Positions 1 through 64,000 of a stretch of DNA of 64,000 nucleotides are shown piece after piece. Below the pieces are notes generated by a model that saw nothing but the letters and a program-made list of their open reading frames with translations, had not been told where the DNA came from and searched no databases. The translations under genes and the position numbers were made by a program. Within the stretch, counting starts at the first letter, position 1, and every line of letters starts with the position of its first letter. This stretch comes from a candidate division TM6 bacterium GW2011_GWF2_37_49. Lineage in GTDB: Bacteria > Babelota > Babeliae > Babelales > RVW-14. The stretch is from NCBI GenBank assembly GCA_945861145.1, contig CAMATL010000001.1, positions 21,003 to 85,002 on the forward strand. Reading direction: 5' to 3'.

Positions 1-1
1 T

Positions 2-2278
2 ACGCGCAAAAGCAGTATCGCGATTAACAATCTTTACAGTCTTGGCGCCTTCAAACAAGTAGAAATTAGAGCTCGTGAAGAAGGGAGCGTGGTCCATATC
101 ATTATTCACGTTGAAGAAAAAAAATTGCTCGAAGGTTCTGAATTTATCGGCAACCACGAAGTCAGTACAAAAAAAATTAATGAAACGCTCGATTTAAGCA
201 AGGTCTCTTATATTGACGAAGAAAGCGCTCGCAATATTGCAAAACTTGTACAACAACTTTACATTGCCGAAGGCTACCATCGAGCACAAGTTTCATTTGA
301 TTTTAAACCAAACACACAGAACAAAAACAAAGTAACCGCTGTTTTTACCGTTGAAGAAGGCGATAAAGCCAGTGTTTTACGCGTAGAATTTCGGGGCAAC
401 AAAAAAATATCCTCTCGGAAATTAAGTAAGGTTATTTTTACACGTGAGCGTTGGTTGCTTGGGTTTGGCGATGGATCGGGCACTTATGATGAACGCCGCG
501 TTGAGCAAGATAAGCACTTTATTGAAAGTTTCTACTTCGAAAATAGCTTTCTCAATACTAAGGTTTATAAAACTGATGTTAATTTCTCACAAGACAAAAA
601 AAACATCACCATTACCTTTCATATTGAAGAAGGCGAACAGTTCTCTGTGCGCAGCATAAGCCCTCCAGGTGATGATATCGTCTCCACCGAAGAAGCATCT
701 GCCGTGATCACTGTTCAAGAAGGCAAGCCGCTCATACGTCACGAACTTGTTGAGTCTATGGAGAGGATGAGCACCCTATGGAAAGAAAAAGGCTACATCT
801 ATACAGAAGTAACTGAAACCATTCGCCCGGATGAAAAAACAAAAGAAATTGATCTCGCCTTCATGGTTAACCCCGGCAAAAAATTATACGCCAATCGCAT
901 CAGTATCAGCGGCAACCGCAATACACGAGACAGCCTCATTCGTCGACGTTTAGATATTTTAGAAGGTGACTTGATCACAAATTCAAAATTAGAAACATCT
1001 AAGCGCGCTGTTGAATTTTTAAGCTTTTATGAACAGGGCGGCGTGAACTGGGTTGTACATCGCATTGCAGAGGATCTAGCAGATCTTGAACTTCAAGTTA
1101 AAGAGACTAAGACTGGTAATTTTAATGCACAGCTAAGTTACGGCCCAAGTGGTGAAAGCCAACAAAAACAAGAGCTTCAAGGATCTATTCTTTTAGAAAA
1201 AGGCAATCTCTTAGGTCATGGAATTGACGCAGGCCTCGCTGTCAAAGCAGGTTTTGACAAATTAAGACCAGCTCTACGCCGCTTTGAAGTACGACTCGTT
1301 GACCCTCATATTTTTGATAAAGATGTCTCATGCGGCTTCTATCTTTACCACCGCTGGGATGAATATGATCGCTGGAACATGCTCACAAAAATTCCAACCA
1401 TGGACACGATGGGTACAAATGTTCGCTTTGGTTTTGGTCTGCCTGAATTTGATAAGCGCCTTGCATTAATGCTTGATCTCGGCGCTGAAACGATTCGCAA
1501 CAACAACCCTAAAGTTCGAGACCCCCACGATAGCTTCTTACGCAACTCTGATCCTTTATACCAACTAATTGTAAACCGCACCTTCCAAGAAGGTTCACTC
1601 TTGTGGGTAGGCCTTGATTTAGTCAAAGACATGCGCAACCACCAAGTCTATCCAAATAAGGGTTATAAAATTACTCTAGGTACTAAGACCGCACCTAGCA
1701 GTATTAACCAAACATTTGGTTTCTTACGCGTTGAAGCTGCGGCAAGCATGTACAATGCCATCCTAAATGATGATGACCTTGTTCTTGGCAACCACCTTAA
1801 GATCTGTAATGTACGAGAGCTCAGCGCGAAAAAGAGTATCCCCTATAAAGAGTTATTCCACATGGGTGGACCAAACACGATACGCGGGCACGTATGGAGC
1901 GGCATAGGACCAGCCTGGAAAGCAACCAATGAGCCCCTAGGTGGACGCAATGCAATCCAATGCAACAATGAAATCACCTTCCCTCTTGCTCGCAACCTTG
2001 GTATGCGCGCTCACGTCTTTTATGACCTTGGTGCTGCGTGGGACACACCAGACACTTCGATCAAAGAATTTAATGATGCACAAACAGCTAGTGAGCGCAT
2101 TGCGTTTAGTGAAGTCGTAACGCGCAACAAGTTTAATTTGCGCCATACGGTTGGCTTTGGTCTTAATCTTACCTCGCCAATTCCAGCTAAAATTGACTGG
2201 GGCTTTAAGCTCGACAGAGATCGCAAGACAAATGAGTCCGCTCATGAATTCCATCTAACTATGAATTATGCTTGGTAG
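2..2278 (+). CDS. bamA: Outer membrane protein assembly factor BamA (Omp85 family), 5' end cut by the window edge
   Basis: The frame is open from nt 2, with no stop before the GTG at 89, and reads NNLYSLGAFKQVEIRAREEGSVVHIIIHVEE. POTRA-like segments are present (VEFRGNKKISSRKLSKV; ISISGNRNTRDSLIRRRLDILEGD). A long C-terminal barrel ends in an aromatic residue (HLTMNYAW). Confidence 0.85.
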   Translation, partial: TRKSSIAINNLYSLGAFKQVEIRAREEGSVVHIIIHVEEKKLLEGSEFIGNHEVSTKKINETLDLSKVSYIDEESARNIAKLVQQLYIAEGYHRAQVSFDFKPNTQNKNKVTAVFTVEEGDKASVLRVEFRGNKKISSRKLSKVIFTRERWLLGFGDGSGTYDERRVEQDKHFIESFYFENSFLNTKVYKTDVNFSQDKKNITITFHIEEGEQFSVRSISPPGDDIVSTEEASAVITVQEGKPLIRHELVESMERMSTLWKEKGYIYTEVTETIRPDEKTKEIDLAFMVNPGKKLYANRISISGNRNTRDSLIRRRLDILEGDLITNSKLETSKRAVEFLSFYEQGGVNWVVHRIAEDLADLELQVKETKTGNFNAQLSYGPSGESQQKQELQGSILLEKGNLLGHGIDAGLAVKAGFDKLRPALRRFEVRLVDPHIFDKDVSCGFYLYHRWDEYDRWNMLTKIPTMDTMGTNVRFGFGLPEFDKRLALMLDLGAETIRNNNPKVRDPHDSFLRNSDPLYQLIVNRTFQEGSLLWVGLDLVKDMRNHQVYPNKGYKITLGTKTAPSSINQTFGFLRVEAAASMYNAILNDDDLVLGNHLKICNVRELSAKKSIPYKELFHMGGPNTIRGHVWSGIGPAWKATNEPLGGRNAIQCNNEITFPLARNLGMRAHVFYDLGAAWDTPDTSIKEFNDAQTASERIAFSEVVTRNKFNLRHTVGFGLNLTSPIPAKIDWGFKLDRDRKTNESAHEFHLTMNYAW

Positions 2279-2281
2279 CAT

Positions 2282-2794
2282 ATGACGCGTTTACAAATTA
2301 TTTGGGAAATTACAAACCACACCCCTACATGGGTGTGGTTTGTCTTTGGTTGGTTGCTGATCATAGGAATTAAAGCTCTTAGAAAAAATACAGCGCATAT
2401 TGGTAAACTTTTCGTATTACCAACTATCTTTTTTGTATTGGCAGTACACACGCTAGCGATAGAACCTGTCGTCACATGGACAATTCTCTTCGTATTCGTT
2501 GCCTCATGTATAGGCTGTATCAGCATCGGCTTGACCGTAGCACAAGGACAACAATTCACTGTAGACAAAAAGCAATGGCAAATTACCCTGCCTGGTTCAT
2601 CATTTACACTCATATTTGTCATGATAATTTTTGCTTCAAAATACTACTTTTGCTACACAACAGTCGCTCATCCAGAAGTCGCATACACACTTGCATTTAA
2701 AATCATGAAATTCGCCTTCTCCGGCGGTTTGACAGGATTAGCGATAGGCAGAATAGCTTGTTACATAGAACGCATGCAGCAAGCTAAGGGGTAA
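2282..2794 (+). CDS. Small integral membrane protein, function unknown
   Basis: 170-aa ORF with several hydrophobic helices (WVWFVFGWLLIIGI, LFVLPTIFFVLAV, FTLIFVMIIFA). It starts 4 nt after the bamA stop. No motif was recognised. Confidence 0.5.
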   Translation: MTRLQIIWEITNHTPTWVWFVFGWLLIIGIKALRKNTAHIGKLFVLPTIFFVLAVHTLAIEPVVTWTILFVFVASCIGCISIGLTVAQGQQFTVDKKQWQITLPGSSFTLIFVMIIFASKYYFCYTTVAHPEVAYTLAFKIMKFAFSGGLTGLAIGRIACYIERMQQAKG

Positions 2795-2800
2795 TTAATC

Positions 2801-2870
2801 AACAAATTAAGACAAAGGCCTCGCATAAAAATCTCTCGAGTTTTATGCGAGGCCTTTGTCTTAATTTGTT
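2801..2870. terminator. Bidirectional hairpin: perfect 30-bp inverted repeat with a 10-nt loop
   Basis: 2801..2830 (aacaaattaagacaaaggcctcgcataaaa) is the exact reverse complement of 2841..2870. It lies between convergent genes, and the right arm contains the stop codon of the minus-strand gene (2861..2863). Confidence 0.7.
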
Positions 2871-4027
2871 GAAGCTATTGCCTGTTGCGCACCCTGCTTC
2901 GCATATACAATAAAGGACCGTACAAGAGGCGGGAAATTAGCGAGGTGAGCTTGCAGCGCAGCCCTGTCTTCAGCTTCTATCGTACCACCAAAAATATCAA
3001 GGTGGTGCAGATTGCGTTCAAACGCGCTACCGCGATCACCAATTAATCCCAAGCGAAGCTCTAATTTTTTTGTTTTTCTATTGCGGTACTGCAGCGCTAT
3101 AATTTTACCCAGCCCCAACGAGAAAAGATCTCCCGCAAAGATAACATTTTTACGGTGCACACAACGCTCTTGAAGCTTGCTTACCGCTTCAGGATTACGC
3201 TCCAAAAAAAACCAGTAGATTTTTTGTTTGGAAAGATTGCGCAGTCCATGATCAAATTTGAGACCATTACTTATATTAACGTTAAACGCACGCACTTTAT
3301 TGTCTGGCATAGTAAGCAACACAGTCCCCTGCATCATTGCTTTTTCAAGTGTTTCTCGTGAAACCCACACCAACGATTTGGTTCGTTTTGCATACTCAGC
3401 GGTATCAAGCGCTCCCGCAAAAATTTCCTGCTTGGTCAGTGTTATTTTCTGCTTTTCTTGCATGAGCTGATAGAGCGCGCAGGGAAACTCGGCAGTTTTT
3501 TCATAACTGCCTAGTCCTTTATAAACAACGTAGCTCGTCAATCGGATTCTACTCTGACTCACCCTACGTCTCCCATCCTGCACCACTTGGTCATGATCAG
3601 GCTTCCACGATATAAAGCCAAAATTTTGTTCCAAAAAATCTGTGTCATGTATGCGGTACACACCAGAAACTTTATCTTCCTCTATGATTCGGTCAATAAA
3701 CGTAAGCGTATCGACAACCTTTTTTGCACTCAAAACATTGGTGGAAAATGGTTGTGGGGAAATCACCGGTTGATGCGTTTTCCAGTAGCGCTTAAAAAAA
3801 GCCTTCGCATCACGCACTGCATGCTGCAATGCAAGCGGATCAGTTGTGACTTGTTCATTTTTAAATGAAGGCTTAGCCAGCGAAAAACATTTATGAATTT
3901 CAGCATCAGTTGGTAATTTTATATCTTTACGGCATGGTGTTTTATCGACTTTATCAATATAAAAAGCTTCAAGGGCGCCACCATAAAACAGAAATATGCC
4001 TACTATCACACTCATCAAGCGATTCAT
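2861..4027 (-). CDS. MltA-like lytic murein transglycosylase (putative)
   Basis: N-terminal signal/anchor (MNRLMSVIVGIFLFYGGALEA). The C-terminal segment LGLIGDRGSAFERNLHHLDIFGG resembles the 3D-domain end of MltA-family enzymes. Confidence 0.5.
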   Translation of the reverse strand: MNRLMSVIVGIFLFYGGALEAFYIDKVDKTPCRKDIKLPTDAEIHKCFSLAKPSFKNEQVTTDPLALQHAVRDAKAFFKRYWKTHQPVISPQPFSTNVLSAKKVVDTLTFIDRIIEEDKVSGVYRIHDTDFLEQNFGFISWKPDHDQVVQDGRRRVSQSRIRLTSYVVYKGLGSYEKTAEFPCALYQLMQEKQKITLTKQEIFAGALDTAEYAKRTKSLVWVSRETLEKAMMQGTVLLTMPDNKVRAFNVNISNGLKFDHGLRNLSKQKIYWFFLERNPEAVSKLQERCVHRKNVIFAGDLFSLGLGKIIALQYRNRKTKKLELRLGLIGDRGSAFERNLHHLDIFGGTIEAEDRAALQAHLANFPPLVRSFIVYAKQGAQQAIASTN

Positions 4028-4224
4028 AACTACCCCGCTCTAATCGTTACCAAAGTTAACAATTTTCTAATCCTAGCTAGAGAACCTAGTAAAGCAAAAC
4101 ACTTAAAAAGAGATCAAGGATTAGGGTTTTTCACCGCTTTTGCAAAGCGTTGTAGGAGATCAAAGCTCTTCTGTAGTCTCCAGAAAAAGGGTATACTGTC
4201 TTTTATACTCAAGCGAAGGACTTC

Positions 4225-4836
4225 ATGATTGAATCACTGACAGGTGTTATTTTACGAACATTTAGCACGGGAAGATTGTGTATTTTTACACGATCAATGG
4301 GCAAAATTTTTTGTTCAGCAAAAAAATCAGCTCACCAATCTCAATTTATTGTTGGTAGCCGATTAACCATCAATCTTGTGCAAAAATACCCAGACACCTT
4401 TACCATTGAATACATAGACAATATTGTCTATCCAAATATTCAAACCACCCAAGAGCTTTCATGGCTACACCATGTACTTGAGTTATACTATTTTTACCTT
4501 CCTGAACATCAGGTAAGTGTACGCGATTTTGATTTTCTCATTCATTACCTAGCCTTAATAAAACGCAATCACGAGTCAATCGGTAATATCAATTTACAAA
4601 ATCTAGCCATCAGTCACTTTTTGGCACAAACTGGATTTCATGAACAACCAGCCCTTCATCGTTATGCAAAAATTTTTGAAGAATTCATTGACCCCACTGT
4701 GTCATCCGGGGTACCATTTTCCCTGATTGGCATTGAAGAAGTATCAATGCAAGAATTAATTCTCCGCTGCTTACAAGAACACCCGCAGTTTAATAAATTT
4801 AAAACCATCCCGTTCTTGTACGGTGCACATACCTAG
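4225..4836 (+). CDS. Hypothetical protein, weak RecO-like pattern
   Basis: 203 aa. The N-terminus (GVILRTFSTGRLCIFTRSMGKIFCSAKK) resembles the OB-fold start of RecO, followed by a helical region. Similarity was judged by eye only. Confidence 0.3.
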   Translation: MIESLTGVILRTFSTGRLCIFTRSMGKIFCSAKKSAHQSQFIVGSRLTINLVQKYPDTFTIEYIDNIVYPNIQTTQELSWLHHVLELYYFYLPEHQVSVRDFDFLIHYLALIKRNHESIGNINLQNLAISHFLAQTGFHEQPALHRYAKIFEEFIDPTVSSGVPFSLIGIEEVSMQELILRCLQEHPQFNKFKTIPFLYGAHT

Positions 4837-4848
4837 TAAGGATGAGCC

Positions 4849-7800
4849 ATGCACATTAATATTAGTTCTTTTTTCTGGACACTCGCCATTTCGTTCATAA
4901 CACTAACTCCTACCATTAAAGCAATGCCTGGATTCAATCTCTTTGCGCAACCAGAAAAGCCTGCTGTTGGGTTTTTTAGTGCAATAGAGCAAAAAAAGAA
5001 ACTGCTTGAAAAATTACAAGAAGACCAGAAGGCTCGCCACAAAAAATTCACTGAAGAGCTTGCCGCTCTGCGCAATGAAATACTCAAAATTGACGCTCAA
5101 ATTGACTCTAGTAAATTTAGCCTTGATCGCATACGCAGCGAACAAGAAGCTGTACTTAAAAATAAAAAAATCACCACGCTCGACGAAATCAAGCAAATTC
5201 TCTCTTCTACGCAAGAAGAACTTAAAGATGCTGAATGTATCATCGATGAACACGTTAAAATCATTAAAGAATACCTCACAATAAATACAACGGTAGAAAA
5301 ACACGCTCGAGCCGCTTACTCATGGCAAGAACTAAGAGAAGCGCAGCTCCAGTCTGCTGAATTAGCTGCACGGCTTGAAGCTGAACGAAAAAAACGAGAA
5401 GATTTAAACAAGCAAAAAGCATCCGAGGTGGAATCAATTTCCTCCTTGTCAAAACGACTTGAAGTACAAGGCAAGGAACATTCAAAAAATGCGGCTAACT
5501 CTCGACCAACTGAACGATCAAATAGCGGATTACTTCTTAAACTAACTAATGAATTATTTGACTTAGAAACATTTTTACTACAAAAAAAAATCGATCTGGC
5601 AAAGATAAAAATCGAAAAAATTGATCTTGAGCTCGCGGCAAAAAACGACGTAGTTGAATCACTCGACTTGCAGCTACAAAATAAAAAAAGCTCCCTATCC
5701 CGCATAGAAAAAGGCTTAAGCCTTACAAGTTATGATGTTGAAACGGCAAAAGCTGAGGCTAATCTCGCTAACCACAAAGCGGTACGCACAAAAGAAGCTT
5801 TTAATAAAAAAATCGATGAAAAAAAAGCTCAAAAAAATAAGCTTTTAGAAGATCGTGCCAATCAGCAAAAACAACTAAAGGAATTTGCAGCTCAAGATCA
5901 CGAATCATCTGATAGTGTTGCATTTCATGTTCTAAAATCAGAGATGCACAAAACCTCAAGCTTGATCCATGTTATCGAACGCGAAATAGATTTTTTAAGC
6001 ATCAAGCGAGAATTTGCCGACCTTGCAGTACAAAACAAAGAAACAATCGCACATGACGTAGATGTACGTTACCAACTACTACATGGCCGCGCTGACGCGG
6101 GAGAGCTCGCTTCAACGTTCAAAAACCAAAAAGACATCGCCCAAAATCACTATAAAAAAATGAAGGATAAGCACGCCGAGGTGATGAAAAGCTATGGCGA
6201 CCGATCACGCGCACTGGAAGACATCAAAATCATTCAGCTAAAGATCAATGCCCGCGGCTATTCAGTTTTCTCTGGCTATGAATCAGCATTTTCACAAGTA
6301 CACGCAAACCTAGAGGAGTCAAGAAAGGCTGTCACCGCATGGTTTAGTTTAAGCCAAGAATATATCGCCATCTCGACTGATTATTTGGCTCGCTGTGAAA
6401 AAATTCTTAATCAATATGATTTGATTATTGAAAACCTCGAAGATCATCGCACGCTATTTGGGCTTTGGAAGCGCGCACCAAACGCCCTTTCTCTTGAAGA
6501 TTTAAATAAAGCACTTGGTGGCGGCGAAGCCTTTATTAAACAACTTTTTATTGAAGCACCAAAGCATTTAAATTTCTCTAAAGTTCTGCTTTCTGTTAAA
6601 GGCATTACTTGGCAGCATACACAGAATATTCTAGCACTCATCCTGCTCTTTTTTGGTTTTATGTTTGCACTGCGCTTACTATGTAGCTTTATGACGCAGC
6701 TGTTACGCAAAGCACAACTTAAAAATACAACTGATAAGGGCCTTCTCTACGCCACTATCTGTACCGGCGCACTACAATTTTTAAAAGACCATATTGTTTC
6801 ATCTAGTGTATGGTTGTTCTTTTTTTTACATATAATTTTTGATTTTCGCGGCATCTTTGCACTACTGCGCCCGTACGCACTTCCATATTATATTTCACTG
6901 TTTTACTTAAGCAGTATCCCACTCTTTATTTATCTCTCTCGCAATCTTTTACAGCGCCTTACAGAGCTTAATAAAAAAATCAGCTTCCTCTCATTTCCTG
7001 AAAATTTTCAAGAGCGCCTCGAAGTCTTATTGACTGCCTACTGCTACACACTCGCTGTATTAACACCCTTGCGTCAGGCTGCATGGCATTTACTACCTCA
7101 CGCCTCACTTGCATTAACACAACTATTACTCGCACTACAAGTCAGCATCCTCACACTCATCCCTGTATTTATATTCAACAAAGAGCATGTTTTATACTTT
7201 CTACCCGATACCTCAAATATTAGCCTCTGGTTCAAAAAACAAATTGCGGAATATTATTACCCACTGATTTCATTTTTTGTTTTACTCTTCATGCTATCTC
7301 GCTCATTTGTTGGCTATGCCAACCTCGCTACATTCCTTAGCTTTAGCATTCCCCTAACCATACTGGTTTTTTATGGCATGTTTTGGAGCCATTTTTACAT
7401 CAGAAAATACGCCATCTTTATGTTTATAAAAGAAAACGATGAAGACATCACCGATAAATTTGAACATGCCAGAACTTATTACGGCTTCCTTGTTATCTTT
7501 TCATTTTTACTCTTATTGCTTTTAAGCGCTTTTGTGATAGCTCGTATCTGGGAATTTAATGTTACTATGAGAGACTTTTGGCGCTTTTTATCAGAAACGC
7601 TTGTCGTACCAATTGGCGTTGATAAAAAGCTTGGTTTCATCCAGCTCCTCACTCTTATCCTTTTTGTTGCTGGTGGCTTTTTTGCTTCTTCAATTATTCA
7701 TCGCTTTGTACTCAACCGTCTTTTCGACATTTTACGCACAGAACCAGGCACTCAAAACACGATTACCAAAATCGTGCATTACTTGACCATATCTCTTAGC

Positions 7801-8454
7801 TTCTTGCTTGGCGTTGTTTCAATTCACCTTGAACAGCTCATTTGGTATATCGGTACAACACTTGCCGTTGGCCTTGGTTTTGCACTTAAAGATATTCTAG
7901 CTGATTATGTAGCTGGTTTTTTTGTACTCATCGAGCGCCCTATTGAGATTGGCAACTACATAAAACTGGATCACAATCCGGAAATGCAAGGCGTTGTCCA
8001 TAAAATTGATGCCCGCACAACAACAATTATGACAAGGCTCAACCATTCCGTTATTGTGGCCAATAAAGACTTGGTCGGCAAAGTGCTTGCAAATTGGGGC
8101 AAGGGTCGCTTTGCTGTAGGATTTGAAATCAAAGTCATGGTTGATTATGATTCAAATATTGATGAAGTTAAAAAGACAATTCTGGAAATTTTACAAAGCA
8201 ATCCAGTGATTCTACGCGTACCAAACATTATTGTTCGTATAGATGATTTTGAGAACGATGGAATCTGCTTCCTTGCCCGCGCATTTATTAGCGCCCGCCG
8301 CGTCCAAGAACAATGGAGCATTGCTGCGGGGCTACGCGAAGAAATATTCAAAACATTTAAACTGAAAAATATTGGCTTTGGATTCCCTCAAAATATAGTA
8401 CTCTTGGGCAAGGCCTCTAAGGGCGGCCCAGTACAAATTAATTTTGAGCAATAA
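4849..8454 (+). CDS. MscK/KefA-like mechanosensitive channel (MscS family) with a long N-terminal coiled coil
   Basis: Signal peptide, about 550 aa of K/E/Q-rich coiled coil, then about 10 TM helices. The C-terminal MscS core reads DILADYVAGFFVLIERPIEIGNYIKL...GVVHKIDARTTTIMTRLNHSVIVANKDLV. RBS aagga lies upstream. Confidence 0.85.
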   Translation: MHINISSFFWTLAISFITLTPTIKAMPGFNLFAQPEKPAVGFFSAIEQKKKLLEKLQEDQKARHKKFTEELAALRNEILKIDAQIDSSKFSLDRIRSEQEAVLKNKKITTLDEIKQILSSTQEELKDAECIIDEHVKIIKEYLTINTTVEKHARAAYSWQELREAQLQSAELAARLEAERKKREDLNKQKASEVESISSLSKRLEVQGKEHSKNAANSRPTERSNSGLLLKLTNELFDLETFLLQKKIDLAKIKIEKIDLELAAKNDVVESLDLQLQNKKSSLSRIEKGLSLTSYDVETAKAEANLANHKAVRTKEAFNKKIDEKKAQKNKLLEDRANQQKQLKEFAAQDHESSDSVAFHVLKSEMHKTSSLIHVIEREIDFLSIKREFADLAVQNKETIAHDVDVRYQLLHGRADAGELASTFKNQKDIAQNHYKKMKDKHAEVMKSYGDRSRALEDIKIIQLKINARGYSVFSGYESAFSQVHANLEESRKAVTAWFSLSQEYIAISTDYLARCEKILNQYDLIIENLEDHRTLFGLWKRAPNALSLEDLNKALGGGEAFIKQLFIEAPKHLNFSKVLLSVKGITWQHTQNILALILLFFGFMFALRLLCSFMTQLLRKAQLKNTTDKGLLYATICTGALQFLKDHIVSSSVWLFFFLHIIFDFRGIFALLRPYALPYYISLFYLSSIPLFIYLSRNLLQRLTELNKKISFLSFPENFQERLEVLLTAYCYTLAVLTPLRQAAWHLLPHASLALTQLLLALQVSILTLIPVFIFNKEHVLYFLPDTSNISLWFKKQIAEYYYPLISFFVLLFMLSRSFVGYANLATFLSFSIPLTILVFYGMFWSHFYIRKYAIFMFIKENDEDITDKFEHARTYYGFLVIFSFLLLLLLSAFVIARIWEFNVTMRDFWRFLSETLVVPIGVDKKLGFIQLLTLILFVAGGFFASSIIHRFVLNRLFDILRTEPGTQNTITKIVHYLTISLSFLLGVVSIHLEQLIWYIGTTLAVGLGFALKDILADYVAGFFVLIERPIEIGNYIKLDHNPEMQGVVHKIDARTTTIMTRLNHSVIVANKDLVGKVLANWGKGRFAVGFEIKVMVDYDSNIDEVKKTILEILQSNPVILRVPNIIVRIDDFENDGICFLARAFISARRVQEQWSIAAGLREEIFKTFKLKNIGFGFPQNIVLLGKASKGGPVQINFEQ

Positions 8455-8492
8455 ATTTAGCCAATTTCATACAATTTCATGGCTTTAGCTTC

Positions 8493-8520
8493 TTGCAAAA
8501 GTAAGCTTTTCTGGTATATT
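8493..8520 (+). promoter_or_regulatory. Candidate sigma70-type promoter ahead of the paralogue array
   Basis: TTGCAA (8493..8498), 16-nt spacer, TATATT (8515..8520), about 58 nt upstream of the ATG at 8578. Confidence 0.3.
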
Positions 8521-8577
8521 TTTTACCCCGCACAGCACTGGCCCGTAAACCCTCATTAAAAGACGTGGCTCAACAAC

Positions 8578-10641
8578 ATGGCAACAAGATTACTTTTCAG
8601 TCTCTTCGGCATGCTTTTCTTTATGGCTTCTTCTGCGCAAACCAACAATAGGTTAGTCATTCTCTCTGACGAAGATTGCTGTGAAAGCCCATTTAATAAA
8701 AAAAAGTCTACGGCATTAACAGCGACTCTCTCTTATTTTATTGAAGAAAATGAAGCCTTAATTCTTGTCTCAAGATCAGTGCTTCACCAATATCTTTTAG
8801 ATCAAGCCAAAAACTCTTCGGCTGATCCCCAAATCAATAACTCAATTCTCATATTTAAAGTGCAAGACACAGACACTGAGCATAACCTCATCTATGACAC
8901 CTCATACTACCTTGTTGCGCCTGTAAAATACCTTGCATCACAATTAAAAAATGCAGATGAACAGCATAAACAACGCTATGGAGAGAAAAAATCATTCAAT
9001 AGCGTATTTGGCTTACAAGCGGATACACTTTTAAATAAAATTAACCCGTCACAATCACTCACAAACCAGTGGTTAGCGATGGCTGACCTTCTTGCTTCCG
9101 ATACAAGTAGTGAAGGGTTTGCAAGTCAATTCTGGTCTGGTCTTTTTTTGACCAAAGAGCATGTCGGGACAGACACAGAATTATTAAAATCATGGTCTAT
9201 TATGTTTTTTTGTCATGGCAGCCCTACCGCAACAAGTGGCATCTCAATTCAAGACTTACGAACATTTTTTATGTTTCTAAGCGAAGAGCTTACAACGAAT
9301 GTTGTCACAATGACTTGTTGTTACCTTGCTGGAAGCATTAAAGATCAACTATGTGCCCACTCCATTACTTGCGAACCAATTACATACAATTTTGATCTTA
9401 TAATTGCTGGCCTCAGCGATGTACCTCAAATGATTAATAGCGGCGCTCAAGGCGTAGCTGAAGAATTTTTCGCACAACATGATACTAAGCTAGGCGCTAT
9501 AGATGCAACCAAGACTGTCGACCTCTTTACATACCTTATTACTACAGATGAATTTAAATTAAAACCAGATTTTGCATCATTTGGGCAAATTCGTTGTGCT
9601 GGCACCACAACCTTTACCGTGCCAAGCAAAGAAGTATTTCATATCACGCCAAGCAAAAATATCACTGCCGCACAGGCTTCAGAATGTCTTTCAAGTGTCA
9701 CATCAACCGTACGGCCAATCGATTCTTTAAAAAGAAAAATTTGCCTTACGCCACTACAAGCTCCCAGTAAAAAAATCATCTTACTTTATGTAGAATCTTT
9801 TCGTCGACCACTTGAATTTAAAGCAATCATAGGCCGTGGCATTGACACAATGACTTCTCCAATTATGCGCACTGATCATTACCTGCAAACATTCTTAGAA
9901 TGGGAACAGGAAATTGATACTAAAAAGTATCCTGCAATTGCAGCGGCCAAAAAAACAATTGGCTGTAAGCCGACAACACTTCAACATAAAGCATTTGTGG
10001 CACAAACACTAGAACGGTTGAACCCGTTCGGATTGCATTATCCACACATATTTTCAATGTTACCAAAAACATCGGTAAGTCATCACCCTGGTGTTCATTT
10101 TTTTGATGAAATCATAATCTCAAATCAAGTCAATGCAAGCCCAAGCCCTTTTATCGGTATTTTTCACTTCATACATGATGCTTTTTTCTATAACAGACAA
10201 CGATATTCTGAAAACAAATTTTTTATGAAAACGCTGCGCGGACACAATGATTTATCATTACTTTTTGAATGCGAAGACAAATTTGAAAATAAGGACAAAA
10301 TAAATCATATCGTAAAGATGCAATTACCTCATCAGGCTTTGCATAAAAACTTAGGCCAAACATTACATCATCTTGCTGGAAAAGATATTGAGCTAACAAA
10401 CGTCATAGTGCAGTCATGCTTCAGAGATGAAGATAAAAAATCAATATGTCATGTAATCTTTTCTATTAATAGCAAGCAAGACGAACCGGACGAATTACCT
10501 GATTATTCAACATGGGAATGTCTCTTCGAAATTCCAAAAGAAACAACAGCTACGGACTGTTTTCAATGGCGTTTTCTTTCTACTGACACTAATGCACATA
10601 CCAGTTCTTTTGAATTTGAAATAAATAATCTTGATCTTTAA
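8578..10641 (+). CDS. Secreted paralogue 1 of a 4-member family; clan-CD-like His/Cys motif pair
   Basis: Signal peptide MATRLLFSLFGMLFFMASSAQT. Family motifs are NRLVILSDED, ILVSRSVLHQY, YYLVAP, FFCHGS (His codon 9214..9216), VVTMTCCYLAG (Cys 9319..9321), and in the C-terminal half HFFDEI..SN, PFIGIFHFIHDAF and LRGHNDLSLLFECE. Confidence 0.8.
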   Translation: MATRLLFSLFGMLFFMASSAQTNNRLVILSDEDCCESPFNKKKSTALTATLSYFIEENEALILVSRSVLHQYLLDQAKNSSADPQINNSILIFKVQDTDTEHNLIYDTSYYLVAPVKYLASQLKNADEQHKQRYGEKKSFNSVFGLQADTLLNKINPSQSLTNQWLAMADLLASDTSSEGFASQFWSGLFLTKEHVGTDTELLKSWSIMFFCHGSPTATSGISIQDLRTFFMFLSEELTTNVVTMTCCYLAGSIKDQLCAHSITCEPITYNFDLIIAGLSDVPQMINSGAQGVAEEFFAQHDTKLGAIDATKTVDLFTYLITTDEFKLKPDFASFGQIRCAGTTTFTVPSKEVFHITPSKNITAAQASECLSSVTSTVRPIDSLKRKICLTPLQAPSKKIILLYVESFRRPLEFKAIIGRGIDTMTSPIMRTDHYLQTFLEWEQEIDTKKYPAIAAAKKTIGCKPTTLQHKAFVAQTLERLNPFGLHYPHIFSMLPKTSVSHHPGVHFFDEIIISNQVNASPSPFIGIFHFIHDAFFYNRQRYSENKFFMKTLRGHNDLSLLFECEDKFENKDKINHIVKMQLPHQALHKNLGQTLHHLAGKDIELTNVIVQSCFRDEDKKSICHVIFSINSKQDEPDELPDYSTWECLFEIPKETTATDCFQWRFLSTDTNAHTSSFEFEINNLDL

Positions 10642-10687
10642 TTAACAAAAGTCACAAAACTCACTCCAACAAACACATGGCAAAATT

Positions 10688-12673
10688 ATGATAACAAGAT
10701 TTTTTATAGGTCTTTTTAGCACGCTGCTTTTTATAACTATTTCAGTACAAGCAAGCAACCGACTAATCATCATTTCTGACGAAGATAATTGCGAAAGCCC
10801 ACAGCACAAAGCAACTCCTAAAGAAGCCCTCACAAATACCTTAGCTTATTTTATAAAAGAAGATATTGCCCCCATCCTTGTATCAAGATCAGTACTCCAC
10901 CAATTTATTGAAAAACAAATTGAGACGGCATCATTCCTTAAAAAAATACAGCTCTGCAGGGTGGTTGATTGCCAGAATAGCTTAAATACCTCGTACTATC
11001 TGCTGGTGCCAGAAAAAACATATGATAGAAGAATAACCCGCTACCTCCAAAATCATGAAATTTATGGAAAAGAAAAAGCTCTGGGTAGCATGTTTGGCTT
11101 ACAAGCAAGCGCCACAAAAAAAATTACCCTAATTGAACCAGACTGCAAAACGTCACTGCTGCAAGCCATAGCGGCCGATTCTCGAAAACCCAGTGTTGGC
11201 TTGGCTGGTGAATTTTGGCATAGTCTCTTTTTAAAAAAAAACGACTCTGATACTGAAGCAGAATTATTAAACCCATGGCTTATCATGTTATTTTGCCATG
11301 GATCGACAGGCTCACTTTCTGGCTTATCCATTGAAACCTTGCGTAGTTTTTTCAAATTCCTCAGCGAAGAGCAAACAACAAAAGTCGTTGCCATGACAAG
11401 CTGCCTGCTTGGAGGAATTACGAAAGAACTTCTTTGTACTGACGCCTTGGGAGATCCAATTGTTTATAATTTCGATTTTATCGTTGCAGGGCTAAGCGAC
11501 ATTCCACTCACTATTAATAGAACAGCCAATGGCTTGGCTACAAAATTTTTTATCGAGTACTATTCTAAGCAAACTCCAGATACCGAAGAAGCTATTAGGA
11601 TTTTTACCGAGCTTATTGTCCCTATGGATAAATCTTTTCCATCATTTGGGCAAATACAAAACAGCGGAAGCTCTACCGGTTTCAACGTTCCTAATAATGC
11701 CGGTCATTACACAAAGCTAACACCAAGTAAAATGATTTCTCGTCGCGTTCAAGATACTTCTCTTATCCCAATACCTCCACAAACCCCTTCGGCTTCGAAT
11801 ACGGCCATTCATAATCAACTAACGCCCTTGCAAGTAGTCAAAAGTAAAGCAATTTTAGCGTACACGGAGCGATGTCCAAGGCCACTCACAATTCACCCCG
11901 CACTAAACGATCAATCAGGCAGGACAAAATCTCCAATTGTTTGCACTGACAATTACCTACCAAAACTTACAAAGATCGCATCAGAAAACATTGATCGAAT
12001 ACGCTATCCAGCAACAGCATTAACTCTTGAAACAATAGGCATTAAATCAGAAGAACTTTCTGAGAAGGACCACCTTCAAGCCGTACAACAAAAAAACTGT
12101 CCTAAAGGTTTTTTTTACCCCAATACAATTTCAATGAACCATTCTATAGATACAAAAAAACCAACTCTTCATATCTTTGATCAAATAACCACTTCAAATA
12201 TAATTAATGGACTTGCTAGTCCTTGCTTTGGCATCCTGCGATACCTGCGGGACAGTTTTCTTTGTAGTGGAGGTCGCCGCTCAGCAAGTACCATCTGTAT
12301 AAAAAAATTATACGGTTATAATGACCTTTCTATTATCTTTGAATGCGAACAAGATCAACTCGCTAGCTGCGAACTAAAAGGCATACTTCGCGATAATAAA
12401 CTTGCCACTGGAACTCTTGAGCTCGAACATGTCATCATAACTAAAAGCTTTAGCGAGACAACAAGAACATCAACCTACCATGTGCAATTCTCCCTTAATG
12501 CCAACCAGGGAAAAAAAGGCAAATCTCGATGTACCGCATGGAATTGCTGGTTTACAATTTCAGAAGGTACGCCAACAAATATACCTTGCTTGTGGCGATT
12601 TCAAAAAATGAATTTTAAGGATCATTTGGCAACATTTGAAAGACAAATTTCCAATACACCAACAACTCATTAA
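10688..12673 (+). CDS. Secreted paralogue 2 of the 4-member family
   Basis: Signal peptide. Motifs are NRLIIISDED, ILVSRSVLHQF, YYLLVP, LFCHGS (His 11297..11299), VVAMTSCLLGG (Cys 11402..11404), HIFDQI..SN, CFGILRYLRDSF and LYGYNDLSIIFECE. It is closest to paralogue 1. Confidence 0.8.
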   Translation: MITRFFIGLFSTLLFITISVQASNRLIIISDEDNCESPQHKATPKEALTNTLAYFIKEDIAPILVSRSVLHQFIEKQIETASFLKKIQLCRVVDCQNSLNTSYYLLVPEKTYDRRITRYLQNHEIYGKEKALGSMFGLQASATKKITLIEPDCKTSLLQAIAADSRKPSVGLAGEFWHSLFLKKNDSDTEAELLNPWLIMLFCHGSTGSLSGLSIETLRSFFKFLSEEQTTKVVAMTSCLLGGITKELLCTDALGDPIVYNFDFIVAGLSDIPLTINRTANGLATKFFIEYYSKQTPDTEEAIRIFTELIVPMDKSFPSFGQIQNSGSSTGFNVPNNAGHYTKLTPSKMISRRVQDTSLIPIPPQTPSASNTAIHNQLTPLQVVKSKAILAYTERCPRPLTIHPALNDQSGRTKSPIVCTDNYLPKLTKIASENIDRIRYPATALTLETIGIKSEELSEKDHLQAVQQKNCPKGFFYPNTISMNHSIDTKKPTLHIFDQITTSNIINGLASPCFGILRYLRDSFLCSGGRRSASTICIKKLYGYNDLSIIFECEQDQLASCELKGILRDNKLATGTLELEHVIITKSFSETTRTSTYHVQFSLNANQGKKGKSRCTAWNCWFTISEGTPTNIPCLWRFQKMNFKDHLATFERQISNTPTTH

Positions 12674-12758
12674 TTTAATATCAACGTGAGTTCGGAGTTT
12701 CAAAATTCTTCAAAAGAAAGAACCCATCAATATTTCTATAAAAAATTAGAACACACCC

Positions 12759-12904
12759 ACGTCATCCCCAGCTTGATCTTGGATCAAGGCTAATAATCCA
12801 TCAAAATTTATCGAAAACGCTAATCTATGAAGCACTTTGGCAATTTCAATCATATGATTTTTTATATTGAGCCTGGATCCTGGCTCGGAGGCCAGGACGA
12901 CGTA
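12759..12904. repeat. MITE-like element with imperfect terminal inverted repeats (GTCATCCC-type ends)
   Basis: The left arm cacgtcatccccagcttgatcttggatcaaggc (12759..12790) and the right arm gcctggatcctggctcggaggccaggacgacgt (12871..12903) are imperfect reverse complements. The element lies in the spacer between paralogues 2 and 3. Confidence 0.5.
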
Positions 12905-13065
12905 GGCAGATATATATTCTTTATAAAACAACGAACAAATAAATATTCCCATATAAATTACAACCCCCAACTCTGATCAACCTCAACACCCTGATCGAAA
13001 GCTTTGTAGGAATTAGTGTTTCGATTAGAATTATTTTTCTTTTTTATCATAAAGGACCTTTTTTG

Positions 13066-14991
13066 ATGAAGCTTAACTTCCAAAGCCTTGTTTTTTTTAT
13101 CTTTACCCAACTCTGTGTCGCGCCTTTACTTGGCATCCACAATCGATTGGTTCTCATCATCGATGAAGATAAAGATGAAACAATTAACGATAAAAGCGTT
13201 AAAGCTCTCACGAGCGCACTTGATTTATTAATTCGCGAACAAAGCTGTACCGTGCTGGTTTCAGGAAATACTTTACATAATTATGCTGTACGCAGAAATC
13301 ATACAGAAAATCTCAAACACCCTGAAAACGGTGAATTTCGCCAATCACCACTGTACGCAAATCTCTGGCGGATTTTTAAAATACACGGCGCTTGTTATTA
13401 TCTGCTTATCCCTCAAAAATATCTGGCCTTAAAAAACACAGATCTCCCTGCTCACACCCAAGAACACAACCAAAAACTTGGTATAAATTTTAGCGATATG
13501 AGCGAAATTTCATACCTTCTGCCAAAGCCAAAGGGATCATATCTTCCTTTGCAACAATTTATTGAAAAAGATCTTGAATCTGCTCAATTATGCAAACTCA
13601 ACTTGCATAATATTTTCATCTTCTCTTCTCCGGCAGATGAAAGCCGCGTAGCTGGCAATAACGCCTGGTTATTGTATATCCTTGGACATGGTTCACTACG
13701 AGGCCATATTGCAGGAACACAGAGTAAAAACTTATTAGAGGTTTTAGATTTTTTTGACACACAGCTTTTGACAAAGCTTGTGTATATCTGCTCATGCTAC
13801 GCAGGTGGACGAAACAAACAGCTGCTCCTTAGGGCAAATAATGTCCCCTACCATTACCCCTTGGTAGTTGGCGCCGCTACAGATGCTCCAGCATCGCTTT
13901 CTTTAGGCTCTATGTCATTTGAGTTGTTTTTTAAACAAGCAGAAAGTACTAATAGTAGGATTAATCTAAACCAACATATTTCTGCAGCCGCACAGCACCT
14001 TTCCCCTTTTGAATCAAATAACAATTCTCGTCATGACATGTCAGCACTACCTCAACTACTCCCCGCAGGCAGACAGTTTTTTAAAGCCCTAGATCTTCAA
14101 AATGCTACGTTTTCTTTGAAGAACACCGAAGTAGAAGAGTTTGGGTCAAGAGACAAAGCAGCCATCTTACTGTATAAAAAAGAATACACCACTCCCCTAC
14201 GCATAACCCCAGCAAAAAACATCGTAAAAACATATCCAACAGAAAACTCATCGCTCGCTGAAAAATTTCTTACACCATCATTATTTGAGCACACAGGATG
14301 GTTACGACTCAAATTGGATAATTTACGCACGTTAGAAAAAATTCGTGAATTTATTACTTCGAAGGCAAAAGCAAAAATAGCTCCGGATAAAATCCGGCAA
14401 CAGGTTATAAATCACTTCGCACCACACAATGCTTTATTTCCTACTTTTATCTCAATGCTACATCCAGAACCAGCACTCACACGCTTTGCATCCTCTACGT
14501 CAGCATGCCATCATTTTTCAGAGATTGTTGTAGACAATACGCTTGGCACTACCGAATCACCTTTTTTTGGTTTACTACGCTTTATCTATGACGCATTTCT
14601 CGATATTAATCAGCGTGATTCAGAAAACGTTTTTCTTATTGATACACTAACTGGCTATAATGATTTTGCGCTCTTCTTTGAGCTGTATGCAAACGCAACA
14701 GGGCGGCCAGATTGCGAACGAACACGTTTTTTTAAGCAATGGGCAAATGAAACTATTACGCTATCCAATGTTCTAATTAGAACAAAAGGCGGGTTTGAAA
14801 AAGTATGTAGACTTGATGATGAACCCCGTTACTTTGAAATTATTACCATAGGATTTGACTTTGAAGGTCAATCATGGGGATTTTCATTCAGGGGAAAACC
14901 TAACACAACAACACCCTGGCCGTTCAAAAAAATAAACTCACGCACTCACGCCTCTTTTTATAACACGTGGTTACAAAGCATTGATCGTTAA
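13066..14991 (+). CDS. Secreted paralogue 3 of the 4-member family
   Basis: The ATG at 13066 is preceded by aaagga (the longest ORF starts at TTG 13063). Signal peptide. Motifs are NRLVLIIDED, VLVSGNTLHNY, YYLLIP, YILGHGS (His 13687..13689), LVYICSCYAGG (Cys 13795..13797), HHFSEI..DN, FFGLLRFIYDAF and LTGYNDFALFFEL. Confidence 0.8.
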   Translation: MKLNFQSLVFFIFTQLCVAPLLGIHNRLVLIIDEDKDETINDKSVKALTSALDLLIREQSCTVLVSGNTLHNYAVRRNHTENLKHPENGEFRQSPLYANLWRIFKIHGACYYLLIPQKYLALKNTDLPAHTQEHNQKLGINFSDMSEISYLLPKPKGSYLPLQQFIEKDLESAQLCKLNLHNIFIFSSPADESRVAGNNAWLLYILGHGSLRGHIAGTQSKNLLEVLDFFDTQLLTKLVYICSCYAGGRNKQLLLRANNVPYHYPLVVGAATDAPASLSLGSMSFELFFKQAESTNSRINLNQHISAAAQHLSPFESNNNSRHDMSALPQLLPAGRQFFKALDLQNATFSLKNTEVEEFGSRDKAAILLYKKEYTTPLRITPAKNIVKTYPTENSSLAEKFLTPSLFEHTGWLRLKLDNLRTLEKIREFITSKAKAKIAPDKIRQQVINHFAPHNALFPTFISMLHPEPALTRFASSTSACHHFSEIVVDNTLGTTESPFFGLLRFIYDAFLDINQRDSENVFLIDTLTGYNDFALFFELYANATGRPDCERTRFFKQWANETITLSNVLIRTKGGFEKVCRLDDEPRYFEIITIGFDFEGQSWGFSFRGKPNTTTPWPFKKINSRTHASFYNTWLQSIDR

Positions 14992-15015
14992 AATTTTTTA
15001 GGAAAAAGGAATTTA

Positions 15016-17085
15016 ATGATCTCGCTATGCATTCTACATCGCACGATATTCATACTTATATTCTTATGCCCAACTTCATCACAAACACAAGCCAACCGGC
15101 TTATCATGCTCATCGACGAAAATAACGATGAGGCTTTGTATCAAAATGAAGTTAAGGCCTTAGTAAGCATTTTTAATAAAACAATTTATGATCAAGTAGC
15201 TCCTATATTGGTCAGTCGAAATATTTTATATAACTATATTGCTCGACGTAGCTACACAACACATCCCAGCCATCCTGAAAATAAAGATCTTGTAAACTCC
15301 CCGCTCTATAAAGGGATATGGCGCCTTTTCAAAATTAACAATGCAAAATTCTATCTACTACTTCCAGAAAAACTCTTACCAACAACTCCCTACCCAACCA
15401 ATTTAGCTGGAAGGCAAATACTTGGGTTTCATTTTACAAATACCACAGAGCTCACCTCGCAGCTTCCTTTTGCTGGTGATTTTTATCGAGATATACGCAA
15501 TTTTTTAAAAAGAGACACGCAAGGATTAACCCTAGAACAGATTGATTTAAGCATCCTATTTAATACAAAGCGACCGAGCGCTTCCGTAGGCTATCAGATT
15601 AATTACACGCCTTGGAATATTTATTTATTTGGCCACGGCTCATCAACTGGCTCCATTGCTGGCACTCAAGCAAAAAATGTTTGTAAGCTTCTCAATTTCT
15701 TTGACAGCAATATTTCTACCAATTTAGTATACATAACCTCTTGCTTTCTTGGTGGCGCAAATAAATATCTTCTTATGCCTCCTGAGCAAAAAGCTTACAA
15801 CTTTATACTCGCTCTTGGAGCAATAACCGACGCCATAACAGTCATACACAGCGCAAAAATATCATTCAAGCAATTTTTTACACAAGCAGAAAAACCTTTA
15901 AAAAGTCGTGATAAATCTTATTTAATCGACACCTTAAAGCCACTTACTCAATATATAACCTCAAAATGGTCTCATCACGGCATTACCGAACAACCTCAAA
16001 TTTATTCCCCACAAAGAAAATGCTTCGAGGTCCTAGCATTTGACAAATCAATAATAGCACTGCATCACACGAATAGGCCTATACCATCACCAGCAGTCAT
16101 GCATAAATCGCTAGCTCAAAAAGTTGTCAACCCAAGCGATACCTCTACGCCAGCAACAATTTTCTTGTATGATAAAATTGCAATTTTGCTCTACGATAGT
16201 TTTTATGAAGAAACTCTTCATATCACACCTAATCAAGCAGGTACTGGCGTTACTACTTCCAAAGCTAATCCATTAACTAATATTCCAACGGTAGCAGGCC
16301 TTCTCATGCCATCTCTTTTAGGGCTAGATAGAGCAAAAGAAAAAACGCCAGCCTGGAGCCGAGCGGCACGAGACATGCAAGCAGTTCTTCAAAAAAGCAC
16401 CGACAACTCAAGACGATTATTTAGTCGCATGAAAAAATGTTTTTCACCATCTGATGGCATATTTCCAGCCTTTATTTCAATGCTACATACCCCACATTCA
16501 AAAGCAGGCCCGATAACGCCTCAGACAATATCACATCATTTCACACAAATAGATGTCAGCAATAAACTCAATGGGGTAGTAAACCCCTTGTTTGGTGTCA
16601 TGCATTTTTTTCGTGATGCCTTTCTCGATGCTAGTTGCCGCTGCTCAAAAAATATCTTTCTGATTGATTCACTTACAGGCTTTAATGATTTTTCTATTTA
16701 TTTTGAATTAGAAGCGCTGGCGGAAGAAAAGCCTTTGGCTCCATTTGCTCGCGAACTTACAGAATACATACACGAACATATAACTTTTTCCCAAATAACA
16801 ATTTCAACACAAGGATTGCTAGGCAATAGTCAACGTGAAATGTGTGTAGAAATTAGTTTTATTTTTAATGAAAAAGCATGGTCCATGCAATTTATTGGTA
16901 AACCAGAAGATTTTTCTCAAATCAATCATTGGCAATTTGATCCGATCGATGACACAACGTATCAAGAACTCTATGATTCCAAAAAAACCAACATTCTTAA
17001 TAGTTCGTCAAAAAACCCACCAAAAACATATGCTGATGCCGTTAGACAAGGGATAGCGACGCCAACCCATATCCGCTTTAAATAA
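15016..17085 (+). CDS. Secreted paralogue 4 of the 4-member family
   Basis: RBS aaagga and a signal peptide. Motifs are NRLIMLIDEN, ILVSRNILYNY, FYLLLP, YLFGHGS (His 15634..15636), LVYITSCFLGG (Cys 15742..15744), HHFTQI..SN, LFGVMHFFRDAF and LTGFNDFSIYFELE. It is closest to paralogue 3. Confidence 0.8.
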   Translation: MISLCILHRTIFILIFLCPTSSQTQANRLIMLIDENNDEALYQNEVKALVSIFNKTIYDQVAPILVSRNILYNYIARRSYTTHPSHPENKDLVNSPLYKGIWRLFKINNAKFYLLLPEKLLPTTPYPTNLAGRQILGFHFTNTTELTSQLPFAGDFYRDIRNFLKRDTQGLTLEQIDLSILFNTKRPSASVGYQINYTPWNIYLFGHGSSTGSIAGTQAKNVCKLLNFFDSNISTNLVYITSCFLGGANKYLLMPPEQKAYNFILALGAITDAITVIHSAKISFKQFFTQAEKPLKSRDKSYLIDTLKPLTQYITSKWSHHGITEQPQIYSPQRKCFEVLAFDKSIIALHHTNRPIPSPAVMHKSLAQKVVNPSDTSTPATIFLYDKIAILLYDSFYEETLHITPNQAGTGVTTSKANPLTNIPTVAGLLMPSLLGLDRAKEKTPAWSRAARDMQAVLQKSTDNSRRLFSRMKKCFSPSDGIFPAFISMLHTPHSKAGPITPQTISHHFTQIDVSNKLNGVVNPLFGVMHFFRDAFLDASCRCSKNIFLIDSLTGFNDFSIYFELEALAEEKPLAPFARELTEYIHEHITFSQITISTQGLLGNSQREMCVEISFIFNEKAWSMQFIGKPEDFSQINHWQFDPIDDTTYQELYDSKKTNILNSSSKNPPKTYADAVRQGIATPTHIRFK

Positions 17086-17087
17086 AA

Positions 17088-17117
17088 ATAGGGATCCTTT
17101 TTTCAAAGGATCCCTAT
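17088..17117. terminator. Hairpin terminator between paralogue 4 and ssrA
   Basis: atagggatccttt (17088..17100), loop tttc, aaaggatccctat (17105..17117): a perfect 13-bp stem flanked by A and T runs. Confidence 0.7.
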
Positions 17118-17171
17118 AAAATTTGCTCAACAAAAACCTGGTGTGCCAGCCATAGCTCTTTGAGCGAAGGC

Positions 17172-17574
17172 TGGTGGAGGCGATGGGAATTGAACCCATG
17201 TCCGCAACGCCCTCAACGTCAAGTACTCCATGCTCAGTCTTCGAATATACCTCTTACACACCTCGAAGACACAGATCGTGTAAAAGGGCCTTTCGTGTAT
17301 GACTACGCTACCCTAGACTAAGCTTACGTAGAAACCCTACCTTTGTTTGTTCAAGCACACCCAGACGGTAAAGGTACCAAGTGTACTTGCGGTAACTGCT
17401 TAATTAAGCAGCAGCGTAAACGTGAGAAGGAGCATTGCTACCTCTCATGAAATCGCTAAAACCGGAGTTTGTTAGATTTGCATCTATTATTCGCACAGTT
17501 TTTTAACGCGGGACCATACAAACCGCGACATGCACTCAACGCAAAAAACACCACGTCGAAACCGTGACGCCCCC
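17172..17574 (-). ncRNA. ssrA: tmRNA (transfer-messenger RNA)
   Basis: On the minus strand the 5' end reads GGGGGCGTCACGGTTTCGAC. The 3' end reads GGGTTCAATTCCCATCGCCTCCACCA (T-arm plus acceptor plus CCA). The acceptor stem pairs with a G3:U wobble. An internal tag frame ends ...GSNAPSHVYAAA-TAA (stop at 17404..17406). Confidence 0.85.
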
Positions 17575-17597
17575 AGATTTTTCAAAGAACCAGGCTC

Positions 17598-17626
17598 AGT
17601 GTATGGAAATAGCTTCAGATTGTCAA
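17598..17626 (-). promoter_or_regulatory. Candidate promoter of ssrA
   Basis: On the minus strand: TTGACA (17626..17621), 17-nt spacer, TACACT (17603..17598). This lies 23 nt upstream of the mature 5' G, consistent with a processed precursor. Confidence 0.5.
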
Positions 17627-17887
17627 AAAGCAAAAAAATCTTGCAAACAATGCCGGCTCACGTATCCTGGTGACCTAAAATAAACGCAAGTTCGGCAAAT
17701 TAAGATCGTGAGAGAAGCCCTTCTGAGAATGTCTTCTACAAGAGCTGGGAATTCTAGTTCTGTCGTGCTCGCTAAGGCGAGGATGCAGGCTATATGATTC
17801 CAAATTCTCATTGAAAATCTCTCGCAATCGCAATACCAGCATAATAATTCGATTTTTCATATTTAAAATTGAATTATTATTATTTGG

Positions 17888-17914
17888 CTGGATGCCCGCC
17901 TTCGCGGGGACGAC
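17888..17914. repeat. Solo GC-rich hairpin unit of the GTC(A/G)TCCC repeat type
   Basis: ctggatgcccgccttcgcggggacgac contains the hairpin cccgc-cttc-gcggg in an otherwise AT-rich spacer. It explains the repeat-type peptides in the shadow ORFs (VVPAKAGIQ / WMPAFAGTT). Confidence 0.4.
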
Positions 17915-18000
17915 AAATGAGAAGTACTTGCTGATGATTAAAATTATAAAACAACGCTCAAGTTTTTTATTGAGCACGCACTTTTACAGGAAAAAAATAC

Positions 18001-18822
18001 GTGAAAAATTTCATCCTGAAGCCTTTTAAGGAAAAAAAACCAGTAGACGACGGCTTGCCTGAAAAAAAGAAGGCTTACGGCCAGCATTTTTTACGCAAAC
18101 ACAGCGTCGTTGATAACATGATCCATGCGGTGACAATCACTCCTGACACTACGGTTGTTGAGATTGGTTGTGGCGATGGTTTTTTGACTAAGGCTATCCT
18201 TGCCCAAACCCCCTGTAAAAAATTAGTCTGCTTTGAAATCGACAAAGAATGGGCTGACTACGTAAGCGCCCGCGTCTTCGACCCGCGTCTTGACCTACGC
18301 CTACAAAATATTCTTGACGCTTCATTTGATACCGTTGAAAGTGAGCACCCACTGATCATGCTCGCTAATTTACCGTACCAAATAACTTTTCCAATTTTAT
18401 ATCGCATCCAAAAAGCCAAACACCTTTTTGGTGATGTCGTAGTCATGGTACAAGAAGAGGTCGGCCAAAAGCTTGCCGCCACTCATGGCAGAGGGCTTTC
18501 TGCAGTTACCTTATTCTTTCAATACCATTTTACTATCAAATTATTAGATAAAATTGAGCCGGGTGCTTTTACGCCACCACCTAAGATTTTTTCTCGTCTT
18601 ATTCAATTAACACCAAAACACAATCCAACCCCCATCGAAGATGACGCTGGTTTTTGGGCTATGCTCAAACTCTGTTTCCACTTCCCTCGTCAGACATTAA
18701 GAAACAACTTGCGCACCACGCATTATGATCTCAATCGACTCACCGAAGAGCTTTTGGGTAAGCGTGCACAGCAGCTTACATTCGCTGATTTTCTGGTGAT
18801 TTGGAACACGCTACGCGCTTAA
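18001..18822 (+). CDS. rsmA: 16S rRNA (adenine1518/1519-N6)-dimethyltransferase RsmA/KsgA
   Basis: YGQHFLRKHSVVDNMI, SAM motif VVEIGCGDGFLTKAIL, and LANLPYQITFPILYRI. The start codon is GTG. Confidence 0.9.
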   Translation: MKNFILKPFKEKKPVDDGLPEKKKAYGQHFLRKHSVVDNMIHAVTITPDTTVVEIGCGDGFLTKAILAQTPCKKLVCFEIDKEWADYVSARVFDPRLDLRLQNILDASFDTVESEHPLIMLANLPYQITFPILYRIQKAKHLFGDVVVMVQEEVGQKLAATHGRGLSAVTLFFQYHFTIKLLDKIEPGAFTPPPKIFSRLIQLTPKHNPTPIEDDAGFWAMLKLCFHFPRQTLRNNLRTTHYDLNRLTEELLGKRAQQLTFADFLVIWNTLRA

Positions 18823-20093
18823 GGCTTAGCCCGCGCTAGACAACCAACTGTATTGTTATGCACAATCTCAAGCTCTACCGCTTGATACTCAAGCATTTTG
18901 GTTGGCCGCGATACCCAATTAATCACATCAGCCTCCCGCAACAAAAACCCTGCATCTGCTGCCGCCAGGTACTGGGTTAGTTCCGCACTTGCTACACGCA
19001 GCACGCGACAACGCACAGCATCAATACCAGAAGCCTGCACTGCTTGCTCAAAATCTGCCACATCAGTTGTTAGAGCGAGAAAAAAAGCATCGCTCTCACG
19101 GTGCAAAATTGTCGCAGCCTCAGCCACTGTCTCTTGCGCACATTGCCATGGTTTAAATGAACCACTGTAAACATAAACGCGCGCATCAATAGGAATACAA
19201 AGCTCGCTGCGCTTTGCTAATCGCCAAGCCTCTACTTGTTCCCGCGCCACCATCGGCGTAATATCTTTAGTCGCAATGGTAATAACAGCTTGCTTGGCTT
19301 TAAAAACCTTAACCAAATGCTCTTGCAATGCCTCACTCACTGCTTCAATTGTAAATTGACCACACCGGGCAATTACACCACGGTAGCCATAAACACTGGC
19401 TTCCAGTTCATGCAAAAACTTCTGAGTAAGCCAATCTTTAAGTCGTCTTAACCCGCGACGCCCCCCTCGGTGCGCAGCGTAACGATATTCCTCTGCCGCC
19501 AGGCCACGCGCTTGCACCAGCACTGGTGGAATGTCTTTGGCAACAGGTTTCTTTCTAAAATATCGCGTTCGCACTTCTGGATACGTTTTGTTCTGTGAAC
19601 AAAACACTCGAAGCGAACGGAGTTTGAATAACCATTTTCCGTCTGTCTCGAGTGTTTCGCGTAGCGAAATATATCGAGAGGTACAGGCGGCTATAAACTC
19701 ACCCACTAATTTAGAAAAAAATCCATTATAAGGCACACTCCGTTCCACCACACGCAATACCAACCAACCGGCAAGAGGACCGCGTGCTCGTAACTGCGTA
19801 GCTCCAGTAAGCTTTAAAATTTTAATAAGTTGCCACAAGGCGGGCCATAAACTTACCGTACCAAAAAATGGTAACCGCCGAGCCAACACAAGGTGTAACC
19901 GATCATGCGCGGGAATTTTTTTACATAACACTGCAGCAGATGGCAACGCACGCTCAAAAGAAATTAAGGTAACTTCTAACGCCAAATCATCGGCTAACTC
20001 TACAAGTAATGGCGCTACAACCTGGCTCTCAAAGACTGAATTCTCTACGCCATCATAGATAACCATGACCACGTGACGAAACTGGTCTTCCAT
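18819..20093 (-). CDS. Hypothetical protein, possible GT-B fold glycosyltransferase
   Basis: 424 aa. The N-terminus VVMVIYDGVENSVFESQVVAPLL and the C-terminal ADAGFLLREADVINWVSRPTKMLEYQAVELEIV resemble GT4-type N- and C-domains. The assignment is weak. The gene converges on rsmA with a 4-nt overlap. Confidence 0.35.
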   Translation of the reverse strand: MEDQFRHVVMVIYDGVENSVFESQVVAPLLVELADDLALEVTLISFERALPSAAVLCKKIPAHDRLHLVLARRLPFFGTVSLWPALWQLIKILKLTGATQLRARGPLAGWLVLRVVERSVPYNGFFSKLVGEFIAACTSRYISLRETLETDGKWLFKLRSLRVFCSQNKTYPEVRTRYFRKKPVAKDIPPVLVQARGLAAEEYRYAAHRGGRRGLRRLKDWLTQKFLHELEASVYGYRGVIARCGQFTIEAVSEALQEHLVKVFKAKQAVITIATKDITPMVAREQVEAWRLAKRSELCIPIDARVYVYSGSFKPWQCAQETVAEAATILHRESDAFFLALTTDVADFEQAVQASGIDAVRCRVLRVASAELTQYLAAADAGFLLREADVINWVSRPTKMLEYQAVELEIVHNNTVGCLARAKP

Positions 20094-20115
20094 CTCAACT
20101 ACCTTCGTTTAAGGA

Positions 20116-20322
20116 GTTCATGGATTCGATACATTTTGCTTCACTATGTTACGCAAAACACTCACCACGAACGGAATATTCTAACTATCAAAATTTCTCA
20201 GTACCAAGCTTTTGTAAGATACTAAATTTAAAAAACTCAAAGAATCTATTTTAAGACCCGTTCGTGGTGAGTGATTCCAAGTTGCCAACGGCAACGCAGG
20301 AATTGTATCGAACCATTTGAAC
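20116..20322. repeat. MITE-like element (TTCGATACA...CACTCACC family)
   Basis: The outer arms gttcatggattcgataca (20116..) and tgtatcgaaccatttgaac (..20322) are imperfect inverted repeats. The inner 16-bp inverted repeat is perfect: cactcaccacgaacgg (20159..20174) versus ccgttcgtggtgagtg (20258..20273). Confidence 0.55.
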
Positions 20323-20437
20323 GGGCCACACAAATCAATAATTTCCTACTTATCAAAGAGATCTATTTTCAAACGTCTCAGCTTTGATTAATCTGAATCA
20401 AATATAAACGGCACACCGCAAACAGTGAAGGGTACTC

Positions 20438-22822
20438 ATGCAGTACATCAAATTTTTTGAAGAAGTCGGCATTGACGACGTAGCTCTCGTTGGTGGCAAA
20501 AACGCCTCACTCGGCGAAATGATCAACCATCTCGCGACACAAGGCGTGTCTGTGCCCTCTGGCTTTGCGGTAACAGCTGCCGGCTACCGCTTACACCTCG
20601 ACGAAAATAATCTTACTCAGCGCGTTGCACAGCTTGTTGGTCAAGTAGACAAAAAACATCTTGATCGCCTAGCAATTATTGGGCTCGAGATTCGCACCCT
20701 GATTGGCACAGCCCCACTACCGACCATCCTCGCAGATGAGATGCGCGCAGCATATAAAAAATTAGAAACTCGCTATGGCGCTCAATGCGATGTGGCCGTG
20801 CGTTCATCAGCAACTGCTGAAGATTTACCAGAAGCATCGTTTGCCGGCCAGCAAGACACCTACCTCAATATCAAAGGTGAAACTGAATTGCTTCGCGTAG
20901 CAACCAAAGGCTTTGCATCACTTTTCACCGATCGCGCCATCTCCTACCGGATCGATCATGGTTACGATCACATGGATGTAGCACTCTCACTCGGCGTACA
21001 AAAAATGATTCGCTCAGACATGGGTAGCGCTGGCGTTATTTTTACTCTCGACACAGAAAGCGGCTTTAAAGATGTCATCTTTATCACAGGGGCATATGGC
21101 CTTGGTGAGATGGTAGTGCAAGGCAGCGTTAACCCCGATGAATTTTATGTGCATAAACCAACCCTAGCCAAAGGCTTTCGCCCGCTTCTTAAAAAACGCA
21201 TGGGCAACAAAGAGATCAAACTCATCTACCGCAACAACCCAAAAGAGCCAACAGAGATCGTCAAGGTAGCACCAGAAGACAGCAACCGTTGGGTACTCAA
21301 TGATGACGAAGTCATTGCACTAGCCAAACAGGCGCAAATTATTGAAAATTATTATTCAACGAGGCATGGCTCTTGGATGCCTATGGATATTGAGTGGGCC
21401 AAGGACGGCATCGACGGCAAGCTGTATATCGTGCAAGCGCGACCAGAGACCGTACACTCAAACAACAAACATATTCCCTACGTTGAAGAATTTCACATCA
21501 ATAAAGACAGGGCAGCTACCGTGCTGTGCCAAGGCAAAAGTATCGGGCACCGCGTCAGCCACGGTAAAGCGATCGTTATAGAATCAGCAAGCATGATGGC
21601 GAAAGTGCTGCCAGGCGATATCATCGTCACTGACATGACAGACCCTGACTGGGAGCCAATTATGAAGATCGCCGGCGGCATTATCACTAACCGCGGTGGC
21701 CGCACCTGTCACGCCGCCATCATTAGCCGTGAGCTCGGCATCCCGGCAATTGTTGGCACACTCGATGGCACATCAAAAATTACAAATGGGGCTACGATCA
21801 CACTTGACTGTAGTAGCGGCGAAGTTGGCTATGTCTATGCCGGGGCGATACCATTCACCCATGCAAAAATCGAGATCACAAAACTTGGTACACCACCTGT
21901 AGATATTTTGCTTAATGTGGGCAATCCGGACGAGGCATTCAATTTAGCAAAATTGCCAAACAGCGGCGTGGGCCTTGCTCGTCTTGAATTTATTATCAAT
22001 AACAGCATTCAAATACACCCGATGGCATTGCTCCACCCTGACCGTGTTACCGATAACACCATGCTCGCTAAAATCGACAAGCTCACGCAGGGCTACGCTG
22101 ATAAAAAACAGTTTTTCATCGACAAGTTAGCTCAAGAAACAGGAACCATCGCCGCAGCTTTTTATCCAAAACCCGTAATCATACGCATGTCAGATTTTAA
22201 GAGCAATGAGTACCGCGCACTACTCGGCGGTGTTTTTTTTGAGCCAGAAGAAGAAAATCCAATGATCGGTTTTCGCGGCGCATCTCGTTATTACCACCCC
22301 ACCTACACAGAGGCCTTTGCACTTGAATGCGCCGCTATGAAAAAAATGCGCGATGAAATGGGGCTAACCAATGCAGTGCTTATGATCCCATTTGTTCGCA
22401 CGGTTGATGAAGCAAAACAAGTAGTAGCCATGATGGAGCAATACGGCCTGCGTCGCGGCGAAAATGGCCTCGAGATTTATATGATGTGCGAGATACCATC
22501 CAATGTTTTACTTATCGATAAGTTTGCACAAATCTTTGATGGCTTCTCGATTGGTTCTAACGATTTAACACAAATGACCCTGGCAGTAGATCGCGATTCC
22601 GCACTCGTTGCACCACTATTTGACGAGCGTAACGAGGCAGTAACGATCATGCTACGCCTTGCTATCGAAGGCGCACTCAAGGCTGGCAAAAAAATTGGCA
22701 TCTGCGGCCAAGCACCATCGGATTATCCAGAAGTAGCTGAGTTTCTTGTAAAAACAGGGATCAATTCACTGTCTCTTAACCCAGATTCTGTAATCAAGAT
22801 GTATAATTTATTGGGCAAGTAA
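20438..22822 (+). CDS. ppsA: Phosphoenolpyruvate synthase
   Basis: 794 aa. N-terminus VALVGGKNASLGEMI, swivel His region GGRTCHAAIISRELGIPAIVG, and C-terminal PEP-utilising domain GICGQAPSDYPEVAEFLV. Confidence 0.9.
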   Translation: MQYIKFFEEVGIDDVALVGGKNASLGEMINHLATQGVSVPSGFAVTAAGYRLHLDENNLTQRVAQLVGQVDKKHLDRLAIIGLEIRTLIGTAPLPTILADEMRAAYKKLETRYGAQCDVAVRSSATAEDLPEASFAGQQDTYLNIKGETELLRVATKGFASLFTDRAISYRIDHGYDHMDVALSLGVQKMIRSDMGSAGVIFTLDTESGFKDVIFITGAYGLGEMVVQGSVNPDEFYVHKPTLAKGFRPLLKKRMGNKEIKLIYRNNPKEPTEIVKVAPEDSNRWVLNDDEVIALAKQAQIIENYYSTRHGSWMPMDIEWAKDGIDGKLYIVQARPETVHSNNKHIPYVEEFHINKDRAATVLCQGKSIGHRVSHGKAIVIESASMMAKVLPGDIIVTDMTDPDWEPIMKIAGGIITNRGGRTCHAAIISRELGIPAIVGTLDGTSKITNGATITLDCSSGEVGYVYAGAIPFTHAKIEITKLGTPPVDILLNVGNPDEAFNLAKLPNSGVGLARLEFIINNSIQIHPMALLHPDRVTDNTMLAKIDKLTQGYADKKQFFIDKLAQETGTIAAAFYPKPVIIRMSDFKSNEYRALLGGVFFEPEEENPMIGFRGASRYYHPTYTEAFALECAAMKKMRDEMGLTNAVLMIPFVRTVDEAKQVVAMMEQYGLRRGENGLEIYMMCEIPSNVLLIDKFAQIFDGFSIGSNDLTQMTLAVDRDSALVAPLFDERNEAVTIMLRLAIEGALKAGKKIGICGQAPSDYPEVAEFLVKTGINSLSLNPDSVIKMYNLLGK

Positions 22823-22826
22823 ATCA

Positions 22827-22860
22827 AAGAGGGCACTGGAGATATTTCCAGCGCCCTCTT
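22827..22860 (+). terminator. Rho-independent terminator after ppsA
   Basis: aagagggcactgga / tccagcgccctctt form a 14-bp stem with 1 mismatch and a 6-nt loop, followed by a T-rich stretch. Confidence 0.6.
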
Positions 22861-22885
22861 CTTTGCTTATTAAAAAAATTTTAGC

Positions 22886-23500
22886 TTATGGATTATAGGA
22901 TCGTTGAAGATCCCACTTCTTAATAATAGCTCGAGCAGCATAAACCTTACCATTGATACGACCTGGACAAGTGTCGTTAAGATAAAAGCGATAATTCACG
23001 CCACCAATAGCCAAAACAAAAAATAACAAAATCTGAGCATATTGCTGATCTATACCACCAGCTTGCTGAAGACGCTTATCACGAACTAAAAAAGCTATCA
23101 ATCCCGGATCTGCTTGTAATTGAACTTGAAGATTGGCATTTGCAGCAACCCATGCCTGATTGATAACAACACCGCCAAAATTTACACGACCAGCAGAAAC
23201 GGAACCATCAACAAGGTTGCCTTGCAATGGCCAGCACTGATCATGCTTGACTACCTGCCCACCCAGCGTTGGTAAAATAAAATTTGATGAATTTGCTGGA
23301 TTTGATGTATTGATCAACGCAAATAATTGACCAAGCGTATAAGCCTTACCAGTTGCTGGAATAGCAGGCTTGGCAGCAGCTGGTGCCATAACAACAGCTG
23401 ATTGCCTTGGTGCTGCTGCCATTGCGAATCTGCTCGGCGAAGCAGCGTATGCGCTTGCAAAACTCAGTCCAACCAAAACACTCATTACTATAATCTTCAC
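22886..23500 (-). CDS. Secreted hypothetical protein
   Basis: The GTG at 23500 lies 6 nt after RBS aaggggga (the longest ORF runs to 23551; an alternative ATG is at 23485). Signal peptide VKIIVMSVLVGLSFASAYA. No motif was recognised. Confidence 0.55.
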   Translation of the reverse strand: MKIIVMSVLVGLSFASAYAASPSRFAMAAAPRQSAVVMAPAAAKPAIPATGKAYTLGQLFALINTSNPANSSNFILPTLGGQVVKHDQCWPLQGNLVDGSVSAGRVNFGGVVINQAWVAANANLQVQLQADPGLIAFLVRDKRLQQAGGIDQQYAQILLFFVLAIGGVNYRFYLNDTCPGRINGKVYAARAIIKKWDLQRSYNP

Positions 23501-23758
23501 AATAAATCCCCCTTCATAGAAATTAATACCATTTTGACCTACCCCTATCAATATAAATCTTATTCAATTTTTATGACAAAAAGCAATTATTCTAATAATA
23601 AGTTAAGCACTCTTACCCAACCAATTAATTTCTCGCACATAAAGCCTTCGTAGAATGCGCTTCTGGTGAAGAAAAAAGGCCCTGGAGGCTAAAAATTTGC
23701 TTGCTAGGCAATAGCTTTAGTACTACTATGAAGAGCTGCCTAAACTTGATTAAAAATA

Positions 23759-24073
23759 GTGAAAAGTGACCATATGCCTACTTCCTTAGTCGCCTCTGCC
23801 TTAGGGGGCATTACCATCGGCCTCTTGTATGCATACCTTCTAAAAAGACAAACTAAGTCTTTATTTGAGGGCCTTTCTGGGCAGCCTGGTGGTGGCAATA
23901 AGATGACAGCGATACTCAAACATCTTTTTTTCCTTATGAGCCGCTTTATAATCATCATAGGCCTTATTCTTGCACTTAAATTCACCGGCTATGTAGACTT
24001 ACAAGTGTGCTGTATTTTTGTAGTTTGCGGCTTCCTGATGAGCCTCTTTATTTACACCAAAAGGATGTTATGA
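23759..24073 (+). CDS. Small membrane protein in the AtpI/AtpZ position upstream of atpB
   Basis: Three to four hydrophobic helices. Its stop overlaps the atpB ATG (ATGA at 24070..24073). An alternative start is the ATG at 23774. Confidence 0.5.
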   Translation: MKSDHMPTSLVASALGGITIGLLYAYLLKRQTKSLFEGLSGQPGGGNKMTAILKHLFFLMSRFIIIIGLILALKFTGYVDLQVCCIFVVCGFLMSLFIYTKRML

Positions 24074-24900
24074 ATTTTGATATCTTTAATTATCATCTGA
24101 TACATCCCTTTGAAGCTTTCAACTTTACACACCCATTTTGGACCTTGCACCTCGATACCCTTATCTATACCTGGGCAGCGATGGCGCTTTTTTTTTCTCT
24201 AGTTTTTGTTGCACGCCTAGCTCTAAAGCGAGCGCCCAATAAACTCACTATTCTTTTTGAAACCATTGTGCGCTTCTTTATGAACACAACGCGGGACGCA
24301 TTTGGTTATTTTGAATTTCGCTATTTTGCATTTACAGCGTCACTCTTTTTATTTACTTTTTTTTGCTGTTTTATCGGTGTCTTCCCCTTTTTAGACGAAG
24401 CAACCAAAGATCTCAATACAACCCTAGCCCTTGGCCTTTCAAGCTTTTGTTTTGTTCAATACCAAAAAATTAGAGTTAACGGCCTGCTGGCATACCTCAA
24501 AGAATACCTACATCCCTTCTTTCTTTTGGCTCCTATCAATATTATTGGTGAGCTGGCCAAAATAGCATCAATGTCGTTTCGCCTCTTTGGCAATATCCTT
24601 GGTGGCGGCGTCGTGTTTATGATGCTGGTTGATTTTTTACAAGGCTATGCCTACTATTTTTTCACGCTCGGCATCATCTATTTTGTGGTTCATACAGGGC
24701 TTGATTTTTTCAACGTATTGCCCACTCGAGGCTTTTTTTCTGTTCTTTTAAAAGCAGTTTCTGTAATTATATTTGCTCTTGCCTGGGCACAATTATTTTT
24801 CGGCGTCTTTGAAGGACTGATTCAATCATTTGTCATCATGATGCTCACGCTAACGTATCTTTCTATGGGTATCACACACCAAGATCAACAAGCTCACTAA
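24070..24900 (+). CDS. atpB: F-type ATP synthase Fo subunit a
   Basis: Stator-arginine motif SFRLFGNILGGGVVF and 5-6 TM helices. The ATG at 24070 has RBS aagga and is coupled to the upstream stop. The longest ORF (24007) overlaps the upstream gene. Confidence 0.85.
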   Translation: MNFDIFNYHLIHPFEAFNFTHPFWTLHLDTLIYTWAAMALFFSLVFVARLALKRAPNKLTILFETIVRFFMNTTRDAFGYFEFRYFAFTASLFLFTFFCCFIGVFPFLDEATKDLNTTLALGLSSFCFVQYQKIRVNGLLAYLKEYLHPFFLLAPINIIGELAKIASMSFRLFGNILGGGVVFMMLVDFLQGYAYYFFTLGIIYFVVHTGLDFFNVLPTRGFFSVLLKAVSVIIFALAWAQLFFGVFEGLIQSFVIMMLTLTYLSMGITHQDQQAH

Positions 24901-24911
24901 GGAACACTGTC

Positions 24912-25862
24912 ATGATAAATGCTCAAATTATTCACTACAGTGCTGCGTTTATTACTCTCACGCTAGCGGCACTTGGCGGCGGCGTAGGACAGGGCATTGC
25001 AAGCCTTGCTACAATTGATGCAATTCAACGTCAACCTTGCAGTTATCAACAAAATTTTCGAACCCTCGTTATCGGCCTAGCTCTTATTGAAAGCGGGATA
25101 ATTATAGCGCTGGTTTCAACATTAATGATTATTTTTAGCTCACAGCCGCTCACGATTGGCATAGCCTGCGGGGAGCTTGGCATTGCTGCGGCAATTGGTC
25201 TAGCCGGAGGAGCGGTAAGTATTGCCTCAAGTTTTGTGGTTAAAGCAGCAACTGAAGGCATCGGTAGGCAACCATTTTTTGCTGCAAAAATAACTACCGT
25301 CATGTTGCTAGCACAGTCAATAATGGAAGCCCCACTGATTATTGCATTCATTGTTTCATTGCTCATACGCAATCGCATCAATGCAAACCCTGAGCTTTTA
25401 TACGGACTGCAAGGACTAGCAGCTGGGCTCACTATCGGACTTGGAAGCGTGGGACCATCGATTGGACAGGCAATTTTTACTCAAGCAGCCTGCAAAAGCA
25501 TTAGTGTAAACAAAAACGCTTATAACAAAATTTTTCCATTTATGTTGCTACTTGAAGCGATTATTGAAACGCCTTTTATGTTCTGCCTGCTCATTGCATC
25601 TATGATTTTATTTCGCCCTCTTGATGGCGCAATCTTAAGTGACGCCTTGATTCTTGGAGCTGCAGCTTTTGCAATCAGTATGGGATCTCTCGGAACAGCG
25701 ACCGGCATTGGTTTTACGGCATCAAAAAGCGTCATCAGCCTCGCCCAAAACCCAGACCAATATTCCCTACTCCTAAGAACTACACTGCTCGTGGCGGCCT
25801 TTATTGAATCAGCAATTATCTATGCAATGATTGTTGCGATCATGTTAATCATGGAAGTGTAA
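24912..25862 (+). CDS. atpE: F-type c subunit, four hairpins fused into one 316-aa polypeptide
   Basis: Four consecutive units of about 79 aa each. Each unit has a Gly-rich helix, a polar loop (RQP, RQP, degenerate, QNP) and a helix-2 Glu: E60 (25089..25091), E139, E219, E299. RBS aaggaa. Confidence 0.8.
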   Translation: MINAQIIHYSAAFITLTLAALGGGVGQGIASLATIDAIQRQPCSYQQNFRTLVIGLALIESGIIIALVSTLMIIFSSQPLTIGIACGELGIAAAIGLAGGAVSIASSFVVKAATEGIGRQPFFAAKITTVMLLAQSIMEAPLIIAFIVSLLIRNRINANPELLYGLQGLAAGLTIGLGSVGPSIGQAIFTQAACKSISVNKNAYNKIFPFMLLLEAIIETPFMFCLLIASMILFRPLDGAILSDALILGAAAFAISMGSLGTATGIGFTASKSVISLAQNPDQYSLLLRTTLLVAAFIESAIIYAMIVAIMLIMEV

Positions 25863-25915
25863 GTAAAAAGCAAAATTGAATTCGATTATCAAGAGCCTTC
25901 GCTATGGAGAGTATA

Positions 25916-27067
25916 ATGAAGCAGCTCAATGTATTGTACATACTAACCAAGCTTGAGCTTGGTGGTGCTCAAAAAGTGTGCTTAACACTTCATCAGGGCT
26001 TAGTACGTAATCAGCACAACGCAATGCTCGTGTCTGGTGCCGAGGGCGTACTTGTTGATGAAGCACAAAAAACACCTGGTTGTATTTTTCTAGATTCATT
26101 TAAGCGCGAAATTTCATTTTCTGGATTCATGCATGATTTAAAAACATTTCGCACACTCATTGCATTAATGCGCAACTATAAAAAAATATATCCCGACTTA
26201 ATCGTACACACTCATAGCACAAAAGCTGGTATTATTGGTCGTTGGGCTGCTTTTTTTGCTGGCATTAAAAATCGCGTCCACACGGTACATGGCTTTGGAT
26301 TTCATGATCATCAACGCTTTTTACCATGGCTTACAATCGTTGGAATGGAATGGTTTACTACACTCATCACCACACATCTTATATGCGTCTCAGATAAAGA
26401 TCTCAAACGCGGCAGCAAGCTGCTTCCATTCTTTGCAAAAAAAAGCTCAATTATTCGAGCAGCCGTCACCGATCAGCATTTTATTACCCCTGCCAAACGA
26501 ACAGATACTCATAAAAAACACCTGATCATTGGTGTTATTTCCTGTTTTAAGGCACAAAAAAATTTATTTGATTTGCTAGAAGCTTTTCGCATTGCACGAA
26601 CAACGGCAGCCAAACAAGGTATCGATGCACGCTTAGAAATCGTTGGCGATGGTGAGCAGCGAGGGGCTATTGAGACCTGGATCGCCACGCATAAATATAA
26701 CAATATTATCACTTTGCACGGCTGGCAGGGCGATGTACAAAAATTTTTGCGCCGGTGGGATATTTTTGCTTTAAGTTCACTATGGGAAGGCCTACCATGC
26801 TCGGTCATTGAAGCGCGGCTGGCAGGCCTTGCTGTGGTTGCATATGACGTTGGCGGTATTAGCGAAGTAATTACACATGGCATCAATGGTTTTTTAATTA
26901 CGCCTGGTGATTATACCGCTCTAGCAAGCCACTTAGAAGAACTCGTGTGTAATCAAACATTACGCACACGCTTACAGCAGCACCAAGAAAATCTTACACA
27001 TTTCTCGGCTAGATCAATGATTACCCAACACGAGACGTTATATAAAAAAATTGAAATAACGCGTTAG
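25916..27067 (+). CDS. Glycosyltransferase family 4 (GT-B)
   Basis: N-terminus ILTKLELGGAQKV and C-terminal EGLPCSVIEARLAGLAVVAYDVGGISEVI (E-x7-E region). The ATG at 25916 follows ggaga (the longest ORF starts at 25904). Confidence 0.8.
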   Translation: MKQLNVLYILTKLELGGAQKVCLTLHQGLVRNQHNAMLVSGAEGVLVDEAQKTPGCIFLDSFKREISFSGFMHDLKTFRTLIALMRNYKKIYPDLIVHTHSTKAGIIGRWAAFFAGIKNRVHTVHGFGFHDHQRFLPWLTIVGMEWFTTLITTHLICVSDKDLKRGSKLLPFFAKKSSIIRAAVTDQHFITPAKRTDTHKKHLIIGVISCFKAQKNLFDLLEAFRIARTTAAKQGIDARLEIVGDGEQRGAIETWIATHKYNNIITLHGWQGDVQKFLRRWDIFALSSLWEGLPCSVIEARLAGLAVVAYDVGGISEVITHGINGFLITPGDYTALASHLEELVCNQTLRTRLQQHQENLTHFSARSMITQHETLYKKIEITR

Positions 27068-27182
27068 ATCAACACGTTCACCGTTTTTAGAACTTGTTTT
27101 TGACTTTTAAAATCTCCTTCTGGTAGGATTACGTCAACATTACCAGAGCATCACGTTTAGCTCGAGAAAAAAAGGAGATAGT

Positions 27183-27461
27183 ATGAAGCAATGTATCAAG
27201 ATCATAGTTACTGGACAGGTACAGTCATCGGCATACAAAGAGGCTATTCAAAAACAAGCCCAAAAGCTTCATATTGAGGGCACATTGCAAAATCATGAAG
27301 AGGTTGATCTTCTCATTTTTGCGTGTGGTCAATCAGACGGCCTGGACGAATTAATTGATGAAATCTACAAAGGCACAAGCGATATTAAAATTCGCGATGT
27401 CATTATAGAGCCTTTCATCAACGAAAAAAATTATCGCGGGGTTTTTCGTATAATTGGTTAA
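27183..27461 (+). CDS. Acylphosphatase-like protein
   Basis: 92 aa. IIVTGQVQSSAYKEAIQKQAQKLHIEGTLQN parallels the V-x-G-x-V-Q-G-V-x-F-R ... G-x-V-x-N pattern, although the phosphate-binding loop is degenerate. RBS aaggaga. Confidence 0.45.
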   Translation: MKQCIKIIVTGQVQSSAYKEAIQKQAQKLHIEGTLQNHEEVDLLIFACGQSDGLDELIDEIYKGTSDIKIRDVIIEPFINEKNYRGVFRIIG

Positions 27462-27593
27462 ATTGCTTTATTCGCCGCATGCTTCTTACGTAGCTATGAT
27501 CAGCCTGTACTAAAAATCAAATTTCCTTTCAAACCCCCCGGAAAATAGTAGGCTGTAGAAAATAATTGTTAACCTTTTCGGGAATCAAAGCCT

Positions 27594-30488
27594 ATGAGAA
27601 TCATGCGGTCCACTTTCTTACTTATTTGTTACTGGCTCTACACACAACCGCTTATCGCAAATCTTGGTGGAACCTTTAAAGCAACAAACAAAGCTTTGAA
27701 TGAGCTCGATGAAACATCATTTTATCTAGAAAAAGCCAGCTTCAAAACCGATGTCCCATTCACTCAAGAAGAATTTGAGTATTTGGTAAACATTGAACCA
27801 AATACCTTTATTAATAAACTTGATGTACAGCGTGCATATCGTAACCTCATGCGCAAAAAGAGGTTTACCGGTATTAATATTAATATGCTCGATAGCACCA
27901 ATGGAAAACATCTCGTCTTTGAGCTTGAAGGCCAGTGGCTCTTAAGAAATATCAAAGTAACCGGATTTTTATTTGGTAAATATGAATACGGCGCACAATA
28001 CCTGCAGCAACCTGGCGACGTTTTTGATGTGAATCTTCACGAAGAATCACTGCAGGTATTACAAAGTTTTTTACATGATCAAGGATATTTTGACGGCATT
28101 GTCGAAGATGAATTGGATTATAATCCACTAGATAAAACAATCATTATCAAGCTGCATATTACTCGAGGCAAGCGCTACCATATCAATAAAATTGATATCA
28201 CTCACAGAGATACAACCAATACAGCCGACCTACTAAACAGTATTATTCAAGATACGCAGCAGGAATTTAAAGAATTGTTCCTCAAGCCACTGTACGCAAC
28301 AGAATATTTAACTAAAATTGCCGATACCCTCAAAGCAAAACTACGTCATAAAGGTTTTGAGCAACCACGCATTACACGCAAAAAATCGTTTAGCTTTGAA
28401 CAAAAACTAGTAAATATTGATTTCAATATTGAGGCAGGCAGTCGTAAAATTGTACATTTTTCTGGCAATACTTCTCTGCCAAGCGACACAATTAAAAAAA
28501 CAGTGCTTGGCGATGAACAACCTGGTTGGCTTTTTTCGCCAGACATCATATGCGAACAAATCGTACATGAATACGAACGCCGCGGATTTTCTGATACCAC
28601 CGTGCGTTGTGAAAAAAAAGATGATACATATACCTTCATAATTAATGAAGGTAAGCCAATCGCGCTAGAAGCTATTGAAATTAAAAATGCCGACACACTG
28701 ACAGCAGAAGACACCTCTTATTTTTGGCAAGAACTAGTCGGAAAAGATTTTTTTGATCAAAGCTTACTCGACCAAAAATTACAAGATTTTAAGCGCTTAT
28801 ACGAAAAAAACGGCTACTGGGATTTTTCTATTATTGACCAACAATCACGCATCAATGAATTAACAGGCAAACAAATAATCACCATCTTTATTAGTAAAGG
28901 CTCTCAGCGACTATGGGCAGGGCTTGAAATCAAAGACCACCCAGACCTTGCTTTGCTGGCAGGCTTCAAAAAATTTAACCTGCGCAACAAACAGCAATTA
29001 GTCCCTTTCAATCGCGCATGGCTTAGCGAACAAAAAACAATACTACTTAATCACTTTCAACAAGAAGGCCACTGGTACGCTGATGCGCAATCAGAGCTCA
29101 GTGAGCTTCCCATCGATGAAACCACAAACAACGGTAAGTCAATAAAGCGTTTATTTGTTAGCTGGGTTGTTACACCAGGACAACAAATAACTTTTGGTAA
29201 AATTATTATCTGCGGCAACAGTAGACTGCCTTTCAGCCGCATCAAAAATGAAATCAAATTCAGCGAAGGCGATGTCTGGAGTAAGGAAAAAATCGATTTA
29301 ACACGTAAAAAACTCAAGAGGCTCGACGTTTTCAAACGCGTACAAGTACAGCCGCATCAAGGCAGCGCTAAGCAGCAAAAACCGGTAGTAATAACCCTTG
29401 CCGACGAAGATCCATTTGAGATCCGCTTCCGTGCTGGCGTGTACGTACCAAGCAATAGCGCTATTTTTCATGAAGAAGTTACAGGTAAGGTGGGCACCTC
29501 GGCATCAATACGCAACCCCACCAATCGCGCAGACAAGGCAAAATTCGATGCAGATTTGAGCAACTTCGAACGAAAAATAAATCTCGAGTACCAGCAACCA
29601 TCTCTCTTTAATCTGCCACTCTTGGGCAAAATTAAACTGTATACCAATAATTTTACCCACCCTCTTCACATCTCCAATAGCCACTCAGCCTATCAAGCAC
29701 ATCAAACAGGTGTCCTTATTGCGCTCAACGAAGAGTTCAAAGAACATTATTTCGTAGGTTTCAATGTCGGCAATGAGTGGATCAAGACAAGTGATGTCAT
29801 TGGTAACATAAAATTTGATCCGACACTGCTCAATAAATTCATGCGCTATATTTTCATCGAGCCAACAATAACCATTGATCATCTTGATGATAAAATTAAT
29901 ACAACCCGCGGCACCTTCAGCTTTGCTTCATGCAAGCTTATGCTACCAACACAGATTTCTGATTATTCTGTACGCCTCACCTTAGAGCAATCAGCTTTTT
30001 ATTCTATCCATGAAGATGTTGTTCTTGCTGGTCGGCTGCGCTTAGGGCATATTTTTAGACGAAATTTTGAAACCATTATGCCAATCGAGCGCTTCTTTCT
30101 TGGTGGCCCAAATTCAGTACGTGGCTACGAAAAAGATTCAGTCCCGCCAATTGGCAAATCAATCATCACACGAACAGTCAACGGCGCAGCAACACCAGTC
30201 ACCGAATACACCATTCAAGGTGGCAGCTCAATGCTTAACTCAAACCTTGAAGTTCGCTTTCCAATTTTGCAAAAACGTATCCAGGGCGTGGTCTTTCAAG
30301 ACATTGGCGCACTCAGTCAAACAGACATGGCAGGACTCACCCAAAACTGGTATCCGGCTACAGGACTAGGGCTACGCTTTAAGACGCCAGTCGGCCCGCT
30401 ACGCTTTGACATCGGCTGGAAGTGGAAAAAACGATTTGTCGATGATTCCCGTATCGCCTGGTACCTCACCCTCGGTGAAGCGTTTTAA
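27594..30488 (+). CDS. Omp85-family protein with POTRA repeats (TamA/BamA-like paralogue)
   Basis: 964 aa with a signal peptide and repeated POTRA-like segments (IKVTGFLFGKYEY, IVHFSGNTSLPSDTIKK, IIICGNSRLPFSRIKNEI). The C-terminal barrel contains RFFLGGPNSVRGY and ends in WYLTLGEAF. Confidence 0.8.
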   Translation: MRIMRSTFLLICYWLYTQPLIANLGGTFKATNKALNELDETSFYLEKASFKTDVPFTQEEFEYLVNIEPNTFINKLDVQRAYRNLMRKKRFTGININMLDSTNGKHLVFELEGQWLLRNIKVTGFLFGKYEYGAQYLQQPGDVFDVNLHEESLQVLQSFLHDQGYFDGIVEDELDYNPLDKTIIIKLHITRGKRYHINKIDITHRDTTNTADLLNSIIQDTQQEFKELFLKPLYATEYLTKIADTLKAKLRHKGFEQPRITRKKSFSFEQKLVNIDFNIEAGSRKIVHFSGNTSLPSDTIKKTVLGDEQPGWLFSPDIICEQIVHEYERRGFSDTTVRCEKKDDTYTFIINEGKPIALEAIEIKNADTLTAEDTSYFWQELVGKDFFDQSLLDQKLQDFKRLYEKNGYWDFSIIDQQSRINELTGKQIITIFISKGSQRLWAGLEIKDHPDLALLAGFKKFNLRNKQQLVPFNRAWLSEQKTILLNHFQQEGHWYADAQSELSELPIDETTNNGKSIKRLFVSWVVTPGQQITFGKIIICGNSRLPFSRIKNEIKFSEGDVWSKEKIDLTRKKLKRLDVFKRVQVQPHQGSAKQQKPVVITLADEDPFEIRFRAGVYVPSNSAIFHEEVTGKVGTSASIRNPTNRADKAKFDADLSNFERKINLEYQQPSLFNLPLLGKIKLYTNNFTHPLHISNSHSAYQAHQTGVLIALNEEFKEHYFVGFNVGNEWIKTSDVIGNIKFDPTLLNKFMRYIFIEPTITIDHLDDKINTTRGTFSFASCKLMLPTQISDYSVRLTLEQSAFYSIHEDVVLAGRLRLGHIFRRNFETIMPIERFFLGGPNSVRGYEKDSVPPIGKSIITRTVNGAATPVTEYTIQGGSSMLNSNLEVRFPILQKRIQGVVFQDIGALSQTDMAGLTQNWYPATGLGLRFKTPVGPLRFDIGWKWKKRFVDDSRIAWYLTLGEAF

Positions 30489-30627
30489 GATAAAAGGGGT
30501 CCTTTTATCGGAAATAAAAAACTATTTGATTATTCAATAATGTTTTTTTTAGAATCAACCTCAAGCTCATTGAAGCCTCGTACAATTTTTACAAGCACCA
30601 TTTAACCAAGAAAAATAGGAGCTAAAT

Positions 30628-31038
30628 ATGGCGGCTAATTGCTTTGAAAATATCGCTAAAAGCTTGTCGCTACTATTATCATTTTCCATGTTGTTCTGTT
30701 GTGTTTTGCCTATCCTTTTTAGCTTACTAGGATTTGGTGCTACTTTTGCCGCACTTATCGCTATTTTCCCTTTTCTGGTCACGCTTAGTAAAATAAAAGC
30801 TTGGCTGTTTTTATTTGGATTTATTTTGCTTTCTGTGGATGCCTATTATGTTTTTTTTAGAAAAAAAATTGTATGCCCCATACCGCTCAATAATGATCAG
30901 CTAACAAAAACTTCTTTCTGCGACTCAGCTGCAAAATTGAATAGGGTCCTTTTTTGGTTTTCAGCACTTATTTTCTCTGTCGCCTTTTTCACAGCATACC
31001 TAGCGTTTCCCTTGCTTAAATATTTAGGAATGTTGTGA
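30628..31038 (+). CDS. MerT/MerC-like membrane protein with a CC motif in TM1
   Basis: 136 aa with 4 TM helices. FSMLFCCVLPILFSLLGFG resembles the CC-x-x-P metal-binding helix of Mer transport proteins. Further Cys residues occur at KKIVCPIP and SFCDS. Confidence 0.5.
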   Translation: MAANCFENIAKSLSLLLSFSMLFCCVLPILFSLLGFGATFAALIAIFPFLVTLSKIKAWLFLFGFILLSVDAYYVFFRKKIVCPIPLNNDQLTKTSFCDSAAKLNRVLFWFSALIFSVAFFTAYLAFPLLKYLGML

Positions 31039-31910
31039 TAATTATCAATCCAAGAAAAATTCTTATTCTCGCTTTATTATCAACATTTTTTAGTAAAGCA
31101 GCACCCCATGGGCCTATTTTTGGCTTAGGACCAGACTTAATCAGAAAAGGTGGTTACGCTATTGAAGCTGAAATTGAACATGAAATTGTAGGCAAGGAAA
31201 GAGAAAGCGTCCTTAACGCTGAGATTATATATGGAGCTACTGAATATCTTTCGATCTCAGCAGTAATGCCTTTTTTTCTCAACATGGAACATCAAGAAAA
31301 TGGTACCTCTAAGTCTTTTAAATCTGCAGGCTTAGACAAAATTGAAACTCAAGCAAAGCTTAGAATTTATCATGACTACCAATACGGACTCCGCGATCAA
31401 GCAGTAATTATTGGTGGCATAAGACTACCAACCATTAGTCAAGCACAAGATCCAAATACCCGCTTGCCAGTTCAAGGCAAAAATCCATCACTTGGCAATC
31501 AATCTTTAGATTTTTTTATAGCTCTTGCTGCCGGCCGCGAAATGCTTCAGAAAAATTATTTTTGCTCCCTGCAATACGTCGTTAATACCAGAGCAAATCA
31601 TATTAAAGAAGGCAATGAACTAACGTTAACACTCTCCACAGGATTTCGACCTTCTTTAATATCTTATCGAGACCTTGATTGGTTCTTTTCTATGGAATTC
31701 AACTTCATCAACACTGAAAAAAGTCTTAAATCCGGCATCGCGGAAATAAACTCTGGTGGATACACAGGCTATATCGGCCCAACAGTAATTGTATCCAAAG
31801 AAAATATAGCCTTTAAGGCTGGCATCCAGGCCCCAATGTTTGAGCAAGTAAATGGTGAACAAGATAAACATGATTTGCGATTTGCAGCAGGATTTGATTT
31901 GCATTTTTAA
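31035..31910 (+). CDS. Putative outer-membrane beta-barrel protein
   Basis: The GTG start overlaps the upstream stop. Signal peptide (ILILALLSTFFSKAAP), alternating amphipathic strands, and a C-terminal FAAGFDLHF ending in Phe. Confidence 0.5.
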   Translation: MIIINPRKILILALLSTFFSKAAPHGPIFGLGPDLIRKGGYAIEAEIEHEIVGKERESVLNAEIIYGATEYLSISAVMPFFLNMEHQENGTSKSFKSAGLDKIETQAKLRIYHDYQYGLRDQAVIIGGIRLPTISQAQDPNTRLPVQGKNPSLGNQSLDFFIALAAGREMLQKNYFCSLQYVVNTRANHIKEGNELTLTLSTGFRPSLISYRDLDWFFSMEFNFINTEKSLKSGIAEINSGGYTGYIGPTVIVSKENIAFKAGIQAPMFEQVNGEQDKHDLRFAAGFDLHF

Positions 31911-31924
31911 AAAAGGAAGAAAAA

Positions 31925-32248
31925 ATGTTGAGCTCAATGATTAAAAAAAATGCGTTAATCATAGCCTGTATAACATTATTAGGCCTGCCCTTACAGGTAA
32001 TGGCAATAACTGAAAAAGCCTTAACAATCAATATCAAAGGCATGACATGCCCCTTCTGCGCTAATAGCTTAGAACAAGCCCTTAAGGGTAGACCTTATAT
32101 AAAATTGGTAAAAGAGATCAATCTAAAAGAAGGCTTTGCGGTTCTTGATTTAAACGAAGAATCAACAATGTCGTTAGACGAGATTGAAAAAGATCTCGCT
32201 CAAACAATAAAAGAAGCTACTTTCATTTACGATGGCATTAAAAAGTAA
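31925..32248 (+). CDS. Periplasmic heavy-metal-associated (HMA) domain protein, MerP/CopZ-like
   Basis: Signal peptide (ALIIACITLLGLPLQVMA) followed by the GMTCPFCANSLEQAL motif (GMTCxxC). Confidence 0.75.
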   Translation: MLSSMIKKNALIIACITLLGLPLQVMAITEKALTINIKGMTCPFCANSLEQALKGRPYIKLVKEINLKEGFAVLDLNEESTMSLDEIEKDLAQTIKEATFIYDGIKK

Positions 32249-32418
32249 TGCAAATTCAATAATCACACTTCACCATTTTATTTAAAAAAACCCTACCCTA
32301 AAAAAATAGGGCACTATCTACATTCTGTATAAAATTCTTCGCGCATGCTATAATTATAAATTCGATACTTACCACTAGGTGAGACTTTTTAATATAAAAT
32401 TAGAGCTTTTGGTTAAAC

Positions 32419-33330
32419 ATGAATTTTTTGCTACAGGAAAATAAGGGATCTTTTTACGCGCTGCTTTCCGGGTTTTTATATGGCTTGCTTGGCTATTTTG
32501 GCATGAGTCTTGTCGGCGCTAATTTTTCTATTTTCAATATGCTTTTTTGGCGTTTCTTGATATCAAGCGCATTGATTATGATCATTCTCTTTTTCACTTA
32601 CAAAAAAAACACAGATCGCCCTCAAGAAGCTCTAAAAATGATGCTTTATGGCGGCGTATTTTACAGCGCATCTGCAACCATTTATTTCTTGGCCTGTAGC
32701 TACATTGGCACAGGGCTTGCTATGGTTATATTTTTTACCTACCCAGCAGCAGTAATGCTTTTAAATTGGGTACTCCATAAAACAAAGCCAAGCAGATCTT
32801 ACTATATCGCTATTGCCGTTATTATGGCTGGGCTTGTCTTGCTCGCTGATCTCAACGGCGCAAGGCTGAATGTCACCGGTATTGGGTTTGCTATTTTATC
32901 TGCAATTGCGTATGCCAGCTACATTGTGTTTAGTAAAAAAGTACAAACTTCGCCCTTGATGTCGACACTCATGGTATCAATGGGCTGCACCATCACGAGC
33001 CTTATTCTTACACTTATAGATAAAAGCTTTCTGATCCCCGCAAGCTCAACTCAATGGTTAAATATTTTTGGTTTTGGCATCCTTTGCACGGCATTACCGA
33101 TTTTGTTGTTGCTCGAAGCACTCAAAACGATTAGCTCAATTAAAGCGTCACTGCTTTCAGTTTTAGAGCCAGTATTTGTCGTAATTTTCGGCATCATCCT
33201 CCTGGGAGAGCATGTGAATGGCCGTCAAACAATCGGCATCTTAACCGTGCTTACTGGTGCATTAACTACACTGCTTAGCACCGCTAAAATTGAACCAAAA
33301 AATAAATTTTTACAAAACTCAGAAAACTAA
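32419..33330 (+). CDS. EamA/DMT-family transporter
   Basis: 303 aa with about 10 TM helices in two similar halves, typical of the drug/metabolite transporter superfamily. Confidence 0.7.
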   Translation: MNFLLQENKGSFYALLSGFLYGLLGYFGMSLVGANFSIFNMLFWRFLISSALIMIILFFTYKKNTDRPQEALKMMLYGGVFYSASATIYFLACSYIGTGLAMVIFFTYPAAVMLLNWVLHKTKPSRSYYIAIAVIMAGLVLLADLNGARLNVTGIGFAILSAIAYASYIVFSKKVQTSPLMSTLMVSMGCTITSLILTLIDKSFLIPASSTQWLNIFGFGILCTALPILLLLEALKTISSIKASLLSVLEPVFVVIFGIILLGEHVNGRQTIGILTVLTGALTTLLSTAKIEPKNKFLQNSEN

Positions 33331-33335
33331 GATAA

Positions 33336-33358
33336 GGGGCCCTCATTGACAGGGCCCC
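33336..33358. terminator. Bidirectional hairpin terminator
   Basis: ggggccct (33336..33343), loop cattgac, agggcccc (33351..33358), between the convergent EamA gene and nrdB. Confidence 0.6.
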
Positions 33359-33371
33359 AATAAAAAATGCT

Positions 33372-34397
33372 TTAATCCCAGGTCAAAGAGCCTGCAGTTT
33401 GATATTCTGTTACCCGCGTCTCAAAGAAATTCTTTTCTTTAGACAAATCGGTGGCTTGCGCCATCCACGGGAACGGATTTTCTTTGTTGTACACTTTTGG
33501 CAATCCAAGCCGCTCTAGGCGTCGATCAGCCATATGCTCAACGTAGTTGCAAAATTGTTCTGCATTGATGCCAAACACGCCCTGCGGGCAAGCATCTACA
33601 GCATAGGCACGCTCAAGCACTACCGCTTGGCGGATAAGATCAACAATTGTATCTTGAAAAGCTTGGTCCCATATTTCTGGATTTTCAGCTTTAATGGTAT
33701 TAATCAGATCACACCCATAGGCCAAATGTAAGCTTTCATCACGCATGATGTACTCAAATTGCTGACCAATGCCTTCCATTTTTTGCTGACGTCTAAGCGC
33801 AAGCATCATGGCAAAGCCGGCATAGAAAAAGATGCCTTCCATGATCACATAAAACGCAACAACATCTAAAACAAACTTTTGGATATTTTCTTTAGAGTCT
33901 GTCTTAAACGCAGGGTCCATGATCGAGAGCGTTAAGTTAACAACAAATTCATCTTTAGCTTTGATTGATGGCACACTTTGATACATGTTATAAATATCAT
34001 CTGGGTCAAGACCTAATGAATCACAACAGTAAATGAATGTGTCCGTATGCACAGCCTCTTCATACGCCTGGCGCAACATGTACTGACGACATTCAGGATT
34101 GGTAACATGTCGGTACACTGCAAGCACAATGTTATTTGCCGTTAATGATTCTGCTGTAGAAAAAAAGCCCAAATTCCACAACACCAAACGACGCTCTGTC
34201 TCAGACAATGCATCTTTTGATTTCCACTGCTCGACATCTTTTTGCATCGAAACTTCTTCAGGCGTCCAATTATTTGCCACACCGCTTTTGTAATGTTCTC
34301 GCGCCCATGTGTAGCGCATGGGGAGCATTTTATTTGGATCAGTAGAGTTGTCGTTAATAATAGAACCCTTACGTTTGTAAAGTTGAGCCGGTTGCAT
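33372..34397 (-). CDS. nrdB: Ribonucleotide reductase class I beta subunit
   Basis: Di-iron and radical motifs: YEEAVHTDTF, MEGIFFYAGFAMMLAL, RDESLHLAYG. Confidence 0.9.
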   Translation of the reverse strand: MQPAQLYKRKGSIINDNSTDPNKMLPMRYTWAREHYKSGVANNWTPEEVSMQKDVEQWKSKDALSETERRLVLWNLGFFSTAESLTANNIVLAVYRHVTNPECRQYMLRQAYEEAVHTDTFIYCCDSLGLDPDDIYNMYQSVPSIKAKDEFVVNLTLSIMDPAFKTDSKENIQKFVLDVVAFYVIMEGIFFYAGFAMMLALRRQQKMEGIGQQFEYIMRDESLHLAYGCDLINTIKAENPEIWDQAFQDTIVDLIRQAVVLERAYAVDACPQGVFGINAEQFCNYVEHMADRRLERLGLPKVYNKENPFPWMAQATDLSKEKNFFETRVTEYQTAGSLTWD

Positions 34398-34436
34398 AAA
34401 AAGTCCTTTTTCTAAAATTCAAAATGTTTTTCAAAA

Positions 34437-36962
34437 TTATTGGCAAGATTCACAATCTTCAGGCTTACCATTAATGCCACACGCTGCTGCAGCTTCTTTT
34501 GCTACAGGAGCTGTTTCAAGCTTTTCATATGAACGCTTTTGCGTAAAACCAAACTTGCCGGCATCTAGAGTGGATTTTTCAATCTGCGACGCTGCCAACG
34601 TACGGAGGTAGTAGGTGGTTTTAAGGCCAAGCTTCCAAGCAGCCATATAAATTTCATGAATACGCTTACCTGAAACACCTTTCAGGAAAATATTATGTGA
34701 CTGGCTTTGGTCGATCCATTTACCACGCAAAGCGGTTAAGCGCAGCAGAACTTCAGGCTCAATCTCAAACGCTTCGCGATATTTATGGCGCAGCTGGGCA
34801 GGAATACTATCGATCATTTGGATGCTACCATCGTAATATTTTATTTGATCAAGCATGCCTTGATTCCACAAGCCAAGCTTTTTTAGATCATTAATCAGGT
34901 ACTCATTAACAATAGTAAACTCACCGCTCATATTTGATTTAACATACATATTTTTATAAATAGGCTCAATTGAAGGGATGCAGCCTGCAATGGTCGAAAT
35001 CGTCGCGGTTGGAGCAATTGCCATCATGTTTGAATTACGCAAGCCATACTCTTTAACCAAATCACGCACCGGCTGCCAGTCAAGACGACTAATGCGATCG
35101 ATATCAATTGTCTCGCCACGCTCTTGCTCAACAAGCGCAATGGTATCAACAGGGAATAGATTTCGATCCCACTTTGAACCCTTAAAGCTTTCATAGGCGC
35201 CACGCTCTTTGGCCAACAGCGCAGATGAACGTATGGCATGGTATGATATCAATTCCATTAATTTATCAACAAACTCTGCGGCCCCTTGTGTGTCAAATGA
35301 TAAATCCATTTTATAAAGAGCGTCTTGCAAGCCCATGATCCCCAGGCCGACGGGGCGATGCCTAAAGTTACTGTTGCTTGCTTCAATGGTAGGGTAAAAA
35401 TTTACATCAACCACATTATCCAAAGCCTGCATTGCAGTGGTTATTGTTTCCATCAACATGGTTTGATCAAGTACACCATCAGTGACATGCTTTTCAAGAT
35501 TGATTGATCCTAAATTACATACGGCTGTTTCTTCTCGCGAGGTGTTGAGCGTAATTTCAGTACATAAATTTGACGAGTGTACAACCCCAGCATGATCCTG
35601 CGGGGAACGGATATTACAAACGTCTTTAAAGGTTACCCATGGGTGACCGGTTTCAAAAATTCTGGATAACATTTTACGCCACAACTGCGTAGCTGGCATC
35701 GTCTTGTGATTTTTAATTTCACCACTTAGAGCCTTGCGCTCATACGCTTCATACGCTTCTTCAAATTTTTTGCCATACAGATCATGTAGCCCAGCAACCT
35801 CATCAGGAGAAAACAGTGTCCATGAGCCTTCATGCTCTACTCGCTTCATGAAGAGATCAGGAATCCAGCTCACGGTATTCATGTCATGCGCTCGGCGACG
35901 ATCATCACCAGTATTTTTACGCAAATCCAAAAAATCTTCATAGTCTAGATGCCATGCTTCAAGATAAACCGCAGTAGCTCCACGACGACTACCACTACGA
36001 TTAATCGCTGCAGTTACATCGTTTGCAATTTTAAGAAAGGGGATCAGCCCTTGGCTCGAAGCGCCCATGCTTTTAATGAGCGATCCTGTTGCGCGCAACG
36101 AGGTCCAGTCGGTACCAATACCGCCCGACCATTTCGAAAGATTAGCATTATCTTTGTAGCATTTAAAAATGTGGTCTAGGTCATCTGAAACATAATTAAG
36201 ATAACATGAGCTTAATTGCGGGTGAGTTGTGCCGGCATGAAAAAGTGTTGGCGTGGATGGGATGTAACGCAAATTAGAAAACAAGGTATAAAACCTAATA
36301 GTCGCTTCTAATTTATCTTTTTCTTCTAACGCCAACCCCATAGCCACACGCATCCAGAATGCCTGTGGCAGCTCGTATACATGCTTTGCGTTTTTCAAAA
36401 AATAACGCTCGTACAATGTCTGAATACCGGTGTAACGAAAAAGGCTGTCTCGCTCAATTACAAGCGCTTGCGAAAGCTCTTGCAGCGGAAACTCTAATAA
36501 ACGAGCATCTAATTTTTCAAGCGCTACACCTTTATGAATCTCTTCAATAAAAGCTTTGCGGTATGCTGCGGCAAGCTGACTATCATTTATAGACTCGCCC
36601 ATAACTTCTTTATAAATTTTTTGCAAAAACAACCCGGTCGCAAGCCGGTTATAATTTGGATCTTTTTCTATAAAAACAACGGCTGCTAAAATAAGTCCAC
36701 GCTCTAAATCTTTAGAGCTTACGCCGTCGTAAATATTCTTGATCACTTCATGCATAAGCATGTCTATATCTACCGTGATTGCGCAATCACGTGCAACACG
36801 CGCAAACGTTGCTTCTATTTTCAAGTAATCAATAATAACCTTTGCGCCATCAGCTTTTACAACAAGCCATGATGGCATTGATGCGTGTGCAGGATTCGGT
36901 TGGCATACCCTATTGCCCATTTGTTGCATATCAATTGTGTTCATAACATCCCTTTCATCCAA
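34437..36962 (-). CDS. nrdA: Ribonucleotide reductase class I alpha subunit
   Basis: 841 aa with SSCYLN, the active-site SNLCTEI, and a C-terminal Cys pair (CESCQ). An alternative start is the ATG at 36941. Confidence 0.9.
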   Translation of the reverse strand: MDERDVMNTIDMQQMGNRVCQPNPAHASMPSWLVVKADGAKVIIDYLKIEATFARVARDCAITVDIDMLMHEVIKNIYDGVSSKDLERGLILAAVVFIEKDPNYNRLATGLFLQKIYKEVMGESINDSQLAAAYRKAFIEEIHKGVALEKLDARLLEFPLQELSQALVIERDSLFRYTGIQTLYERYFLKNAKHVYELPQAFWMRVAMGLALEEKDKLEATIRFYTLFSNLRYIPSTPTLFHAGTTHPQLSSCYLNYVSDDLDHIFKCYKDNANLSKWSGGIGTDWTSLRATGSLIKSMGASSQGLIPFLKIANDVTAAINRSGSRRGATAVYLEAWHLDYEDFLDLRKNTGDDRRRAHDMNTVSWIPDLFMKRVEHEGSWTLFSPDEVAGLHDLYGKKFEEAYEAYERKALSGEIKNHKTMPATQLWRKMLSRIFETGHPWVTFKDVCNIRSPQDHAGVVHSSNLCTEITLNTSREETAVCNLGSINLEKHVTDGVLDQTMLMETITTAMQALDNVVDVNFYPTIEASNSNFRHRPVGLGIMGLQDALYKMDLSFDTQGAAEFVDKLMELISYHAIRSSALLAKERGAYESFKGSKWDRNLFPVDTIALVEQERGETIDIDRISRLDWQPVRDLVKEYGLRNSNMMAIAPTATISTIAGCIPSIEPIYKNMYVKSNMSGEFTIVNEYLINDLKKLGLWNQGMLDQIKYYDGSIQMIDSIPAQLRHKYREAFEIEPEVLLRLTALRGKWIDQSQSHNIFLKGVSGKRIHEIYMAAWKLGLKTTYYLRTLAASQIEKSTLDAGKFGFTQKRSYEKLETAPVAKEAAAACGINGKPEDCESCQ

Positions 36963-37498
36963 AACGCCGATCTATTAAAACTTGAAACCAACTGACTGCG
37001 CCACAGCCTTAAATTTCTAGTTTGTAATTAAATATTGCCCCTTCTCGAACTATACTCTACCAGGTTGAACACCCTCGCGCAACGATTTTTTTTAATCACC
37101 TAAATACGTTATTGACAAATGCTTTTAACGAATTTTTATATAAAAAAAAGAACAAAATTTAGCAAAAAAAATCTATAAAAATATTCATTGTTGATACAAC
37201 GATCATTTGCATTTTTATGCGACAGCGATATTTTTATTTGAAAGTTTTTTTACTCAAAAAAAAAGTACTGTAATAAATTCTCTTGTGGAATAAAAAACTT
37301 TCCAAGCGGTTTGTATCGGGTAAAAATATCTACCCATTTTTTACCCTTACAGAAGAATCGTTATAAAAAAATATTTTACGAAAAACTAAAAAATTACAGT
37401 CGCACATTTCCCTTGTTAGCTTAATAATGAATTTACTTGAAAAAATGCTGCTTTTTTACCAAGCTGCAATCGTAAATTTTGAACTCAAAGGAGCACTC

Positions 37499-38257
37499 AT
37501 GGTTTTTATCGCAAATTTTAAAATGATGCTTACCACCCCGATGGCGGTAAAGCTGGTCAACGATAATCTCGCTGACTACAAAGCCCTGGCAACTGATTCA
37601 ACAATTATAATCTGTCCGCCAGCAACTGCGTTACGTGACCTGCAAAAAATTTCAAACCAGAGCAGTATTCAACTTGGAGCCCAAACCTGCGGCCCAGCTA
37701 CTACAGGAGCCTACACCGGCGACATCAGCCCCGCTGATCTTGCTGCCTGTGGTGCAACCTACTGCCTCGTCGGACACAGTGAGCGACGTAATCTTTATTT
37801 TGAAAACGATGTTCAAGTCGCCGCAAAAGCAGCACTGCTAGCAACGCTACACATCACACCGGTAGTCTGTATCGGCGAAACGCTGGTTGACCGGGAGGCT
37901 GGCAATACCCTAGCCATCCTAGAACGACAACTCACCCCCGTACTGTCAGCGCTTAACGGCTTAGAAGAACACGTACCAGTGCTCATAGCCTATGAGCCAG
38001 TTTGGGCAATTGGTAGCGGACTCGTACCAACCCCTGAAAACCTGAGTACAATTTTTTCTGCACTGAGTGAATTTATGGCAAAAAAAGTACCAACGATGAC
38101 GTACAAGTTGTTATACGGCGGTAGTGTCTCGTCAAAAACGGTTATATCACTTGCTCAGGTTAAGCATCTGCATGGGCTTTTGATTGGTGGGGCAAGTTTG
38201 GACTTTCAAGAATTTAAAAAAATAGTAGACTACTTTCATTGCCCGGCGTCAAACTAA
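37499..38257 (+). CDS. tpiA: Triosephosphate isomerase
   Basis: IANFKM, VGHSERR, AYEPVWAIGSG and LYGGSV. The ATG at 37499 follows aaaggag (the longest ORF, from 37427, adds 24 unlikely residues). Confidence 0.9.
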   Translation: MVFIANFKMMLTTPMAVKLVNDNLADYKALATDSTIIICPPATALRDLQKISNQSSIQLGAQTCGPATTGAYTGDISPADLAACGATYCLVGHSERRNLYFENDVQVAAKAALLATLHITPVVCIGETLVDREAGNTLAILERQLTPVLSALNGLEEHVPVLIAYEPVWAIGSGLVPTPENLSTIFSALSEFMAKKVPTMTYKLLYGGSVSSKTVISLAQVKHLHGLLIGGASLDFQEFKKIVDYFHCPASN

Positions 38258-38324
38258 GGCTCGTCAGACGCAGGTGGCTACATTGTACGAGCACTCACAA
38301 AGCGTTCTCAAAAAGAGAGGTATC

Positions 38325-38690
38325 ATGTTACTAGGTTTTTTAACTGTTCTATTTGTAATTGTGGCGCTTTTTCTCGCCCTGTTTGTACTTATCCAACAAG
38401 GTAAGGGCGACATGGGGATGGGAGCTCTTGGCGGCAGCGCTCAAATGTTATTTGGCGGCTCAGGCGGCCAAACTTTTTTTGAAAAGGCAACCTGGATTTT
38501 AGGTCTTACCTTTATGTTTGGTGCAATTGGTCTCTCAATGCTAAAAACACGCCAAACACGCAAATCACGCCTTGATGGCTTTGCTTCAGCGCTACCAGCT
38601 GCTCCTGCAAGCCCAGCACAATCAACACAACAAGCTCCAGCAGCAACAGATGAATCTGGACCTGAAAGCTCACAAGCTCCTGCAGCGTAA
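38325..38690 (+). CDS. secG: Preprotein translocase subunit SecG
   Basis: MLLGFLTVLFVIVALFLALFVLIQQGKGDMG...FGGSGGQTFFEK, in the usual tpiA-secG arrangement. The ATG at 38325 follows agagagg. Confidence 0.8.
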   Translation: MLLGFLTVLFVIVALFLALFVLIQQGKGDMGMGALGGSAQMLFGGSGGQTFFEKATWILGLTFMFGAIGLSMLKTRQTRKSRLDGFASALPAAPASPAQSTQQAPAATDESGPESSQAPAA

Positions 38691-38698
38691 GGACACAC

Positions 38699-39472
38699 AT
38701 GGTACTAAGACTTGCCACTAGTCTTGGAGCGATCGTTTTTGAGTTGTGTAAACGTTTGGGACTCGTAGGGATTTTTCTCTCCGAGTCCCTTATTGTTTTA
38801 TGCACAACAAAGCTAAAACTTGAAAAAGTAATGCAGGCAATGCATTTCATCGGCGTGAGCTCACTCAGTGTCGTAGCATTAATCGGGACCACTGGCGGCG
38901 CAGTGCTCGCATTGCAAAGTTATGTAGGTCTGCATCGTTTTGGGGCGGAACAATTTATCGGCCCTGTTATTTTTCTTTCCATGGCGCGTGAATTTGGTCC
39001 TGTTTTTACTGCAATCATGGTTATCGGCCGAGCAGGCTCTGCCATCACCGCTGAAATCGGAACCATGAGCATCACCGAACAAATTGATGCATTACAAACC
39101 CTCTGCATCGACACCCGACAATATTTGATTGTACCGCGTATTGTTGCCGGCACACTCATTCTCCCATTTTTGTCAATTTGGTGTACGCTTTTCGGCGTCC
39201 TTGCTGGTTACATCACCTCAGTTTTTGTATTGAATATCAACTCCGAAGTATACATGGAATCAATACGGGCAAACGCACAGCTTAGCGATATTACCAGCGG
39301 CTTAATCAAGGCGGCGGTATTTGGTTTTCTGCTCACACTTATCAGCACCTACAAGGGATTTAATACGCGCGGCGGGGCTAAAGGTGTTGGTATGGCCACG
39401 ACAGAAAGTGTTGTTTCGGCAAACGTAACGGTTTTTGTTGCCAACTATATTTTAACCTCATTAATGTTTTAA
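38699..39472 (+). CDS. mlaE: MlaE-family ABC transporter permease
   Basis: FGAEQFIGPVIFLSMAREFGPVFTAIMVIGRAGSAITAEIGTMSITEQIDAL is the MlaE signature region. Confidence 0.8.
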   Translation: MVLRLATSLGAIVFELCKRLGLVGIFLSESLIVLCTTKLKLEKVMQAMHFIGVSSLSVVALIGTTGGAVLALQSYVGLHRFGAEQFIGPVIFLSMAREFGPVFTAIMVIGRAGSAITAEIGTMSITEQIDALQTLCIDTRQYLIVPRIVAGTLILPFLSIWCTLFGVLAGYITSVFVLNINSEVYMESIRANAQLSDITSGLIKAAVFGFLLTLISTYKGFNTRGGAKGVGMATTESVVSANVTVFVANYILTSLMF

Positions 39473-39479
39473 TCATGAT

Positions 39480-39560
39480 GGTTCGATACAATTCTCGCGC
39501 AGCGAAAATCACTCACCATGACCCTTCGATACAATTCTCACTGGGTGAAAATCACTCAGG
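39480..39560. repeat. Two tandem units of the TTCGATACAATTC...AATCACTCA repeat family
   Basis: The units are ggttcgatacaattctcgcgcagcgaaaatcactcacc (39480..39517) and ccttcgatacaattctcactgggtgaaaatcactcagg (39523..39560). Both are related to the arms of the element at 20116..20322. They fill the mlaE-mlaF spacer. Confidence 0.6.
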
Positions 39561-39614
39561 GCGAGCCTATAGAGGGGTAGTTTATCCTGAGCCCGGCGAA
39601 GGAGGGTTGATGTT

Positions 39615-40361
39615 ATGATAGAAATTATAGGCTTAAAAAAATCATTCGGGTCCAAAGCAGTCACTAAGGATCTGTCGCTCCAAGTTAACACGGGCGAATT
39701 TTTAGCCATTATTGGGCGTTCGGGTGAGGGCAAATCGGTACTGCTAAAACAGATTGTCGGCCTGATTAATTCTGATGGTGGCGACATTATTATTAATGGC
39801 TCGCATCTTTCAGCCCTGCACGGCAAAGACCGTCAAAAAATATTCAAAGAATGCGGTTACGTTTTTCAATTTGCCGCACTGCTTGATTCTATCTCGGTAT
39901 TTGAAAACATCGCCCTCTACCATTTAGAAAACGGCATCAGCGCCAAAGAGATGCGTCCGCTTGTAGTCGAGAAAGTTAAAAGTGTTGGTTTAAGCCTCGA
40001 TGTGCTTGATAAATTTCCTGATGAACTTTCTGGTGGCATGAAAAAACGCGTTGGCCTAGCACGTACGCTCATGATGACCCCCAAAATTTTGATCTATGAT
40101 GAACCAACCACAGGGCTCGATCCTATCACGACGCGGTTGATTCATGAGCTGATGAAAGACACGCACATTAAATTTAACACCACAACTATTGTCATCTCGC
40201 ATGATATCGAGATCTTCAAATATGCCTCACACGTGGCGATGCTTCACGAAGGCAAAATCATATTCAAAGGCGAAGCATCAACTATCTGGGAAAGCACTGA
40301 CCCATACATTTATCAATTTATTCGCGGTTTAGCTGAGGGCCCAATCCAACATGGCACCTAA
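39615..40361 (+). CDS. mlaF: MlaF-like ABC transporter ATP-binding protein
   Basis: Walker A GRSGEGKS, signature LSGGMKKRVGLARTL, Walker B ILIYDEPTTGLD. Confidence 0.8.
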   Translation: MIEIIGLKKSFGSKAVTKDLSLQVNTGEFLAIIGRSGEGKSVLLKQIVGLINSDGGDIIINGSHLSALHGKDRQKIFKECGYVFQFAALLDSISVFENIALYHLENGISAKEMRPLVVEKVKSVGLSLDVLDKFPDELSGGMKKRVGLARTLMMTPKILIYDEPTTGLDPITTRLIHELMKDTHIKFNTTTIVISHDIEIFKYASHVAMLHEGKIIFKGEASTIWESTDPYIYQFIRGLAEGPIQHGT

Positions 40362-41790
40362 CATCACACCTACTTCAAAACCGATAATCTTAGTCGTAGA
40401 CGATGAGCAAGCTATTCTCACCGCAATGGCAAATATTTTGCAAGATGATGGCCATGTCGTGGAAACCACCACCAAGCCTGAGCTTGTTTTAGATTTGATC
40501 GGCACCTTGGTACCAGACCTGGTTTTTTTGGATATCTTTATCCCCAATGCTAACGGGATTGACCTACTCGCTTTAATTAAAAAAGAATATCCGAATCAAA
40601 AAGTTATAATCATGTCCGGTTATGGCAACGTGTCGCTCGCTGTTGATGCACTCAAAAAAGGGGCTCTCGATTTTGTTGAAAAACCATTCTCAATCGACGA
40701 CATTTTAAATAAAATTTCCCAATACTGCCCAACACATGACAATCAATACCAATTATCAGCCACAGCCCCACAGCATGCCGATCTAGTTGGTGAAAGCTAT
40801 TTATTTAAAGAGCTAGTTAATTACATCGACCGGATTGTCCCCCTCGATAATCATGTACTCATGTATGGGCCGCGCGGCATTGGCAAAACACATCTCGCTC
40901 GCTACATGCATGCACAAAAACATGATGGCAAAATTTTTCCAAATCAGGATGGATCCCGGGGCCCCCTGTCCTTCGGACTGGCACGGGATGACAGGGGAGG
41001 ATTGCATTCTGAATTTTGTCATCCCGGGCCCGATGAAGCCATAGGCGTAATCAGGGGGCCCCGCGATCCAGAGCTAAATCAAAGCAAGCTTACCGAAATA
41101 AGTGGCTTGCAAAATCCAACCCTAGCTATCGACCAATCACTCTTCAATCAAGAGGGTTCGATTATTATTAAACAGGTTGAGTCACTGACCAGCGCAGCAC
41201 AAAAAAAATTGCTCGCGCTACTTGAAGCGCCAACAACCAAGGCACGTGTATTTTGCCTGACACACAAAAATCTTTTTGGGCTCACAACCCAAGGACACTT
41301 CAACGAAGATTTATTCTACAGCCTCAATTCAACACCAATAGAGATCCCATCATTAAATAAACGCCGCTTTGATATCCCATTACTCGTGCATCATTACCTG
41401 ACAGCAATCAATAAAGAGTCAGGATCGTCATACACATTGTCCACAGAGGCTATTCGATTTTTACGCAACCATACCTGGCACGAGCACTGCCGCGAACTAC
41501 AACAACTACTTATTGCTGTAACCGTCGATATAAAATCCTCTGACCAAATTATTACACCAACTCATCTTCAACCATTTTTACATGAAGCCGACCATCACCT
41601 TATTGAAGAGCAACGCTTCCGCGGCTTTTCTTCATTACATGAAGCCACTCTTTCGTTTCAAAAAAAATTTTTACTGTACCAGCTGAAAAAAAATCGCTAC
41701 GATCTTGAACAGGTCTCGGACGTCCTAAGCATGGGTGTCGTAGATTTGCGCAATGAATTACAGCGGTTAAATATTTTACTAAGCTTGTAA
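40351..41790 (+). CDS. Response regulator with a REC domain, a degenerate NtrC-type AAA+ domain and a Fis-type HTH
   Basis: The REC domain reads ILVVDDEQ...DLVFLDIFIPNANGIDLL...IIMSGYG...KPF. The AAA+ domain has LVGES...MYGPRGIGKTHLARYMH but no GAFTGA loop. The C-terminal HTH reads YDLEQVSDVLSMGVVDLRNELQRL. It carries an in-frame repeat insertion. Confidence 0.65.
   Translation: MAPNITPTSKPIILVVDDEQAILTAMANILQDDGHVVETTTKPELVLDLIGTLVPDLVFLDIFIPNANGIDLLALIKKEYPNQKVIIMSGYGNVSLAVDALKKGALDFVEKPFSIDDILNKISQYCPTHDNQYQLSATAPQHADLVGESYLFKELVNYIDRIVPLDNHVLMYGPRGIGKTHLARYMHAQKHDGKIFPNQDGSRGPLSFGLARDDRGGLHSEFCHPGPDEAIGVIRGPRDPELNQSKLTEISGLQNPTLAIDQSLFNQEGSIIIKQVESLTSAAQKKLLALLEAPTTKARVFCLTHKNLFGLTTQGHFNEDLFYSLNSTPIEIPSLNKRRFDIPLLVHHYLTAINKESGSSYTLSTEAIRFLRNHTWHEHCRELQQLLIAVTVDIKSSDQIITPTHLQPFLHEADHHLIEEQRFRGFSSLHEATLSFQKKFLLYQLKKNRYDLEQVSDVLSMGVVDLRNELQRLNILLSL
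40952..41069. repeat. GC-rich palindromic element inserted in frame in the response-regulator gene
   Basis: gatcccggggcc...cgggatgacagg (40953..40994) faces ttgtcatcccgggcc...ggggccccgcgatcc (41017..41069). The terminal motifs match the element at 53411..53552. It is translated as DGSRGPLSFGLARDDRGGLHSEFCHPGPDEAIGVIRGPRDP. Confidence 0.65.
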
Positions 41791-41824
41791 AAATAAGTAT
41801 CACACATGGATTTGGAGATGCCTC

Positions 41825-42811
41825 ATGGAAAAAACTGCGTCGCCAGAAATTTTGGAACAAATTAAAGACAAAAGCACGCAATGGCAGTCACTACGCCAAG
41901 AAGTTAAAAAAGTTATCGTCGGTCAAGATTATGTAGTCGACCGTATCTTGATAGCTTTGCTTTGCAACCAACATGTCTTACTTGAAGGGGTCCCCGGCCT
42001 TGCTAAAACTACCTTGATCAAAACGGTAGCCCAAGCAATCGGCGTTGATTTTAGACGAATCCAATTCACACCCGACCTCCTGCCTGCCGATTTAATAGGC
42101 ACGCTCATCTACAATCCAAAGACGCAAGAATTTCAAACAAAAAAAGGCCCGCTATTTGCTAATATTATTTTGGCAGATGAAATCAACCGCGCCCCGGCAA
42201 AAGTACAATCTGCTTTACTCGAGGCCATGCAAGAGCATCAAGTCACGATTAGTGAAACTACCTTCAAGCTTGATGAGCCATTCCTTGTGCTCGCCACTCA
42301 GAACCCAATTGAGCAAGAAGGCACCTACCGCTTACCTGAAGCACAAATTGATCGCTTTATGTTTAAACTGATTGTCACCTATCCAAACATCACCGAAGAA
42401 AAAGAGATTTTAAAACGAGCGTTTGAGCGCAACTCAGTTCATCAGGTATTGAGCAAGGCTGAAATTCATGCATCCCAAAGCCTTATCGAACAAATTTATC
42501 TCGATGAAAAAGTAGTCGACTATATTTTACAGATCGTTTTTGCAACACGAAATCCACAAGATTTTGGCTTGAACGACATCAAACATCTCATCGAACATGG
42601 CGCTTCGCCTCGCGCAACACTGGCAATATATCATGCAGCAAAGGGCCATGCGTTTTTACGCAAACGCCACTTCGTTACACCAGACGATGTTAAGGCGGTT
42701 CTTCCTGATATTTTGCGCCATCGTATTTTACTCACGTACGAAGCAGAAGCCGAAAATATAACATCTGATCAGGTTATACAACAGATCCTTCGTACAATAC
42801 CTGCTCCATAA
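41825..42811 (+). CDS. MoxR-family AAA+ ATPase
   Basis: VLLEGVPGLAKTTLIKTVA, RIQFTPDLLPADLIG, ILADEINRAPAKVQSALLEAMQE. Confidence 0.85.
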   Translation: MEKTASPEILEQIKDKSTQWQSLRQEVKKVIVGQDYVVDRILIALLCNQHVLLEGVPGLAKTTLIKTVAQAIGVDFRRIQFTPDLLPADLIGTLIYNPKTQEFQTKKGPLFANIILADEINRAPAKVQSALLEAMQEHQVTISETTFKLDEPFLVLATQNPIEQEGTYRLPEAQIDRFMFKLIVTYPNITEEKEILKRAFERNSVHQVLSKAEIHASQSLIEQIYLDEKVVDYILQIVFATRNPQDFGLNDIKHLIEHGASPRATLAIYHAAKGHAFLRKRHFVTPDDVKAVLPDILRHRILLTYEAEAENITSDQVIQQILRTIPAP

Positions 42812-42901
42812 GGGGATCATACGTGAACGACTCGACATTTTGCTTGACAGCAAAAAATGATTGCCGGTATCTTCGTATTTTAAACGAGGATTAATGCGGG
42901 T

Positions 42902-44032
42902 ATGAAGCAAGCGTTGTGGGTCGTTAATAGTTCGATCATCGGACTTTTTGTTCTTTCTATGGCGATGCTGCAGGTGTTACACAAGGAACCACCGCATATT
43001 GCCAAGCTAGTTATTACTGAGCAACAACTAGCTAAAAAGAAGCACGTGTTTCCTCCGGCTCACTGGGAACCAATATTTAAACACGACCTGTTTGGTACCT
43101 ATGTGCCACAGGCATCCAAGGTGACACCAAAAAGCCTTGTCACTAACGCCCCAGAGCCAAAAGAATCTAGCCCTGAACCGATTCCAGAAGCTAAAAAACC
43201 TGAATTTGTTCCTGAGCTTGTGCTGAGCATTAAAGGTATTATTATTGCTGCCGACGAAACGCACAATGTCGCCATGATTGAAGACGAAGCCAAAAAAGAA
43301 GGTGTTTATCATATCGGCGACCTGTACAAAGATGGGCAGATTATTAAAATCTCTCGCAACAGCGTTGTCTTCTTACGCTCCAGCGGCCAACAAGAATCAT
43401 TTTACTTACGCAAGGAAGATGCTGACCTCGCAATGGATGGTCCAGCGAAGTGGGAATATATCATCAAAAAAACTGCTGAGACAGCTTGGCAGGTTGATCC
43501 AGAAAGCTTTAAACGTGAAATTGATTCATTGGGCGCGTTCATTGATCGTACCAGTATTATTGGTACCGCTTATCAACAAGGCAATGCAGTTGGCCTGCGT
43601 GTCGGTGAGCTGACACCAGATTCACTAGGAAGTCTCCTTGGCCTTAAAAAAGGTGATATTCTGTTATCAGTTAATGACCTAAGTGTTGCTCAAGCACGCA
43701 ATCGCGTTACTATTTTTGATAAAGTCTGCGCAAGCGCTGTTGACGATGTTATCATAGTGAAACTAAAACGTGAGGAAGCAGAGGTAACGCATACCTATAA
43801 GCTCTCCTACATAAGCAAAGCGAAAAAAATGATGTTCTCTGACGGTAAGGCTAAGGATGAGCCAAAACCTGATGAAGCGCTGAAAATGAGTAAGATGCAA
43901 GAACGCGACAAACAAGCGCGCGAATTTAGTGAACGACATGAAAACAACGGCCAACAAGATGCAATTGCACAAATTCGCAAACGTTTGTTAGAAAACCTGC
44001 GAGCACGCCTCCAGGGGGCACGAGCACGATAA
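42902..44032 (+). CDS. GspC-like protein (TM anchor, secretin-interacting HR region, PDZ domain)
   Basis: TM helix ALWVVNSSIIGLFVLSMAML. The HR-like region reads LSIKGIIIAADETHNVAMIEDEAKKEGVYHIGDLYKDGQIIKISRNSVVFL. The PDZ-like region reads GLRVGELTPDSLGSLLGLKKGDILLSVND. Confidence 0.65.
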   Translation: MKQALWVVNSSIIGLFVLSMAMLQVLHKEPPHIAKLVITEQQLAKKKHVFPPAHWEPIFKHDLFGTYVPQASKVTPKSLVTNAPEPKESSPEPIPEAKKPEFVPELVLSIKGIIIAADETHNVAMIEDEAKKEGVYHIGDLYKDGQIIKISRNSVVFLRSSGQQESFYLRKEDADLAMDGPAKWEYIIKKTAETAWQVDPESFKREIDSLGAFIDRTSIIGTAYQQGNAVGLRVGELTPDSLGSLLGLKKGDILLSVNDLSVAQARNRVTIFDKVCASAVDDVIIVKLKREEAEVTHTYKLSYISKAKKMMFSDGKAKDEPKPDEALKMSKMQERDKQAREFSERHENNGQQDAIAQIRKRLLENLRARLQGARAR

Positions 44033-44047
44033 AGATAGGATAGTGGG

Positions 44048-47000
44048 ATGGTGTTGTACGCATTTTTATTTTTGATTAGCTTGCTGGCTGCGTTCACGCA
44101 GCCTCTTTTTGCTATGCCTGGCGAAGAGCCGGTGATCACTAATGAAGAACAACAGCTTCCAACAATCAACCCCCTCCTTGCATCTGTAAAGCCCTCATCG
44201 CAAGCTGTAATAATGCCTGACAATAATCCGGTCATCGAAGAAGAAGATGATGCCATGGCGAATCTCATCAAAACAGCGCCATCAAGTGCAGACTCAAGCA
44301 AGGCTGATAAAAAAGATAAAAAATCTGCCGGCAAAGAATCCAAGCCCGCTGAAGAAAAAGAGCGTAATGATATTTACCTGAATTTTGAAAACAGCTCATT
44401 GGCTAACGTGGTCAATTACATGGCCGAGCTGCGCAACATTAATTTATTGCCTGACAAGGCACTGGCCGACATCAAAGTATCACTCACGATTCGTGAGCCA
44501 CTCACCGTAGACGGCGCATGGAATATTTTCCTTACGCTGCTTGAAGTATCAGGCTTTAGCATCGTTGAAGTTGGCGGTCTGCACAAAGTTATGCCCAAAG
44601 ATAAAAAAATGACCGAAGCCCTACCAATCTTCATCAATGTGCCGTACACAACATTGCCAGATAGTGATTTGACCGTGCGTTATGTTATGTTTTTGCAAAA
44701 CTTACAAATCGATTCCGTCAAAGATCTACTCGACAGTTTATTGAGCGACAAGCACACGTTGTTTCCGTATGCACAAGCAAACTGTTTTATTATTACTGAT
44801 CGCTGCTACAACATAAAATCAGCCATGAAGGTTATACATGAGCTCGATGCTATGGGCCAACCAGAAACGGTTGTGGTCATGCGTCTGAAGCGTACCAACG
44901 CCACCGATGTCAAAGGACTTATTGAAGGCTTGATGAGTAAAAAACAGGATAACAACCCACTTGCACGCTTCTTTGCCAAACCCGTTGATAGCACCACTGA
45001 ATATTTCCCAAGCGGGACAAAAATCGTAGCGGAAGATCGCACCAACCAGCTCATTTTAATGGGCAGTCCTGGCCCTATTGAAAAAATTAAAGATTTTATC
45101 ATGGCTCACATTGACGTTGATCTCAAAGCGGCAGAATCACCGCTACACATTTATGAACTACAGTATTCCGACGCCACAGCGATAGCAGAAATTTTAACCG
45201 CAGTGACAGCGCCCCCTGAAGGCGGTGCTGGCCAACAAGCTGCAAAATACGGTGCCATTCGCGGCGGCGTTAAATATTTTAAGCCAATGAAATTTATAGT
45301 CGACAAAGATGCCAATCGTCTCATTATTTCATGCACCGACAAGCAAGATTGGATTCTCCTGAAATCGATCATTAAAGATCTTGATAAGCCACAACCACAA
45401 GTCGCTATCGAAACTTTATATGTTTCAATTGATGAAAACGACATCAAACAAATGGGCGGCTCTATCCGCAATAAAAAAGAGGGCCAACTCGGCAAGGGTG
45501 TTGATTTTCAGGCAGCATCGCTGGGCACCGCCTCTCTTAGTACAGGGACTGACAAAAATCCTGTTACGCTGCTTGGTAGTATGCTTGGACAGCTTATTAC
45601 AGATAAAGGATCTACCCTTCTTACATTCGGCCAAGCCTCAAATATATGGGCTGTATTTGAAATGCTTAAATCACGAACCAATGCATCAATAATCTCACAA
45701 CCATTTATAACTGTGGCAAATAAAGTTGCTGGTAAAATTACGGTAGGTAGCGAGAACAACGTTGTTACAGAAGATTCAGGGGGTACAGGGCCAAAAGGTT
45801 ATGGCACGGTTACAGCAGATACCTCATTAGAAGTAGAGCCACAAATCAATTTGGATGGTGTTATTCGCTTAAAAATAACTGTTAATATTAGCGAATTTAC
45901 TGACCCAACAGTCGGAAATAAATCTGTAAATCATTTATCAACAAATATCAGCATGGCTGATGGTCAGGTTTTGGTACTTGGCGGCTTTATGCAAACCAAA
46001 GTTTCAGAAAACACAAATAAAACACCACTGTTAGCTGATATTCCAATTTTTGGCTGGTTTTTTAAAAATCAAAAGCGAACCATCGGTCGTAAATATATTT
46101 TCATTTTTATGGCACCAACTATCGTCAAACCGCGCTCTACGCCGGGTGTAGAATTGTACTCAAAGATGAAGCTGCACGAGGCTACTAACGATATTGAAAG
46201 CGGTATAAAAACAGTGAAAACACATGATCCGCTCTTAAATTGGTTTTTTGATCCTAAGGGTGAAAATTACTCCCATAAGGTTGTCGATTTTGCCAATGCT
46301 CGTTACCAACCAACTACCGTAGATATCAAGCACGATACCTACTATCGAGCCAATTCTAGTGAAGATGAAAAAAATCAGTCATTCAGTCAGCCTGTCACAA
46401 CCCATGCACCAACTATGATTGCAGCAGATAACATTGGCGAACCAGCTATTCAGTCGCCTAGTATTGAAATACAAGCAAGCACCCCTGTAATTGCAGAACC
46501 TGCAAGTAGCCAGATTATTGGCGATACCATAAGCACGCCACTTGCTTCAGCGATGATCCCATCAGATAGCGTCATGACCAATCCTACCCTAAGCACGCCG
46601 GTCATCGTTCCAAAAAATACTGTTATGACTAACCCTACATCAAAGACTACCCCAACCATCACACCGCTAGCATCGTTACCTCAATTAGCGCCAAAGATTG
46701 CATCAAGTAAACCTTTTTCCGCAAAGAAGCCTGATGCTGCCAATATTAAAGCGGTTATGGATAAACGATTGGGCCTTACAGAAAAAGAGCCTGCGCAACC
46801 ACGTAGTAAACTTGTTGAGCTAGCACAGGAGACCAACCAAGACGAGATATTTGAGACTGGTGCTCCAATGACTAAATCACCAAAATTCTCATCACAACAA
46901 GAACCAATCATTGAAACAAATTACGTAGAGCCGCACCCTGCCAAGCAAGACGTACTTAATCTTTTAGGTGAACGCATACAACAACAACGACATATCAGTG

Positions 47001-47263
47001 TCGACAGCGAACAACTCGTCAATCAACGCAAAAAACTTAAATCTTTAATCTCACAATCGTTTAGCGGCACAAGCAATAACAATGTAATCAATCCTCCAGC
47101 AAATGAAAAACAGGTGGCGCTTAAAGCATTACTTGCTTTACCAGACGCCCCAACGCGTAATCAACGGCAATTAGTTGTCGATCCTGTTAAGCGCAACTCT
47201 TTAAAAGATTTTCTTTCACAAGCTGAGCAACCAGCCCCAACGACAAGGAATAACCCTGCATGA
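44048..47263 (+). CDS. Secretin (GspD/PilQ family) 1, with a 303-aa low-complexity C-terminal tail
   Basis: Signal peptide and N0 region IYLNFENSSLANVVNYMAELRNINLL. The secretin core reads GQVLVLGGFMQTKVSENTNKTPLLADIPIFGWFFKNQ. An ATGA overlap links it to the next gene. Confidence 0.85.
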   Translation: MVLYAFLFLISLLAAFTQPLFAMPGEEPVITNEEQQLPTINPLLASVKPSSQAVIMPDNNPVIEEEDDAMANLIKTAPSSADSSKADKKDKKSAGKESKPAEEKERNDIYLNFENSSLANVVNYMAELRNINLLPDKALADIKVSLTIREPLTVDGAWNIFLTLLEVSGFSIVEVGGLHKVMPKDKKMTEALPIFINVPYTTLPDSDLTVRYVMFLQNLQIDSVKDLLDSLLSDKHTLFPYAQANCFIITDRCYNIKSAMKVIHELDAMGQPETVVVMRLKRTNATDVKGLIEGLMSKKQDNNPLARFFAKPVDSTTEYFPSGTKIVAEDRTNQLILMGSPGPIEKIKDFIMAHIDVDLKAAESPLHIYELQYSDATAIAEILTAVTAPPEGGAGQQAAKYGAIRGGVKYFKPMKFIVDKDANRLIISCTDKQDWILLKSIIKDLDKPQPQVAIETLYVSIDENDIKQMGGSIRNKKEGQLGKGVDFQAASLGTASLSTGTDKNPVTLLGSMLGQLITDKGSTLLTFGQASNIWAVFEMLKSRTNASIISQPFITVANKVAGKITVGSENNVVTEDSGGTGPKGYGTVTADTSLEVEPQINLDGVIRLKITVNISEFTDPTVGNKSVNHLSTNISMADGQVLVLGGFMQTKVSENTNKTPLLADIPIFGWFFKNQKRTIGRKYIFIFMAPTIVKPRSTPGVELYSKMKLHEATNDIESGIKTVKTHDPLLNWFFDPKGENYSHKVVDFANARYQPTTVDIKHDTYYRANSSEDEKNQSFSQPVTTHAPTMIAADNIGEPAIQSPSIEIQASTPVIAEPASSQIIGDTISTPLASAMIPSDSVMTNPTLSTPVIVPKNTVMTNPTSKTTPTITPLASLPQLAPKIASSKPFSAKKPDAANIKAVMDKRLGLTEKEPAQPRSKLVELAQETNQDEIFETGAPMTKSPKFSSQQEPIIETNYVEPHPAKQDVLNLLGERIQQQRHISVDSEQLVNQRKKLKSLISQSFSGTSNNNVINPPANEKQVALKALLALPDAPTRNQRQLVVDPVKRNSLKDFLSQAEQPAPTTRNNPA

Positions 47264-48969
47264 TGATGCGCAATATCCTTCTACCTGAAAAAATTGGTAC
47301 GCGCCGCCTCTTTGCTCTACGCGTGTTGAGCATTATGATCCAGGAAGATTCAGTCCGGGGTAGCATTGTTTTGTTAAAACCAAATGCTGCAGTCGTTCAA
47401 AAACTACTTGATTTTCCGTTTGGACAAAGCAGTAATAACGCTCCCGTCCGCAGCCTGCAAGAAGCCTTAACGGCTCTCATCGCCGCTGCTGGCAAGATAG
47501 ATGATATTCGTGTCGTTATTCCGGCTACTATGACAATTATCAAAGAGCTTGAAGTTCCTTTTGTCGATAGTGAAAAAATTCGCATGGTTATTGGCTATGA
47601 AATCGAGCCACTCCTACCATTTTCACTCGAAGAAGCCATCGTCGATTTTATTGTTACCAAGAGCAACAAAGACCTCCTGAGTTCTCAAATTCTCGTGGTA
47701 GCCATTCGCAAGCAAGATCTTGCCGCCATCCTTGAGCCGTATGAGCAAAATGGTATTAAAGTTAAAACCGTCATCATCGATCTTTTTGCAACGTATGGTT
47801 TATACCAAAAAATTTCCACGTATCATGATCTGCCAGGAAGCACAGCGCTTGTGGATGTTGGCTTACAAGGTACGCGAATTACCTTTTTGCAAAACAACCA
47901 GCTTAAGCTAACACGCTATATCACTAAGGGATTGAATTTCATTCTCAATCACATCAGTGAAGAAATAGGCGCAAGCAAAGAAGAGGTATTAAAACACCTC
48001 CAAGAGGATGGCATCAATGCACTTGATACCCAAAGCATGCTTGAAAAAACAATGCAAAAACATCTCATTAATTTTTTTAATGAGATTCAATTTACCCTCA
48101 ATTCATTCAGTCTTAAGCTGAACTATTATGAAGGCGTCAGCAAAATTTTATTTGTGGGTAGCGTTGCAAATATTCCTCATCTTATGGAATTTAGCACAGA
48201 GCTTTTGCAGATACCTTGCGAGCTTTTTAACCCTCAAAAAATCTTTGAGGGCAAAGGCATCAAAAATAACACCCCCGTATCAACAACTGGCTGGGAGCTA
48301 TTTGTTAACCCTTTGGGCGCTACGCTTGGTCCAATAGAATTTGAAAATTTTAATCTACGCAGGCATGAATTTGCGCTTTTTGACATTGAGCTAGGCTTGC
48401 AACAATTATTTACTGGTTGCTTTCTTCTTCTACTCACCTTTGGTGTCATAGGGTTTATGGGATACTCACAAATCAGCGAACTGCGCAGCACTACACAGGC
48501 GCTAGAGGCCGATCAAGCCGATAGGCTACGCGCACTACTCGCCCGCAAAGATCGTGCGCGCACAATGAGCCTGCAAGCTCTTTTTCGTAAGATTGAAGAC
48601 TTGGTAAAAGAGAAAAAATCTCTTTGGGAGCCTTTTGGGCAAGCACGTATCAAACCGCTTGAGCTGTTGCTTGAAGTAACCCAAACCTTTGATAAGAAGC
48701 AATTTAAGCTCGATGTTGAAGAATTTAACTTAAGTGAAAAAGAACCTGGCAATCCAATTATTGAACTCTCAGGTTATTTTAAATCAGATCTTGGGATGGG
48801 ATCCAATTTCAGAGAGTGGATGCAACTTGAGGACCGTATCAAGGAGTCACCGCTACTCACTCTTGTAGAACCGCCTTCGACTATTCCAGCAGCAGAAAAA
48901 GGCATTAAATTTGATGTTAAATTACAAAAAAAATCTTTCCGCGATGATGCGCAATCGGTGAATCAATAA
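47260..48969 (+). CDS. GspL-like / PilM-PilN fusion-like assembly protein
   Basis: The cytoplasmic actin-like part has ALVDVGLQGTRITFLQNNQLKLTRYITKG. A single TM helix (FTGCFLLLLTFGVIGFMGY) is followed by a coiled coil and a periplasmic domain of about 160 aa. Confidence 0.6.
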   Translation: MMMRNILLPEKIGTRRLFALRVLSIMIQEDSVRGSIVLLKPNAAVVQKLLDFPFGQSSNNAPVRSLQEALTALIAAAGKIDDIRVVIPATMTIIKELEVPFVDSEKIRMVIGYEIEPLLPFSLEEAIVDFIVTKSNKDLLSSQILVVAIRKQDLAAILEPYEQNGIKVKTVIIDLFATYGLYQKISTYHDLPGSTALVDVGLQGTRITFLQNNQLKLTRYITKGLNFILNHISEEIGASKEEVLKHLQEDGINALDTQSMLEKTMQKHLINFFNEIQFTLNSFSLKLNYYEGVSKILFVGSVANIPHLMEFSTELLQIPCELFNPQKIFEGKGIKNNTPVSTTGWELFVNPLGATLGPIEFENFNLRRHEFALFDIELGLQQLFTGCFLLLLTFGVIGFMGYSQISELRSTTQALEADQADRLRALLARKDRARTMSLQALFRKIEDLVKEKKSLWEPFGQARIKPLELLLEVTQTFDKKQFKLDVEEFNLSEKEPGNPIIELSGYFKSDLGMGSNFREWMQLEDRIKESPLLTLVEPPSTIPAAEKGIKFDVKLQKKSFRDDAQSVNQ

Positions 48970-49529
48970 TGAATTTAAACATAAAAACACATTGCATTGA
49001 AGCCTTGAGGTATCTGCATGGGCTTGAAAAAGCCGAGTTTGAAAAATACCTATTCATCGGCCTGGCTAGCTTTGGGCTCCTGATCGGGACCAGCGTTTAT
49101 CTTGTTTATAGCACCTGTAATAACCTCCACCAGGAAATTACTAATTTACAAAATTTGAAAAAAAAGACGCGTAAATTATTACTTGATTTTGGCAGTATTG
49201 ATGCCGAAGAAACACGCATCAACGCAATCCTCGAGCAGCATAAAAGCTTTGATCTCAAGATTTATTTTGAATTATTCTGCAAAGAGCAAGGCGTTGCCGC
49301 AGCACCAGGCTGGAATGCATCAACCACCGTTATTAATCCACAGGTTGACGAAATATCGCTCACGGCAACTTTTAAGAGCCTGACTACCGAAAACCTTGTA
49401 CGCATGCTACAAGAATTTGATAAAACAGAGGTCGTGTATCTAAAAAATATTCGGATCAAAACAGACAAAGACAAAAAAATTACCTGTGAAGTCACACTGG
49501 CTACCATTCAAAAAAAAGCACAGGGGTAG
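48969..49529 (+). CDS. GspM/PilO-like bitopic protein
   Basis: 186 aa with one TM helix (FIGLASFGLLIGTSVYLVY), then a coiled coil and a small domain. A TAATG overlap links it to the upstream gene. The call rests on position and architecture only. Confidence 0.4.
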   Translation: MNLNIKTHCIEALRYLHGLEKAEFEKYLFIGLASFGLLIGTSVYLVYSTCNNLHQEITNLQNLKKKTRKLLLDFGSIDAEETRINAILEQHKSFDLKIYFELFCKEQGVAAAPGWNASTTVINPQVDEISLTATFKSLTTENLVRMLQEFDKTEVVYLKNIRIKTDKDKKITCEVTLATIQKKAQG

Positions 49530-49538
49530 GTTTATATT

Positions 49539-52256
49539 ATGATAAATAAATTGTGGTTATGGATTACAGGACCGCTCCTATCCTACCGCTCGAGACCCTT
49601 CGAGACAGCCCTATCGGGCTTCCTCAGGGCGAGCGGAGTCAGCAAGTTAATTCAATCTGCTTTGATGGGCCTTGCCAGTATTGAGAATTGTCATTCTAAA
49701 TTCAGAGCTCTCTTCTTAACCGCTCGCCCTGATATTTTTTCGACCGGCTCAGCAGCAAAAAAACCCGCTCGCCTTGAGCTTGTCGAAAGGTCTCGAGCGG
49801 ATTTCAAAGGGTTTCGAGCGGCCAAAACTCTTAAAATAGCCTTTTTATCTTTATTTATTGCCACCACCTCCCTGCACGCAGAAGAGCCAAACGTCAGCGT
49901 CATGTTTAATCCTGCCACAGGCTCCATACAAGCGATCAATGCGGATGAAAGCTCCCCAATAACTACCCAAGAGCAAGCGCTTGCCCTAGCCCAAGAGCCA
50001 ATGATAGACATTGCGCCACCGCTATCAGGTGCATCTAATAAAAAACCCGCAGCGCCATCTACCACTAAGGCCGCCACTACTACTCCCTCTAAAGGAATCG
50101 ATGATGGCGAAGCAAATGTGTACCTTAATTTTGAAAACGTAAGCCTTAACAGTGTTGTTAACTATTTGGCTGAACGTAAAAAAATTAACCTTGTCCCGCA
50201 CAAAGATTTAGAGGCTCAAAAAGTATCGCTCAGCACACGCAAGCCACTCACACTAAATCGCGCTTGGGATATCCTACTCACCCTTCTCGAGATGAATGGT
50301 TTTAGCATCGTGCAAGTCAACAATTTGCATCGCATCGTTGCAAATAAAGATAATGGCGTTGAGCCATTGCCGTACTACACCTCTCAGATAACAGCACCCG
50401 AAGATTTGCCAGACAGTGATCTAGTAGTGCGCTACATGTATTTTTTCAAAAATATAAAACCTGAAATCGCTCAAGATATTTTAAAAACAATGCTCGATGG
50501 TGATAAGAGCGTGCAGCCAATTAAAGACCTGCAAGCTGTTATTATTAAAGAAAAGTGTCACAACATCAAGGCTGCCTTACGGGTTATTAAAGAGCTTGAT
50601 ACTGGTGGCCTACGTCAATCCATCCGCATAGTCCCGCTCAAAGAAGCTGATGCTGAAACCGTACAAAAGCTTTTTCAAGACATTTTGGGTGGCGGCGAAG
50701 GCGGCGATGATCGTTTAAAATTTATAGCGGCTGATAGCCCTGCAGAATCGGCCTATTTTTCTTCAACAACAAAAATTATTCCCGATTCAAGTAAAAACTC
50801 ATTAATTCTTTTGGGTACACCAGCCAACATCGATAAGATTTGTAATTTTATTTATAAATATATCGATGTACCAATTGGTACCGCCAATTCACGTATTCAT
50901 ATTAGAGAGCTGCGCTACGCTAAAGCAGAAGCATTAAAGCCACTACTTGAAAGTATTATCAAACCACCAAGTGGCCAAGGTAGTGATAAGAGTAGTATTG
51001 TCGGGCAATTCAAATTTTTTGAAGATGTAATTATTGCGGCAGACGCCGCTGGTGGCGATGAAAATAGAGGCGCAGGCAACCGACTGATTATTTCAGCCAA
51101 TCAAGGCGACTGGGTACGCTTAAATAGCTTTATTGATAAACTCGACAAACCAGCACCGCAGGTCGCTTTTGAAGTAATGATAGTAGATATTACCCTACGC
51201 ATGGATAAAGAACTTGGCGCTCAACTACAAAGCCAAGGCATGGTCGGCGCTGGGCTTAACCGCGTGAATTTTAATAATATCTTTGCGCTTCCAAGCGGCA
51301 CAGAAGGGAAAGAAACCTATACACCAGACAACCCTACCATCCCTGCTTATAAATTCACTGATATCATAAATAAAATAGGATCTGGTTCGTTTTTAACACT
51401 TGGCGCTCCAGGGGTGGGCGAGGCCAATAAAATGTGGGCTTTTATCCGCAGTTATTTTAATACAAATAATAGCCATATTGTTTCTCAGCCTTACTTAATT
51501 ACTAATAATTTTCAAGAATGCCATATTGCGGTTGGAAGTACGGAGCGCGTTCCTGGCCCATTAATCACTGAAAAAGGTGAGGCTAAAACACAACAAAAAG
51601 TAGAGAGATCGGCCAATACTGACGTTAAATTAACACCACAAATTAACTATGATGGTGTCGTTACACTTAAAATTGATATGTCGATAAATGAATTTGTACC
51701 CGGCTCCCCAGAGAGCGGCTCAAATATGGCCAAGCGAACCATAGCAACAAAAGTAAACATGGCTGCTGGCGAGGTGCTAGTGCTTGGTGGTATGGCAAAA
51801 AGCAATCTCAATTTAAGCACTTATAAAACCCCAATCCTTGGCGATATACCAATCCTTGGCAACCTCTTTCGCAGTACAGTCAAAATAAAGGATGAAGTAA
51901 ATCTGTATGTCTTTATTCGCCCAAGCGTCATCAAGCCAAGCTTTGAAGGCGCGCCAGATGAATACACACAACTCAAGCTCGATTATGCAAAATATCAAAT
52001 GATCAAGACCGACAATTATTCTAGAGAGTATGACCCTGTGCATCGCTGGTTCTTCAAGCCAACAAACCATTCAATCAAAAACACACTCGCCGATGCGCGT
52101 AATGGGGTATTTAGACCTGTGGATGACTTCACGTATGGTAAAGGCCAGCCGAAGACTGTGGATATAAAATCCGATCCATACTACCAAGCCACAGTCAATG
52201 TTGAAGCTGCTAAGAAATTGAAGAAGTTAAAATCGCGCAAGAAAAAACAGGCGTAG
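49539..52256 (+). CDS. Secretin (GspD/PilQ family) 2, with a repeat-derived N-terminal extension
   Basis: N0 region VYLNFENVSLNSVVNYLAERKKINLV and secretin core GEVLVLGGMAKSNLNLSTYKTPILGDIPILGNLFRS. The signal-like h-region KTLKIAFLSLFIATTSLHA begins only at about residue 97. Confidence 0.8.
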   Translation: MINKLWLWITGPLLSYRSRPFETALSGFLRASGVSKLIQSALMGLASIENCHSKFRALFLTARPDIFSTGSAAKKPARLELVERSRADFKGFRAAKTLKIAFLSLFIATTSLHAEEPNVSVMFNPATGSIQAINADESSPITTQEQALALAQEPMIDIAPPLSGASNKKPAAPSTTKAATTTPSKGIDDGEANVYLNFENVSLNSVVNYLAERKKINLVPHKDLEAQKVSLSTRKPLTLNRAWDILLTLLEMNGFSIVQVNNLHRIVANKDNGVEPLPYYTSQITAPEDLPDSDLVVRYMYFFKNIKPEIAQDILKTMLDGDKSVQPIKDLQAVIIKEKCHNIKAALRVIKELDTGGLRQSIRIVPLKEADAETVQKLFQDILGGGEGGDDRLKFIAADSPAESAYFSSTTKIIPDSSKNSLILLGTPANIDKICNFIYKYIDVPIGTANSRIHIRELRYAKAEALKPLLESIIKPPSGQGSDKSSIVGQFKFFEDVIIAADAAGGDENRGAGNRLIISANQGDWVRLNSFIDKLDKPAPQVAFEVMIVDITLRMDKELGAQLQSQGMVGAGLNRVNFNNIFALPSGTEGKETYTPDNPTIPAYKFTDIINKIGSGSFLTLGAPGVGEANKMWAFIRSYFNTNNSHIVSQPYLITNNFQECHIAVGSTERVPGPLITEKGEAKTQQKVERSANTDVKLTPQINYDGVVTLKIDMSINEFVPGSPESGSNMAKRTIATKVNMAAGEVLVLGGMAKSNLNLSTYKTPILGDIPILGNLFRSTVKIKDEVNLYVFIRPSVIKPSFEGAPDEYTQLKLDYAKYQMIKTDNYSREYDPVHRWFFKPTNHSIKNTLADARNGVFRPVDDFTYGKGQPKTVDIKSDPYYQATVNVEAAKKLKKLKSRKKKQA
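49571..49822. repeat. Composite GC-rich repeat (CCGCTCGAG / CCTTCGAGAC / GAGCGG family) inside the 5' end of the secretin 2 ORF
   Basis: ccgctcgagacccttcgagacagccctatcgggcttcctcagggcgagcgg matches 55831..55872. ccgctcgccttgagcttgtcgaaaggtctcgagcgg matches 56748..56785. The boundaries are approximate. Confidence 0.6.
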
Positions 52257-52262
52257 TAAAAA

Positions 52263-52583
52263 ATGGCGATGGAACGATCTCAAATTCAAAATCCAGCAAC
52301 AATAAAATATGTCGATATTATTGTTGCATGTGTAAAAAAACATCTCGGAGATTGTAAAATTTATTTATTTGGGTCGCGCGCTGAGAATAAAGATCGAGAA
52401 GGCTCTGATGTTGATATAGCTCTTGACCTCGATACAAAAATTAATTTCAAAACTATTGTTCAAATTAATGACGAATTAGTTATGTCAAAACTGCCCGTGT
52501 TTGTTGATATTATTGATATACATGAAGCATCCGCTGAACTTAGAGATCAGATTAAAAAACATGGAATTTTATGGAAAAGCTAA
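52263..52583 (+). CDS. Minimal nucleotidyltransferase (MNT-type antitoxin)
   Basis: LFGSRAENKDREGSDVDIALDL carries the G-S-x(n)-D-x-D motif. The gene overlaps the downstream HEPN start by 13 nt. Confidence 0.75.
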   Translation: MAMERSQIQNPATIKYVDIIVACVKKHLGDCKIYLFGSRAENKDREGSDVDIALDLDTKINFKTIVQINDELVMSKLPVFVDIIDIHEASAELRDQIKKHGILWKS

Positions 52584-53010
52584 TCCTAAAACAAACCATT
52601 CTCAATCAAGCCTTAGAGCAGCTTAAAACAGTAATTATTGATTATGAAAAAACAATATGCCCTTAGAGTTTGCACATGGAAAAGAATACCTTCGCGAAGC
52701 CATGATGCAGCGGTTTGAATACTCATGTGAATTATTTTGGCGATTCATAAAGGCTTATCTCGACTTCGCGCATGGAGCTGTTCCTGCCGAGAGTGGAGCG
52801 CGCAGCATTATTCGCGCAGCTTGTAAGATCGGTATTTTATCAGAGTCTGAAACAGGCATAATCATTGACATGATTGAAGATCGCAACAAAAGCTCACACA
52901 TGTACCTAGAATCTGTTGGATTGCAAATTGCAAAACACATTCCAATATACGCAGAGCTCATGCAAAAAATAACTTCTCGGATCATTTTAAAAGTTAGTTC
53001 CGCGAGGTAA
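52571..53010 (+). pseudogene. HEPN-domain protein (HI0074-like, toxin partner of MNT) interrupted by a frameshift at an A6 run
   Basis: Frame 2 from the ATG at 52571 gives MEKLILKQTILNQALEQLKTVIIDYEKTICP-stop (52664..52666). Frame 1 continues from 52648 with NNMPLEFAHG...MQRFEYSCELFW...EDRNKSSHMY (R-x4-H). The frames join at aaaaaa (52647..52652). One extra A would give a protein of about 146 aa. Confidence 0.6.
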
Positions 53011-53030
53011 AATCACGCATAAAACTAAAA

Positions 53031-53066
53031 AAGCGTGGGCTTGATTTCACAATCAAGCCCACGCTT
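53031..53066. terminator. Bidirectional hairpin terminator
   Basis: aagcgtgggcttgatt (53031..53046), loop tcac, aatcaagcccacgctt (53051..53066): a perfect 16-bp stem with an A-run upstream and a T-run downstream. Confidence 0.75.
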
Positions 53067-53085
53067 TTTATTTATTTTTTAAAAT

Positions 53086-53307
53086 TTACGGCAACTGCAA
53101 GACTCTGCTCGCGGTTACTTTAATTTCAACCGGTGCGTTTTTAGGTAATCCCGCTACTTGAAAAGTACCACGGGCTGGCAAATTTAGTAGACTTGCAAAA
53201 CAAGCTCCGTACGCCTCATTCACCGCACCAAAATAACTCATCTTACCAGTAGCCGCAAGATTAGCCGCCAAAGAAAAAAGAGTTATAAACATCAAAAAAA
53301 TTTTCAT
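53086..53307 (-). CDS. Small secreted hypothetical protein
   Basis: The ATG at 53307 follows ggagag. Signal peptide MKIFLMFITLFSLAANLAA. 73 aa with no motif recognised. Confidence 0.4.
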   Translation of the reverse strand: MKIFLMFITLFSLAANLAATGKMSYFGAVNEAYGACFASLLNLPARGTFQVAGLPKNAPVEIKVTASRVLQLP

Positions 53308-53410
53308 AATTCTCTCCATCAAAAAAGTGTTTTGTTGTGCATAAGGATAGGTTCCATTGAGTTTTTAGAATGACCTTGCCGGTACTAAGGTGCTTCGATC
53401 GCGCAATTTT

Positions 53411-53552
53411 GTCATCCCGGGTAGGGCCCCGGGATCCATTTTAAATATAAAATTCCATACTCAGAATCAGGCTAAAAAAGTATAGCGCTCTTGTTAAAAT
53501 AGAACTAAAACTCTTGCGTAGTCGCATCTCTCGGTCGATCCCGGGGCCCTAC
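53411..53552. mobile_element. 142-bp MITE-like element with perfect 26-bp terminal inverted repeats
   Basis: gtcatcccgggtagggccccgggatc (53411..53436) is the exact reverse complement of gatcccggggccctacccgggatgac (53527..53552). The core is AT-rich and has no ORF. Confidence 0.7.
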
Positions 53553-53633
53553 CCGGGATGACAGGACACTTAGTTCTAACTTTTTTGAGAAATTTTGTTA
53601 TTAATTTTTCAAAAACTCGGAAGATACCAGCTT

Positions 53634-54992
53634 TTATGCCTCCGTTACAGCAATGTAAGCATCGATAGCTTTTACTACACTGAGGTGCGACTTCTTATTT
53701 GCAAGAATTCGAGCGGTGTTACCTTCTTTATCTTTTGCTTCTACGTCAGCACCAACAGACAGTAAATATTCCACCGCCGCGAGGTTGCCGATGTCTGCCG
53801 CCGCGTGCAACGGCGTGCGACCTTTTTTATTTTTTGCCAAAACATCAGCACATGCGTCAAATAAAGCCTGCCATAGCAAAAACGTTCCGTTCACTGCCAC
53901 TGCTGCAGCATGTAACGGCGTATTGCCATCTTGATCAGCAATTTGAACATCAGCCCATTGAGCGATAAGGCTTTGCAAGGCAGCCACATTGCCAGCACCT
54001 GCAGCAAGATATGCCGCCGTAGCACCTTTCACTGTGATAGCATCTTTATCAGAACCAGCATTACACAAATACTGTTCTATGGACGCATATCCGTACAATG
54101 CCCCTTTGTGTAGCGGCGTAAATTGCATAGCATTGCGCGCATGTATATCACCGCCAGCGGCATGTAATGCCTTTAGGATTGCCAACCCACCGTTGCTCGC
54201 AGCAATATGCAAAGCAGTGTTACCATCAGAGTCTTTTGTGTTAACCTCTGCGCCAGCAATAAGCAAAGTCTCTAAAATTGCCAAGCTATCATTGCTCGCA
54301 GCAATATACAAAGCTACGCCATTATCAGATTTTTTTGTGTTTTTAGTACAAATTAAATCCTGCACTACAGATAAATGCTTATACATTGTCGCGTACTGCA
54401 GGGGGGTATATCCCTTTGCATCTTTTATATTGATATCAGCGCGCCCTAAACGTAACGCCTGCACAATCTCTAAATCCCCAAATGCTGCTGCTATGTGTAG
54501 CGGCGCTGTACCATCTTGATTGACGCTGTTCGCATGAGCCCGAACATCAACTAAGTATTGAACCACCGGCAAATGCCTGCTTTTTACCGCGTAATGCAAT
54601 ACCGTATACCCATCAGTGGTTTTTGCTTGTACGTTTGCTCTACCAGTGCGTAATGCTCTTACTATTGATAGATAACCACGACTCGCTGCCAGATGTAATG
54701 GCGTAACTTTATTTTTTGCGACAGCATGCACATTAGCTCCAGCCCCAATTAAGGCTTGCACAATCTCCAAATTACCATCATCAGAAGCTAGATGCAGGGG
54801 CGTAAAGCCATCCGCATCAGTAACGTTTAAGGCAACTTGATTAAATTCAGGATCAGCAAGCACCTCTCTCATGACTATTAAATCGCCGCGAGCATCTTGT
54901 AATTGTTCGGCAATTTGTTGCTTAGCGGTAGGCATAGCAAAAAGTAGAGAAGGCATTGCGCATATTAATATCATGACGCTAATTATTTTCAT
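53634..54992 (-). CDS. Secreted ankyrin-repeat protein (about 12 ANK repeats)
   Basis: Signal peptide MKIISVMILICAMPSLLFA. This is followed by tandem 33-aa repeats matching G-x-TPLH-x-AA-x-x-G-x-x-x-(I/V)V-x-x-L-x-x-x-GA-(D/N). Confidence 0.9.
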   Translation of the reverse strand: MKIISVMILICAMPSLLFAMPTAKQQIAEQLQDARGDLIVMREVLADPEFNQVALNVTDADGFTPLHLASDDGNLEIVQALIGAGANVHAVAKNKVTPLHLAASRGYLSIVRALRTGRANVQAKTTDGYTVLHYAVKSRHLPVVQYLVDVRAHANSVNQDGTAPLHIAAAFGDLEIVQALRLGRADINIKDAKGYTPLQYATMYKHLSVVQDLICTKNTKKSDNGVALYIAASNDSLAILETLLIAGAEVNTKDSDGNTALHIAASNGGLAILKALHAAGGDIHARNAMQFTPLHKGALYGYASIEQYLCNAGSDKDAITVKGATAAYLAAGAGNVAALQSLIAQWADVQIADQDGNTPLHAAAVAVNGTFLLWQALFDACADVLAKNKKGRTPLHAAADIGNLAAVEYLLSVGADVEAKDKEGNTARILANKKSHLSVVKAIDAYIAVTEA

Positions 54993-55193
54993 AAAACCCC
55001 CAGATTTTTCAGCGAAGTTCGTGATTATTCAAATAATACAGGGGAGCATACGCCCCCCTGAAGATTTCAGTAAATTAATTGAATTATAGTTATATAAAAC
55101 ATGAAAGAGATTTTGATAAAATCCAGAATCATTCAAATAATTACAACGCCGTACCACAAAACATATCAGTTTTACTTGAGGCGCCGCCTTAGG

Positions 55194-55790
55194 CTACAAA
55201 AGCTCTTGCCACAATGGAATGTTGTAAACCTTGGTGCAGATCGCATCAAACTCTATACCCTCTTTGCGCATTTGCTCTGCGTACACGGCAATATCATCCG
55301 CCCGGCCTTGTAGCTCTGGTGACACCAGGCACAGCTTTAAGCCTGTCGCGCGTAATTTTTGATACACTGCGCGATCAAGCGGTAGATGAGAGAAACAGTC
55401 CACCCATATCCATTGCACACGATCCTTGACCGCTAGCACCGTATCCAGACCCTCAAATTCTGAGAACCGAATGGCGCTGCGCGTCTCACCCTGACGGCTT
55501 AGGGTAATGATCATTGGAAATGATGAATCAAGAAAAAAGAAGTTGGTGATATTATATTTCTTTAAAAGCTCAAGAGCTCTCAGCTCTACACGCTCACTTT
55601 TGACATTCACAATCATGGTATTGTTGTGATACCGTTTTAGATAATTCTCAAATAACTCACCACCCGTGAACGGGTCATGTTCTAAAACTAAATCATTACC
55701 AAAATCACGCAGATCAAGCTCGACACCATACTCTACTGGAATACCGGCCAGGGCTTGAACTGTGTTGATACGATGGGCAATAAATTGCAT
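55194..55790 (-). CDS. GDPD-like / PI-PLC-like phosphodiesterase (putative)
   Basis: MQFIAHRINT...GVELDLRDFGNDLVLEHDP parallels the H-R ... E-x-D ... H-D motifs of glycerophosphodiester phosphodiesterases. The protein is short (198 aa). Confidence 0.5.
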   Translation of the reverse strand: MQFIAHRINTVQALAGIPVEYGVELDLRDFGNDLVLEHDPFTGGELFENYLKRYHNNTMIVNVKSERVELRALELLKKYNITNFFFLDSSFPMIITLSRQGETRSAIRFSEFEGLDTVLAVKDRVQWIWVDCFSHLPLDRAVYQKLRATGLKLCLVSPELQGRADDIAVYAEQMRKEGIEFDAICTKVYNIPLWQELL

Positions 55791-55823
55791 AACGTCTCCT
55801 TAGTAGAATCTAACTCTGCTGCC

Positions 55824-56013
55824 ACTCGTACCCTTCGAGACGCACTAAAAAACTGCTCCTCAGGGCGAGCGGGGACTTTTTCTTGAGCCATCTTTCCGCT
55901 CATCCTGTCCTTCGATCCGCTCATACTGAGGAAGGCTGCAGGCCTGTCTCGAAGTACATGAGCGGGCTCAGGATGCTCGGGACGATTAAATCGTGTCTCG
56001 AAGTACATGAGCG
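55824..56013. repeat. Cluster of GC-rich palindromic repeats (CCTTCGAGAC / CATGAGCG family)
   Basis: cccttcgagacgcactaaaaaactgctcctcagggcgagcgg is present. gtctcgaagtacatgagcg occurs twice (55946..55964 and 55995..56013). ccgctcatcctgtccttcga is also present. The cluster abuts the stop of the LOG gene. Confidence 0.6.
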
Positions 56014-56015
56014 AA

Positions 56016-56711
56016 TCAATTTTTCAACCCATGGTACTGCTTGATGGCGTCGACGGCAAGCTGAACATCATCAACTACAATAAAAAATTTTTCATCACCT
56101 GCCTGAATTAAGTTTTGTGCTAAAGCACGAGTAGTAATCCATTCTAAAATTGGCTTCCAATATTCAGATCCAATTAAAATAACCGGATATGCCGGCATTT
56201 TATTAGTCTGCACCAAGGTGAGCACTTCAAAAAATTCATCCATGGTGCCAAAACCACCCGGAAAGAAAACAAACGCTGACGAGTAGCGCACCAATAACCA
56301 TTTACGTGAAAAAAAATGATCCATGATCACACTTGTTTGCACGTAGGGATTTACGCGCTCTTGATTGAGATGCACAAGCCCAACAGCCCCAGAAACCATT
56401 TCCCTACATGCTTTCACACTATCAACCTCACATTCTTTGAGGTATGCTAGCGCACCAAAATTGGCGGCTTCCATGATGCCTGGCCCACCACCAGTAATAA
56501 TCGAAAAACCATACTGAGCTAATTTTTTAGCTAAAAGCGATGCTTGTTGCGCCACTTTATCATCAATCTCAATACGTGAGCCACCAAACACGGTGACTGC
56601 AGGCTGAGGGATGCGCGTAAGCCGCCACATACCCGCCAGCAAGCGCACATTCAATACAAAGACTGATTTTAAAAAACGACCAAAATATTTAAGTCTCCAC
56701 CCTAGATTCAT
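56016..56711 (-). CDS. LOG-family (TIGR00730-type) nucleotide phosphoribohydrolase
   Basis: VTVFGGSR, ITGGGPGIMEAANFGA, PGGFGTMDEFFEVLTLVQT. Confidence 0.8.
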   Translation of the reverse strand: MNLGWRLKYFGRFLKSVFVLNVRLLAGMWRLTRIPQPAVTVFGGSRIEIDDKVAQQASLLAKKLAQYGFSIITGGGPGIMEAANFGALAYLKECEVDSVKACREMVSGAVGLVHLNQERVNPYVQTSVIMDHFFSRKWLLVRYSSAFVFFPGGFGTMDEFFEVLTLVQTNKMPAYPVILIGSEYWKPILEWITTRALAQNLIQAGDEKFFIVVDDVQLAVDAIKQYHGLKN

Positions 56712-56747
56712 AAGCCCCCCTTTTTATTGAGCACAATTTACCACCAC

Positions 56748-56785
56748 CGCTCGAAGCCCTGAGCTTGTCGAAGGGTTTCGAGCGT
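56748..56785. repeat. Solo palindromic unit (CGCTCGAA...TTCGAGCG)
   Basis: ccgctcgaagccctgagcttgtcgaagggtttcgagcg is near-identical in design to 49766..49800. Confidence 0.5.
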
Positions 56786-56820
56786 AGATCCATAGGATTT
56801 ATCAAAAAATTCGAAAAACC

Positions 56821-57729
56821 CTACTCTAGATTTTTTGCAGCTTCTTCCGCAGAAGCACCATCATAGATCATAGCAGCGATCGCCCCACAAAAAGCAACAG
56901 CTTGGTCAACTGGCTTTTGATGGATGTTGCGACCAATTGCAGCGCCAGCGGCGCCACCAGTTATGAGCTGCTCTTGTAGCTCAAATAAAAACTCTTTGGC
57001 ATTACGAGAAGCGCCACCAGAACACACAACACCTGTGTTGCCTGCTGCGATAACAGCTTGATGCAACAATTGCGCTGCTTGGTTTGCGCTGTTTGCGGCC
57101 GGTGGATTAATCTTAACAAAATCAGCACCAAGGCAATGAGCAACGCCAGCCGCTCCAGCGATCACATCAACAGAGCGTTCGTTGGTTACCGCTTTGCCAC
57201 GCGGGTAAATCCACAACACAACCAACATTCCCTCGCGATGCGCATTCATCACGAGCTGCGCCGCTTCTGTCAACATTTCAGCTTCATATTCACTACCAAG
57301 ATAGATGGTGTACCCAACCCCAACAATGGAAATGCCATGCTCATCCCGCATGCGAACGATATCTTCAAATGGCACAAGTTGTCGGCTTATTGGATCTTTT
57401 TGATGTACGCCTACCAAGTCAGTCTTTGCATTCATTTTGGCGAGGTAAGGAACTGATAAATAATTGGCCGCATAACGAGCAATCAGCCCAGGCTGTGTGG
57501 CAAAACAACCAATACGTGCTTGGCTCGCAATTTTAAAAAGATGTTCTGGATAAGCAGCTTCAGTTGCTATGCCAGTACCAAAAAAATCTTTGTGGAGGTG
57601 TTCTATTTTTTGATCGCCTGCAAACAAAAATAGGCGGCCTGTGCCGCCAGTCATGCGATGATAATTTTTAGTGTAGGTGTCACGCTTAGCACGTGGCACT
57701 GAGAGGGGAATACGCAGCGCGGATGTCAT
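56821..57729 (-). CDS. Class I (DhnA/FbaB-type) fructose-bisphosphate aldolase family protein
   Basis: LFLFAGDQKIEH and the Schiff-base region GADFVKINPP, with a TIM-barrel pattern. The ATG at 57729 follows aaagga and avoids overlap with dapF (the longest ORF runs to 57789). Confidence 0.6.
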   Translation of the reverse strand: MTSALRIPLSVPRAKRDTYTKNYHRMTGGTGRLFLFAGDQKIEHLHKDFFGTGIATEAAYPEHLFKIASQARIGCFATQPGLIARYAANYLSVPYLAKMNAKTDLVGVHQKDPISRQLVPFEDIVRMRDEHGISIVGVGYTIYLGSEYEAEMLTEAAQLVMNAHREGMLVVLWIYPRGKAVTNERSVDVIAGAAGVAHCLGADFVKINPPAANSANQAAQLLHQAVIAAGNTGVVCSGGASRNAKEFLFELQEQLITGGAAGAAIGRNIHQKPVDQAVAFCGAIAAMIYDGASAEEAAKNLE

Positions 57730-57742
57730 TACACTATCCTTT

Positions 57743-58594
57743 CTAATGTAATTGCGGGTCTTGTGCAAAACTTCCAGAAAAAACTTCAACAGCAGATGCC
57801 TGTAGGTAAAGACTACCCTCCTGCACCCAGCCAGTTACAAAGCCACCAAGCATAGCTATTTCAATCTTTGCGCCAGCAGTGACAATGCCTCGCTCATACA
57901 AAAGCCAAAGTGTCGCCGCCGCACCAGAGCTGCAGGCATTGGTTATGCCACAACCACGCTCATACACGAGCAAATGAAATAGATTATCGCGATGGCAATC
58001 CTGCCAAACAAATTCAACATTGGTGCGCAGTGGAAACGCTGGATGTGATTCCAGCAAGGGACCAAATTTTTGCAAAAAAGGTAATTCGATCGAGCGAAAA
58101 TTTATGTAATGCGGATTGCCAATCGATACAACATACCCATCAAACCCTTCAGCTTCGACCACAAGCGGCAATTGATCGTGCACCTGAGCTGGCGGCATAG
58201 CCATAGTCACCTGATGCACTGCGCTGCTTTCATGAGTTTTGATAACATCGCAAACAATATTGCGCTCACCCATCTTGATCGTTATCTTCGCAGGCAGCCC
58301 TCTACGAACAACGAGGTACTGTGCAACGCAACGCAATCCATTAAGACATGTTTGCCCTAGTGAGCCATCAGCATTGTAAACCAACACCTCAGGCATACCA
58401 GCCTCAATATTGCCACGAATAATCAGCACGCCATCAGCGCCAACTCCCGTATGCTGGGTACAAATTTCACGCACCCAGCTTTGCCAGGCAGGCCCATGAA
58501 TCATTGACTGTAAAAATGACTCCGGCTTTTTAAGCCAGTCAATAATAATGAAGTCGTTACCCAAAGAATGGTACTTAATAAAATCACGCATCAT
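57743..58594 (-). CDS. dapF: Diaminopimelate epimerase
   Basis: YHSLGNDFIIID, GADGVLII, YNADGSLGQTCLNGLRCVA, SIGNPHYI, ERGCGITNACSSGAAA. Confidence 0.85.
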   Translation of the reverse strand: MMRDFIKYHSLGNDFIIIDWLKKPESFLQSMIHGPAWQSWVREICTQHTGVGADGVLIIRGNIEAGMPEVLVYNADGSLGQTCLNGLRCVAQYLVVRRGLPAKITIKMGERNIVCDVIKTHESSAVHQVTMAMPPAQVHDQLPLVVEAEGFDGYVVSIGNPHYINFRSIELPFLQKFGPLLESHPAFPLRTNVEFVWQDCHRDNLFHLLVYERGCGITNACSSGAAATLWLLYERGIVTAGAKIEIAMLGGFVTGWVQEGSLYLQASAVEVFSGSFAQDPQLH

Positions 58595-58602
58595 AAAAGT
58601 TG

Positions 58603-59589
58603 CTATACGATTCGTTCCTGTGCCGGCTTAAATCCAGACTTAGCCGCAGGAGTTTCAGCTTGCTGGGTCATAAAAACTTTACTGAGGTAAGCACGGCCTG
58701 AATCTGCAAGCATAACTATAACAACATCACTCTCTGAAAGCTGTTGAGCAAATTTCATTGCCACGTGAAGCACAGCACCACCACTGATGCCAACCAAAAG
58801 CCCATTTTCTTTAGCAACTTTGCGGGTGTAGCTGAAGGCGTCTTCATCAGAAATTGGCACGATATGATCAACAACGCTTTGGTCAAACGTGTCGCTGATA
58901 ACGTCAATTCCTAAACCTTCCACAGCATACTCTTTTGGCTCTTTGCTTGAGTAGAGCGAATTAACCGCATCAACACCGATAATTTTGATTGCTGGGTTTT
59001 GCTCTTTGAGGTAGCGACCCACCCCTGAGATAGTACCGCACGTACCAGCGCCAGCTATAAAGTGGGTAACCAGCCCGTGAGATTGTTTCCAGATTTCAGG
59101 GCCTGTGTGATAGTAATGTCCCATCATATTGGACGGACTGTAATATTGATTAGGCATAAAAGCACCTGGTGTGTCATGTAAAAGCTGCTCAGCACGGGCA
59201 TGGTAGCCACGAACGTCATCATGTGTCGCAGTATTGGGGCACACATGCACCTCAGCGCCGTAGGCACGCAATACAGCAATTTTTTCTGGGGCTGTGCGAT
59301 CAGGTACCGTGATAATAACTCTATAACCCTTGATAGCACCGATCATGGCGAGGGCGATACCTTGGTTGCCCGAGGTAGCTTCAACGATCGTACCACCTGG
59401 CTTAAGCTTGCCTAAGCGTTCTGCCTCTTCAACCATGTATAAAGCCGCGCGATCCTTCAAACTACCGCTTGGGTTGAGGTACTCAAGCTTGGCTAGCATC
59501 GTAGGCTTAACAGGAAATTCAAGGCGCACTAGGGGGGTGTTACCAATACTTTCTAAAATCGTTTTGAATTGAGTTTTGGTTGTTTCCAT
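58603..59589 (-). CDS. PLP-dependent cysteine synthase / cystathionine beta-synthase family enzyme
   Basis: EYLNPSGSLKDRAALYMV (PLP lysine), TSGNQGIALA, GAGTCGTISG. Confidence 0.8.
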   Translation of the reverse strand: METTKTQFKTILESIGNTPLVRLEFPVKPTMLAKLEYLNPSGSLKDRAALYMVEEAERLGKLKPGGTIVEATSGNQGIALAMIGAIKGYRVIITVPDRTAPEKIAVLRAYGAEVHVCPNTATHDDVRGYHARAEQLLHDTPGAFMPNQYYSPSNMMGHYYHTGPEIWKQSHGLVTHFIAGAGTCGTISGVGRYLKEQNPAIKIIGVDAVNSLYSSKEPKEYAVEGLGIDVISDTFDQSVVDHIVPISDEDAFSYTRKVAKENGLLVGISGGAVLHVAMKFAQQLSESDVVIVMLADSGRAYLSKVFMTQQAETPAAKSGFKPAQERIV

Positions 59590-59740
59590 GCTTCATCTCG
59601 GTATTTAGGGTTATAAAAGTGCTCGAGTTTAGACTTTTTTTTAATTTCTTGCCACCATTTACCCTCACTAATTTTTGTACTTCTTGTAAAGATCTTGCTA
59701 AGCTTGTGCCCGAAATCGAAATCTAGCTAGAGGAAGAGCG

Positions 59741-61156
59741 ATGAACAGCATTCGTGTACGTTTCGCCCCATCACCAACCGGATTTATGCATCTTGGTAAC
59801 GTTCGAGCCGCTTTGATGAACTTTTTGTTCGCTAAGCAAAAAAAAGGCACCTTTATTCTTCGCATCGAAGACACTGATCATGAACGCAACTTTGACGAAG
59901 CAAAACAGCGCATCGGGCAAGATCTTGCTTGGCTCGGCCTTAGTTACACTGAAGGCCCTGTTGTTGGTGGCGATTTTGGCCCCTACGAACAATCAGCACG
60001 CACCCCTATCTATCAAGAAAAATTAGCTGAACTTATTCGCATCAATCGCGTGTATCGTTGTTTTTGCACGCCGGAGCAGCTTGACGCTAAACGCAAGGAA
60101 CAGATCATAGCCAGCAAGCCTCCACGATACGACCGCACCTGCACGCGCTACCCATCACACGCCATCAAACAAAAGCTCGATATCGCTATGCCATTTATCT
60201 GGCGCTTTAAAATCAATGAACAGGAAGCTTTAAGTATCGATACCCTCAATGGCAACACTATTAACTTCGATATGGATAATTTCACCGATTTCGCGATCAC
60301 GCGCAGCGATGGGTCATGTACATTTATTTTTGTCAATTTCGTCGATGACTGGTTGATGCAGATCTCACATGTTATTCGCGGCGAGGATCATCTCAGCAAC
60401 ACAGCTTCACAAGCCGCGCTTTACGACGCCTTCATGATCCCTCAGCCAACTTTTTGGCACCTACCCATCATTTGCAACAGCAAAGGTGAAAAGCTCTCCA
60501 AGCGCGATTTTGGTTTCTCATTGACTGACTTGCGTGACGGCGGCTTTATTCCCGAAGGTATCAATAACTACCTTGCTGTCATGGGCATCTCAATTCCAGA
60601 AGAAGTACAATCCGTTGAGTCGCTCAGCAAGATGATTGTGTTTGAAAAAATCAACCTTCATGGTGGCATTAACTACGACCTTGAAAAACTTACCTGGTTT
60701 AACCATAAATGGCTGAGCAAGCTTAGCCCTGATGATTTCATCACGCGAGCAATGCCTTATCTTGAAACGCATTTTGGTCACCCGATCACACTGGATAACG
60801 GCACGCGCCAAGCATTTGCACTCATTCAACCAGAAGCCAACACACTTGTAGAAGTGGCAAAGCTCATGGAATTTTATTTGGGCAACCCTTTGCTAGATTT
60901 TGAAAAATTACACCAAGAAGTTCCGGCTGAAAAAGTAGCGCTTGTACGCAGCGTCATTGCAGGTATAACCTGGCAAGAACCAGCGCTTACGGTGCTTGAA
61001 GTTTATAAGGCAGCGGCAAAAGGAGCTGGCTTGGGCACCAAAGAGCTTTTAGTTACCCTACGTTTCTTGCTTACCGGTAACACAAAAGGTTTAGGCGTTC
61101 TTGATCTGTTTAAGCTCTTGAGCAGCGCAACACTACAAAAGCGTTTACAGGCTTAA
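59741..61156 (+). CDS. gltX: Glutamyl-tRNA synthetase
   Basis: RVRFAPSPTGFMHLGNVRAAL (HIGH region), IRGEDHLSNT, KLSKR (KMSKS). Confidence 0.9.
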   Translation: MNSIRVRFAPSPTGFMHLGNVRAALMNFLFAKQKKGTFILRIEDTDHERNFDEAKQRIGQDLAWLGLSYTEGPVVGGDFGPYEQSARTPIYQEKLAELIRINRVYRCFCTPEQLDAKRKEQIIASKPPRYDRTCTRYPSHAIKQKLDIAMPFIWRFKINEQEALSIDTLNGNTINFDMDNFTDFAITRSDGSCTFIFVNFVDDWLMQISHVIRGEDHLSNTASQAALYDAFMIPQPTFWHLPIICNSKGEKLSKRDFGFSLTDLRDGGFIPEGINNYLAVMGISIPEEVQSVESLSKMIVFEKINLHGGINYDLEKLTWFNHKWLSKLSPDDFITRAMPYLETHFGHPITLDNGTRQAFALIQPEANTLVEVAKLMEFYLGNPLLDFEKLHQEVPAEKVALVRSVIAGITWQEPALTVLEVYKAAAKGAGLGTKELLVTLRFLLTGNTKGLGVLDLFKLLSSATLQKRLQA

Positions 61157-61171
61157 AGAAAAATTAGATTA

Positions 61172-61219
61172 AAAAGAAAGCGGGCCGCTGAATTTATGTT
61201 CAGCAGCCCGCTTTCTTTT
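61172..61219. terminator. Bidirectional hairpin terminator (copy A of a duplicated terminator)
   Basis: aaaagaaagcgggccgctgaa / ttcagcagcccgctttctttt form a 21-bp stem with one mismatch (61204). The stem is shared by gltX (+) and paralogue A (-). Confidence 0.75.
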
Positions 61220-61243
61220 TAATCACAACCAAATCAAAGTAGC

Positions 61244-62335
61244 TTACGAGTGATTATCTTTGATACAACCGTCTACCGTTACATAGGCGCCACCAAGCAC
61301 CCGCACATTCACATCACCAGCCGCAGTGCCATCACCAAAAATCAGCGCCTTAGTCATGTCGGCATTAGAAGCTCCATCATAATTTTTATTAAAAATGCGC
61401 ACCTTATTTTCAAATATCACGGTGCCCTTGGTTAAGCTCAAACCGTTAGCGCCGGTATAAAAATCGCAACCATCGAGATGAAGGACTGATGTCTCATCGG
61501 CCATCGTAAATGTAATCGACCCAACATCAGTAGATTTTATTGCTTCAAGAATAGTCCCTTTTCCTATGTAGAGCGTAGAATTTTTTTCGATAATAAAATT
61601 TACAGCACTATTCGAATTTAATTTCAAGCGTCGACCAGGCATATTCAATGCCACTCGTCCGCGAATAGTAAGCGATGTAGCCGACCACCCCAACGTAGTC
61701 CAATCACTTAGCGATGATTTACCACCAGCAATTGTTATATTTTCTAAAACATGATCAACACTTTTAAAAATTCCATTATCATTCGATGAATCATATACAT
61801 TAAACAGCATATTTTTTAACGTTATAGCTGATCCAGCACCTCCCATCCCAATTATTGAGGGACAATTAAAGGTATGCCCTTGCCCATCTATAACAAGATT
61901 ATTTCCAGATGTTGCTGCAATAGATGCATTGGTTGCCATTGTTGTATCATTACCCAAAATAATTTTATTATTATTCCCTCTAATTCGACAATTAGCCCCA
62001 CTCAGTGAGCCAGAACCTCCCAACCGCAAATCAGTCATAAGATTAAGCTGGGAACTATCAGCAGAAAAGGTAATTGGCCCATTTACAACTCCATCACCAT
62101 CCCAGGTTGCTATCACACTGGCAGGAATTATAAATCCCGCTTTAAACATGGCATGGCCACGAATTTTATCGCCATTAGCAAACGTTGGCGCTGTTGCCTG
62201 GTATCCTGTGGTCGAGTTACCCCCTGGCGCCGTAGAAATTACTGATGTGGCAAATACAGAGGACGGCACCAAGAGAAGAGAGGAGAAGAGAAGAGAGGAG
62301 AAGAGAAGAGACAAATTATATTGAACTCTCATCAC
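61244..62335 (-). CDS. Secreted surface-protein paralogue A (beta-helix-like, G/N/S/T-rich), leader in frame
   Basis: The leader is M-M-RVQYNLSLLFSSLLFSSLLLVPSSVFA, then TSVISTAPGG...YQATAPTFANGDKIRGHAMFK. The C-terminal 76 aa differ from paralogue B at only two positions (HLDG/HLNG and FGDG/FGNG). Confidence 0.75.
   Translation of the reverse strand: MMRVQYNLSLLFSSLLFSSLLLVPSSVFATSVISTAPGGNSTTGYQATAPTFANGDKIRGHAMFKAGFIIPASVIATWDGDGVVNGPITFSADSSQLNLMTDLRLGGSGSLSGANCRIRGNNNKIILGNDTTMATNASIAATSGNNLVIDGQGHTFNCPSIIGMGGAGSAITLKNMLFNVYDSSNDNGIFKSVDHVLENITIAGGKSSLSDWTTLGWSATSLTIRGRVALNMPGRRLKLNSNSAVNFIIEKNSTLYIGKGTILEAIKSTDVGSITFTMADETSVLHLDGCDFYTGANGLSLTKGTVIFENKVRIFNKNYDGASNADMTKALIFGDGTAAGDVNVRVLGGAYVTVDGCIKDNHS
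62271..62311 (-). repeat. Coding pentamer tract, 8 units: T(CTCTT)2 CTCCT (CTCTT)2 CTCCT (CTCTT)2
   Basis: Read on the minus strand, the tract encodes SLLFSSLLFSSLLL of the leader peptide. It is 41 nt long and keeps the ATG and the mature protein in frame. Confidence 0.9.
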
Positions 62336-62452
62336 ACGTCCCCTTTTTTAACTAACAACACAAAAAAATCCAACTACCAAGTATGCCCGGCTTTAAAAAC
62401 TCAAAGCAATAATTTCAGGATTAGACCTCTTTCAAAGCTCAAATTTTAAACC

Positions 62453-62613
62453 CCGCCCATGTCCTTCGAGGCGCGATTACATCGATCCTCAGAGCCTGCC
62501 CTCGGCTCAATCGAGGGATGAGCGGATTGGTGAGTCGTCCATTAAAGAAAGGACATTCTTTGCCCCGCTCATCCTGAGGAAGCCTGAAAGGCTGTTTCGA
62601 AGGACATGAGCGG
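62453..62613. mobile_element. 161-bp MITE-like GC-rich element
   Basis: The termini ccgcccatgtccttcga (62453..62469) and tcgaaggacatgagcgg (62597..62613) are 16/17 inverted repeats. There is an internal sub-hairpin ccgctcatcctgagg... Confidence 0.6.
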
Positions 62614-62631
62614 CTTCAAAAGAGGTCTATT

Positions 62632-62679
62632 AAAAGAAAGCGGGCCGCTGAATTTATGTTCAGCGGCCCGCTTTCTTTT
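62632..62679 (-). terminator. Hairpin terminator (copy B, perfect 21-bp stem)
   Basis: aaaagaaagcgggccgctgaa / ttcagcggcccgctttctttt lie downstream of paralogue B. Confidence 0.75.
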
Positions 62680-62703
62680 TAATCACAACCAAATCAAAGT
62701 AGC

Positions 62704-63765
62704 TTACGAGTGATTATCTTTGATACAACCGTCTACCGTTACATAGGCGCCACCAAGCACCCGCACATTCACATCACCAGCCGCAGTGCCATTACCAAAA
62801 ATCAGCGCCTTAGTCATGTCGGCATTAGAAGCTCCATCATAATTTTTATTAAAAATGCGCACCTTATTTTCAAATATCACGGTGCCCTTGGTTAAGCTCA
62901 AACCGTTAGCGCCGGTATAAAAATCGCAACCATTGAGGTGGAGTGTTGACGTTGCATCAACTAAGGTTATACCAGCAAAATCACTCAATACAACGCCAGG
63001 ATCTATGTACAAAGTTGAATTTTTATCTACAACCAAAGTGTGAGCACCACAAAGAACCCTAGAATCTCCCCCCGGATTCAAAAATCGAACAACGCCTTTA
63101 ATCGTAACTCCATTTGTAATCTCATCAAAAAGGTGCCTGGTTCCAGCTGTCCTTAATCCAATAAAGTTAATATCTTGGAATACAAGATTAACAAAGGAAT
63201 TAAGCGGTCGCAGTGGAGTTGATGCAACAACCTTCAATGTTAAATTTTTTAATGTAAGGGAATCTAAGGGTAGGGAATTAGGATCAAGAGAACCCGCAAA
63301 AAAACTTTGTGTAACAATAGTACTACGCACTTGCCCATCAATAGTCAAATCTCCTAACGGCCCTCCAGAAGCACCTACCGCCGCAAATTTTCCCGCAGAA
63401 AGGTCTAAATCTCCTGCAAGAATTAATTTTTTGTTTGGCGCTATCAAATACATTATTTTGTTATAGTCTGGGTCGCTTGATAGTGGTGCAAATACAAATC
63501 GCGCAGTACTACTCAATCGTAAATCAGATGAAAGTACCAATGTTGAGTCCCCATTTGAAAATGTTATCGGTCCTGCCACAATACCATCACCATCCCATGT
63601 CACTACCGCAGAATTGGCAAGCGAAAGTCCATTTTTAAACATGGCATGGCCACGAATTTTATCGCCATTAGCAAACGTTGGCGCTGTTGCCTGGTATGCT
63701 GTGGTCGGGTCACCACCAGGCGCCGTTGAAATTACTGATGTGGCAAATACAGAGGACGGCACCAA
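62704..63765 (-). CDS. Surface-protein paralogue B; body ORF intact but out of frame with its ATG and leader
   Basis: The body reads VPSSVFATSVISTAPGG...YQATAPTFANGDKIRGHAMFK..., with the same C-terminus as A. The homologous ATG (63815..63813) is in another frame. Only an internal TTG (63765) opens the body frame, which then lacks a hydrophobic leader. Confidence 0.6.
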   Translation of the reverse strand: MVPSSVFATSVISTAPGGDPTTAYQATAPTFANGDKIRGHAMFKNGLSLANSAVVTWDGDGIVAGPITFSNGDSTLVLSSDLRLSSTARFVFAPLSSDPDYNKIMYLIAPNKKLILAGDLDLSAGKFAAVGASGGPLGDLTIDGQVRSTIVTQSFFAGSLDPNSLPLDSLTLKNLTLKVVASTPLRPLNSFVNLVFQDINFIGLRTAGTRHLFDEITNGVTIKGVVRFLNPGGDSRVLCGAHTLVVDKNSTLYIDPGVVLSDFAGITLVDATSTLHLNGCDFYTGANGLSLTKGTVIFENKVRIFNKNYDGASNADMTKALIFGNGTAAGDVNVRVLGGAYVTVDGCIKDNHS

Positions 63766-63794
63766 GAGAAGAGAAGAGAGGAGAAGAGAAGAGA
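63764..63794 (-). repeat. Coding pentamer tract, 6 units: T(CTCTT)2 CTCCT (CTCTT)3
   Basis: 31 nt, which is 10 nt shorter than the tract in paralogue A. From the ATG the frame reads MRAQYNLSLLFSSLLFSWCRPLYLPHQ and then stops. Confidence 0.9.
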
Positions 63795-63838
63795 CAAATT
63801 ATATTGAGCTCTCATCACACGTACCCTTTTTTAACTAA

Positions 63839-63965
63839 TACCAATCACACAAATTAACTCGGCAAATTTTTTATCAACCATTTAGTTGAGCCCATTCACG
63901 AGAACACAACGACCTGTTTGCCTAGTTTTTCAATTTTTTTAATCAGCTAATTCATGTAATTGGTA
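63839..63965. mobile_element. 127-bp AT-rich MITE with 7-bp inverted termini and a TAA (or TA) target duplication
   Basis: taccaat...attggta is flanked by taa (63836..63838) and taa (63966..63968). The homologous empty site upstream of paralogue A reads ttttttaactaacaacacaaaaaaatcc (62353..62355 = taa). Confidence 0.75.
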
Positions 63966-64000
63966 TAACAACACAAAAAAATCCAACTACCAAGCATGCC

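Follow-up and report, generated by a model that had tools for sequence, protein, structure and literature searches.

An in-frame palindromic insertion resembling Rickettsia palindromic elements in an NtrX-like response regulator gene of Dependentiae

The 64-kb stretch of DNA analysed here (the window) belongs to a member of the Dependentiae and carries a response regulator gene at 40351..41790. The product consists of a receiver domain, an NtrX-like sigma54-type AAA+ domain and an AAA lid/HTH region. Pfam recovered Response_reg (4e-27), Sigma54_activat at residues 145-191, Sigma54_activ_2 at residues 259-335 and AAA_lid_14, and the best PDB match to the protein was Brucella NtrX (5m7n, 5e-47). 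The gene order around the regulator is conserved (TIM-SecG-MlaE-MlaF-RR-MoxR-GspC-GspD-PilM), and the gene adjoins type II secretion / type IV pilus genes. Segment alignment showed that the GAFTGA loop is missing and that Walker B reads K-Q/H, not D-E, in all Dependentiae orthologues; the window regulator itself has K-Q and no GAFTGA loop. This makes the host protein an NtrX-like regulator instead of a sigma54 activator, and its assignment to the bacterial enhancer-binding proteins, defined by GAFTGA and a Walker B of the form hhhhDE, was rejected. It shares with the NtrX-type regulators a receiver, a GAFTGA-less sigma54-type AAA+ domain and a C-terminal HTH, but the Dependentiae clade is more reduced, with a Walker A-to-Walker B segment of 36-43 aa compared to 58 aa in NtrX, and with K-Q/H in place of D-E in Walker B. 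A previous reading of the window, made from the sequence only, had described the AAA+ domain as degenerate; the features are indeed degenerate, but they are conserved across the Dependentiae orthologues and so represent a stable family trait rather than decay.

The regulator gene, the segment inserted in it and the related repeats of the window are located as follows.

12761..12901: intergenic head-to-head pair of related modules; left module degenerate
17762..17914: intergenic head-to-head pair of related modules, adjoining the tmRNA gene
40351..41790, plus strand: host response regulator gene; open reading frame with a 479-aa product
40925..41085, plus strand: segment without counterpart in the insert-free orthologue L001, from DNA and protein alignment; about 161 nt stand in place of about 11 nt, which lengthens the gene by 150 nt (50 codons)
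40941..40946, plus strand: AAATCA, left copy; letters read directly, possible 6-bp target-site duplication
40947..41075: palindromic element core, 129 nt, with ends GGATGGATCC...GGATCCAGAGCT; fold z about -5
40950..40992, minus strand: left arm, hairpin module TGTCATCCCGTGCC-[AGTCCGAAGGACAG]-GGGGCCCCGGGATCCA from the structural scan; loop expanded
40993..41017: central 25-nt spacer, the apical loop of the long hairpin
41018..41070, plus strand: right arm, hairpin module TGTCATCCCGGGCCC-[GATGAAGCCATAGGCGTAATCAGG]-GGGCCCCGCGATCCA from the structural scan
41076..41081, plus strand: AAATCA, right copy; letters read directly, possible 6-bp target-site duplication
53411..53562, no strand assigned: intergenic head-to-head module pair, z -8.2; 27-nt arms 100% complementary around about 100 nt of AT-rich DNA

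The GC-rich palindrome noticed earlier within the regulator gene is real, and its size was corrected from about 118 nt (40952-41069) to 129 nt (40947-41075). The GC content of the element region was 0.60 compared to 0.42 for the window. A 141-nt stretch folded as one long hairpin with z about -5 under both DNA and RNA parameters, none of 200 shuffles folding as well, and the RNA fold of the element reached -75 kcal/mol. Folded alone, the left arm gave a z of -0.2, no better than shuffles, and the right arm a z of -0.4. The element together with one AAATCA copy amounts to 135 nt, or 45 codons. The outer ends of the core recur in a tail-to-tail pair at 19093-19306 of the L001 locus, with a decayed copy in the L045 locus. 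Two motifs were enriched in the window, GTCATCCCGGG with 5 matches at no more than 1 mismatch (0.19 expected) and GGCCCCGGGATCC with 4 matches at no more than 2 mismatches (0.31 expected). The matches were confined to 40951-41069 and 53411-53562, except for a solitary match to GTCATCCGGGG at 4701, which was dismissed as a lone chance match within a CDS. The right-arm sequence AATTTTGTCATCCCGGG was identical to 53405-53421 at 17 of 17 nt. No promoter or terminator site was found inside the element by the promoter/terminator scan; in the Rfam search only the tmRNA reached the gathering threshold, and matches to the element were at chance level (best E 0.13).

The open reading frame runs without interruption through the element, which would be translated as ...KIFPNQDGSRGPLSFGLARDDRGGLHSEFCHPGPDEAIGVIRGPRDPELNQSK..., bearing out the earlier claim of a stop-free translation. 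The gene's own frame was the only one of the six that was open across the element; because the added length is also a multiple of three, the gene was kept intact. The insert had been placed just after the Walker A helix, and it does lie near it, but it begins only at residue 200, with the end of the helix at about residue 192. The added 45-50 or so residues are rich in Gly, Pro, Arg and Asp. An AlphaFold (AF2) model of the host protein had a mean pLDDT of 84 and a core above 90, and the only stretch of the AAA+ core below 50 was residues 195-242, between the helix at 179-192 and the strand at 246-251 (strand beta2); a low pLDDT is expected here in any case, since no aligned homologue covers the insert. 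According to this prediction the insert forms a disordered loop at the protein surface, connecting the Walker A helix to strand beta2, in agreement with the loop that the sequence-only reading had suggested; outside the insert the fold of the model is intact.

To compare filled and empty forms of the gene, the syntenic orthologue L001 was used, which is the closest insert-free one (94% aa identity over aligned residues). The insert was found in the window and in L002 and L003, which are 99% identical to it, and was absent from L001, L045 and about 48 other Dependentiae orthologues. The comparison with insert-free orthologues that had been proposed thus gave a clear outcome: L001 and all more distant homologues lack the insert, and no conservation of it in distant homologues was seen. 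The insertion is lineage-specific and in frame, and it is very young because it is absent at 94% aa identity. All seven full-length members of the 90% identity cluster were 479 aa long with the insert included; the insert is fixed in the species, as represented by these seven population variants. The dN/dS of the gene was 0.175 against L001 and 0.174 against L045, with 0.17 on both sides of the insert, and the gene is under purifying selection. The earlier suggestion that the gene is under relaxed constraint is unsupported, since dN/dS is well below 1, and the fixed insert likewise speaks against it. Variable residues made up 3 of 45 in the insert and 15 of 434 in the remainder, about twice as high in the insert (p = 0.23).

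Similar insertions were found in other orthologues of the regulator. P0031 carries about 65-67 nt in place of the about 8-10 nt of P0030. Target bases were replaced in both filled/empty pairs (window and L001, P0031 and P0030), which fits poorly with simple transposition with target duplication. The orthologues P0031 and P0037 contain the same type of module in frame and P0006 a nested module, all within the same 75-residue stretch as the window insert. The P0031 insert carries TGTCATCCCGGACTTGATCCGGGATCCAG and fits the published pattern of the Ssn-related motif (SRM), described below. All four internal lineage-specific insertions of at least 8 aa fell at query residues 193-268, and the four inserts were unlike each other in sequence, length and exact site. 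The in-frame module inserts seen across about 52 orthologues of this regulator go back to at least three independent insertions.

The repeated unit is a module of about 27-50 nt with the layout (T/C)GTC(A/G)T, stem, loop, stem, ATCCA. A relaxed structural scan detected seven modules in the window, with 1.44 expected. Three head-to-head pairs lie between genes in the window; the single in-gene pair is tail-to-tail. Most of the short modules folded alone with z between -2.2 and -4.2; two were weak (z -1.4 and +0.5). At the tmRNA-adjoining pair, positions 17887-17914 read on the minus strand as TGTCGTCCCCGCGAAGGCGGGCATCCAG; 24 of these 28 positions agree with the Neisseria NTS consensus (consensus from PMC11893778). 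The inner sequences of the three intergenic pairs showed no homology. The in-gene and 53411 copies share identical stretches of 16-17 nt. The intergenic element previously given as 53411..53552 exists, but its true span is 53411-53562. The same reading had taken its terminal motifs to be those of the in-gene palindrome; the motifs are shared, but in inverted order and orientation, the GTCAT ends lying on the outside at 53411 but towards the centre of the in-gene palindrome. The label of MITE given to this element was not upheld, as the shared unit is the 27-50-nt module, found in many phyla, rather than a MITE bounded by terminal inverted repeats.

Searches of the window, of about 110 kb of related Dependentiae loci and of metagenome contigs, and one with the encoded peptide, gave no further copy of the 129-nt composite. 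The metagenome scan for the tail-to-tail composite yielded five matches, all on contigs of 60-64% GC that were alphaproteobacteria-like by their repeat sequences, and none in Dependentiae. The peptide encoded by the insert had no significant relatives in a representative protein library, with two weak matches attributed to chance. The module pattern was spread over many phyla. In a collection of genome contigs from other species than that of the window, it occurred mostly in Alphaproteobacteria and Cloacimonadota as 27-29-nt hairpin versions, and the few longer matches, in GC-rich genomes, may be chance. A scan of viral contigs found 38 with identical or near-identical modules; no GIY-YIG gene lay near the modules in these 38 contigs.

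The modules recall the Neisseria NTS / dRS3 and the SRM hairpins, which are bound and cut by GIY-YIG ssDNA nucleases (PMC11893778), a family characterised only in 2025. The SRM pattern given there is an oriented HGTCWY...RNCYNB around a 7-bp GC-rich semi-palindrome (PMC11893778). Window modules share with NTS/SRM an oriented 5' (C/T)GTCAT, a GC-rich semi-palindrome and a 3' ATCCAG. The in-gene arms, however, have loop expansions of 14 and 24 nt that fall outside the SRM pattern, and the passages of PMC11893778 drawn on here give no copies inside genes or translated in frame. The strict SRM pattern had no match in the window and matched the P0031 insert and L001 19093-19122; with arms that fold alone like shuffles, the in-gene NTS/SRM assignment therefore draws solely on the 5' and 3' motifs. 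A GIY-YIG gene and the same hairpin are no more than about 400 nt apart in L034 and L010, two loci from Alphaproteobacteria. The L034 ORF, first reached through a YhbQ-like tblastn probe and at that stage treated only as a lead, was confirmed as GIY-YIG by Pfam (9e-13). Neither the 64-kb window nor the Dependentiae loci (about 110 kb) gave a GIY-YIG (cd10448, Ssn) gene when searched by tblastn with the L034 and L010 ORFs, and a GIY-YIG regex search gave no match. Inverted pairs of small hairpins around unrelated sequence, here 25-160 nt, are also typical of NIMEs and of REP/BIME/REPIN doublets. NIMEs and REPs are extragenic by definition, whereas the window has an in-gene pair, and REPs begin with 5' GTAG and are tied to RAYT (Y1 transposase). 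Membership in the REP/REPIN class was rejected, as the window modules begin with GTCA or GTCG instead of GTAG.

The outcome for the protein resembles that of the Rickettsia palindromic elements (RPEs), reportedly described by Ogata et al. in 2000. RPEs are in-frame palindromic repeats in unrelated, still-functional genes of Rickettsia (PMC10969869). Common to RPEs and the window element are a palindrome of about 100-150 bp, its position in frame and an added peptide at a fold-compatible position, and both occur in obligate intracellular or host-dependent bacteria. The window host belongs to a different phylum, the Dependentiae. RPE families comprise many near-identical copies with a conserved peptide; here, only the short modules repeat and the composite is single-copy in the data searched, and the GC-rich modules have the NTS/SRM layout. 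With the frame kept, empty orthologues, selection on the host gene and a predicted surface loop, the element is an RPE-like in-frame repeat insertion as a phenomenon, likened by outcome and not by an RPE consensus sequence.

Taken together, the data suggest, with a probability of roughly 0.8, that two modules of NTS/SRM layout, placed tail to tail as the 129-nt palindrome, were recently inserted in frame into loop codons of the NtrX-like regulator. Two small GC-rich hairpin modules would have been joined into one palindrome, which would have entered the codons of the loop that links the Walker A helix to strand beta2, so that the gene would now encode about 45-50 extra residues as a predicted disordered loop. 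The insert is probably a tolerated passenger and not an adaptation, and its persistence may reflect a tolerance of indels in what remains of the lost GAFTGA/L1 insertion. The modules themselves may spread as ssDNA hairpins through a trans-acting enzyme, for which an Ssn-type GIY-YIG nuclease would be the leading candidate.

An alternative is that the loop or its strong mRNA hairpin has gained a function, as an interaction surface or as a translational pause or attenuator. Such exaptation would accord with the fixation of the insert in all population variants, with purifying selection on the gene, with the RNA fold (-75 kcal/mol, z -5) and with the recurrence of inserts in the same region of four orthologues, but this recurrence is equally well explained by the indel tolerance of the loop. 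The insert is also very young, being absent at 94% aa identity, its aa variability is not below that of the rest of the protein and if anything about twice as high, the four inserts agree neither in sequence or length nor in exact site, and the model predicts disorder. We consider exaptation improbable. Slightly less probable still is a classical MITE, an IS deletion derivative with terminal inverted repeats and a target-site duplication, belonging to the same family as the 53411 element. Palindromic ends, the possible 6-bp AAATCA direct repeat and the motifs common to the gene element and 53411-53562 point in this direction. The order of the motifs is inverted between the two, however, so they share no termini, and the three intergenic pairs lack homology in their inner parts; on these two grounds, a classical MITE of the 53411 family was rejected. 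In addition, neither a parent insertion sequence nor a second composite copy appeared in the data searched, neither L001 19093-19306 nor 53411 shows an evident duplication, and target bases were replaced in both filled-versus-empty comparisons.

The remaining alternatives concern whether the insert is expressed or real. Bypass of GC-rich palindromic insertions occurs in yeast mitochondria, and a very stable hairpin within a coding region could suggest that the element is likewise removed or bypassed by translational hopping (compare the mitochondrial 'byp' elements), or that the gene is a pseudogene. Bypass would need no frame, yet the frame is exactly kept and is the sole open one, and a dN/dS of 0.17 on both sides of the insert is at odds with this explanation, which is very unlikely; the pseudogene was rejected on the same dN/dS. 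An assembly artefact or chimera, suggested by nothing beyond the general proneness of palindromes to mis-assembly, is hardly conceivable and was rejected, since an identical 186-nt region occurs in independent ENA and NCBI assemblies (L002, L003) and the insert is present in seven distinct full-length protein variants from different contigs.

The recent in-frame insertion of a tail-to-tail module pair can be extended to a wider proposal, which we offer tentatively and regard as unlikely in its full form: NTS/SRM hairpins would serve as building blocks of RPE-like in-frame protein insertions in host-dependent bacteria other than Rickettsia, with a replacement-type entry and repeated colonisation of the regulator's GAFTGA/L1 vestige. 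Entry of the replacement type would mean templated repair or recombination rather than transposition with target duplication. If this were true, the regulator loop would be a natural hot spot for protein remodelling. As the modules resemble NTS/SRM hairpins, the window/L001 and P0031/P0030 pairs provide concrete junctions for studying hairpin movement. Rickettsia has supplied the best-known cases of selfish palindromic DNA that survives in frame inside functional genes. To find this also in the Dependentiae, a little-studied host-dependent phylum unrelated to Rickettsia, suggests that hairpin-repeat activity generally has this result in genomes of this kind. For annotation, the 50-residue low-complexity 'domain' of the regulator is repeat-derived.

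A GC-rich palindrome was located at 40947-41075, within the response-regulator (RR) ORF 40351-41790, and the ORF was continuous across it. Only one of the six frames through the element, the gene's own, was free of stops, which bears out the in-frame palindrome described in the sequence-only reading. Local GC rose to 0.60 at the palindrome compared to 0.42 for the window, and a 141-nt stretch folded as a single long hairpin under both DNA and RNA parameters (z ~ -5). In the window, GTCATCCCGGG yielded 5 matches at ≤1 mismatch (0.19 expected) and GGCCCCGGGATCC yielded 4 at ≤2 mismatches (0.31 expected). These were confined to 40951-41069 and 53411-53562, apart from one solitary match at 4701, which was taken as chance. 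A promoter and terminator scan detected no promoter-like or terminator-like sites within the element, and no Rfam family matched it. The core of 129 nt, together with one copy of a flanking direct repeat, amounts to 135 nt, or 45 codons:

40941-40946 and 41076-41081, AAATCA direct repeat flanking the 129-nt core

The repeat may represent a target duplication; no allele combining the window's own loop with an empty site was found.

The palindrome had been linked to a supposed MITE at 53411. Identical 16-17-nt stretches were indeed present at both loci, but the motif order was opposite. The element at 53411-53562 consists of two 27-nt units, TGTCATCCCGGGTAGGGCCCCGGGATC, facing each other with GTCAT outermost and ~100 nt of AT-rich DNA between them, whereas the GTCAT ends are innermost in the gene. 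What the two loci have in common is therefore a short hairpin module with a defined orientation: (T/C)GTC(A/G)T, a GC-rich stem, a loop, the returning stem and ATCCA. A structural scan detected 7 modules in the window (1.44 expected), which, with one degenerate partner, make up the following pairs (head-to-head, GTCAT ends outward; tail-to-tail, inward):

12761-12901, intergenic head-to-head module pair
17762-17914, intergenic head-to-head module pair
53411-53562, intergenic head-to-head module pair
within RR ORF 40351-41790 (+), in-gene tail-to-tail module pair

No homology linked the inner sequences of these intergenic pairs. In the syntenic insert-free locus L001, another tail-to-tail pair, sharing its outer ends with the in-gene element (GGATGGATCC...GGATCCAGAG), was present upstream of the secretin gene, and a decayed copy lay at the same place in L045, a further insert-free Dependentiae locus. 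Most short modules formed well-defined hairpins of 7-8 bp (z -2.2 to -4.2). The in-gene arms carried loop expansions of 14 and 24 nt and, folded singly, were no better than shuffles (z -0.2 and -0.4); the long hairpin formed only from both arms together. The pair at 17762-17914 directly adjoins the tmRNA gene (17172-17574, minus strand), and its module at 17887-17914, when translated, gives VVPAKAGIQ / WMPAFAGTT, which are well-known spurious peptides.

The gene order TIM-SecG-MlaE-MlaF-RR-MoxR-GspC-GspD-PilM was conserved in every related contig fetched, so comparisons of the RR protein are between true orthologues. The protein was 479 aa in the window and its 99%-identical relatives, and 429 aa in the syntenic orthologue P0002, which lacked the segment at 94% identity over aligned residues; the segment was also missing from ~48 other Dependentiae orthologues. 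By DNA alignment, ~161 nt in the window (40925-41085) stood against ~11 nt in L001, a net gain of 150 nt, of which the remaining 15 nt were part of a loop whose length and sequence are not the same in the two lineages. The short loop form NT(P/F)T... was common to L001 and L045; therefore the window's form is derived, and the sequence comparison points to a recent insertion. The insert was carried by all seven full-length members of the 90% cluster, with variable residues at 3/45 positions inside it and 15/434 outside (Fisher p = 0.23). The intergenic spacer between MlaE and MlaF contained, at 39474-39558, two 42-nt direct repeats in tandem (81% identity), and this spacer was longer in the window and its 99%-identical relative L002 than in L045.

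In-frame modules of the same type were found in three further orthologues, in every case within the segment that links the Walker A helix to the Walker B strand. The P0031 insert (...SVIPDLIRDP...) was encoded by GTCATCCCGGACTTGATCCGGGATCCAG and that of P0037 (...VIPGLTRDP...) by GTCATCCCGGGCTTGACCCGGGATCCAG, at the same site and with a compensatory double change (A...T to G...C) that kept the pairing. The P0006 insert was GTCATCCCCGCC...GGCGGGGACCCAG, and its loop in turn held a second, nested palindrome that was also GC-rich. P0030 represents an empty allele at 97% DNA identity to P0031, which carries a single SRM-type hairpin (see below) in frame; ~65-67 nt in P0031 took the place of ~8-10 nt in P0030, again not a clean insertion. 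P0037 is a sister of both (73-74% identity):

L043 8587-8706, filled allele
L046 10622-10684, empty allele
L047 5227-5364, sister

The P0031 and P0037 inserts may reflect a single old event with later loss in P0030, or two events; at least three independent insertions occurred overall. Apart from these four inserts, the whole alignment contained no internal insertion of ≥8 aa that was lineage-specific. Their clustering is most simply explained by indel tolerance of a vestigial loop region, with targeting of the site as a conceivable alternative.

Pfam recognized a receiver domain, an AAA lid and, at residues 145-191 and 259-335, the two ends of an AAA+ domain of the sigma54 type; the nearest solved structure was Brucella NtrX (5m7n). 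Homologues came from Dependentiae/Babeliales, several with the source label NtrX. In all Dependentiae orthologues aligned, 36-43 residues separated the Walker A helix from the Walker B strand, compared to 58 in canonical activators, GAFTGA was absent from this segment, and Walker B read K-Q/H, not D-E. The AAA+ degeneracy is therefore an old trait that the clade has conserved. The relaxed constraint proposed earlier was not supported: dN/dS was 0.175 against L001 and 0.174 against L045 (neighboring genes, 0.03 to 0.14), and purifying selection acts on the gene. In an AlphaFold2 model based on 77 homologues, mean pLDDT was 84, and the sole stretch below 50 within the AAA+ core was residues 195-242, which connect the helix that follows Walker A (179-192) to strand 246-251. 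This agrees with the proposed surface loop. Low pLDDT is expected because no homologue covers the insert, so a disordered surface loop stays a prediction. The insert encodes a peptide enriched in Gly, Pro, Arg and Asp, since a GC-rich palindrome must encode such residues.

The best-supported reading is that the insert is a tolerated passenger. A hairpin-repeat doublet would have inserted by chance with a length and frame that left the gene open, into a loop that accepts extra residues. The replacement-type junctions argue against simple transposition with target duplication and might instead reflect capture mediated by repair or recombination. Also considered were a classical MITE, translational bypass, and exaptation of either the loop or the mRNA hairpin. 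An assembly artefact was ruled out by the same insert in independent assemblies. Rickettsia RPEs are an established case of palindromic repeats inserted in frame (PMC10969869), and the parallel drawn with them was upheld, here in Dependentiae, for which we found no published report. Added interest lies in the NTS/SRM-like building blocks and the repeated insertions into one regulator.

As described for the Ssn family in 2025 (PMC11893778), the Neisseria NTS, CGTCATTCCCGCGMAVGCGGGAATCYRG, includes the dRS3 repeat, and a generalized 'Ssn-related motif' (SRM) carries it over to other taxa, Rickettsia and Wolbachia being among the SRM-rich genomes. Small GIY-YIG nucleases (cd10448) bind and cleave these hairpins in ssDNA form, and the motif often flanks the genes for these enzymes. 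The window modules have the same layout as the NTS/SRM described there, and 17887-17914 (minus strand) agrees with the NTS consensus at 24/28 positions. The SRM pattern as published matched the P0031 insert and the L001 copy, with no match in the window because loops and stems are longer there. When the genome collection was scanned with the window's motif, most matches were versions of 27-29 nt, e.g., GTCATCCCGGGGCTTGGCCCCGGGATCCA, in Alphaproteobacteria, Cloacimonadota and one Muribaculaceae. In two alphaproteobacterial loci, a GIY-YIG ORF lay within ~400 nt of this hairpin (Pfam 9e-13 in L034), in agreement with the published gene-motif association:

L034 3928-4200 with 4305-4332, small GIY-YIG (Ssn-like) gene and GTCATCCCGGGGCTTGGCCCCGGGATCCA hairpin
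L010 4272-4299 with 4675-4914, GTCATCCCGGGGCTTGGCCCCGGGATCCA hairpin and small GIY-YIG (Ssn-like) gene

No GIY-YIG gene was found in the 64-kb window or in ~110 kb of Dependentiae loci, and the modules were filed as NTS/SRM-like by sequence, with a candidate enzyme link only. Identical 27-28-nt modules, e.g., TGTCATCCCGGACTTGATCCGGGATCCA, occurred in 38 IMG/VR viral/proviral contigs (L053-L090) of 35-69% GC (0.35 in L078), which may reflect either horizontal spread or constraint by a conserved enzyme.

A second family of GC-rich palindromic repeats, e.g., CCGCTCATCCTGAGGAAGCC...TTCGAAGGACATGAGCGG, was clustered in the window:

49580-49830, second-family cluster in the 5' part of secretin ORF 49539-52256
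55895-56015, second-family cluster
62455-62615, second-family cluster

At the secretin site, L001 and L045 instead have a tail-to-tail pair of GTCATCC-type modules. The signal-peptide start ATG of their secretin (MIKRCLF...) is missing in the window, where in-frame starts lie only upstream of its position; therefore translation may run through the repeats and extend the protein at its N terminus. In the P0006 locus (L042), a family-B palindrome lies within the loop of the GTCATCCCCGCC...GGCGGGGAC hairpin (5590-5720), extra genes (a weak EndoU_bacteria match, small ORFs) separate the regulator from MoxR (6473-10552), and a PT-HINT protein is encoded upstream. A tandem duplication of ~1.46-1.49 kb was observed at 61172-64000, with 92-99% identity over the longest matching blocks and less elsewhere:

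61244-62335, minus strand, paralogous ORF, no Pfam match
62704-63765, minus strand, paralogous ORF, no Pfam match

Downstream of each of these ORFs lie a purine tract (GAGAAGAGAAGAGAGG) and a strong palindrome of terminator-like form, AAAGAAAGCGGGCCGCTGAA...TTCAGCGGCCCGCTTTCTTT.

Follow-up and report, generated by a model that had tools for sequence, protein, structure and literature searches.

Why does a single operon of a Candidatus Dependentiae (TM6/Babeliales) bacterium encode two secretins next to one set of inner-membrane partners? The core gene set of TM6 includes components of the type II secretion system (T2SS) and the type IV pilus (T4P); each of the seven genomes has two copies of gspD, and pilQ is absent (Yeoh 2015). 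According to published work, the T2SS is the sole secretion system in TM6 genomes. The presence of two gspD copies, reported in 2015, is therefore not new; the reason for it has never been explained in the literature. We address this question using the window, that is, the entire analyzed stretch of 64,000 nucleotides from a Dependentiae metagenome-assembled genome (MAG), along with related genomes. The key features are the following.

40351-41790: NtrC-like regulator with REC domain, Walker A (GPRGIGKT), lid and C-terminal HTH
41825..42811, plus strand: moxR, MoxR-type AAA+ ATPase (Pfam AAA_3, 222 bits, and AAA_lid_2, 79 bits)
42844..42873, plus strand: sigma-70-like promoter candidate TTGACA-18-TATCTT, 10/12 matches to consensus, the top-scoring promoter-like site of the region
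42902..44032, plus strand: GspC-like bitopic protein with N-terminal TM, HR domain, PDZ and charged C-terminal tail
44048..47263, plus strand: secretin A, GspD-type (Pfam N0, Secretin_N, Secretin), position-A clade
47260..48969, plus strand: PilM-PilN fusion with GspL topology (Pfam PilM_2, 74 bits; T2SSL, 28.7 bits, cut-off 25.5)
48969..49529, plus strand: GspM/PilO-like bitopic protein (Pfam matches of the family, fold matches)
49540..49830 (approximate), no strand: strain-specific REP-like palindromic insertion between the GspM/PilO-like gene and the signal peptide of secretin B, in frame with the secretin B ORF
49539..52256, plus strand: secretin B, GspD-type (Pfam N0, Secretin_N, Secretin), position-B clade
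53028..53069, no strand: strong bidirectional terminator-like hairpin, 19-bp stem with T tracts on both strands

Components of the operon

The order of the five co-oriented genes, GspC-like, secretin A, L-like, M-like and secretin B, had been read from the sequence, and the ORFs, domains and fold matches all agree with it. The GspC-like protein, with its HR domain, corresponds to the GspC of T2SS: it matches Pfam T2SSC (33.6 bits, cut-off 27) and covers positions 36-309 of the 311 of the NCBIfam GspC_delta model, at 87 bits, short of the cut-off of 150, along with a weak PDZ_6 match (19.9 bits, under its cut-off). Its gene is syntenic in every locus.

Both secretins display the GspD architecture of N0-N3 and secretin domains and align end to end with the GspD model TIGR02517 (positions 1-592 of 600). 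Their scores, 273 bits for A and 289 for B, fall short of the equivalog cut-off (351) yet are roughly double those obtained with the PilQ model TIGR02515 (135 and 149 bits, cut-off 284); given these PilQ scores and the lack of a Pfam AMIN domain in either protein, identification with PilQ of type IVa pili was rejected. The two proteins are colinear paralogs (35% identity over 789 residues), and the N0 motif and post-secretin module that the sequence-only reading recognized in both fall within this alignment. This C-terminal module, DPIxRWFF, is specific to Dependentiae secretins. Secretin A consists of a signal peptide, a linker, N0-N3, the secretin domain, an S-domain-like helix with the module (here DPxxxWFF) and a low-complexity tail of ~300 aa that varies from 11 to 296 aa across orthologs; the median tail length is 127 aa for secretin A vs 43 aa for secretin B. 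The N0 domains of A and B are conserved to a similar degree, which fits common docking to GspC and, equally, a mixed ring.

The PilM-PilN fusion protein combines a cytoplasmic actin-like domain (residues 1-360), a TM/coiled coil region (376-461) and a periplasmic alpha-beta-beta-alpha-beta-beta domain (466-557). This topology and the Pfam T2SSL match fit GspL, but in Foldseek searches its AF2 model (pLDDT 81) is closest to PilM (5eou, E 5e-22, TMt 0.73), much more so than to the cytoplasmic domain of EpsL/GspL (E 4e-10); all organism-named sequences among its 145 full-length homologs come from Dependentiae/Babeliales/TM6. The next protein yields zero Pfam matches for the window sequence itself, but 29 of the 49 members of its family match T2SSM (best 1e-8), and its AF2 model (pLDDT 77), a long TM/coiled-coil helix with a ferredoxin-like domain, matches PilO (3jc8_O and 2rjz, TMt 0.62) and EpsM (1uv7, TMt 0.65). 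The family matches and the fold identify this protein as the GspM component, and the view that both proteins belong to a T2SS/T4P platform withstood a check for unrelatedness.

The claim that all five genes are tightly coupled stands, with one correction. The fusion gene overlaps secretin A by 4 nt (47260-47263) and the GspM/PilO-like gene by 1 nt (48969), and 15 nt separate the GspC-like gene from secretin A. The 9-nt gap before secretin B, on the other hand, is not the true start spacing but results from extension of the ORF through the insertion, which happens to hold the frame open. The insertion carries inverted repeats CCGCTCGAGACCCTTCGA (49586-49603 vs 49783-49800 and 49804-49821), with a related copy at 56745-56785. 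The only canonical in-frame starts for secretin B in the window strain are ATG 49539 and ATG 49665; the signal-peptide h-region is encoded at ~49830-49880, and the mature protein starts from ~49881 (EEPNVSV...). The N-terminus was judged against L002, L072 and L073: L002/L004, a strain variant of the same species, and L072/L073, a sister species, have wholly different sequence in the matching region, with ordinary signal-peptide starts (MLKKTSLHLF..., MIKRCLFILF...) 230-290 nt past the GspM/PilO-like gene. In about 40 other lineages, secretin B starts -4 to +56 nt from the end of that gene, that is, the ancestral coupling was tight. The hairpin closes the co-oriented block beyond an inserted NTase/HEPN-like gene pair; in relatives, the operon ends at secretin B, and the gene that comes next mostly lies on the opposite strand. 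The ankyrin gene that adjoins the operon carries a signal peptide.

Upstream of the operon, the MoxR ATPase and the degenerate NtrC-like regulator are found as described from the sequence. The regulator lacks GAFTGA and has IIIKQVE in place of Walker B; both changes are also seen in a relative without the 50-aa insert. Lacking the GAFTGA loop and an intact Walker B, the protein was rejected as a canonical sigma-54 enhancer-binding protein (NtrC). The MoxR protein is clear, and the suggestion that it has no VWA partner is borne out for the scanned ORFs of the window, among which no VWA/DUF58 gene was found; a canonical MoxR-VWA chaperone pair was rejected accordingly. The promoter candidate in the 90-nt gap between moxR and the GspC-like gene is a consensus match only, in a region where the count of promoter-like sites equals the shuffle expectation.

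Synteny, duplication and selection

The gene order moxR-gspC-secA-L-M-secB, where secA and secB are the genes for secretins A and B, is conserved in almost every one of 62 species-level Dependentiae genomes, with the identity of the fusion protein down to 26%. Instead of the one secretin per system of T2SS, almost all lineages encode two paralogous secretins per operon, and neither is missing from any lineage in which the position is covered. Lineage L056 encodes four: both A and B are duplicated (48% identity for A1/A2, 50% for B1/B2), with C, L and M remaining single.

In a phylogenetic tree that includes seven proteobacterial secretins, the Dependentiae secretins are monophyletic (100/100), and clades A and B are supported at 56% and 73%, respectively, compared with 1-10% for duplications arising independently in every subclade. 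Secretins A and B are true paralogs that arose in one duplication before the sampled Dependentiae diverged. The dN/dS values are 0.12 for secretin A, 0.14 for secretin B and, for comparison, 0.12 for tpiA.

Motor genes and known systems

GspE, GspF, the pseudopilins GspG-K and the prepilin peptidase are normally encoded in one T2SS locus, and the Dependentiae locus departs from this arrangement. Homologs of GspE/PilB, GspF/PilC, pseudopilins and prepilin peptidase were found neither in the window, nor in 20 kb of added contig, nor in the 10 kb on either side of the cluster in 62 related genomes, so that the absence noted for the window extends over ~84 kb and to the surroundings of the cluster in these relatives; a scan of the window and two contig extensions for prepilin motifs was likewise negative. 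Published tables for two other Dependentiae genomes (cultured or single-cell), Babela and TM6SC1, give COG counts of 3/2 for PulD, 2/2 for PulE-PilB, 2/2 for PulF, 3/0 for PulG and 1/1 for PilM, where COG2804 and COG1459 lump T2SS with T4P paralogs. The PulF of Babela is a loner gene, and pili are quoted in the literature as not seen on this bacterium.

Compared with the classical T2SS operon gspC-D-E-F-G-H-I-J-K-L-M-O (E. coli K-12 Gsp, Klebsiella Pul, Vibrio Eps), the C-D...L-M order is preserved. The domain layouts are shared as well: GspC has HR and PDZ, the GspD-type secretin has N0-N3 along with an S-domain-like helix at the C-terminus, L is bitopic with an actin-like domain on the cytoplasmic side, and M is bitopic with a ferredoxin-like domain in the periplasm. 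Unlike in the classical operon, E-K and O are absent from the locus (62/62 genomes), a second secretin follows M, MoxR is located upstream, the secretins carry the DPIxRWFF module, and the cytoplasmic domain of L has a full PilM-type fold, not the reduced GspL fold; every NCBIfam score is under the equivalog cut-off.

With the PilM-PilN-PilO-PilP-PilQ alignment subcomplex of type IVa pili, the locus shares the PilM-like actin fold, the PilN-like TM and periplasmic domain, the PilO-like fold and the order M/N-O-secretin. It differs in that PilM and PilN are fused, and GspC with a PDZ domain replaces the PilP lipoprotein, for which the E. coli HofP query gave no match; the type IVa set of separate PilM, PilN, PilO and PilP was thus rejected, with only the PilO-like protein present as such. 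Another resemblance is to the pilus-like cluster Amuc_1098-Amuc_1101 of Akkermansia. The top NCBIfam match of the fusion protein is the 608-position Amuc_1101 PilM-like family, the model of the GspM/PilO-like protein matches the Amuc_1100 structures 6lad and 6kny, and both secretins show a C-terminal match to the Amuc_1098 model, all family scores being far under the cut-offs (85 vs 650 for Amuc_1101; 39-49 vs 750 for Amuc_1098). To our knowledge, Akkermansia has neither GspC nor a second secretin.

Possible roles of the two secretins

We propose a scheme to which, taken whole, we give an even chance: a C-L-M platform common to two separate GspD-type channels, with the motors encoded elsewhere. 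The HR domain of the GspC-like protein would dock the N0 domains of the secretins, and the PilM-PilN fusion together with the GspM/PilO-like partner would make up the assembly platform at the inner membrane. Genes for the ATPases, platform proteins, pseudopilins and prepilin peptidase would be scattered over the genome. Two outer-membrane channels, made simultaneously from one operon, would share this platform, each coupled to one of two PulE/PilB-PulF motor modules. Such sharing is favored by the combination of two PulE/PilB, two PulF and two or three PulD with one PilM. One putative channel might export Sec-delivered effectors, such as ankyrin proteins with signal peptides, and the other might work with a pilus-like fibre or handle another set of substrates; in Chromulinavorax, signal peptides are present in 44% of the CDS and 78% of the ankyrin proteins (Deeg 2019).

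The joint duplication in L056, to similar depth in A and B with C, L and M single, hints instead at coupling between the two secretins and speaks against independent channels. The two might then be obligate partners within one apparatus, as a hetero-oligomeric ring or as two stacked or adjacent rings on one GspC-L-M platform. Their shared operon in nearly every lineage, the tight ancestral coupling, the persistence of both copies, and the common N0 and phylum-specific module are all compatible with this arrangement. Furthermore, the related phage secretins pIV of f1 and IKe can form mixed multimers. Against it, proteins with 35% identity and tails of such different median length would have to fit one symmetric ring, we know of no natural heteromeric secretin, and two machines are the simpler reading of the paired PulE and PulF counts. 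We consider such a partnership unlikely.

No better are the prospects, in our estimate, of A and B being interchangeable in one machine, through redundancy or through specialization by substrate or life stage. The Xcp T2SS of Pseudomonas aeruginosa can use an alternative orphan secretin, XqhA, encoded apart and acting as a backup, and, by analogy, one inner-membrane machine could use two paralogous secretins in Dependentiae. The full GspD architecture and equal GspD-model scores of both proteins, the one C/L/M set, and the 230-290-nt spacer gained before secB in the window subclade, which could hold an internal promoter, are in line with this possibility. Unlike XqhA, however, both Dependentiae secretins are encoded in one operon and universally retained; pure redundancy would not hold both under purifying selection phylum-wide, and ancestral co-transcription speaks against stage-specific expression.

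A separate suggestion, also improbable in our view, is that MoxR acts specifically for this system as an AAA+ assembly factor, analogous to the GspA/ExeA-GspB/ExeB pair, in which an AAA+ ATPase gene likewise lies beside those for a GspC-like bitopic protein and a secretin. The link rests on synteny: moxR is co-oriented and directly 5' of the GspC-like gene in all loci with sufficient upstream flank except L033, L037 and L042, and stays there in deep-branching genomes with variable gene content between mlaF and moxR. Strong conservation (dN/dS 0.03) and the lack of a VWA partner among the scanned ORFs of the window add to the case. Gene order alone is weak evidence, though, given that the unrelated housekeeping genes tpiA, secG and mlaEF are also syntenic, and the clusters of the three exceptional lineages are otherwise intact. 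Moreover, gspC is set apart from moxR by 60-110 nt that include a promoter-like site, and the cytoplasmic part of the GspC-like protein amounts to a few residues. Unlike GspA/ExeA, MoxR belongs to another AAA+ clade (AAA_3), without a TM or peptidoglycan-binding domain; its sequence showed no relationship to GspA or GspB of E. coli, and we know of no precedent for MoxR in T2SS.

Least probable by far is that secretin B is decaying or non-functional: the repeat insertion displaces its canonical start in the window strain and secretin ORFs are split in a few relatives, but purifying selection on both copies refutes decay at the family level, the large majority of ~50 lineages have an intact secretin B (orthologs 27-58% identical), the signal-peptide h-region and cleavage site are kept, several splits occur in MFD-named MAGs (L058, L066; assumed long-read) or a PacBio-only assembly, and the Noda2021 secA split falls at a T6 run.

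Thus, the locus is most likely the non-motor, envelope-spanning half of the Dependentiae T2SS / type IV filament machine, in a phylum of intracellular parasites for which T2SS is the only known secretion machine.

The operon and its products

A single operon encodes GspC, a PilM-type GspL, GspM and two complete GspD-type secretins. Its five ORFs, coupled by overlaps and small gaps, stand as they were first described when the ORFs of the window are inspected, and profile searches (Pfam, NCBIfam) uphold the domain assignments of the GspC-like, L-like and both secretin genes. Rfam and tRNA scans of the window gave no match within the operon, their single result being a tmRNA gene elsewhere.

Genes of the operon, and the tmRNA gene of the window (coordinates, strand, feature)
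42902-44032, +, gene for the GspC-like protein
44048-47263, +, gene for secretin A
47260-48969, +, gene for the L-like protein
48969-49529, +, gene for the M-like (GspM/PilO-like) protein
49539-52256, +, gene for secretin B
17172-17574, -, tmRNA gene, tag peptide ANLTNSGFSDFMRGSNAPSHVYAAA

The GspC-like protein scores above the threshold for Pfam T2SSC, shows a weak PDZ match and gives a nearly full-length alignment with NCBIfam GspC_delta. Both secretins contain the N0, Secretin_N and Secretin domains (Pfam) and align end to end with the GspD model TIGR02517, at 273 bits for A and 289 bits for B, about twice their PilQ scores and below the equivalog cut-off of 351. The two are colinear over 789 residues with 35% identity, and the N0 motif and post-secretin module that the sequence-only reading had noticed in both lie inside this alignment.

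In both paralogs, the secretin domain is followed by a helix alignable with the S-domain region of E. coli GspD and, next after it, by the phylum-conserved motif (R/K)DPIxRWFF, to which one major clade adds a further block (QPTTVDIKNDPYYR in A, a looser form in B). A word-indexed search with this 74-aa C-terminal module returned two fragments only, and an exhaustive profile (HMM) search yielded only 126 matches among 1.84 billion representative proteins, the full-length ones being 740-1200 aa long with the module near residue 640-990. When the matches were assigned by BLAST to Dependentiae secretins or to outgroups, 122 of the 124 tested were closest to the former (A 70, B 52), indicating that the module is specific to the Dependentiae secretin family. 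From its position, we infer an S-domain-like role.

The L-like protein matches the Pfam profiles PilM_2 and T2SSL; its 145 relatives are all full length, and every one with a named organism comes from Candidatus Dependentiae, Babeliales or TM6. In the predicted structure (pLDDT 81), a complete actin-like domain is joined through a transmembrane/coiled-coil helix to a ferredoxin-like domain at the C-terminus. In a structure search, the cytoplasmic part is nearest to PilM (E 5e-22, TM 0.73-0.76), followed by FtsA, with the cytoplasmic domain of GspL/EpsL far behind at only E 4e-10, so that the protein, as modeled, is a PilM-PilN fusion having the topology of GspL. The M-like protein of the window itself has no Pfam match, and its profile compared with PDB sequences produced only coiled-coil/transmembrane noise; within its family, 29 of the 49 members match Pfam T2SSM (best E 1e-8), and some bear the source name PulM. 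Its AlphaFold model (pLDDT 77) shows a long transmembrane/coiled-coil helix and then an alpha-beta-beta-alpha-beta-beta domain, with PilO (3jc8 chain O; 2rjz, TM 0.62) and EpsM (1uv7, TM 0.65) as the top structural matches. By the family Pfam scan and the fold searches, both proteins are related to T2SS and T4P components, as had been proposed, and belong to the T2SS/T4P assembly platform; the unrelatedness that would have overturned the sequence-only reading is thereby refuted.

The N-terminus of the L-like protein (47260-47310) carries a conserved motif, IFLPEK, with P9 and R16 invariant, akin to the start of E. coli HofN/PilN (INFLPWR). Such N-terminal peptides are the PilM-binding peptides of T4P systems, and, by sequence resemblance, the motif might bind in cis to the PilM-like domain of its own protein.

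Conservation of the operon and divergence of its secretins

A profile of the L-like protein retrieved 62 loci from species-representative genomes, and the window proteins were compared with their ORFs by BLAST. All 62 are Dependentiae by record title or content, and the complete genome of strain Noda2021 is among them. The order tpiA-secG-mlaE-mlaF-(ntrC-like)-moxR-gspC-secretin A-L-M-secretin B is present in nearly every locus with sufficient flank, at L-like protein identities as low as 26%; the gene 3' of secretin B lies mostly on the opposite strand.

The window belongs to a metagenome-assembled contig of 103.5 kb (ENA ERZ27280245 k141_2614184), pieces of which recur in GCA_947445965.1. 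The neighbours in the window are housekeeping genes, namely tpiA, secG, mlaE, an mlaF-like ABC ATPase, ribonucleotide reductase, BamA-like proteins and gltX, along with the tmRNA gene. The two BamA-like (Omp85/POTRA) proteins are encoded at 89-2278 (837 aa in the full contig) and 27594-30488 (964 aa). A nucleotidyltransferase/NTase-substrate-binding (HEPN-like) gene pair (52263-53010) directly follows the operon, and near its 3' end (53634-54992) lies the gene for an ankyrin protein of 452 aa that bears a Sec signal peptide; their absence from the sister species (L072/L073) points to a recent insertion. Elsewhere, a 316-aa ATP synthase c-subunit ORF (24912-25862), adjoined by the a-subunit gene (24007-24900), contains four Pfam ATP-synt_C stretches, as if several c-subunit hairpins had been fused. 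Four tandem ORFs of 687, 661, 642 and 689 aa (8578-17085), which follow the gene for a 1201-aa MscS-domain protein, have no Pfam match; being alike in size and arranged in tandem, they may be paralogous.

In a neighbour-joining tree built on an L-INS-i alignment with seven proteobacterial outgroup secretins (three GspD/EtpD, two PilQ/HofQ, one CpaC, one other), the Dependentiae secretins form a single clade (100/100 support) with four subclades at 100% each; the position-A and position-B groups receive 56% and 73%, respectively. Independent duplication in each subclade, with 1-10% bootstrap support, is rejected, and the tree suggests that A and B are two anciently diverged copies from a single old duplication. 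Measured against the sister species, secretins A and B have dN/dS values of 0.12 and 0.14, respectively, close to the 0.12 of tpiA and the 0.07-0.11 of the other three operon genes. The two secretins are of old origin and under constraint; the view of secretin B as a decaying duplicate is rejected on its dN/dS and its retention in the conserved order across loci.

A few assemblies of relatives have split secretin ORFs. In Noda2021 (AP025250.1, 8741-8750), the secretin A reading frame breaks at a T6 homopolymer, giving two ORFs; because this genome was assembled from PacBio RS II reads only, the split is probably a sequencing error and not a pseudogene, and on the same grounds we reject it as a sign that secretin A is dispensable.

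One early observation, the 9-nt gap between the M-like gene and secretin B taken as coupling, does not hold for the window strain. Within the region at about 49540-49830, a REP-like palindrome, CCGCTCGAGACCCTTCGA (49586-49821), is repeated in both inverted and direct orientation; a relative of it is found in the intergenic region 56745-56785. The cluster takes the place of the spacer in this strain, and contigs from other samples break precisely there. In a strain variant with otherwise identical proteins (L002/L004) and in the sister species, the sequence from the stop codon of the M-like gene to the conserved cleavage region of secretin B (...HAEEPNVSV) is unrelated, and secretin B has normal starts, MLKKTSLHLFGLALFTLFFINATSLHA and MIKRCLFILFIGITMLIPSTHA. 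The window gene has no ATG, GTG or TTG near the hydrophobic core, its only canonical in-frame starts being ATG 49539 and ATG 49665. The comparison with these relatives thus shows that the gap results from an ORF extending across the insertion. Across about 40 other lineages, the secretin B start lies -4 to +56 nt past the M-like gene, with an ordinary signal peptide, so that tight coupling is the ancestral state.

A second palindrome family is present in the window, beside CCGCTCGAGACCCTTCGA. The NtrC-like gene (40351-41790) carries at 40950-41075 a 50-codon in-frame insertion, missing in the sister species and flanked by the inverted repeat GGATCCCGGGGCCCCCTG...CAGGGGGCCCCGCGATCC. It is a small palindromic element that entered the coding region without breaking the frame, recalling the Rickettsia palindromic elements.

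Motor genes, MoxR and the NtrC-like regulator

The motor genes of the Dependentiae machine are encoded apart from the operon. When all ORFs of 50 aa or longer, both in the window and in the 62 related loci with 10-kb flanks, were searched with E. coli GspA-O, HofB/C/M-Q and PpdD, only GspD/HofQ and weak GspC matches were returned. Neither motor nor pilin genes lie in the two 10-kb contig extensions, one per side, and scanning these and the window for prepilin motifs gave no match, which extends beyond the window the initial observation that ATPase, platform and pilin genes are missing. Yeoh et al. (2015) included T2SS components, and possibly T4P, in the TM6 core gene set, reporting that pilQ is absent and that all seven genomes have two gspD copies, and leaving open what the second one does. 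Pagnier et al. (2015) predicted a T2SS as the sole secretion system of Babela; their COG table lists, for Babela/TM6SC1, PulD 3/2, PulE-PilB 2/2, PulF 2/2, PulG 3/0 and PilM 1/1. PulF of Babela is an isolated gene amid unrelated neighbours.

The NtrC-like gene is restricted to one major clade. Its product, read as degenerate from the start, lacks both GAFTGA and the Walker B acidic pair and so cannot be a standard sigma-54 activator, a role set aside solely on the missing GAFTGA. MoxR (41825-42811) clearly belongs to the AAA_3 family and is strongly constrained; its gene stays beside gspC even where the upstream neighbours differ, being missing from this position in only three loci. This persistence favours a function in the T2SS-like system, for which a chaperone role had been tentatively suggested, but the three lineages without moxR here, the promoter-like site inside the 90-nt moxR-gspC gap, the lack of a nearby VWA partner and the synteny of unrelated genes around the operon all count against it; such a role is possible but unsupported.

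Channels, platform and significance

The most likely reading is that the operon specifies two outer-membrane channels with a common, single C-L-M platform. Each channel would be served by one of the two PulE/PilB-PulF modules that Babela and TM6SC1 possess; effectors delivered by Sec would leave through one, and the other would support a pilus-like fibre of the kind suggested by Yeoh et al. In Chromulinavorax, signal peptides are present on 44% of the CDS and 78% of the ankyrin proteins, and the ankyrin gene adjoining the operon in the window also carries one.

The main rival holds that A and B are an obligate pair forming a mixed or stacked channel. In its favour, the two secretins co-occur invariably in one operon and have the family-specific C-terminal module in common. 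Furthermore, one related locus (L056, JARLHJ010000034.1, 5684-16811) encodes four secretins, with two tandem A copies (48% identical) 5' of L and two tandem B copies (50% identical) 3' of M; A and B are thus duplicated to equal depth, with gspC, L and M still single. In its full form, with A and B as obligate partners in one heteromeric channel, assembled with the help of MoxR and constituting the only secretion machine of the phylum, this explanation appears improbable to us; if true, the heteromer would be the first natural hetero-oligomeric secretin.

The system is predicted to work in the manner of a T2SS and shares features with the T4aP alignment complex; it departs in part from the defining features of each. 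Unlike a T2SS, the Dependentiae locus lacks the E-K and O genes, has two secretins and encodes a PilM-type L protein; unlike the T4aP alignment complex, it has secretins without AMIN domains and lacks PilP.

The presence of two gspD genes in TM6 has already been published. In the searchable literature, we found no description of the operon architecture, the phylum-wide synteny or the single old duplication, nor of the PilM-PilN fusion, the specific C-terminal module or the adjacency of MoxR. What is apparently new is a fixed, phylum-wide envelope operon with two anciently diverged secretins, a PilM-type L protein and a lineage-specific module, its motors being encoded apart. The L protein is a natural intermediate between PilM/PilN of T4P and GspL of T2SS, useful for studies of the evolution of these machines. 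The 2015 remark on two gspD copies now becomes a pair of testable alternatives, namely one platform serving two channels, or a secretin that is heteromeric.

Amoebae and other protists are host to Dependentiae, which are widespread and obligately parasitic. In published genome analyses, type III, IV and VI secretion systems were not found in the phylum, so that the T2SS-like machine is the presumed delivery route for effectors, its presumed cargo being hundreds of signal-peptide-bearing effectors, including ankyrin proteins.

What the first reader, a model, noticed from the sequence alone, without database searches (positions are those of the whole stretch)
49571..49822. GC-rich repeat block read through in frame at the 5' end of secretin 2, pushing the signal-peptide core to about residue 97
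Seen directly:
- The ORF opens MINKLWLWITG and then reads for about 84 codons through sequence made of dispersed repeat motifs.
- Those motifs include ccgctcgagacccttcgagac...cctcagggcgagcgg and ccgctcgccttgagcttgtcgaaaggtctcgagcgg, which recur at 55831..55872 and 56748..56785.
- Only after this block does the signal-like segment KTLKIAFLSLFIATTSLHA-EEP appear.
- Secretin 1, by contrast, starts directly with its signal peptide.
- There is no ATG, GTG or TTG between the repeat block and the hydrophobic core.
- Removing about 252 nt would give MINKLWLWITG-AKTLKIAFLSLFIATTSLHA, a normal-looking leader.

Established knowledge: Sec signal peptides have short n-regions. Rickettsia palindromic elements are a precedent for repeats inserted in frame in genes.

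Inference: an element landed inside the leader-coding region. The gene is then either exported by an unusual long leader, translated from a non-canonical start, or inactivated.
Basis: partly seen in the sequence, partly recalled or inferred. Interest (0 to 1): 0.6.

Follow-up and report, generated by a model that had tools for sequence, protein, structure and literature searches.

The report
Repeat cluster inside a secretin leader
A cluster of small palindromic repeats sits between the start codon and the export signal of a secretin gene in an uncultured Dependentiae bacterium; the only usable start lies 96 codons before the signal's hydrophobic core, and close relatives carry different repeats at the same spot.

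Summary
ORF 49539..52256 is a GspD/PilQ-type secretin. Codons 17-95 read through a 236-nt palindromic block (49586-49821). The only strong hydrophobic stretch is residues 97-112, followed by SLHA|EEP.

The block is an insertion. Eight orthologues at 58-70% identity start 3-10 nt after the upstream gene's stop and have no block; six have 21-24-aa leaders and two have 34-37. Codons 1-16 of the window align with the first 16 codons of an outgroup signal peptide.

Module 49586-49636 belongs to a multi-copy hairpin family, with 33 copies in one Babeliaceae MAG. There the copies lie outside long ORFs.

The event was not a single 252-nt insertion. Contigs with almost identical flanks (7 mismatches in 7.5 kb) carry a different 297-nt segment with another element and its own ATG. 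A third element occupies the same site in two further lineages. The window has ACT where these have ATG.

In all three alleles the frame from the conserved start stays open through the insert (28/5000, 5/5000 and 34/5000 shuffles).

Best reading: translation from 49539 runs through the repeats and gives a pre-secretin with a 114-residue leader. A young null allele is the main rival. This is a new variant of in-frame palindromic-element insertion.

The parts
48969..49529 (+). Upstream 186-aa gene of the gspC / secretin 1 / pilM-gspL-like / 186-aa / secretin 2 operon. Its stop codon TAG is at 49527-49529.
   Evidence: ORF list. Operon content from Pfam. The same gene lies directly upstream of secretin 2 in every orthologous locus.
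49539..49541 (+). Anchored start codon (ATG), 9 nt after the upstream stop. It is positionally and sequence-wise the ancestral secretin-2 start.
   Evidence: Orthologues start 3-10 nt after the upstream stop. Window ATGATAAATAAATTGT aligns with L006 ATGAAAAATAAATTAT.
49539..49585 (+). Relic of the first ~16 codons of the ancestral signal peptide (MINKLWLWITGPLLSY).
   Evidence: Aligns with L006 codons 1-16, MKNKLFFLLLSIGAYS. Shared in part with L002 and L048.
49586..49636 (+). Module A: a 51-nt REP-like hairpin, CCGCTCG..ACCCTTCGAGAC-[stem-loop]-TCCTCAGGGCGAGCGG.
   Evidence: Folds at -29.9 kcal/mol, z = -4.8. It is 83-89% identical to copies in a Babeliaceae MAG. 33 full copies were found in the fetched loci, nearly all from that MAG. 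The consensus hairpin has 4 compensatory pairs in the apical stem.
49637..49719 (+). 83-nt AT-rich spacer of unknown origin. It is open in frame 0 but carries stops in both other frames.
   Evidence: No match in the window or in any fetched locus. No significant similarity to the interiors of the other elements.
49720..49764 (+). Degenerate half-module. CCGCTCGCCCTGA is the perfect inverted partner of 49624-49636, and 49738-49751 pairs with 49775-49788.
   Evidence: Inverted repeats I3 and I5; fold.
49765..49800 (+). Module C: a 36-nt hairpin, CCGCTCGCCTTGAGCTTGTCGAAAGGTCTCGAGCGG.
   Evidence: Similar to window 56747-56785. It has many matches in the Babeliaceae MAG loci. Fold.
49801..49821 (+). 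Terminal half-module. TCAAAGGGTTTCGAGCGG is the outer inverted repeat of 49586-49603.
   Evidence: Inverted repeat I2, 18 nt, 89% complementary. It closes the long hairpin.
49827..49829 (+). ACT (Thr97) at the position where allele A (L001/L004) and allele C (L002/L048) have the ATG of their secondary signal peptide.
   Evidence: Alignments and sequences.
49830..49880 (+). Signal-peptide core and c-region, LKIAFLSLFIATTSLHA. Cleavage is inferred after Ala114, before EEPNVSV.
   Evidence: Hydropathy peak at residues 97-112. The boundary ...A|EEPNVSV (or a close variant) recurs in the orthologues. No signal-peptide predictor was available.
49881..52256 (+). Mature secretin 2 with N0, Secretin_N and Secretin domains. 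It has 2 mismatches to L001 over 3972 nt of right flank.
55822..55872 (+). Second module-A copy in the window, lying between the LOG-family gene and a 198-aa gene.
56747..56785 (+). Second module-C copy in the window, in an intergenic gap.

Best explanation
**What it is (shown).** The block 49586-49821 is a composite of small REP-like palindromic modules plus an AT-rich spacer. It sits at an insertion and recombination hot spot inside the 5' end of secretin 2 of a Dependentiae bacterium.

- The ancestral gene started 3-10 nt after the upstream gene's stop, with a leader of 21-24 aa in most outgroups.
- In this clade, foreign DNA was inserted after about codon 16 of that leader.
- A replacement signal peptide with its own ATG lies downstream of the insert in the relatives.
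- At least three different elements now occupy the same site in different strains. The whole leader segment is exchanged between lineages.
- The window's allele is the minority one (2 contigs against 9). It has ACT in place of the secondary ATG, and the repeats lie in frame with the ancestral ATG.

**How it probably works (inferred).**

- Ribosomes start at the anchored, translationally coupled ATG at 49539 and translate straight through the repeats.
- This melts the -118 kcal/mol hairpin and keeps expression coupled to the operon.
- The product would be a pre-secretin whose net-positive 96-residue N-terminus stays cytoplasmic.
- Residues 97-112 would then engage Sec or SRP as an internal signal, and signal peptidase would cut after SLHA.
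For: **Insertion.**
- Eight outgroup orthologues lack the block.
- The left flank is homologous to an outgroup signal peptide.
- The leader has no protein homologue.

**Repeat family.**
- Module A has 33 full copies, nearly all in one Babeliaceae MAG plus one in a TM6 MAG. The hairpin is conserved and shows compensatory changes.
- In that MAG the modules lie only under short open stretches of 62-167 codons, never inside long ORFs.

**Hot spot and exchange.**
- Window against L001: 5 mismatches in 3557 nt on the left and 2 in 3972 nt on the right, yet the 334-nt and 297-nt segments between are unrelated.
- Allele A is 100% identical between L001 and the 87% lineage (L004) for about 155 nt, and the sequences then diverge.
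- Allele C shows dS 0.15 between L002 and L048, against 0.90 in the adjacent mature gene.
- All three elements lie after CTAT(T)CCT(AC) and before [ATG/ACT]-yTTAAA.

**Translation through the insert.**
- The frame from the anchored ATG has 0 stops in the window, against 6 and 6 in the other two frames; 28 of 5000 shuffles are open.
- In L002 it has 0 stops against 7 and 6; 34 of 5000 shuffles are open.
- In L001 a 77-codon ORF ends at a TAA overlapping the second ATG (ATGCTTAA); 5 of 5000 shuffles are open.
- L048 is also open, 0 stops against 9 and 9.
- An AGGG-type SD-like motif precedes the anchored ATG in all lineages.

**Leader properties.**
- K+R 16 against D+E 6 in residues 1-96, and a single strong hydrophobic stretch at 97-112.
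- Two repeat-free orthologues already tolerate 34-37-aa leaders from the same anchored start.
Against: - No experiment or signal-peptide predictor supports export with a 96-residue n-region. From my own knowledge, the longest Sec leaders I can recall are about 50-70 aa (autotransporter ESPR, FhaB).
- The allele is very young, because its flanks are essentially identical to allele A. An intact 2.4-kb mature ORF therefore says nothing about function.
- It is the minority allele, 2 contigs against 9.
- The right junction is seen in one assembly only.
- Alleles A and C keep a second ATG, so their open frames could serve coupling only, without a fused product.
- The relic LWLWITGPLLSY is Trp- and Leu-rich and might itself act as a weak signal, which would give the wrong topology.
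- Between L002 and L048, 33 random substitutions would keep the frame open 24.5% of the time. That comparison adds little.
Confidence: 0.55

Rival explanations
1. Young null allele. The exchange or insertion that created allele B removed the secondary ATG. Secretin 2 is then not made, or not exported, in this strain. The open in-frame reading is luck plus the low stop content of GC-rich modules.
For: - ACT replaces the ATG of relatives.
- It is the minority allele.
- Flanks identical to allele A mean there has been no time for decay.
- A paralogous secretin 1 lies in the same operon.
- The module family is otherwise extragenic.
Against: - Only 28 of 5000 shuffles keep the frame open, and the insert must also be in frame.
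- The same property recurs in two unrelated inserts at this site.
- Both secretins are retained together in the three relatives where the upstream region was retrieved, L002, L005 and L006.
Confidence: 0.3
2. Translation starts at a non-canonical codon next to the hydrophobic core, for example ATA at 49836. The upstream ORF would then be irrelevant.
For: In-frame ATA (codon 100) and ATT (codon 107) exist.
Against: - No SD-like motif lies 5-12 nt upstream of either; the preceding sequence is GAGCGGCCAAAACTCTTAAA.
- A start at ATA gives a leader with no charged n-region.
- A start at ATT falls inside the h-region.
- The site is buried in a -118 kcal/mol hairpin unless upstream ribosomes open it.
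Confidence: 0.05
3. Assembly artefact. The MEGAHIT contig joined reads from different strains or loci through repeats, and no genome carries this exact junction.
For: - Contigs of relatives often break inside the elements (L003, L004, L010, L011, L013-L015).
- The right junction is seen in one contig only.
Against: - All repeat modules are 36-51 nt, well below k = 141 (the k141 label on the contig name).
- The left junction TAGGTTTATATTATGATAAAT is reproduced in a second assembly, L011 from GCA_947445965.1.
- The post-block segment is a genuine homologue of the L048 and L002 signal peptide, not random sequence.
Confidence: 0.05
4. The extension is an ancestral N-terminal domain of this secretin lineage.
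For: None found.
Against: - It is absent from eight outgroup orthologues and from strains with almost identical flanks.
- It has no homologue in 5.8 billion protein clusters.
- No Pfam domain lies in residues 1-195.
- It is made of dispersed DNA repeats.
Confidence: 0.01

Closest known systems
Rickettsia palindromic elements (RPE)
   Same: Palindromic repeats of a host-dependent bacterium inserted in frame into protein-coding genes, so that the host ORF stays open (reviewed in PMC10969869).
   Different: - RPEs are single units of about 150 bp that each encode a conserved peptide. Here the insert is a mosaic of 36-51-nt hairpin modules plus a unique spacer, and its peptide has no homologue.
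- The phylum is Dependentiae, not Rickettsia.
- The insertion lies between the start codon and the h-region of a signal peptide.
- Sequence homology to RPE families was not tested.
REP / BIME repetitive extragenic palindromes of Proteobacteria
   Same: - Short GC-rich imperfect palindromes with an invariant stem base and a variable tip.
- Many copies per genome.
- Clustered in alternating orientation in gaps between genes.
   Different: - REPs are extragenic by definition, and this copy is inside a 905-codon ORF.
- No RAYT-type transposase was looked for.
- No sequence relationship to named REP families is shown.
Intragenic MITEs (ERIC, Correia, QMITE1 of Coxiella, Anabaena MITEs) that make in-frame fusions
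   Same: Non-autonomous repeats with terminal inverted repeats that sometimes lie inside genes and extend ORFs (PMC10969869). The elements in alleles A and C are classic MITEs of about 170-200 nt, with 36-nt and 21-nt terminal inverted repeats respectively.
   Different: - The window's block has 18-nt outer inverted repeats, but I saw no target-site duplication in the flanks.
- No second copy of the whole unit was found.
Extended Sec signal peptides (autotransporter ESPR, FhaB)
   Same: A classical h-region and c-region preceded by an N-terminal extension. This comparison rests on my own knowledge.
   Different: - Those extensions are conserved motifs, with total leaders of about 50-70 aa. Here the pre-core part is 96 aa, unconserved and repeat-derived.
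- Nothing in residues 1-195 scored at or below E = 0.001 against Pfam-A.

Membership tests
REP/BIME-type palindromic repeats | Short imperfect palindrome able to form a stable hairpin | tested here: met
   Module A folds at -29.9 kcal/mol, z = -4.8. The 56745-56788 copy has z = -4.6. The consensus structure has 18 pairs, 4 of them compensatory.
REP/BIME-type palindromic repeats | Many dispersed copies in a genome | tested here: met
   33 full module-A copies in the fetched loci, nearly all from one Babeliaceae MAG. There are 2 copies each of modules A and C in this 64-kb window. The copy number in the source genome as a whole was not measured.
REP/BIME-type palindromic repeats | Extragenic location | tested here: not met
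   Other copies lie only under short open stretches, but this cluster is inside a 905-codon ORF.
REP/BIME-type palindromic repeats | Associated RAYT (IS200/IS605-like) transposase in the genome | not tested
   Only 16 of the window's ORFs were scanned against Pfam, with no transposase hit. The rest of the genome is not available.
MITE | Terminal inverted repeats bounding a unit of 100-400 nt | tested here: met
   49586-49603 pairs with 49804-49821: 18 nt, 89% complementary, unit 236 nt.
MITE | Target-site duplication | tested here: inconclusive
   By eye, the flanks ..TCCTA|C and CCAAAAC.. show no direct repeat. No formal test was run.
MITE | Other copies of the whole unit | tested here: not met
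   Only the modules recur. The spacer 49637-49719 and the composite as a whole have no match in the window or in the other fetched loci. The full source genome was not searched.
Rickettsia palindromic elements | In-frame insertion that keeps the host ORF open | tested here: met
Rickettsia palindromic elements | Element encodes a conserved peptide shared by copies | tested here: not met
   The leader peptide has no homologue. Between L002 and L048 the leader of allele C has omega 0.75 in the translated frame, with similar values in the other two frames.
Rickettsia palindromic elements | Sequence homology to RPE-1..10 | not testable with these tools
   No RPE consensus library was available. Rfam gave no match above its gathering score.
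Cleavable Sec (SPase I) signal peptide | Hydrophobic core followed by small residues at -1 and -3 before the mature protein | tested here: met
   Core at residues 97-112. SLHA|EEPNVSV aligns with the leader/mature boundary of the orthologues. No predictor was run.
Cleavable Sec (SPase I) signal peptide | Short positively charged n-region directly after the start codon | tested here: not met
   96 residues precede the core, and there is no canonical start after codon 43.
ESPR-type extended signal peptide | Match to the conserved ESPR motif | tested here: not met
   Nothing in residues 1-195 scored at or below E = 0.001 against Pfam-A.

The most novel reading that the evidence does not exclude
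In these Dependentiae, selection keeps repeat insertions at tightly coupled operon junctions translatable from the anchored start codon ("bridging ORFs"). Ribosomes then unwind the hairpins and deliver themselves to the downstream gene.

In the window's allele this has gone one step further. The bridging ORF is fused to the secretin, which would then be exported with a 114-residue, repeat-encoded leader. From my own knowledge that is far beyond any Sec leader I can recall.

The leader segment also behaves as a cassette that is exchanged between lineages whose synonymous sites have diverged to dS of about 0.9 in the neighbouring gene.
Probability: 0.25. Interest if true: 0.7.

Novelty: new variant of a known kind. 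Interest (0 to 1): 0.45.

Why it matters
- **Limit of the signal peptide.** If the long-leader protein is exported, it sets a natural upper bound on how far a Sec signal core can sit from the N-terminus. A reporter fusion can test this.
- **How compact operons absorb selfish repeats.** The open frame through three unrelated inserts at one junction, and through a second repeat-laden junction in the window, suggests a general mechanism: translation through the repeats preserves coupling.
- **A caution for annotation.** Gene callers gave 905, 886, 869, 818 and 779 aa for the same secretin, depending on which element was present and where the contig broke.

If it is only a young null allele, it is an ordinary case of repeat-mediated gene disruption.

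Tried and rejected
- **Rfam.** Scans of 49300-50100 and 49000-63000 found nothing above the gathering scores. The LPR69 hit (21.6 bits against a threshold of 40) is sub-threshold.
- **Origin of the AT-rich spacer.** Local alignment to the interiors of the L001 and L002 elements and of the window's 53410 element was not significant. The best result was 18 of 500 shuffles, before correction for 6 tests.
- **Leader peptide as a domain.** No homologue was found.
- **Promoter and terminator scan of 48900-50100.** Nothing exceeded the shuffled expectation.
- **Metagenome scan with the 186-aa neighbour.** It returned one locus only, L046.
- **Genome scan pattern.** My gap range of 20-50 excluded the window's own copies, whose gap is 17 nt. 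The absence of the source species among the hits therefore means nothing.
- **Literature.** Searches on Dependentiae palindromic repeats and on the motif string found nothing relevant.
- **Invertible-segment idea.** By eye, alleles A and B share no sequence in either orientation between the flanks (alignment); no reverse-complement search was run.
- **Conservation of the open frame between L002 and L048.** The test has little power, because random substitutions keep the frame open 24.5% of the time.
- **Peptide-level constraint on the allele C leader.** None was detected: omega is 0.75 in the translated frame and similar in the other frames.
Full report
**The observation**

ORF 49539..52256 encodes 905 aa and opens MINKLWLWITG. 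Pfam finds the GspD N0, Secretin_N and Secretin domains.

It is the last gene of a cluster made of a GspC-like gene (42902..44032), secretin 1 (44048..47263), a PilM/GspL-like gene, a 186-aa gene and secretin 2. Named database relatives are Candidatus Dependentiae / Babeliales.

Codons 17-95 run through sequence rich in CCGCTCG/CGAGCGG. Six of the window's ten copies of the motif lie here, against 3.6 expected for the whole window.

The region folds into one long hairpin of -118 kcal/mol, z = -6.9. Nested inverted repeats define a 236-nt unit, 49586-49821.

After the ATG at codon 43 there is no ATG, GTG or TTG in frame before the hydrophobic core. That core, residues 97-112, is the only strong hydrophobic stretch in the N-terminus. 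Secretin 1 begins directly with its signal peptide.

**It is an insertion, not a domain**

- Eight orthologues of 58-70% identity lack the block. Six have leaders of 21-24 aa and two have 34-37 aa.
- In the five whose gene layout was retrieved (L005, L006, L046, L047 and the contig of P0008), the start codon lies 3-10 nt after the stop of the 186-aa gene.
- The window's ATG lies 9 nt after that stop.
- Its first 16 codons align with the first 16 codons of the L006 leader: MINKLWLWITGPLLSY against MKNKLFFLLLSIGAYS.
- So 49539 is the ancestral start, and foreign DNA lies after about codon 16.
- The 114-aa leader has no homologue among 5.8 billion protein clusters.

**What the inserted DNA is**

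- Module A (49586-49636) is 83-89% identical to a family found by a pattern scan of reference genomes. 24 of the 30 loci returned come from one Babeliaceae MAG and one from a TM6 MAG; the remaining five are single hits in other phyla.
- I extracted 33 full copies in subfamilies of 52, 63, 68 and 72 nt. They share invariant ends and differ in the central stem-loop.
- A consensus fold keeps 18 pairs, with compensatory changes in four apical pairs.
- Module C (49765-49800) is also multi-copy in that MAG.
- In that MAG the modules occur in clusters, often in alternating orientation. They are covered only by short open stretches of 62-167 codons, never by long ORFs. They therefore behave like REP/BIME elements, and the secretin copy is the exception.
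- The 83-nt AT-rich spacer (49637-49719) matches nothing I could reach.
- Rfam has no family for any of this.

**The site is a hot spot with exchangeable alleles**

The window is a MEGAHIT contig of 103.5 kb (ERZ27280245), and the 905-aa call exists in public annotation.

Contig L001 from a sister sample differs from the window at 5 of 3557 nt on the left and 2 of 3972 nt on the right. Between the stop codon and CCACCTCCCTGCACGCA, however, it carries an unrelated 297-nt segment where the window has 334 nt. That segment is allele A. It comprises:
- a 170-nt MITE with 36-nt terminal inverted repeats;
- a GAAGG SD-like motif;
- its own ATG and a different signal peptide, MLKKTSLHLFGLALFTLFFINATSLHA.

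Allele A is the common form, seen in 9 contigs. The window type, allele B, is seen in 2: the window's own contig, and L011 from GCA_947445965.1, which breaks just after ATGATAAAT.

Allele A is also 100% identical over about 155 nt in the 87% lineage (L004), after which the sequences diverge.

A third element with TGTCATCCC-type ends, allele C, occupies the same position in L002 (81% lineage) and L048. Its leader shows dS of about 0.15 between those two, while the adjacent mature gene shows dS 0.90.

All three inserts sit after CTAT(T)CCT(AC) and before [ATG/ACT]-yTTAAA. The post-insert segment of the window, TLKIAFLSLFIATTSLHA, is the homologue of MIKRCLFVLFIATTTLQA in L048. The window has ACT exactly where L048, L002 and L001 have ATG.

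The event behind the window's allele was therefore not a simple 252-nt insertion into an intact leader. It was turnover at an already occupied site, combined with the absence of the secondary start.

**How it most likely works**

The strongest pattern concerns the frame that begins at the anchored ATG. It is open through all three unrelated inserts.

| Allele | Stops in anchored frame | Stops in other two frames | Shuffles that are open |
|---|---|---|---|
| Window (B) | 0 | 6 and 6 | 28 of 5000 |
| L002 (C) | 0 | 7 and 6 | 34 of 5000 |
| L001 (A) | 77-codon ORF, ends at a TAA overlapping the second ATG (ATGCTTAA) | 5 and 9 | 5 of 5000 |

L048 is also open, 0 stops against 9 and 9.

An AGGG-type motif precedes the anchored ATG in every lineage. 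I infer that translation coupled to the upstream gene continues through the repeats. This would unwind the hairpin and deliver ribosomes to the signal-peptide region.

- In allele A this ends in termination and re-initiation at the second ATG.
- In allele C the bridge is in frame and an internal ATG is available.
- In the window's allele only the fused product is possible.

Its pre-core part is net positive (K+R 16, D+E 6), which fits an N-in orientation with residues 97-112 acting as an internal signal and cleavage after SLHA. Two repeat-free orthologues already have 34-37-aa leaders from the same start.

These functional steps are inference. No predictor or experiment was available.

**Rivals**

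- **Young null allele.** This is the main alternative. The allele is rare, recent and lacks the ATG.
- **Non-canonical start at ATA or ATT.** Neither has an SD-like motif upstream.
- **Assembly chimera.** This is unlikely. The modules are far shorter than k = 141, the left junction recurs in a second assembly, and the right flank is a true homologue of allele C.
- **Ancestral domain.** This is excluded.

**Comparison with known systems**

The closest known case is in-frame insertion of Rickettsia palindromic elements and other intragenic MITEs (PMC10969869). The modules themselves behave like REP/BIME elements.

The differences are:
- the mosaic build of the insert;
- its position between a start codon and a signal core;
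- three different elements at one site;
- exchange of the leader segment between lineages;
- the open bridging frames.

I file it as a new variant of a known kind.

**A second example in the window**

The 225-nt repeat-laden gap between the LOG-family gene and the 198-aa gene (55791-56015, minus strand) is also bridged. The ORF starts 7 nt after the upstream stop. 44 of 3000 shuffles reach it in the window, and 63 of 3000 in the orthologous gap of L002. Two other repeat-bearing gaps are not convincingly bridged.

Noticed in passing
window 55791-56015 (minus strand); L002 8773-8989: The repeat-laden gap between the LOG-family gene and a 198-aa gene is spanned by an ORF (MYFETRFN...) that starts 7 nt after the upstream stop. 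It is open in the window (44/3000 shuffles) and in the orthologous L002 gap (63/3000). This is a possible second bridging ORF.
   Followed up: partly
window 53410-53563: A 154-nt MITE with perfect 27-nt terminal inverted repeats (TGTCATCCCGGGTAGGGCCCCGGGATC). Its ends look similar in style to the elements that fill the secretin-2 site in L001 and L002. It has a weak sub-threshold Rfam hit to Wolbachia sRNA 46.
   Followed up: partly
window 52263-54992 compared with L002 7662-8172: The window carries about 2.9 kb that L002 lacks between secretin 2 and the 198-aa gene. The extra DNA holds a nucleotidyltransferase / substrate-binding pair (a toxin-antitoxin-like pair), an ORF matching the gene called as L-PSP-family (PF01042) in the source contig, the MITE above and a 452-aa ankyrin-repeat protein.
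   Followed up: no
L016, L025-L028, L031, L040, L044, L045: Single matches to the module-A pattern (ACCCTTCGAGAC...CTCAGGGCGAGCGG) occur in MAGs or genomes labelled Binatia, Sphingomonas, Novosphingobium, Alphaproteobacteria, Chloroflexota and a delta proteobacterium. The motif may be much more widespread than Dependentiae.
   Followed up: partly
window 46006, 46011, 46015 (inside secretin 1): The window differs from its own ENA contig (L007), and from L001, at three positions within 10 nt. All three are A in the window. One changes Ser to Asn.
   Followed up: no
window 61172-61471 / 62632-62931 and 61244..62335 / 62704..63765: A tandem duplication of about 1.46-1.49 kb with a 300-nt stretch at 99% identity. 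It holds two paralogous minus-strand genes, each followed by the same long terminator-like hairpin (61167-61224 and 62632-62684).
   Followed up: no
L003, L004, L010, L011, L013-L015: Many short-read contigs of this species end inside or next to the elements at the secretin-2 site. As a result, gene callers report truncated or extended versions of the same secretin (779, 818, 869, 886 and 905 aa).
   Followed up: yes
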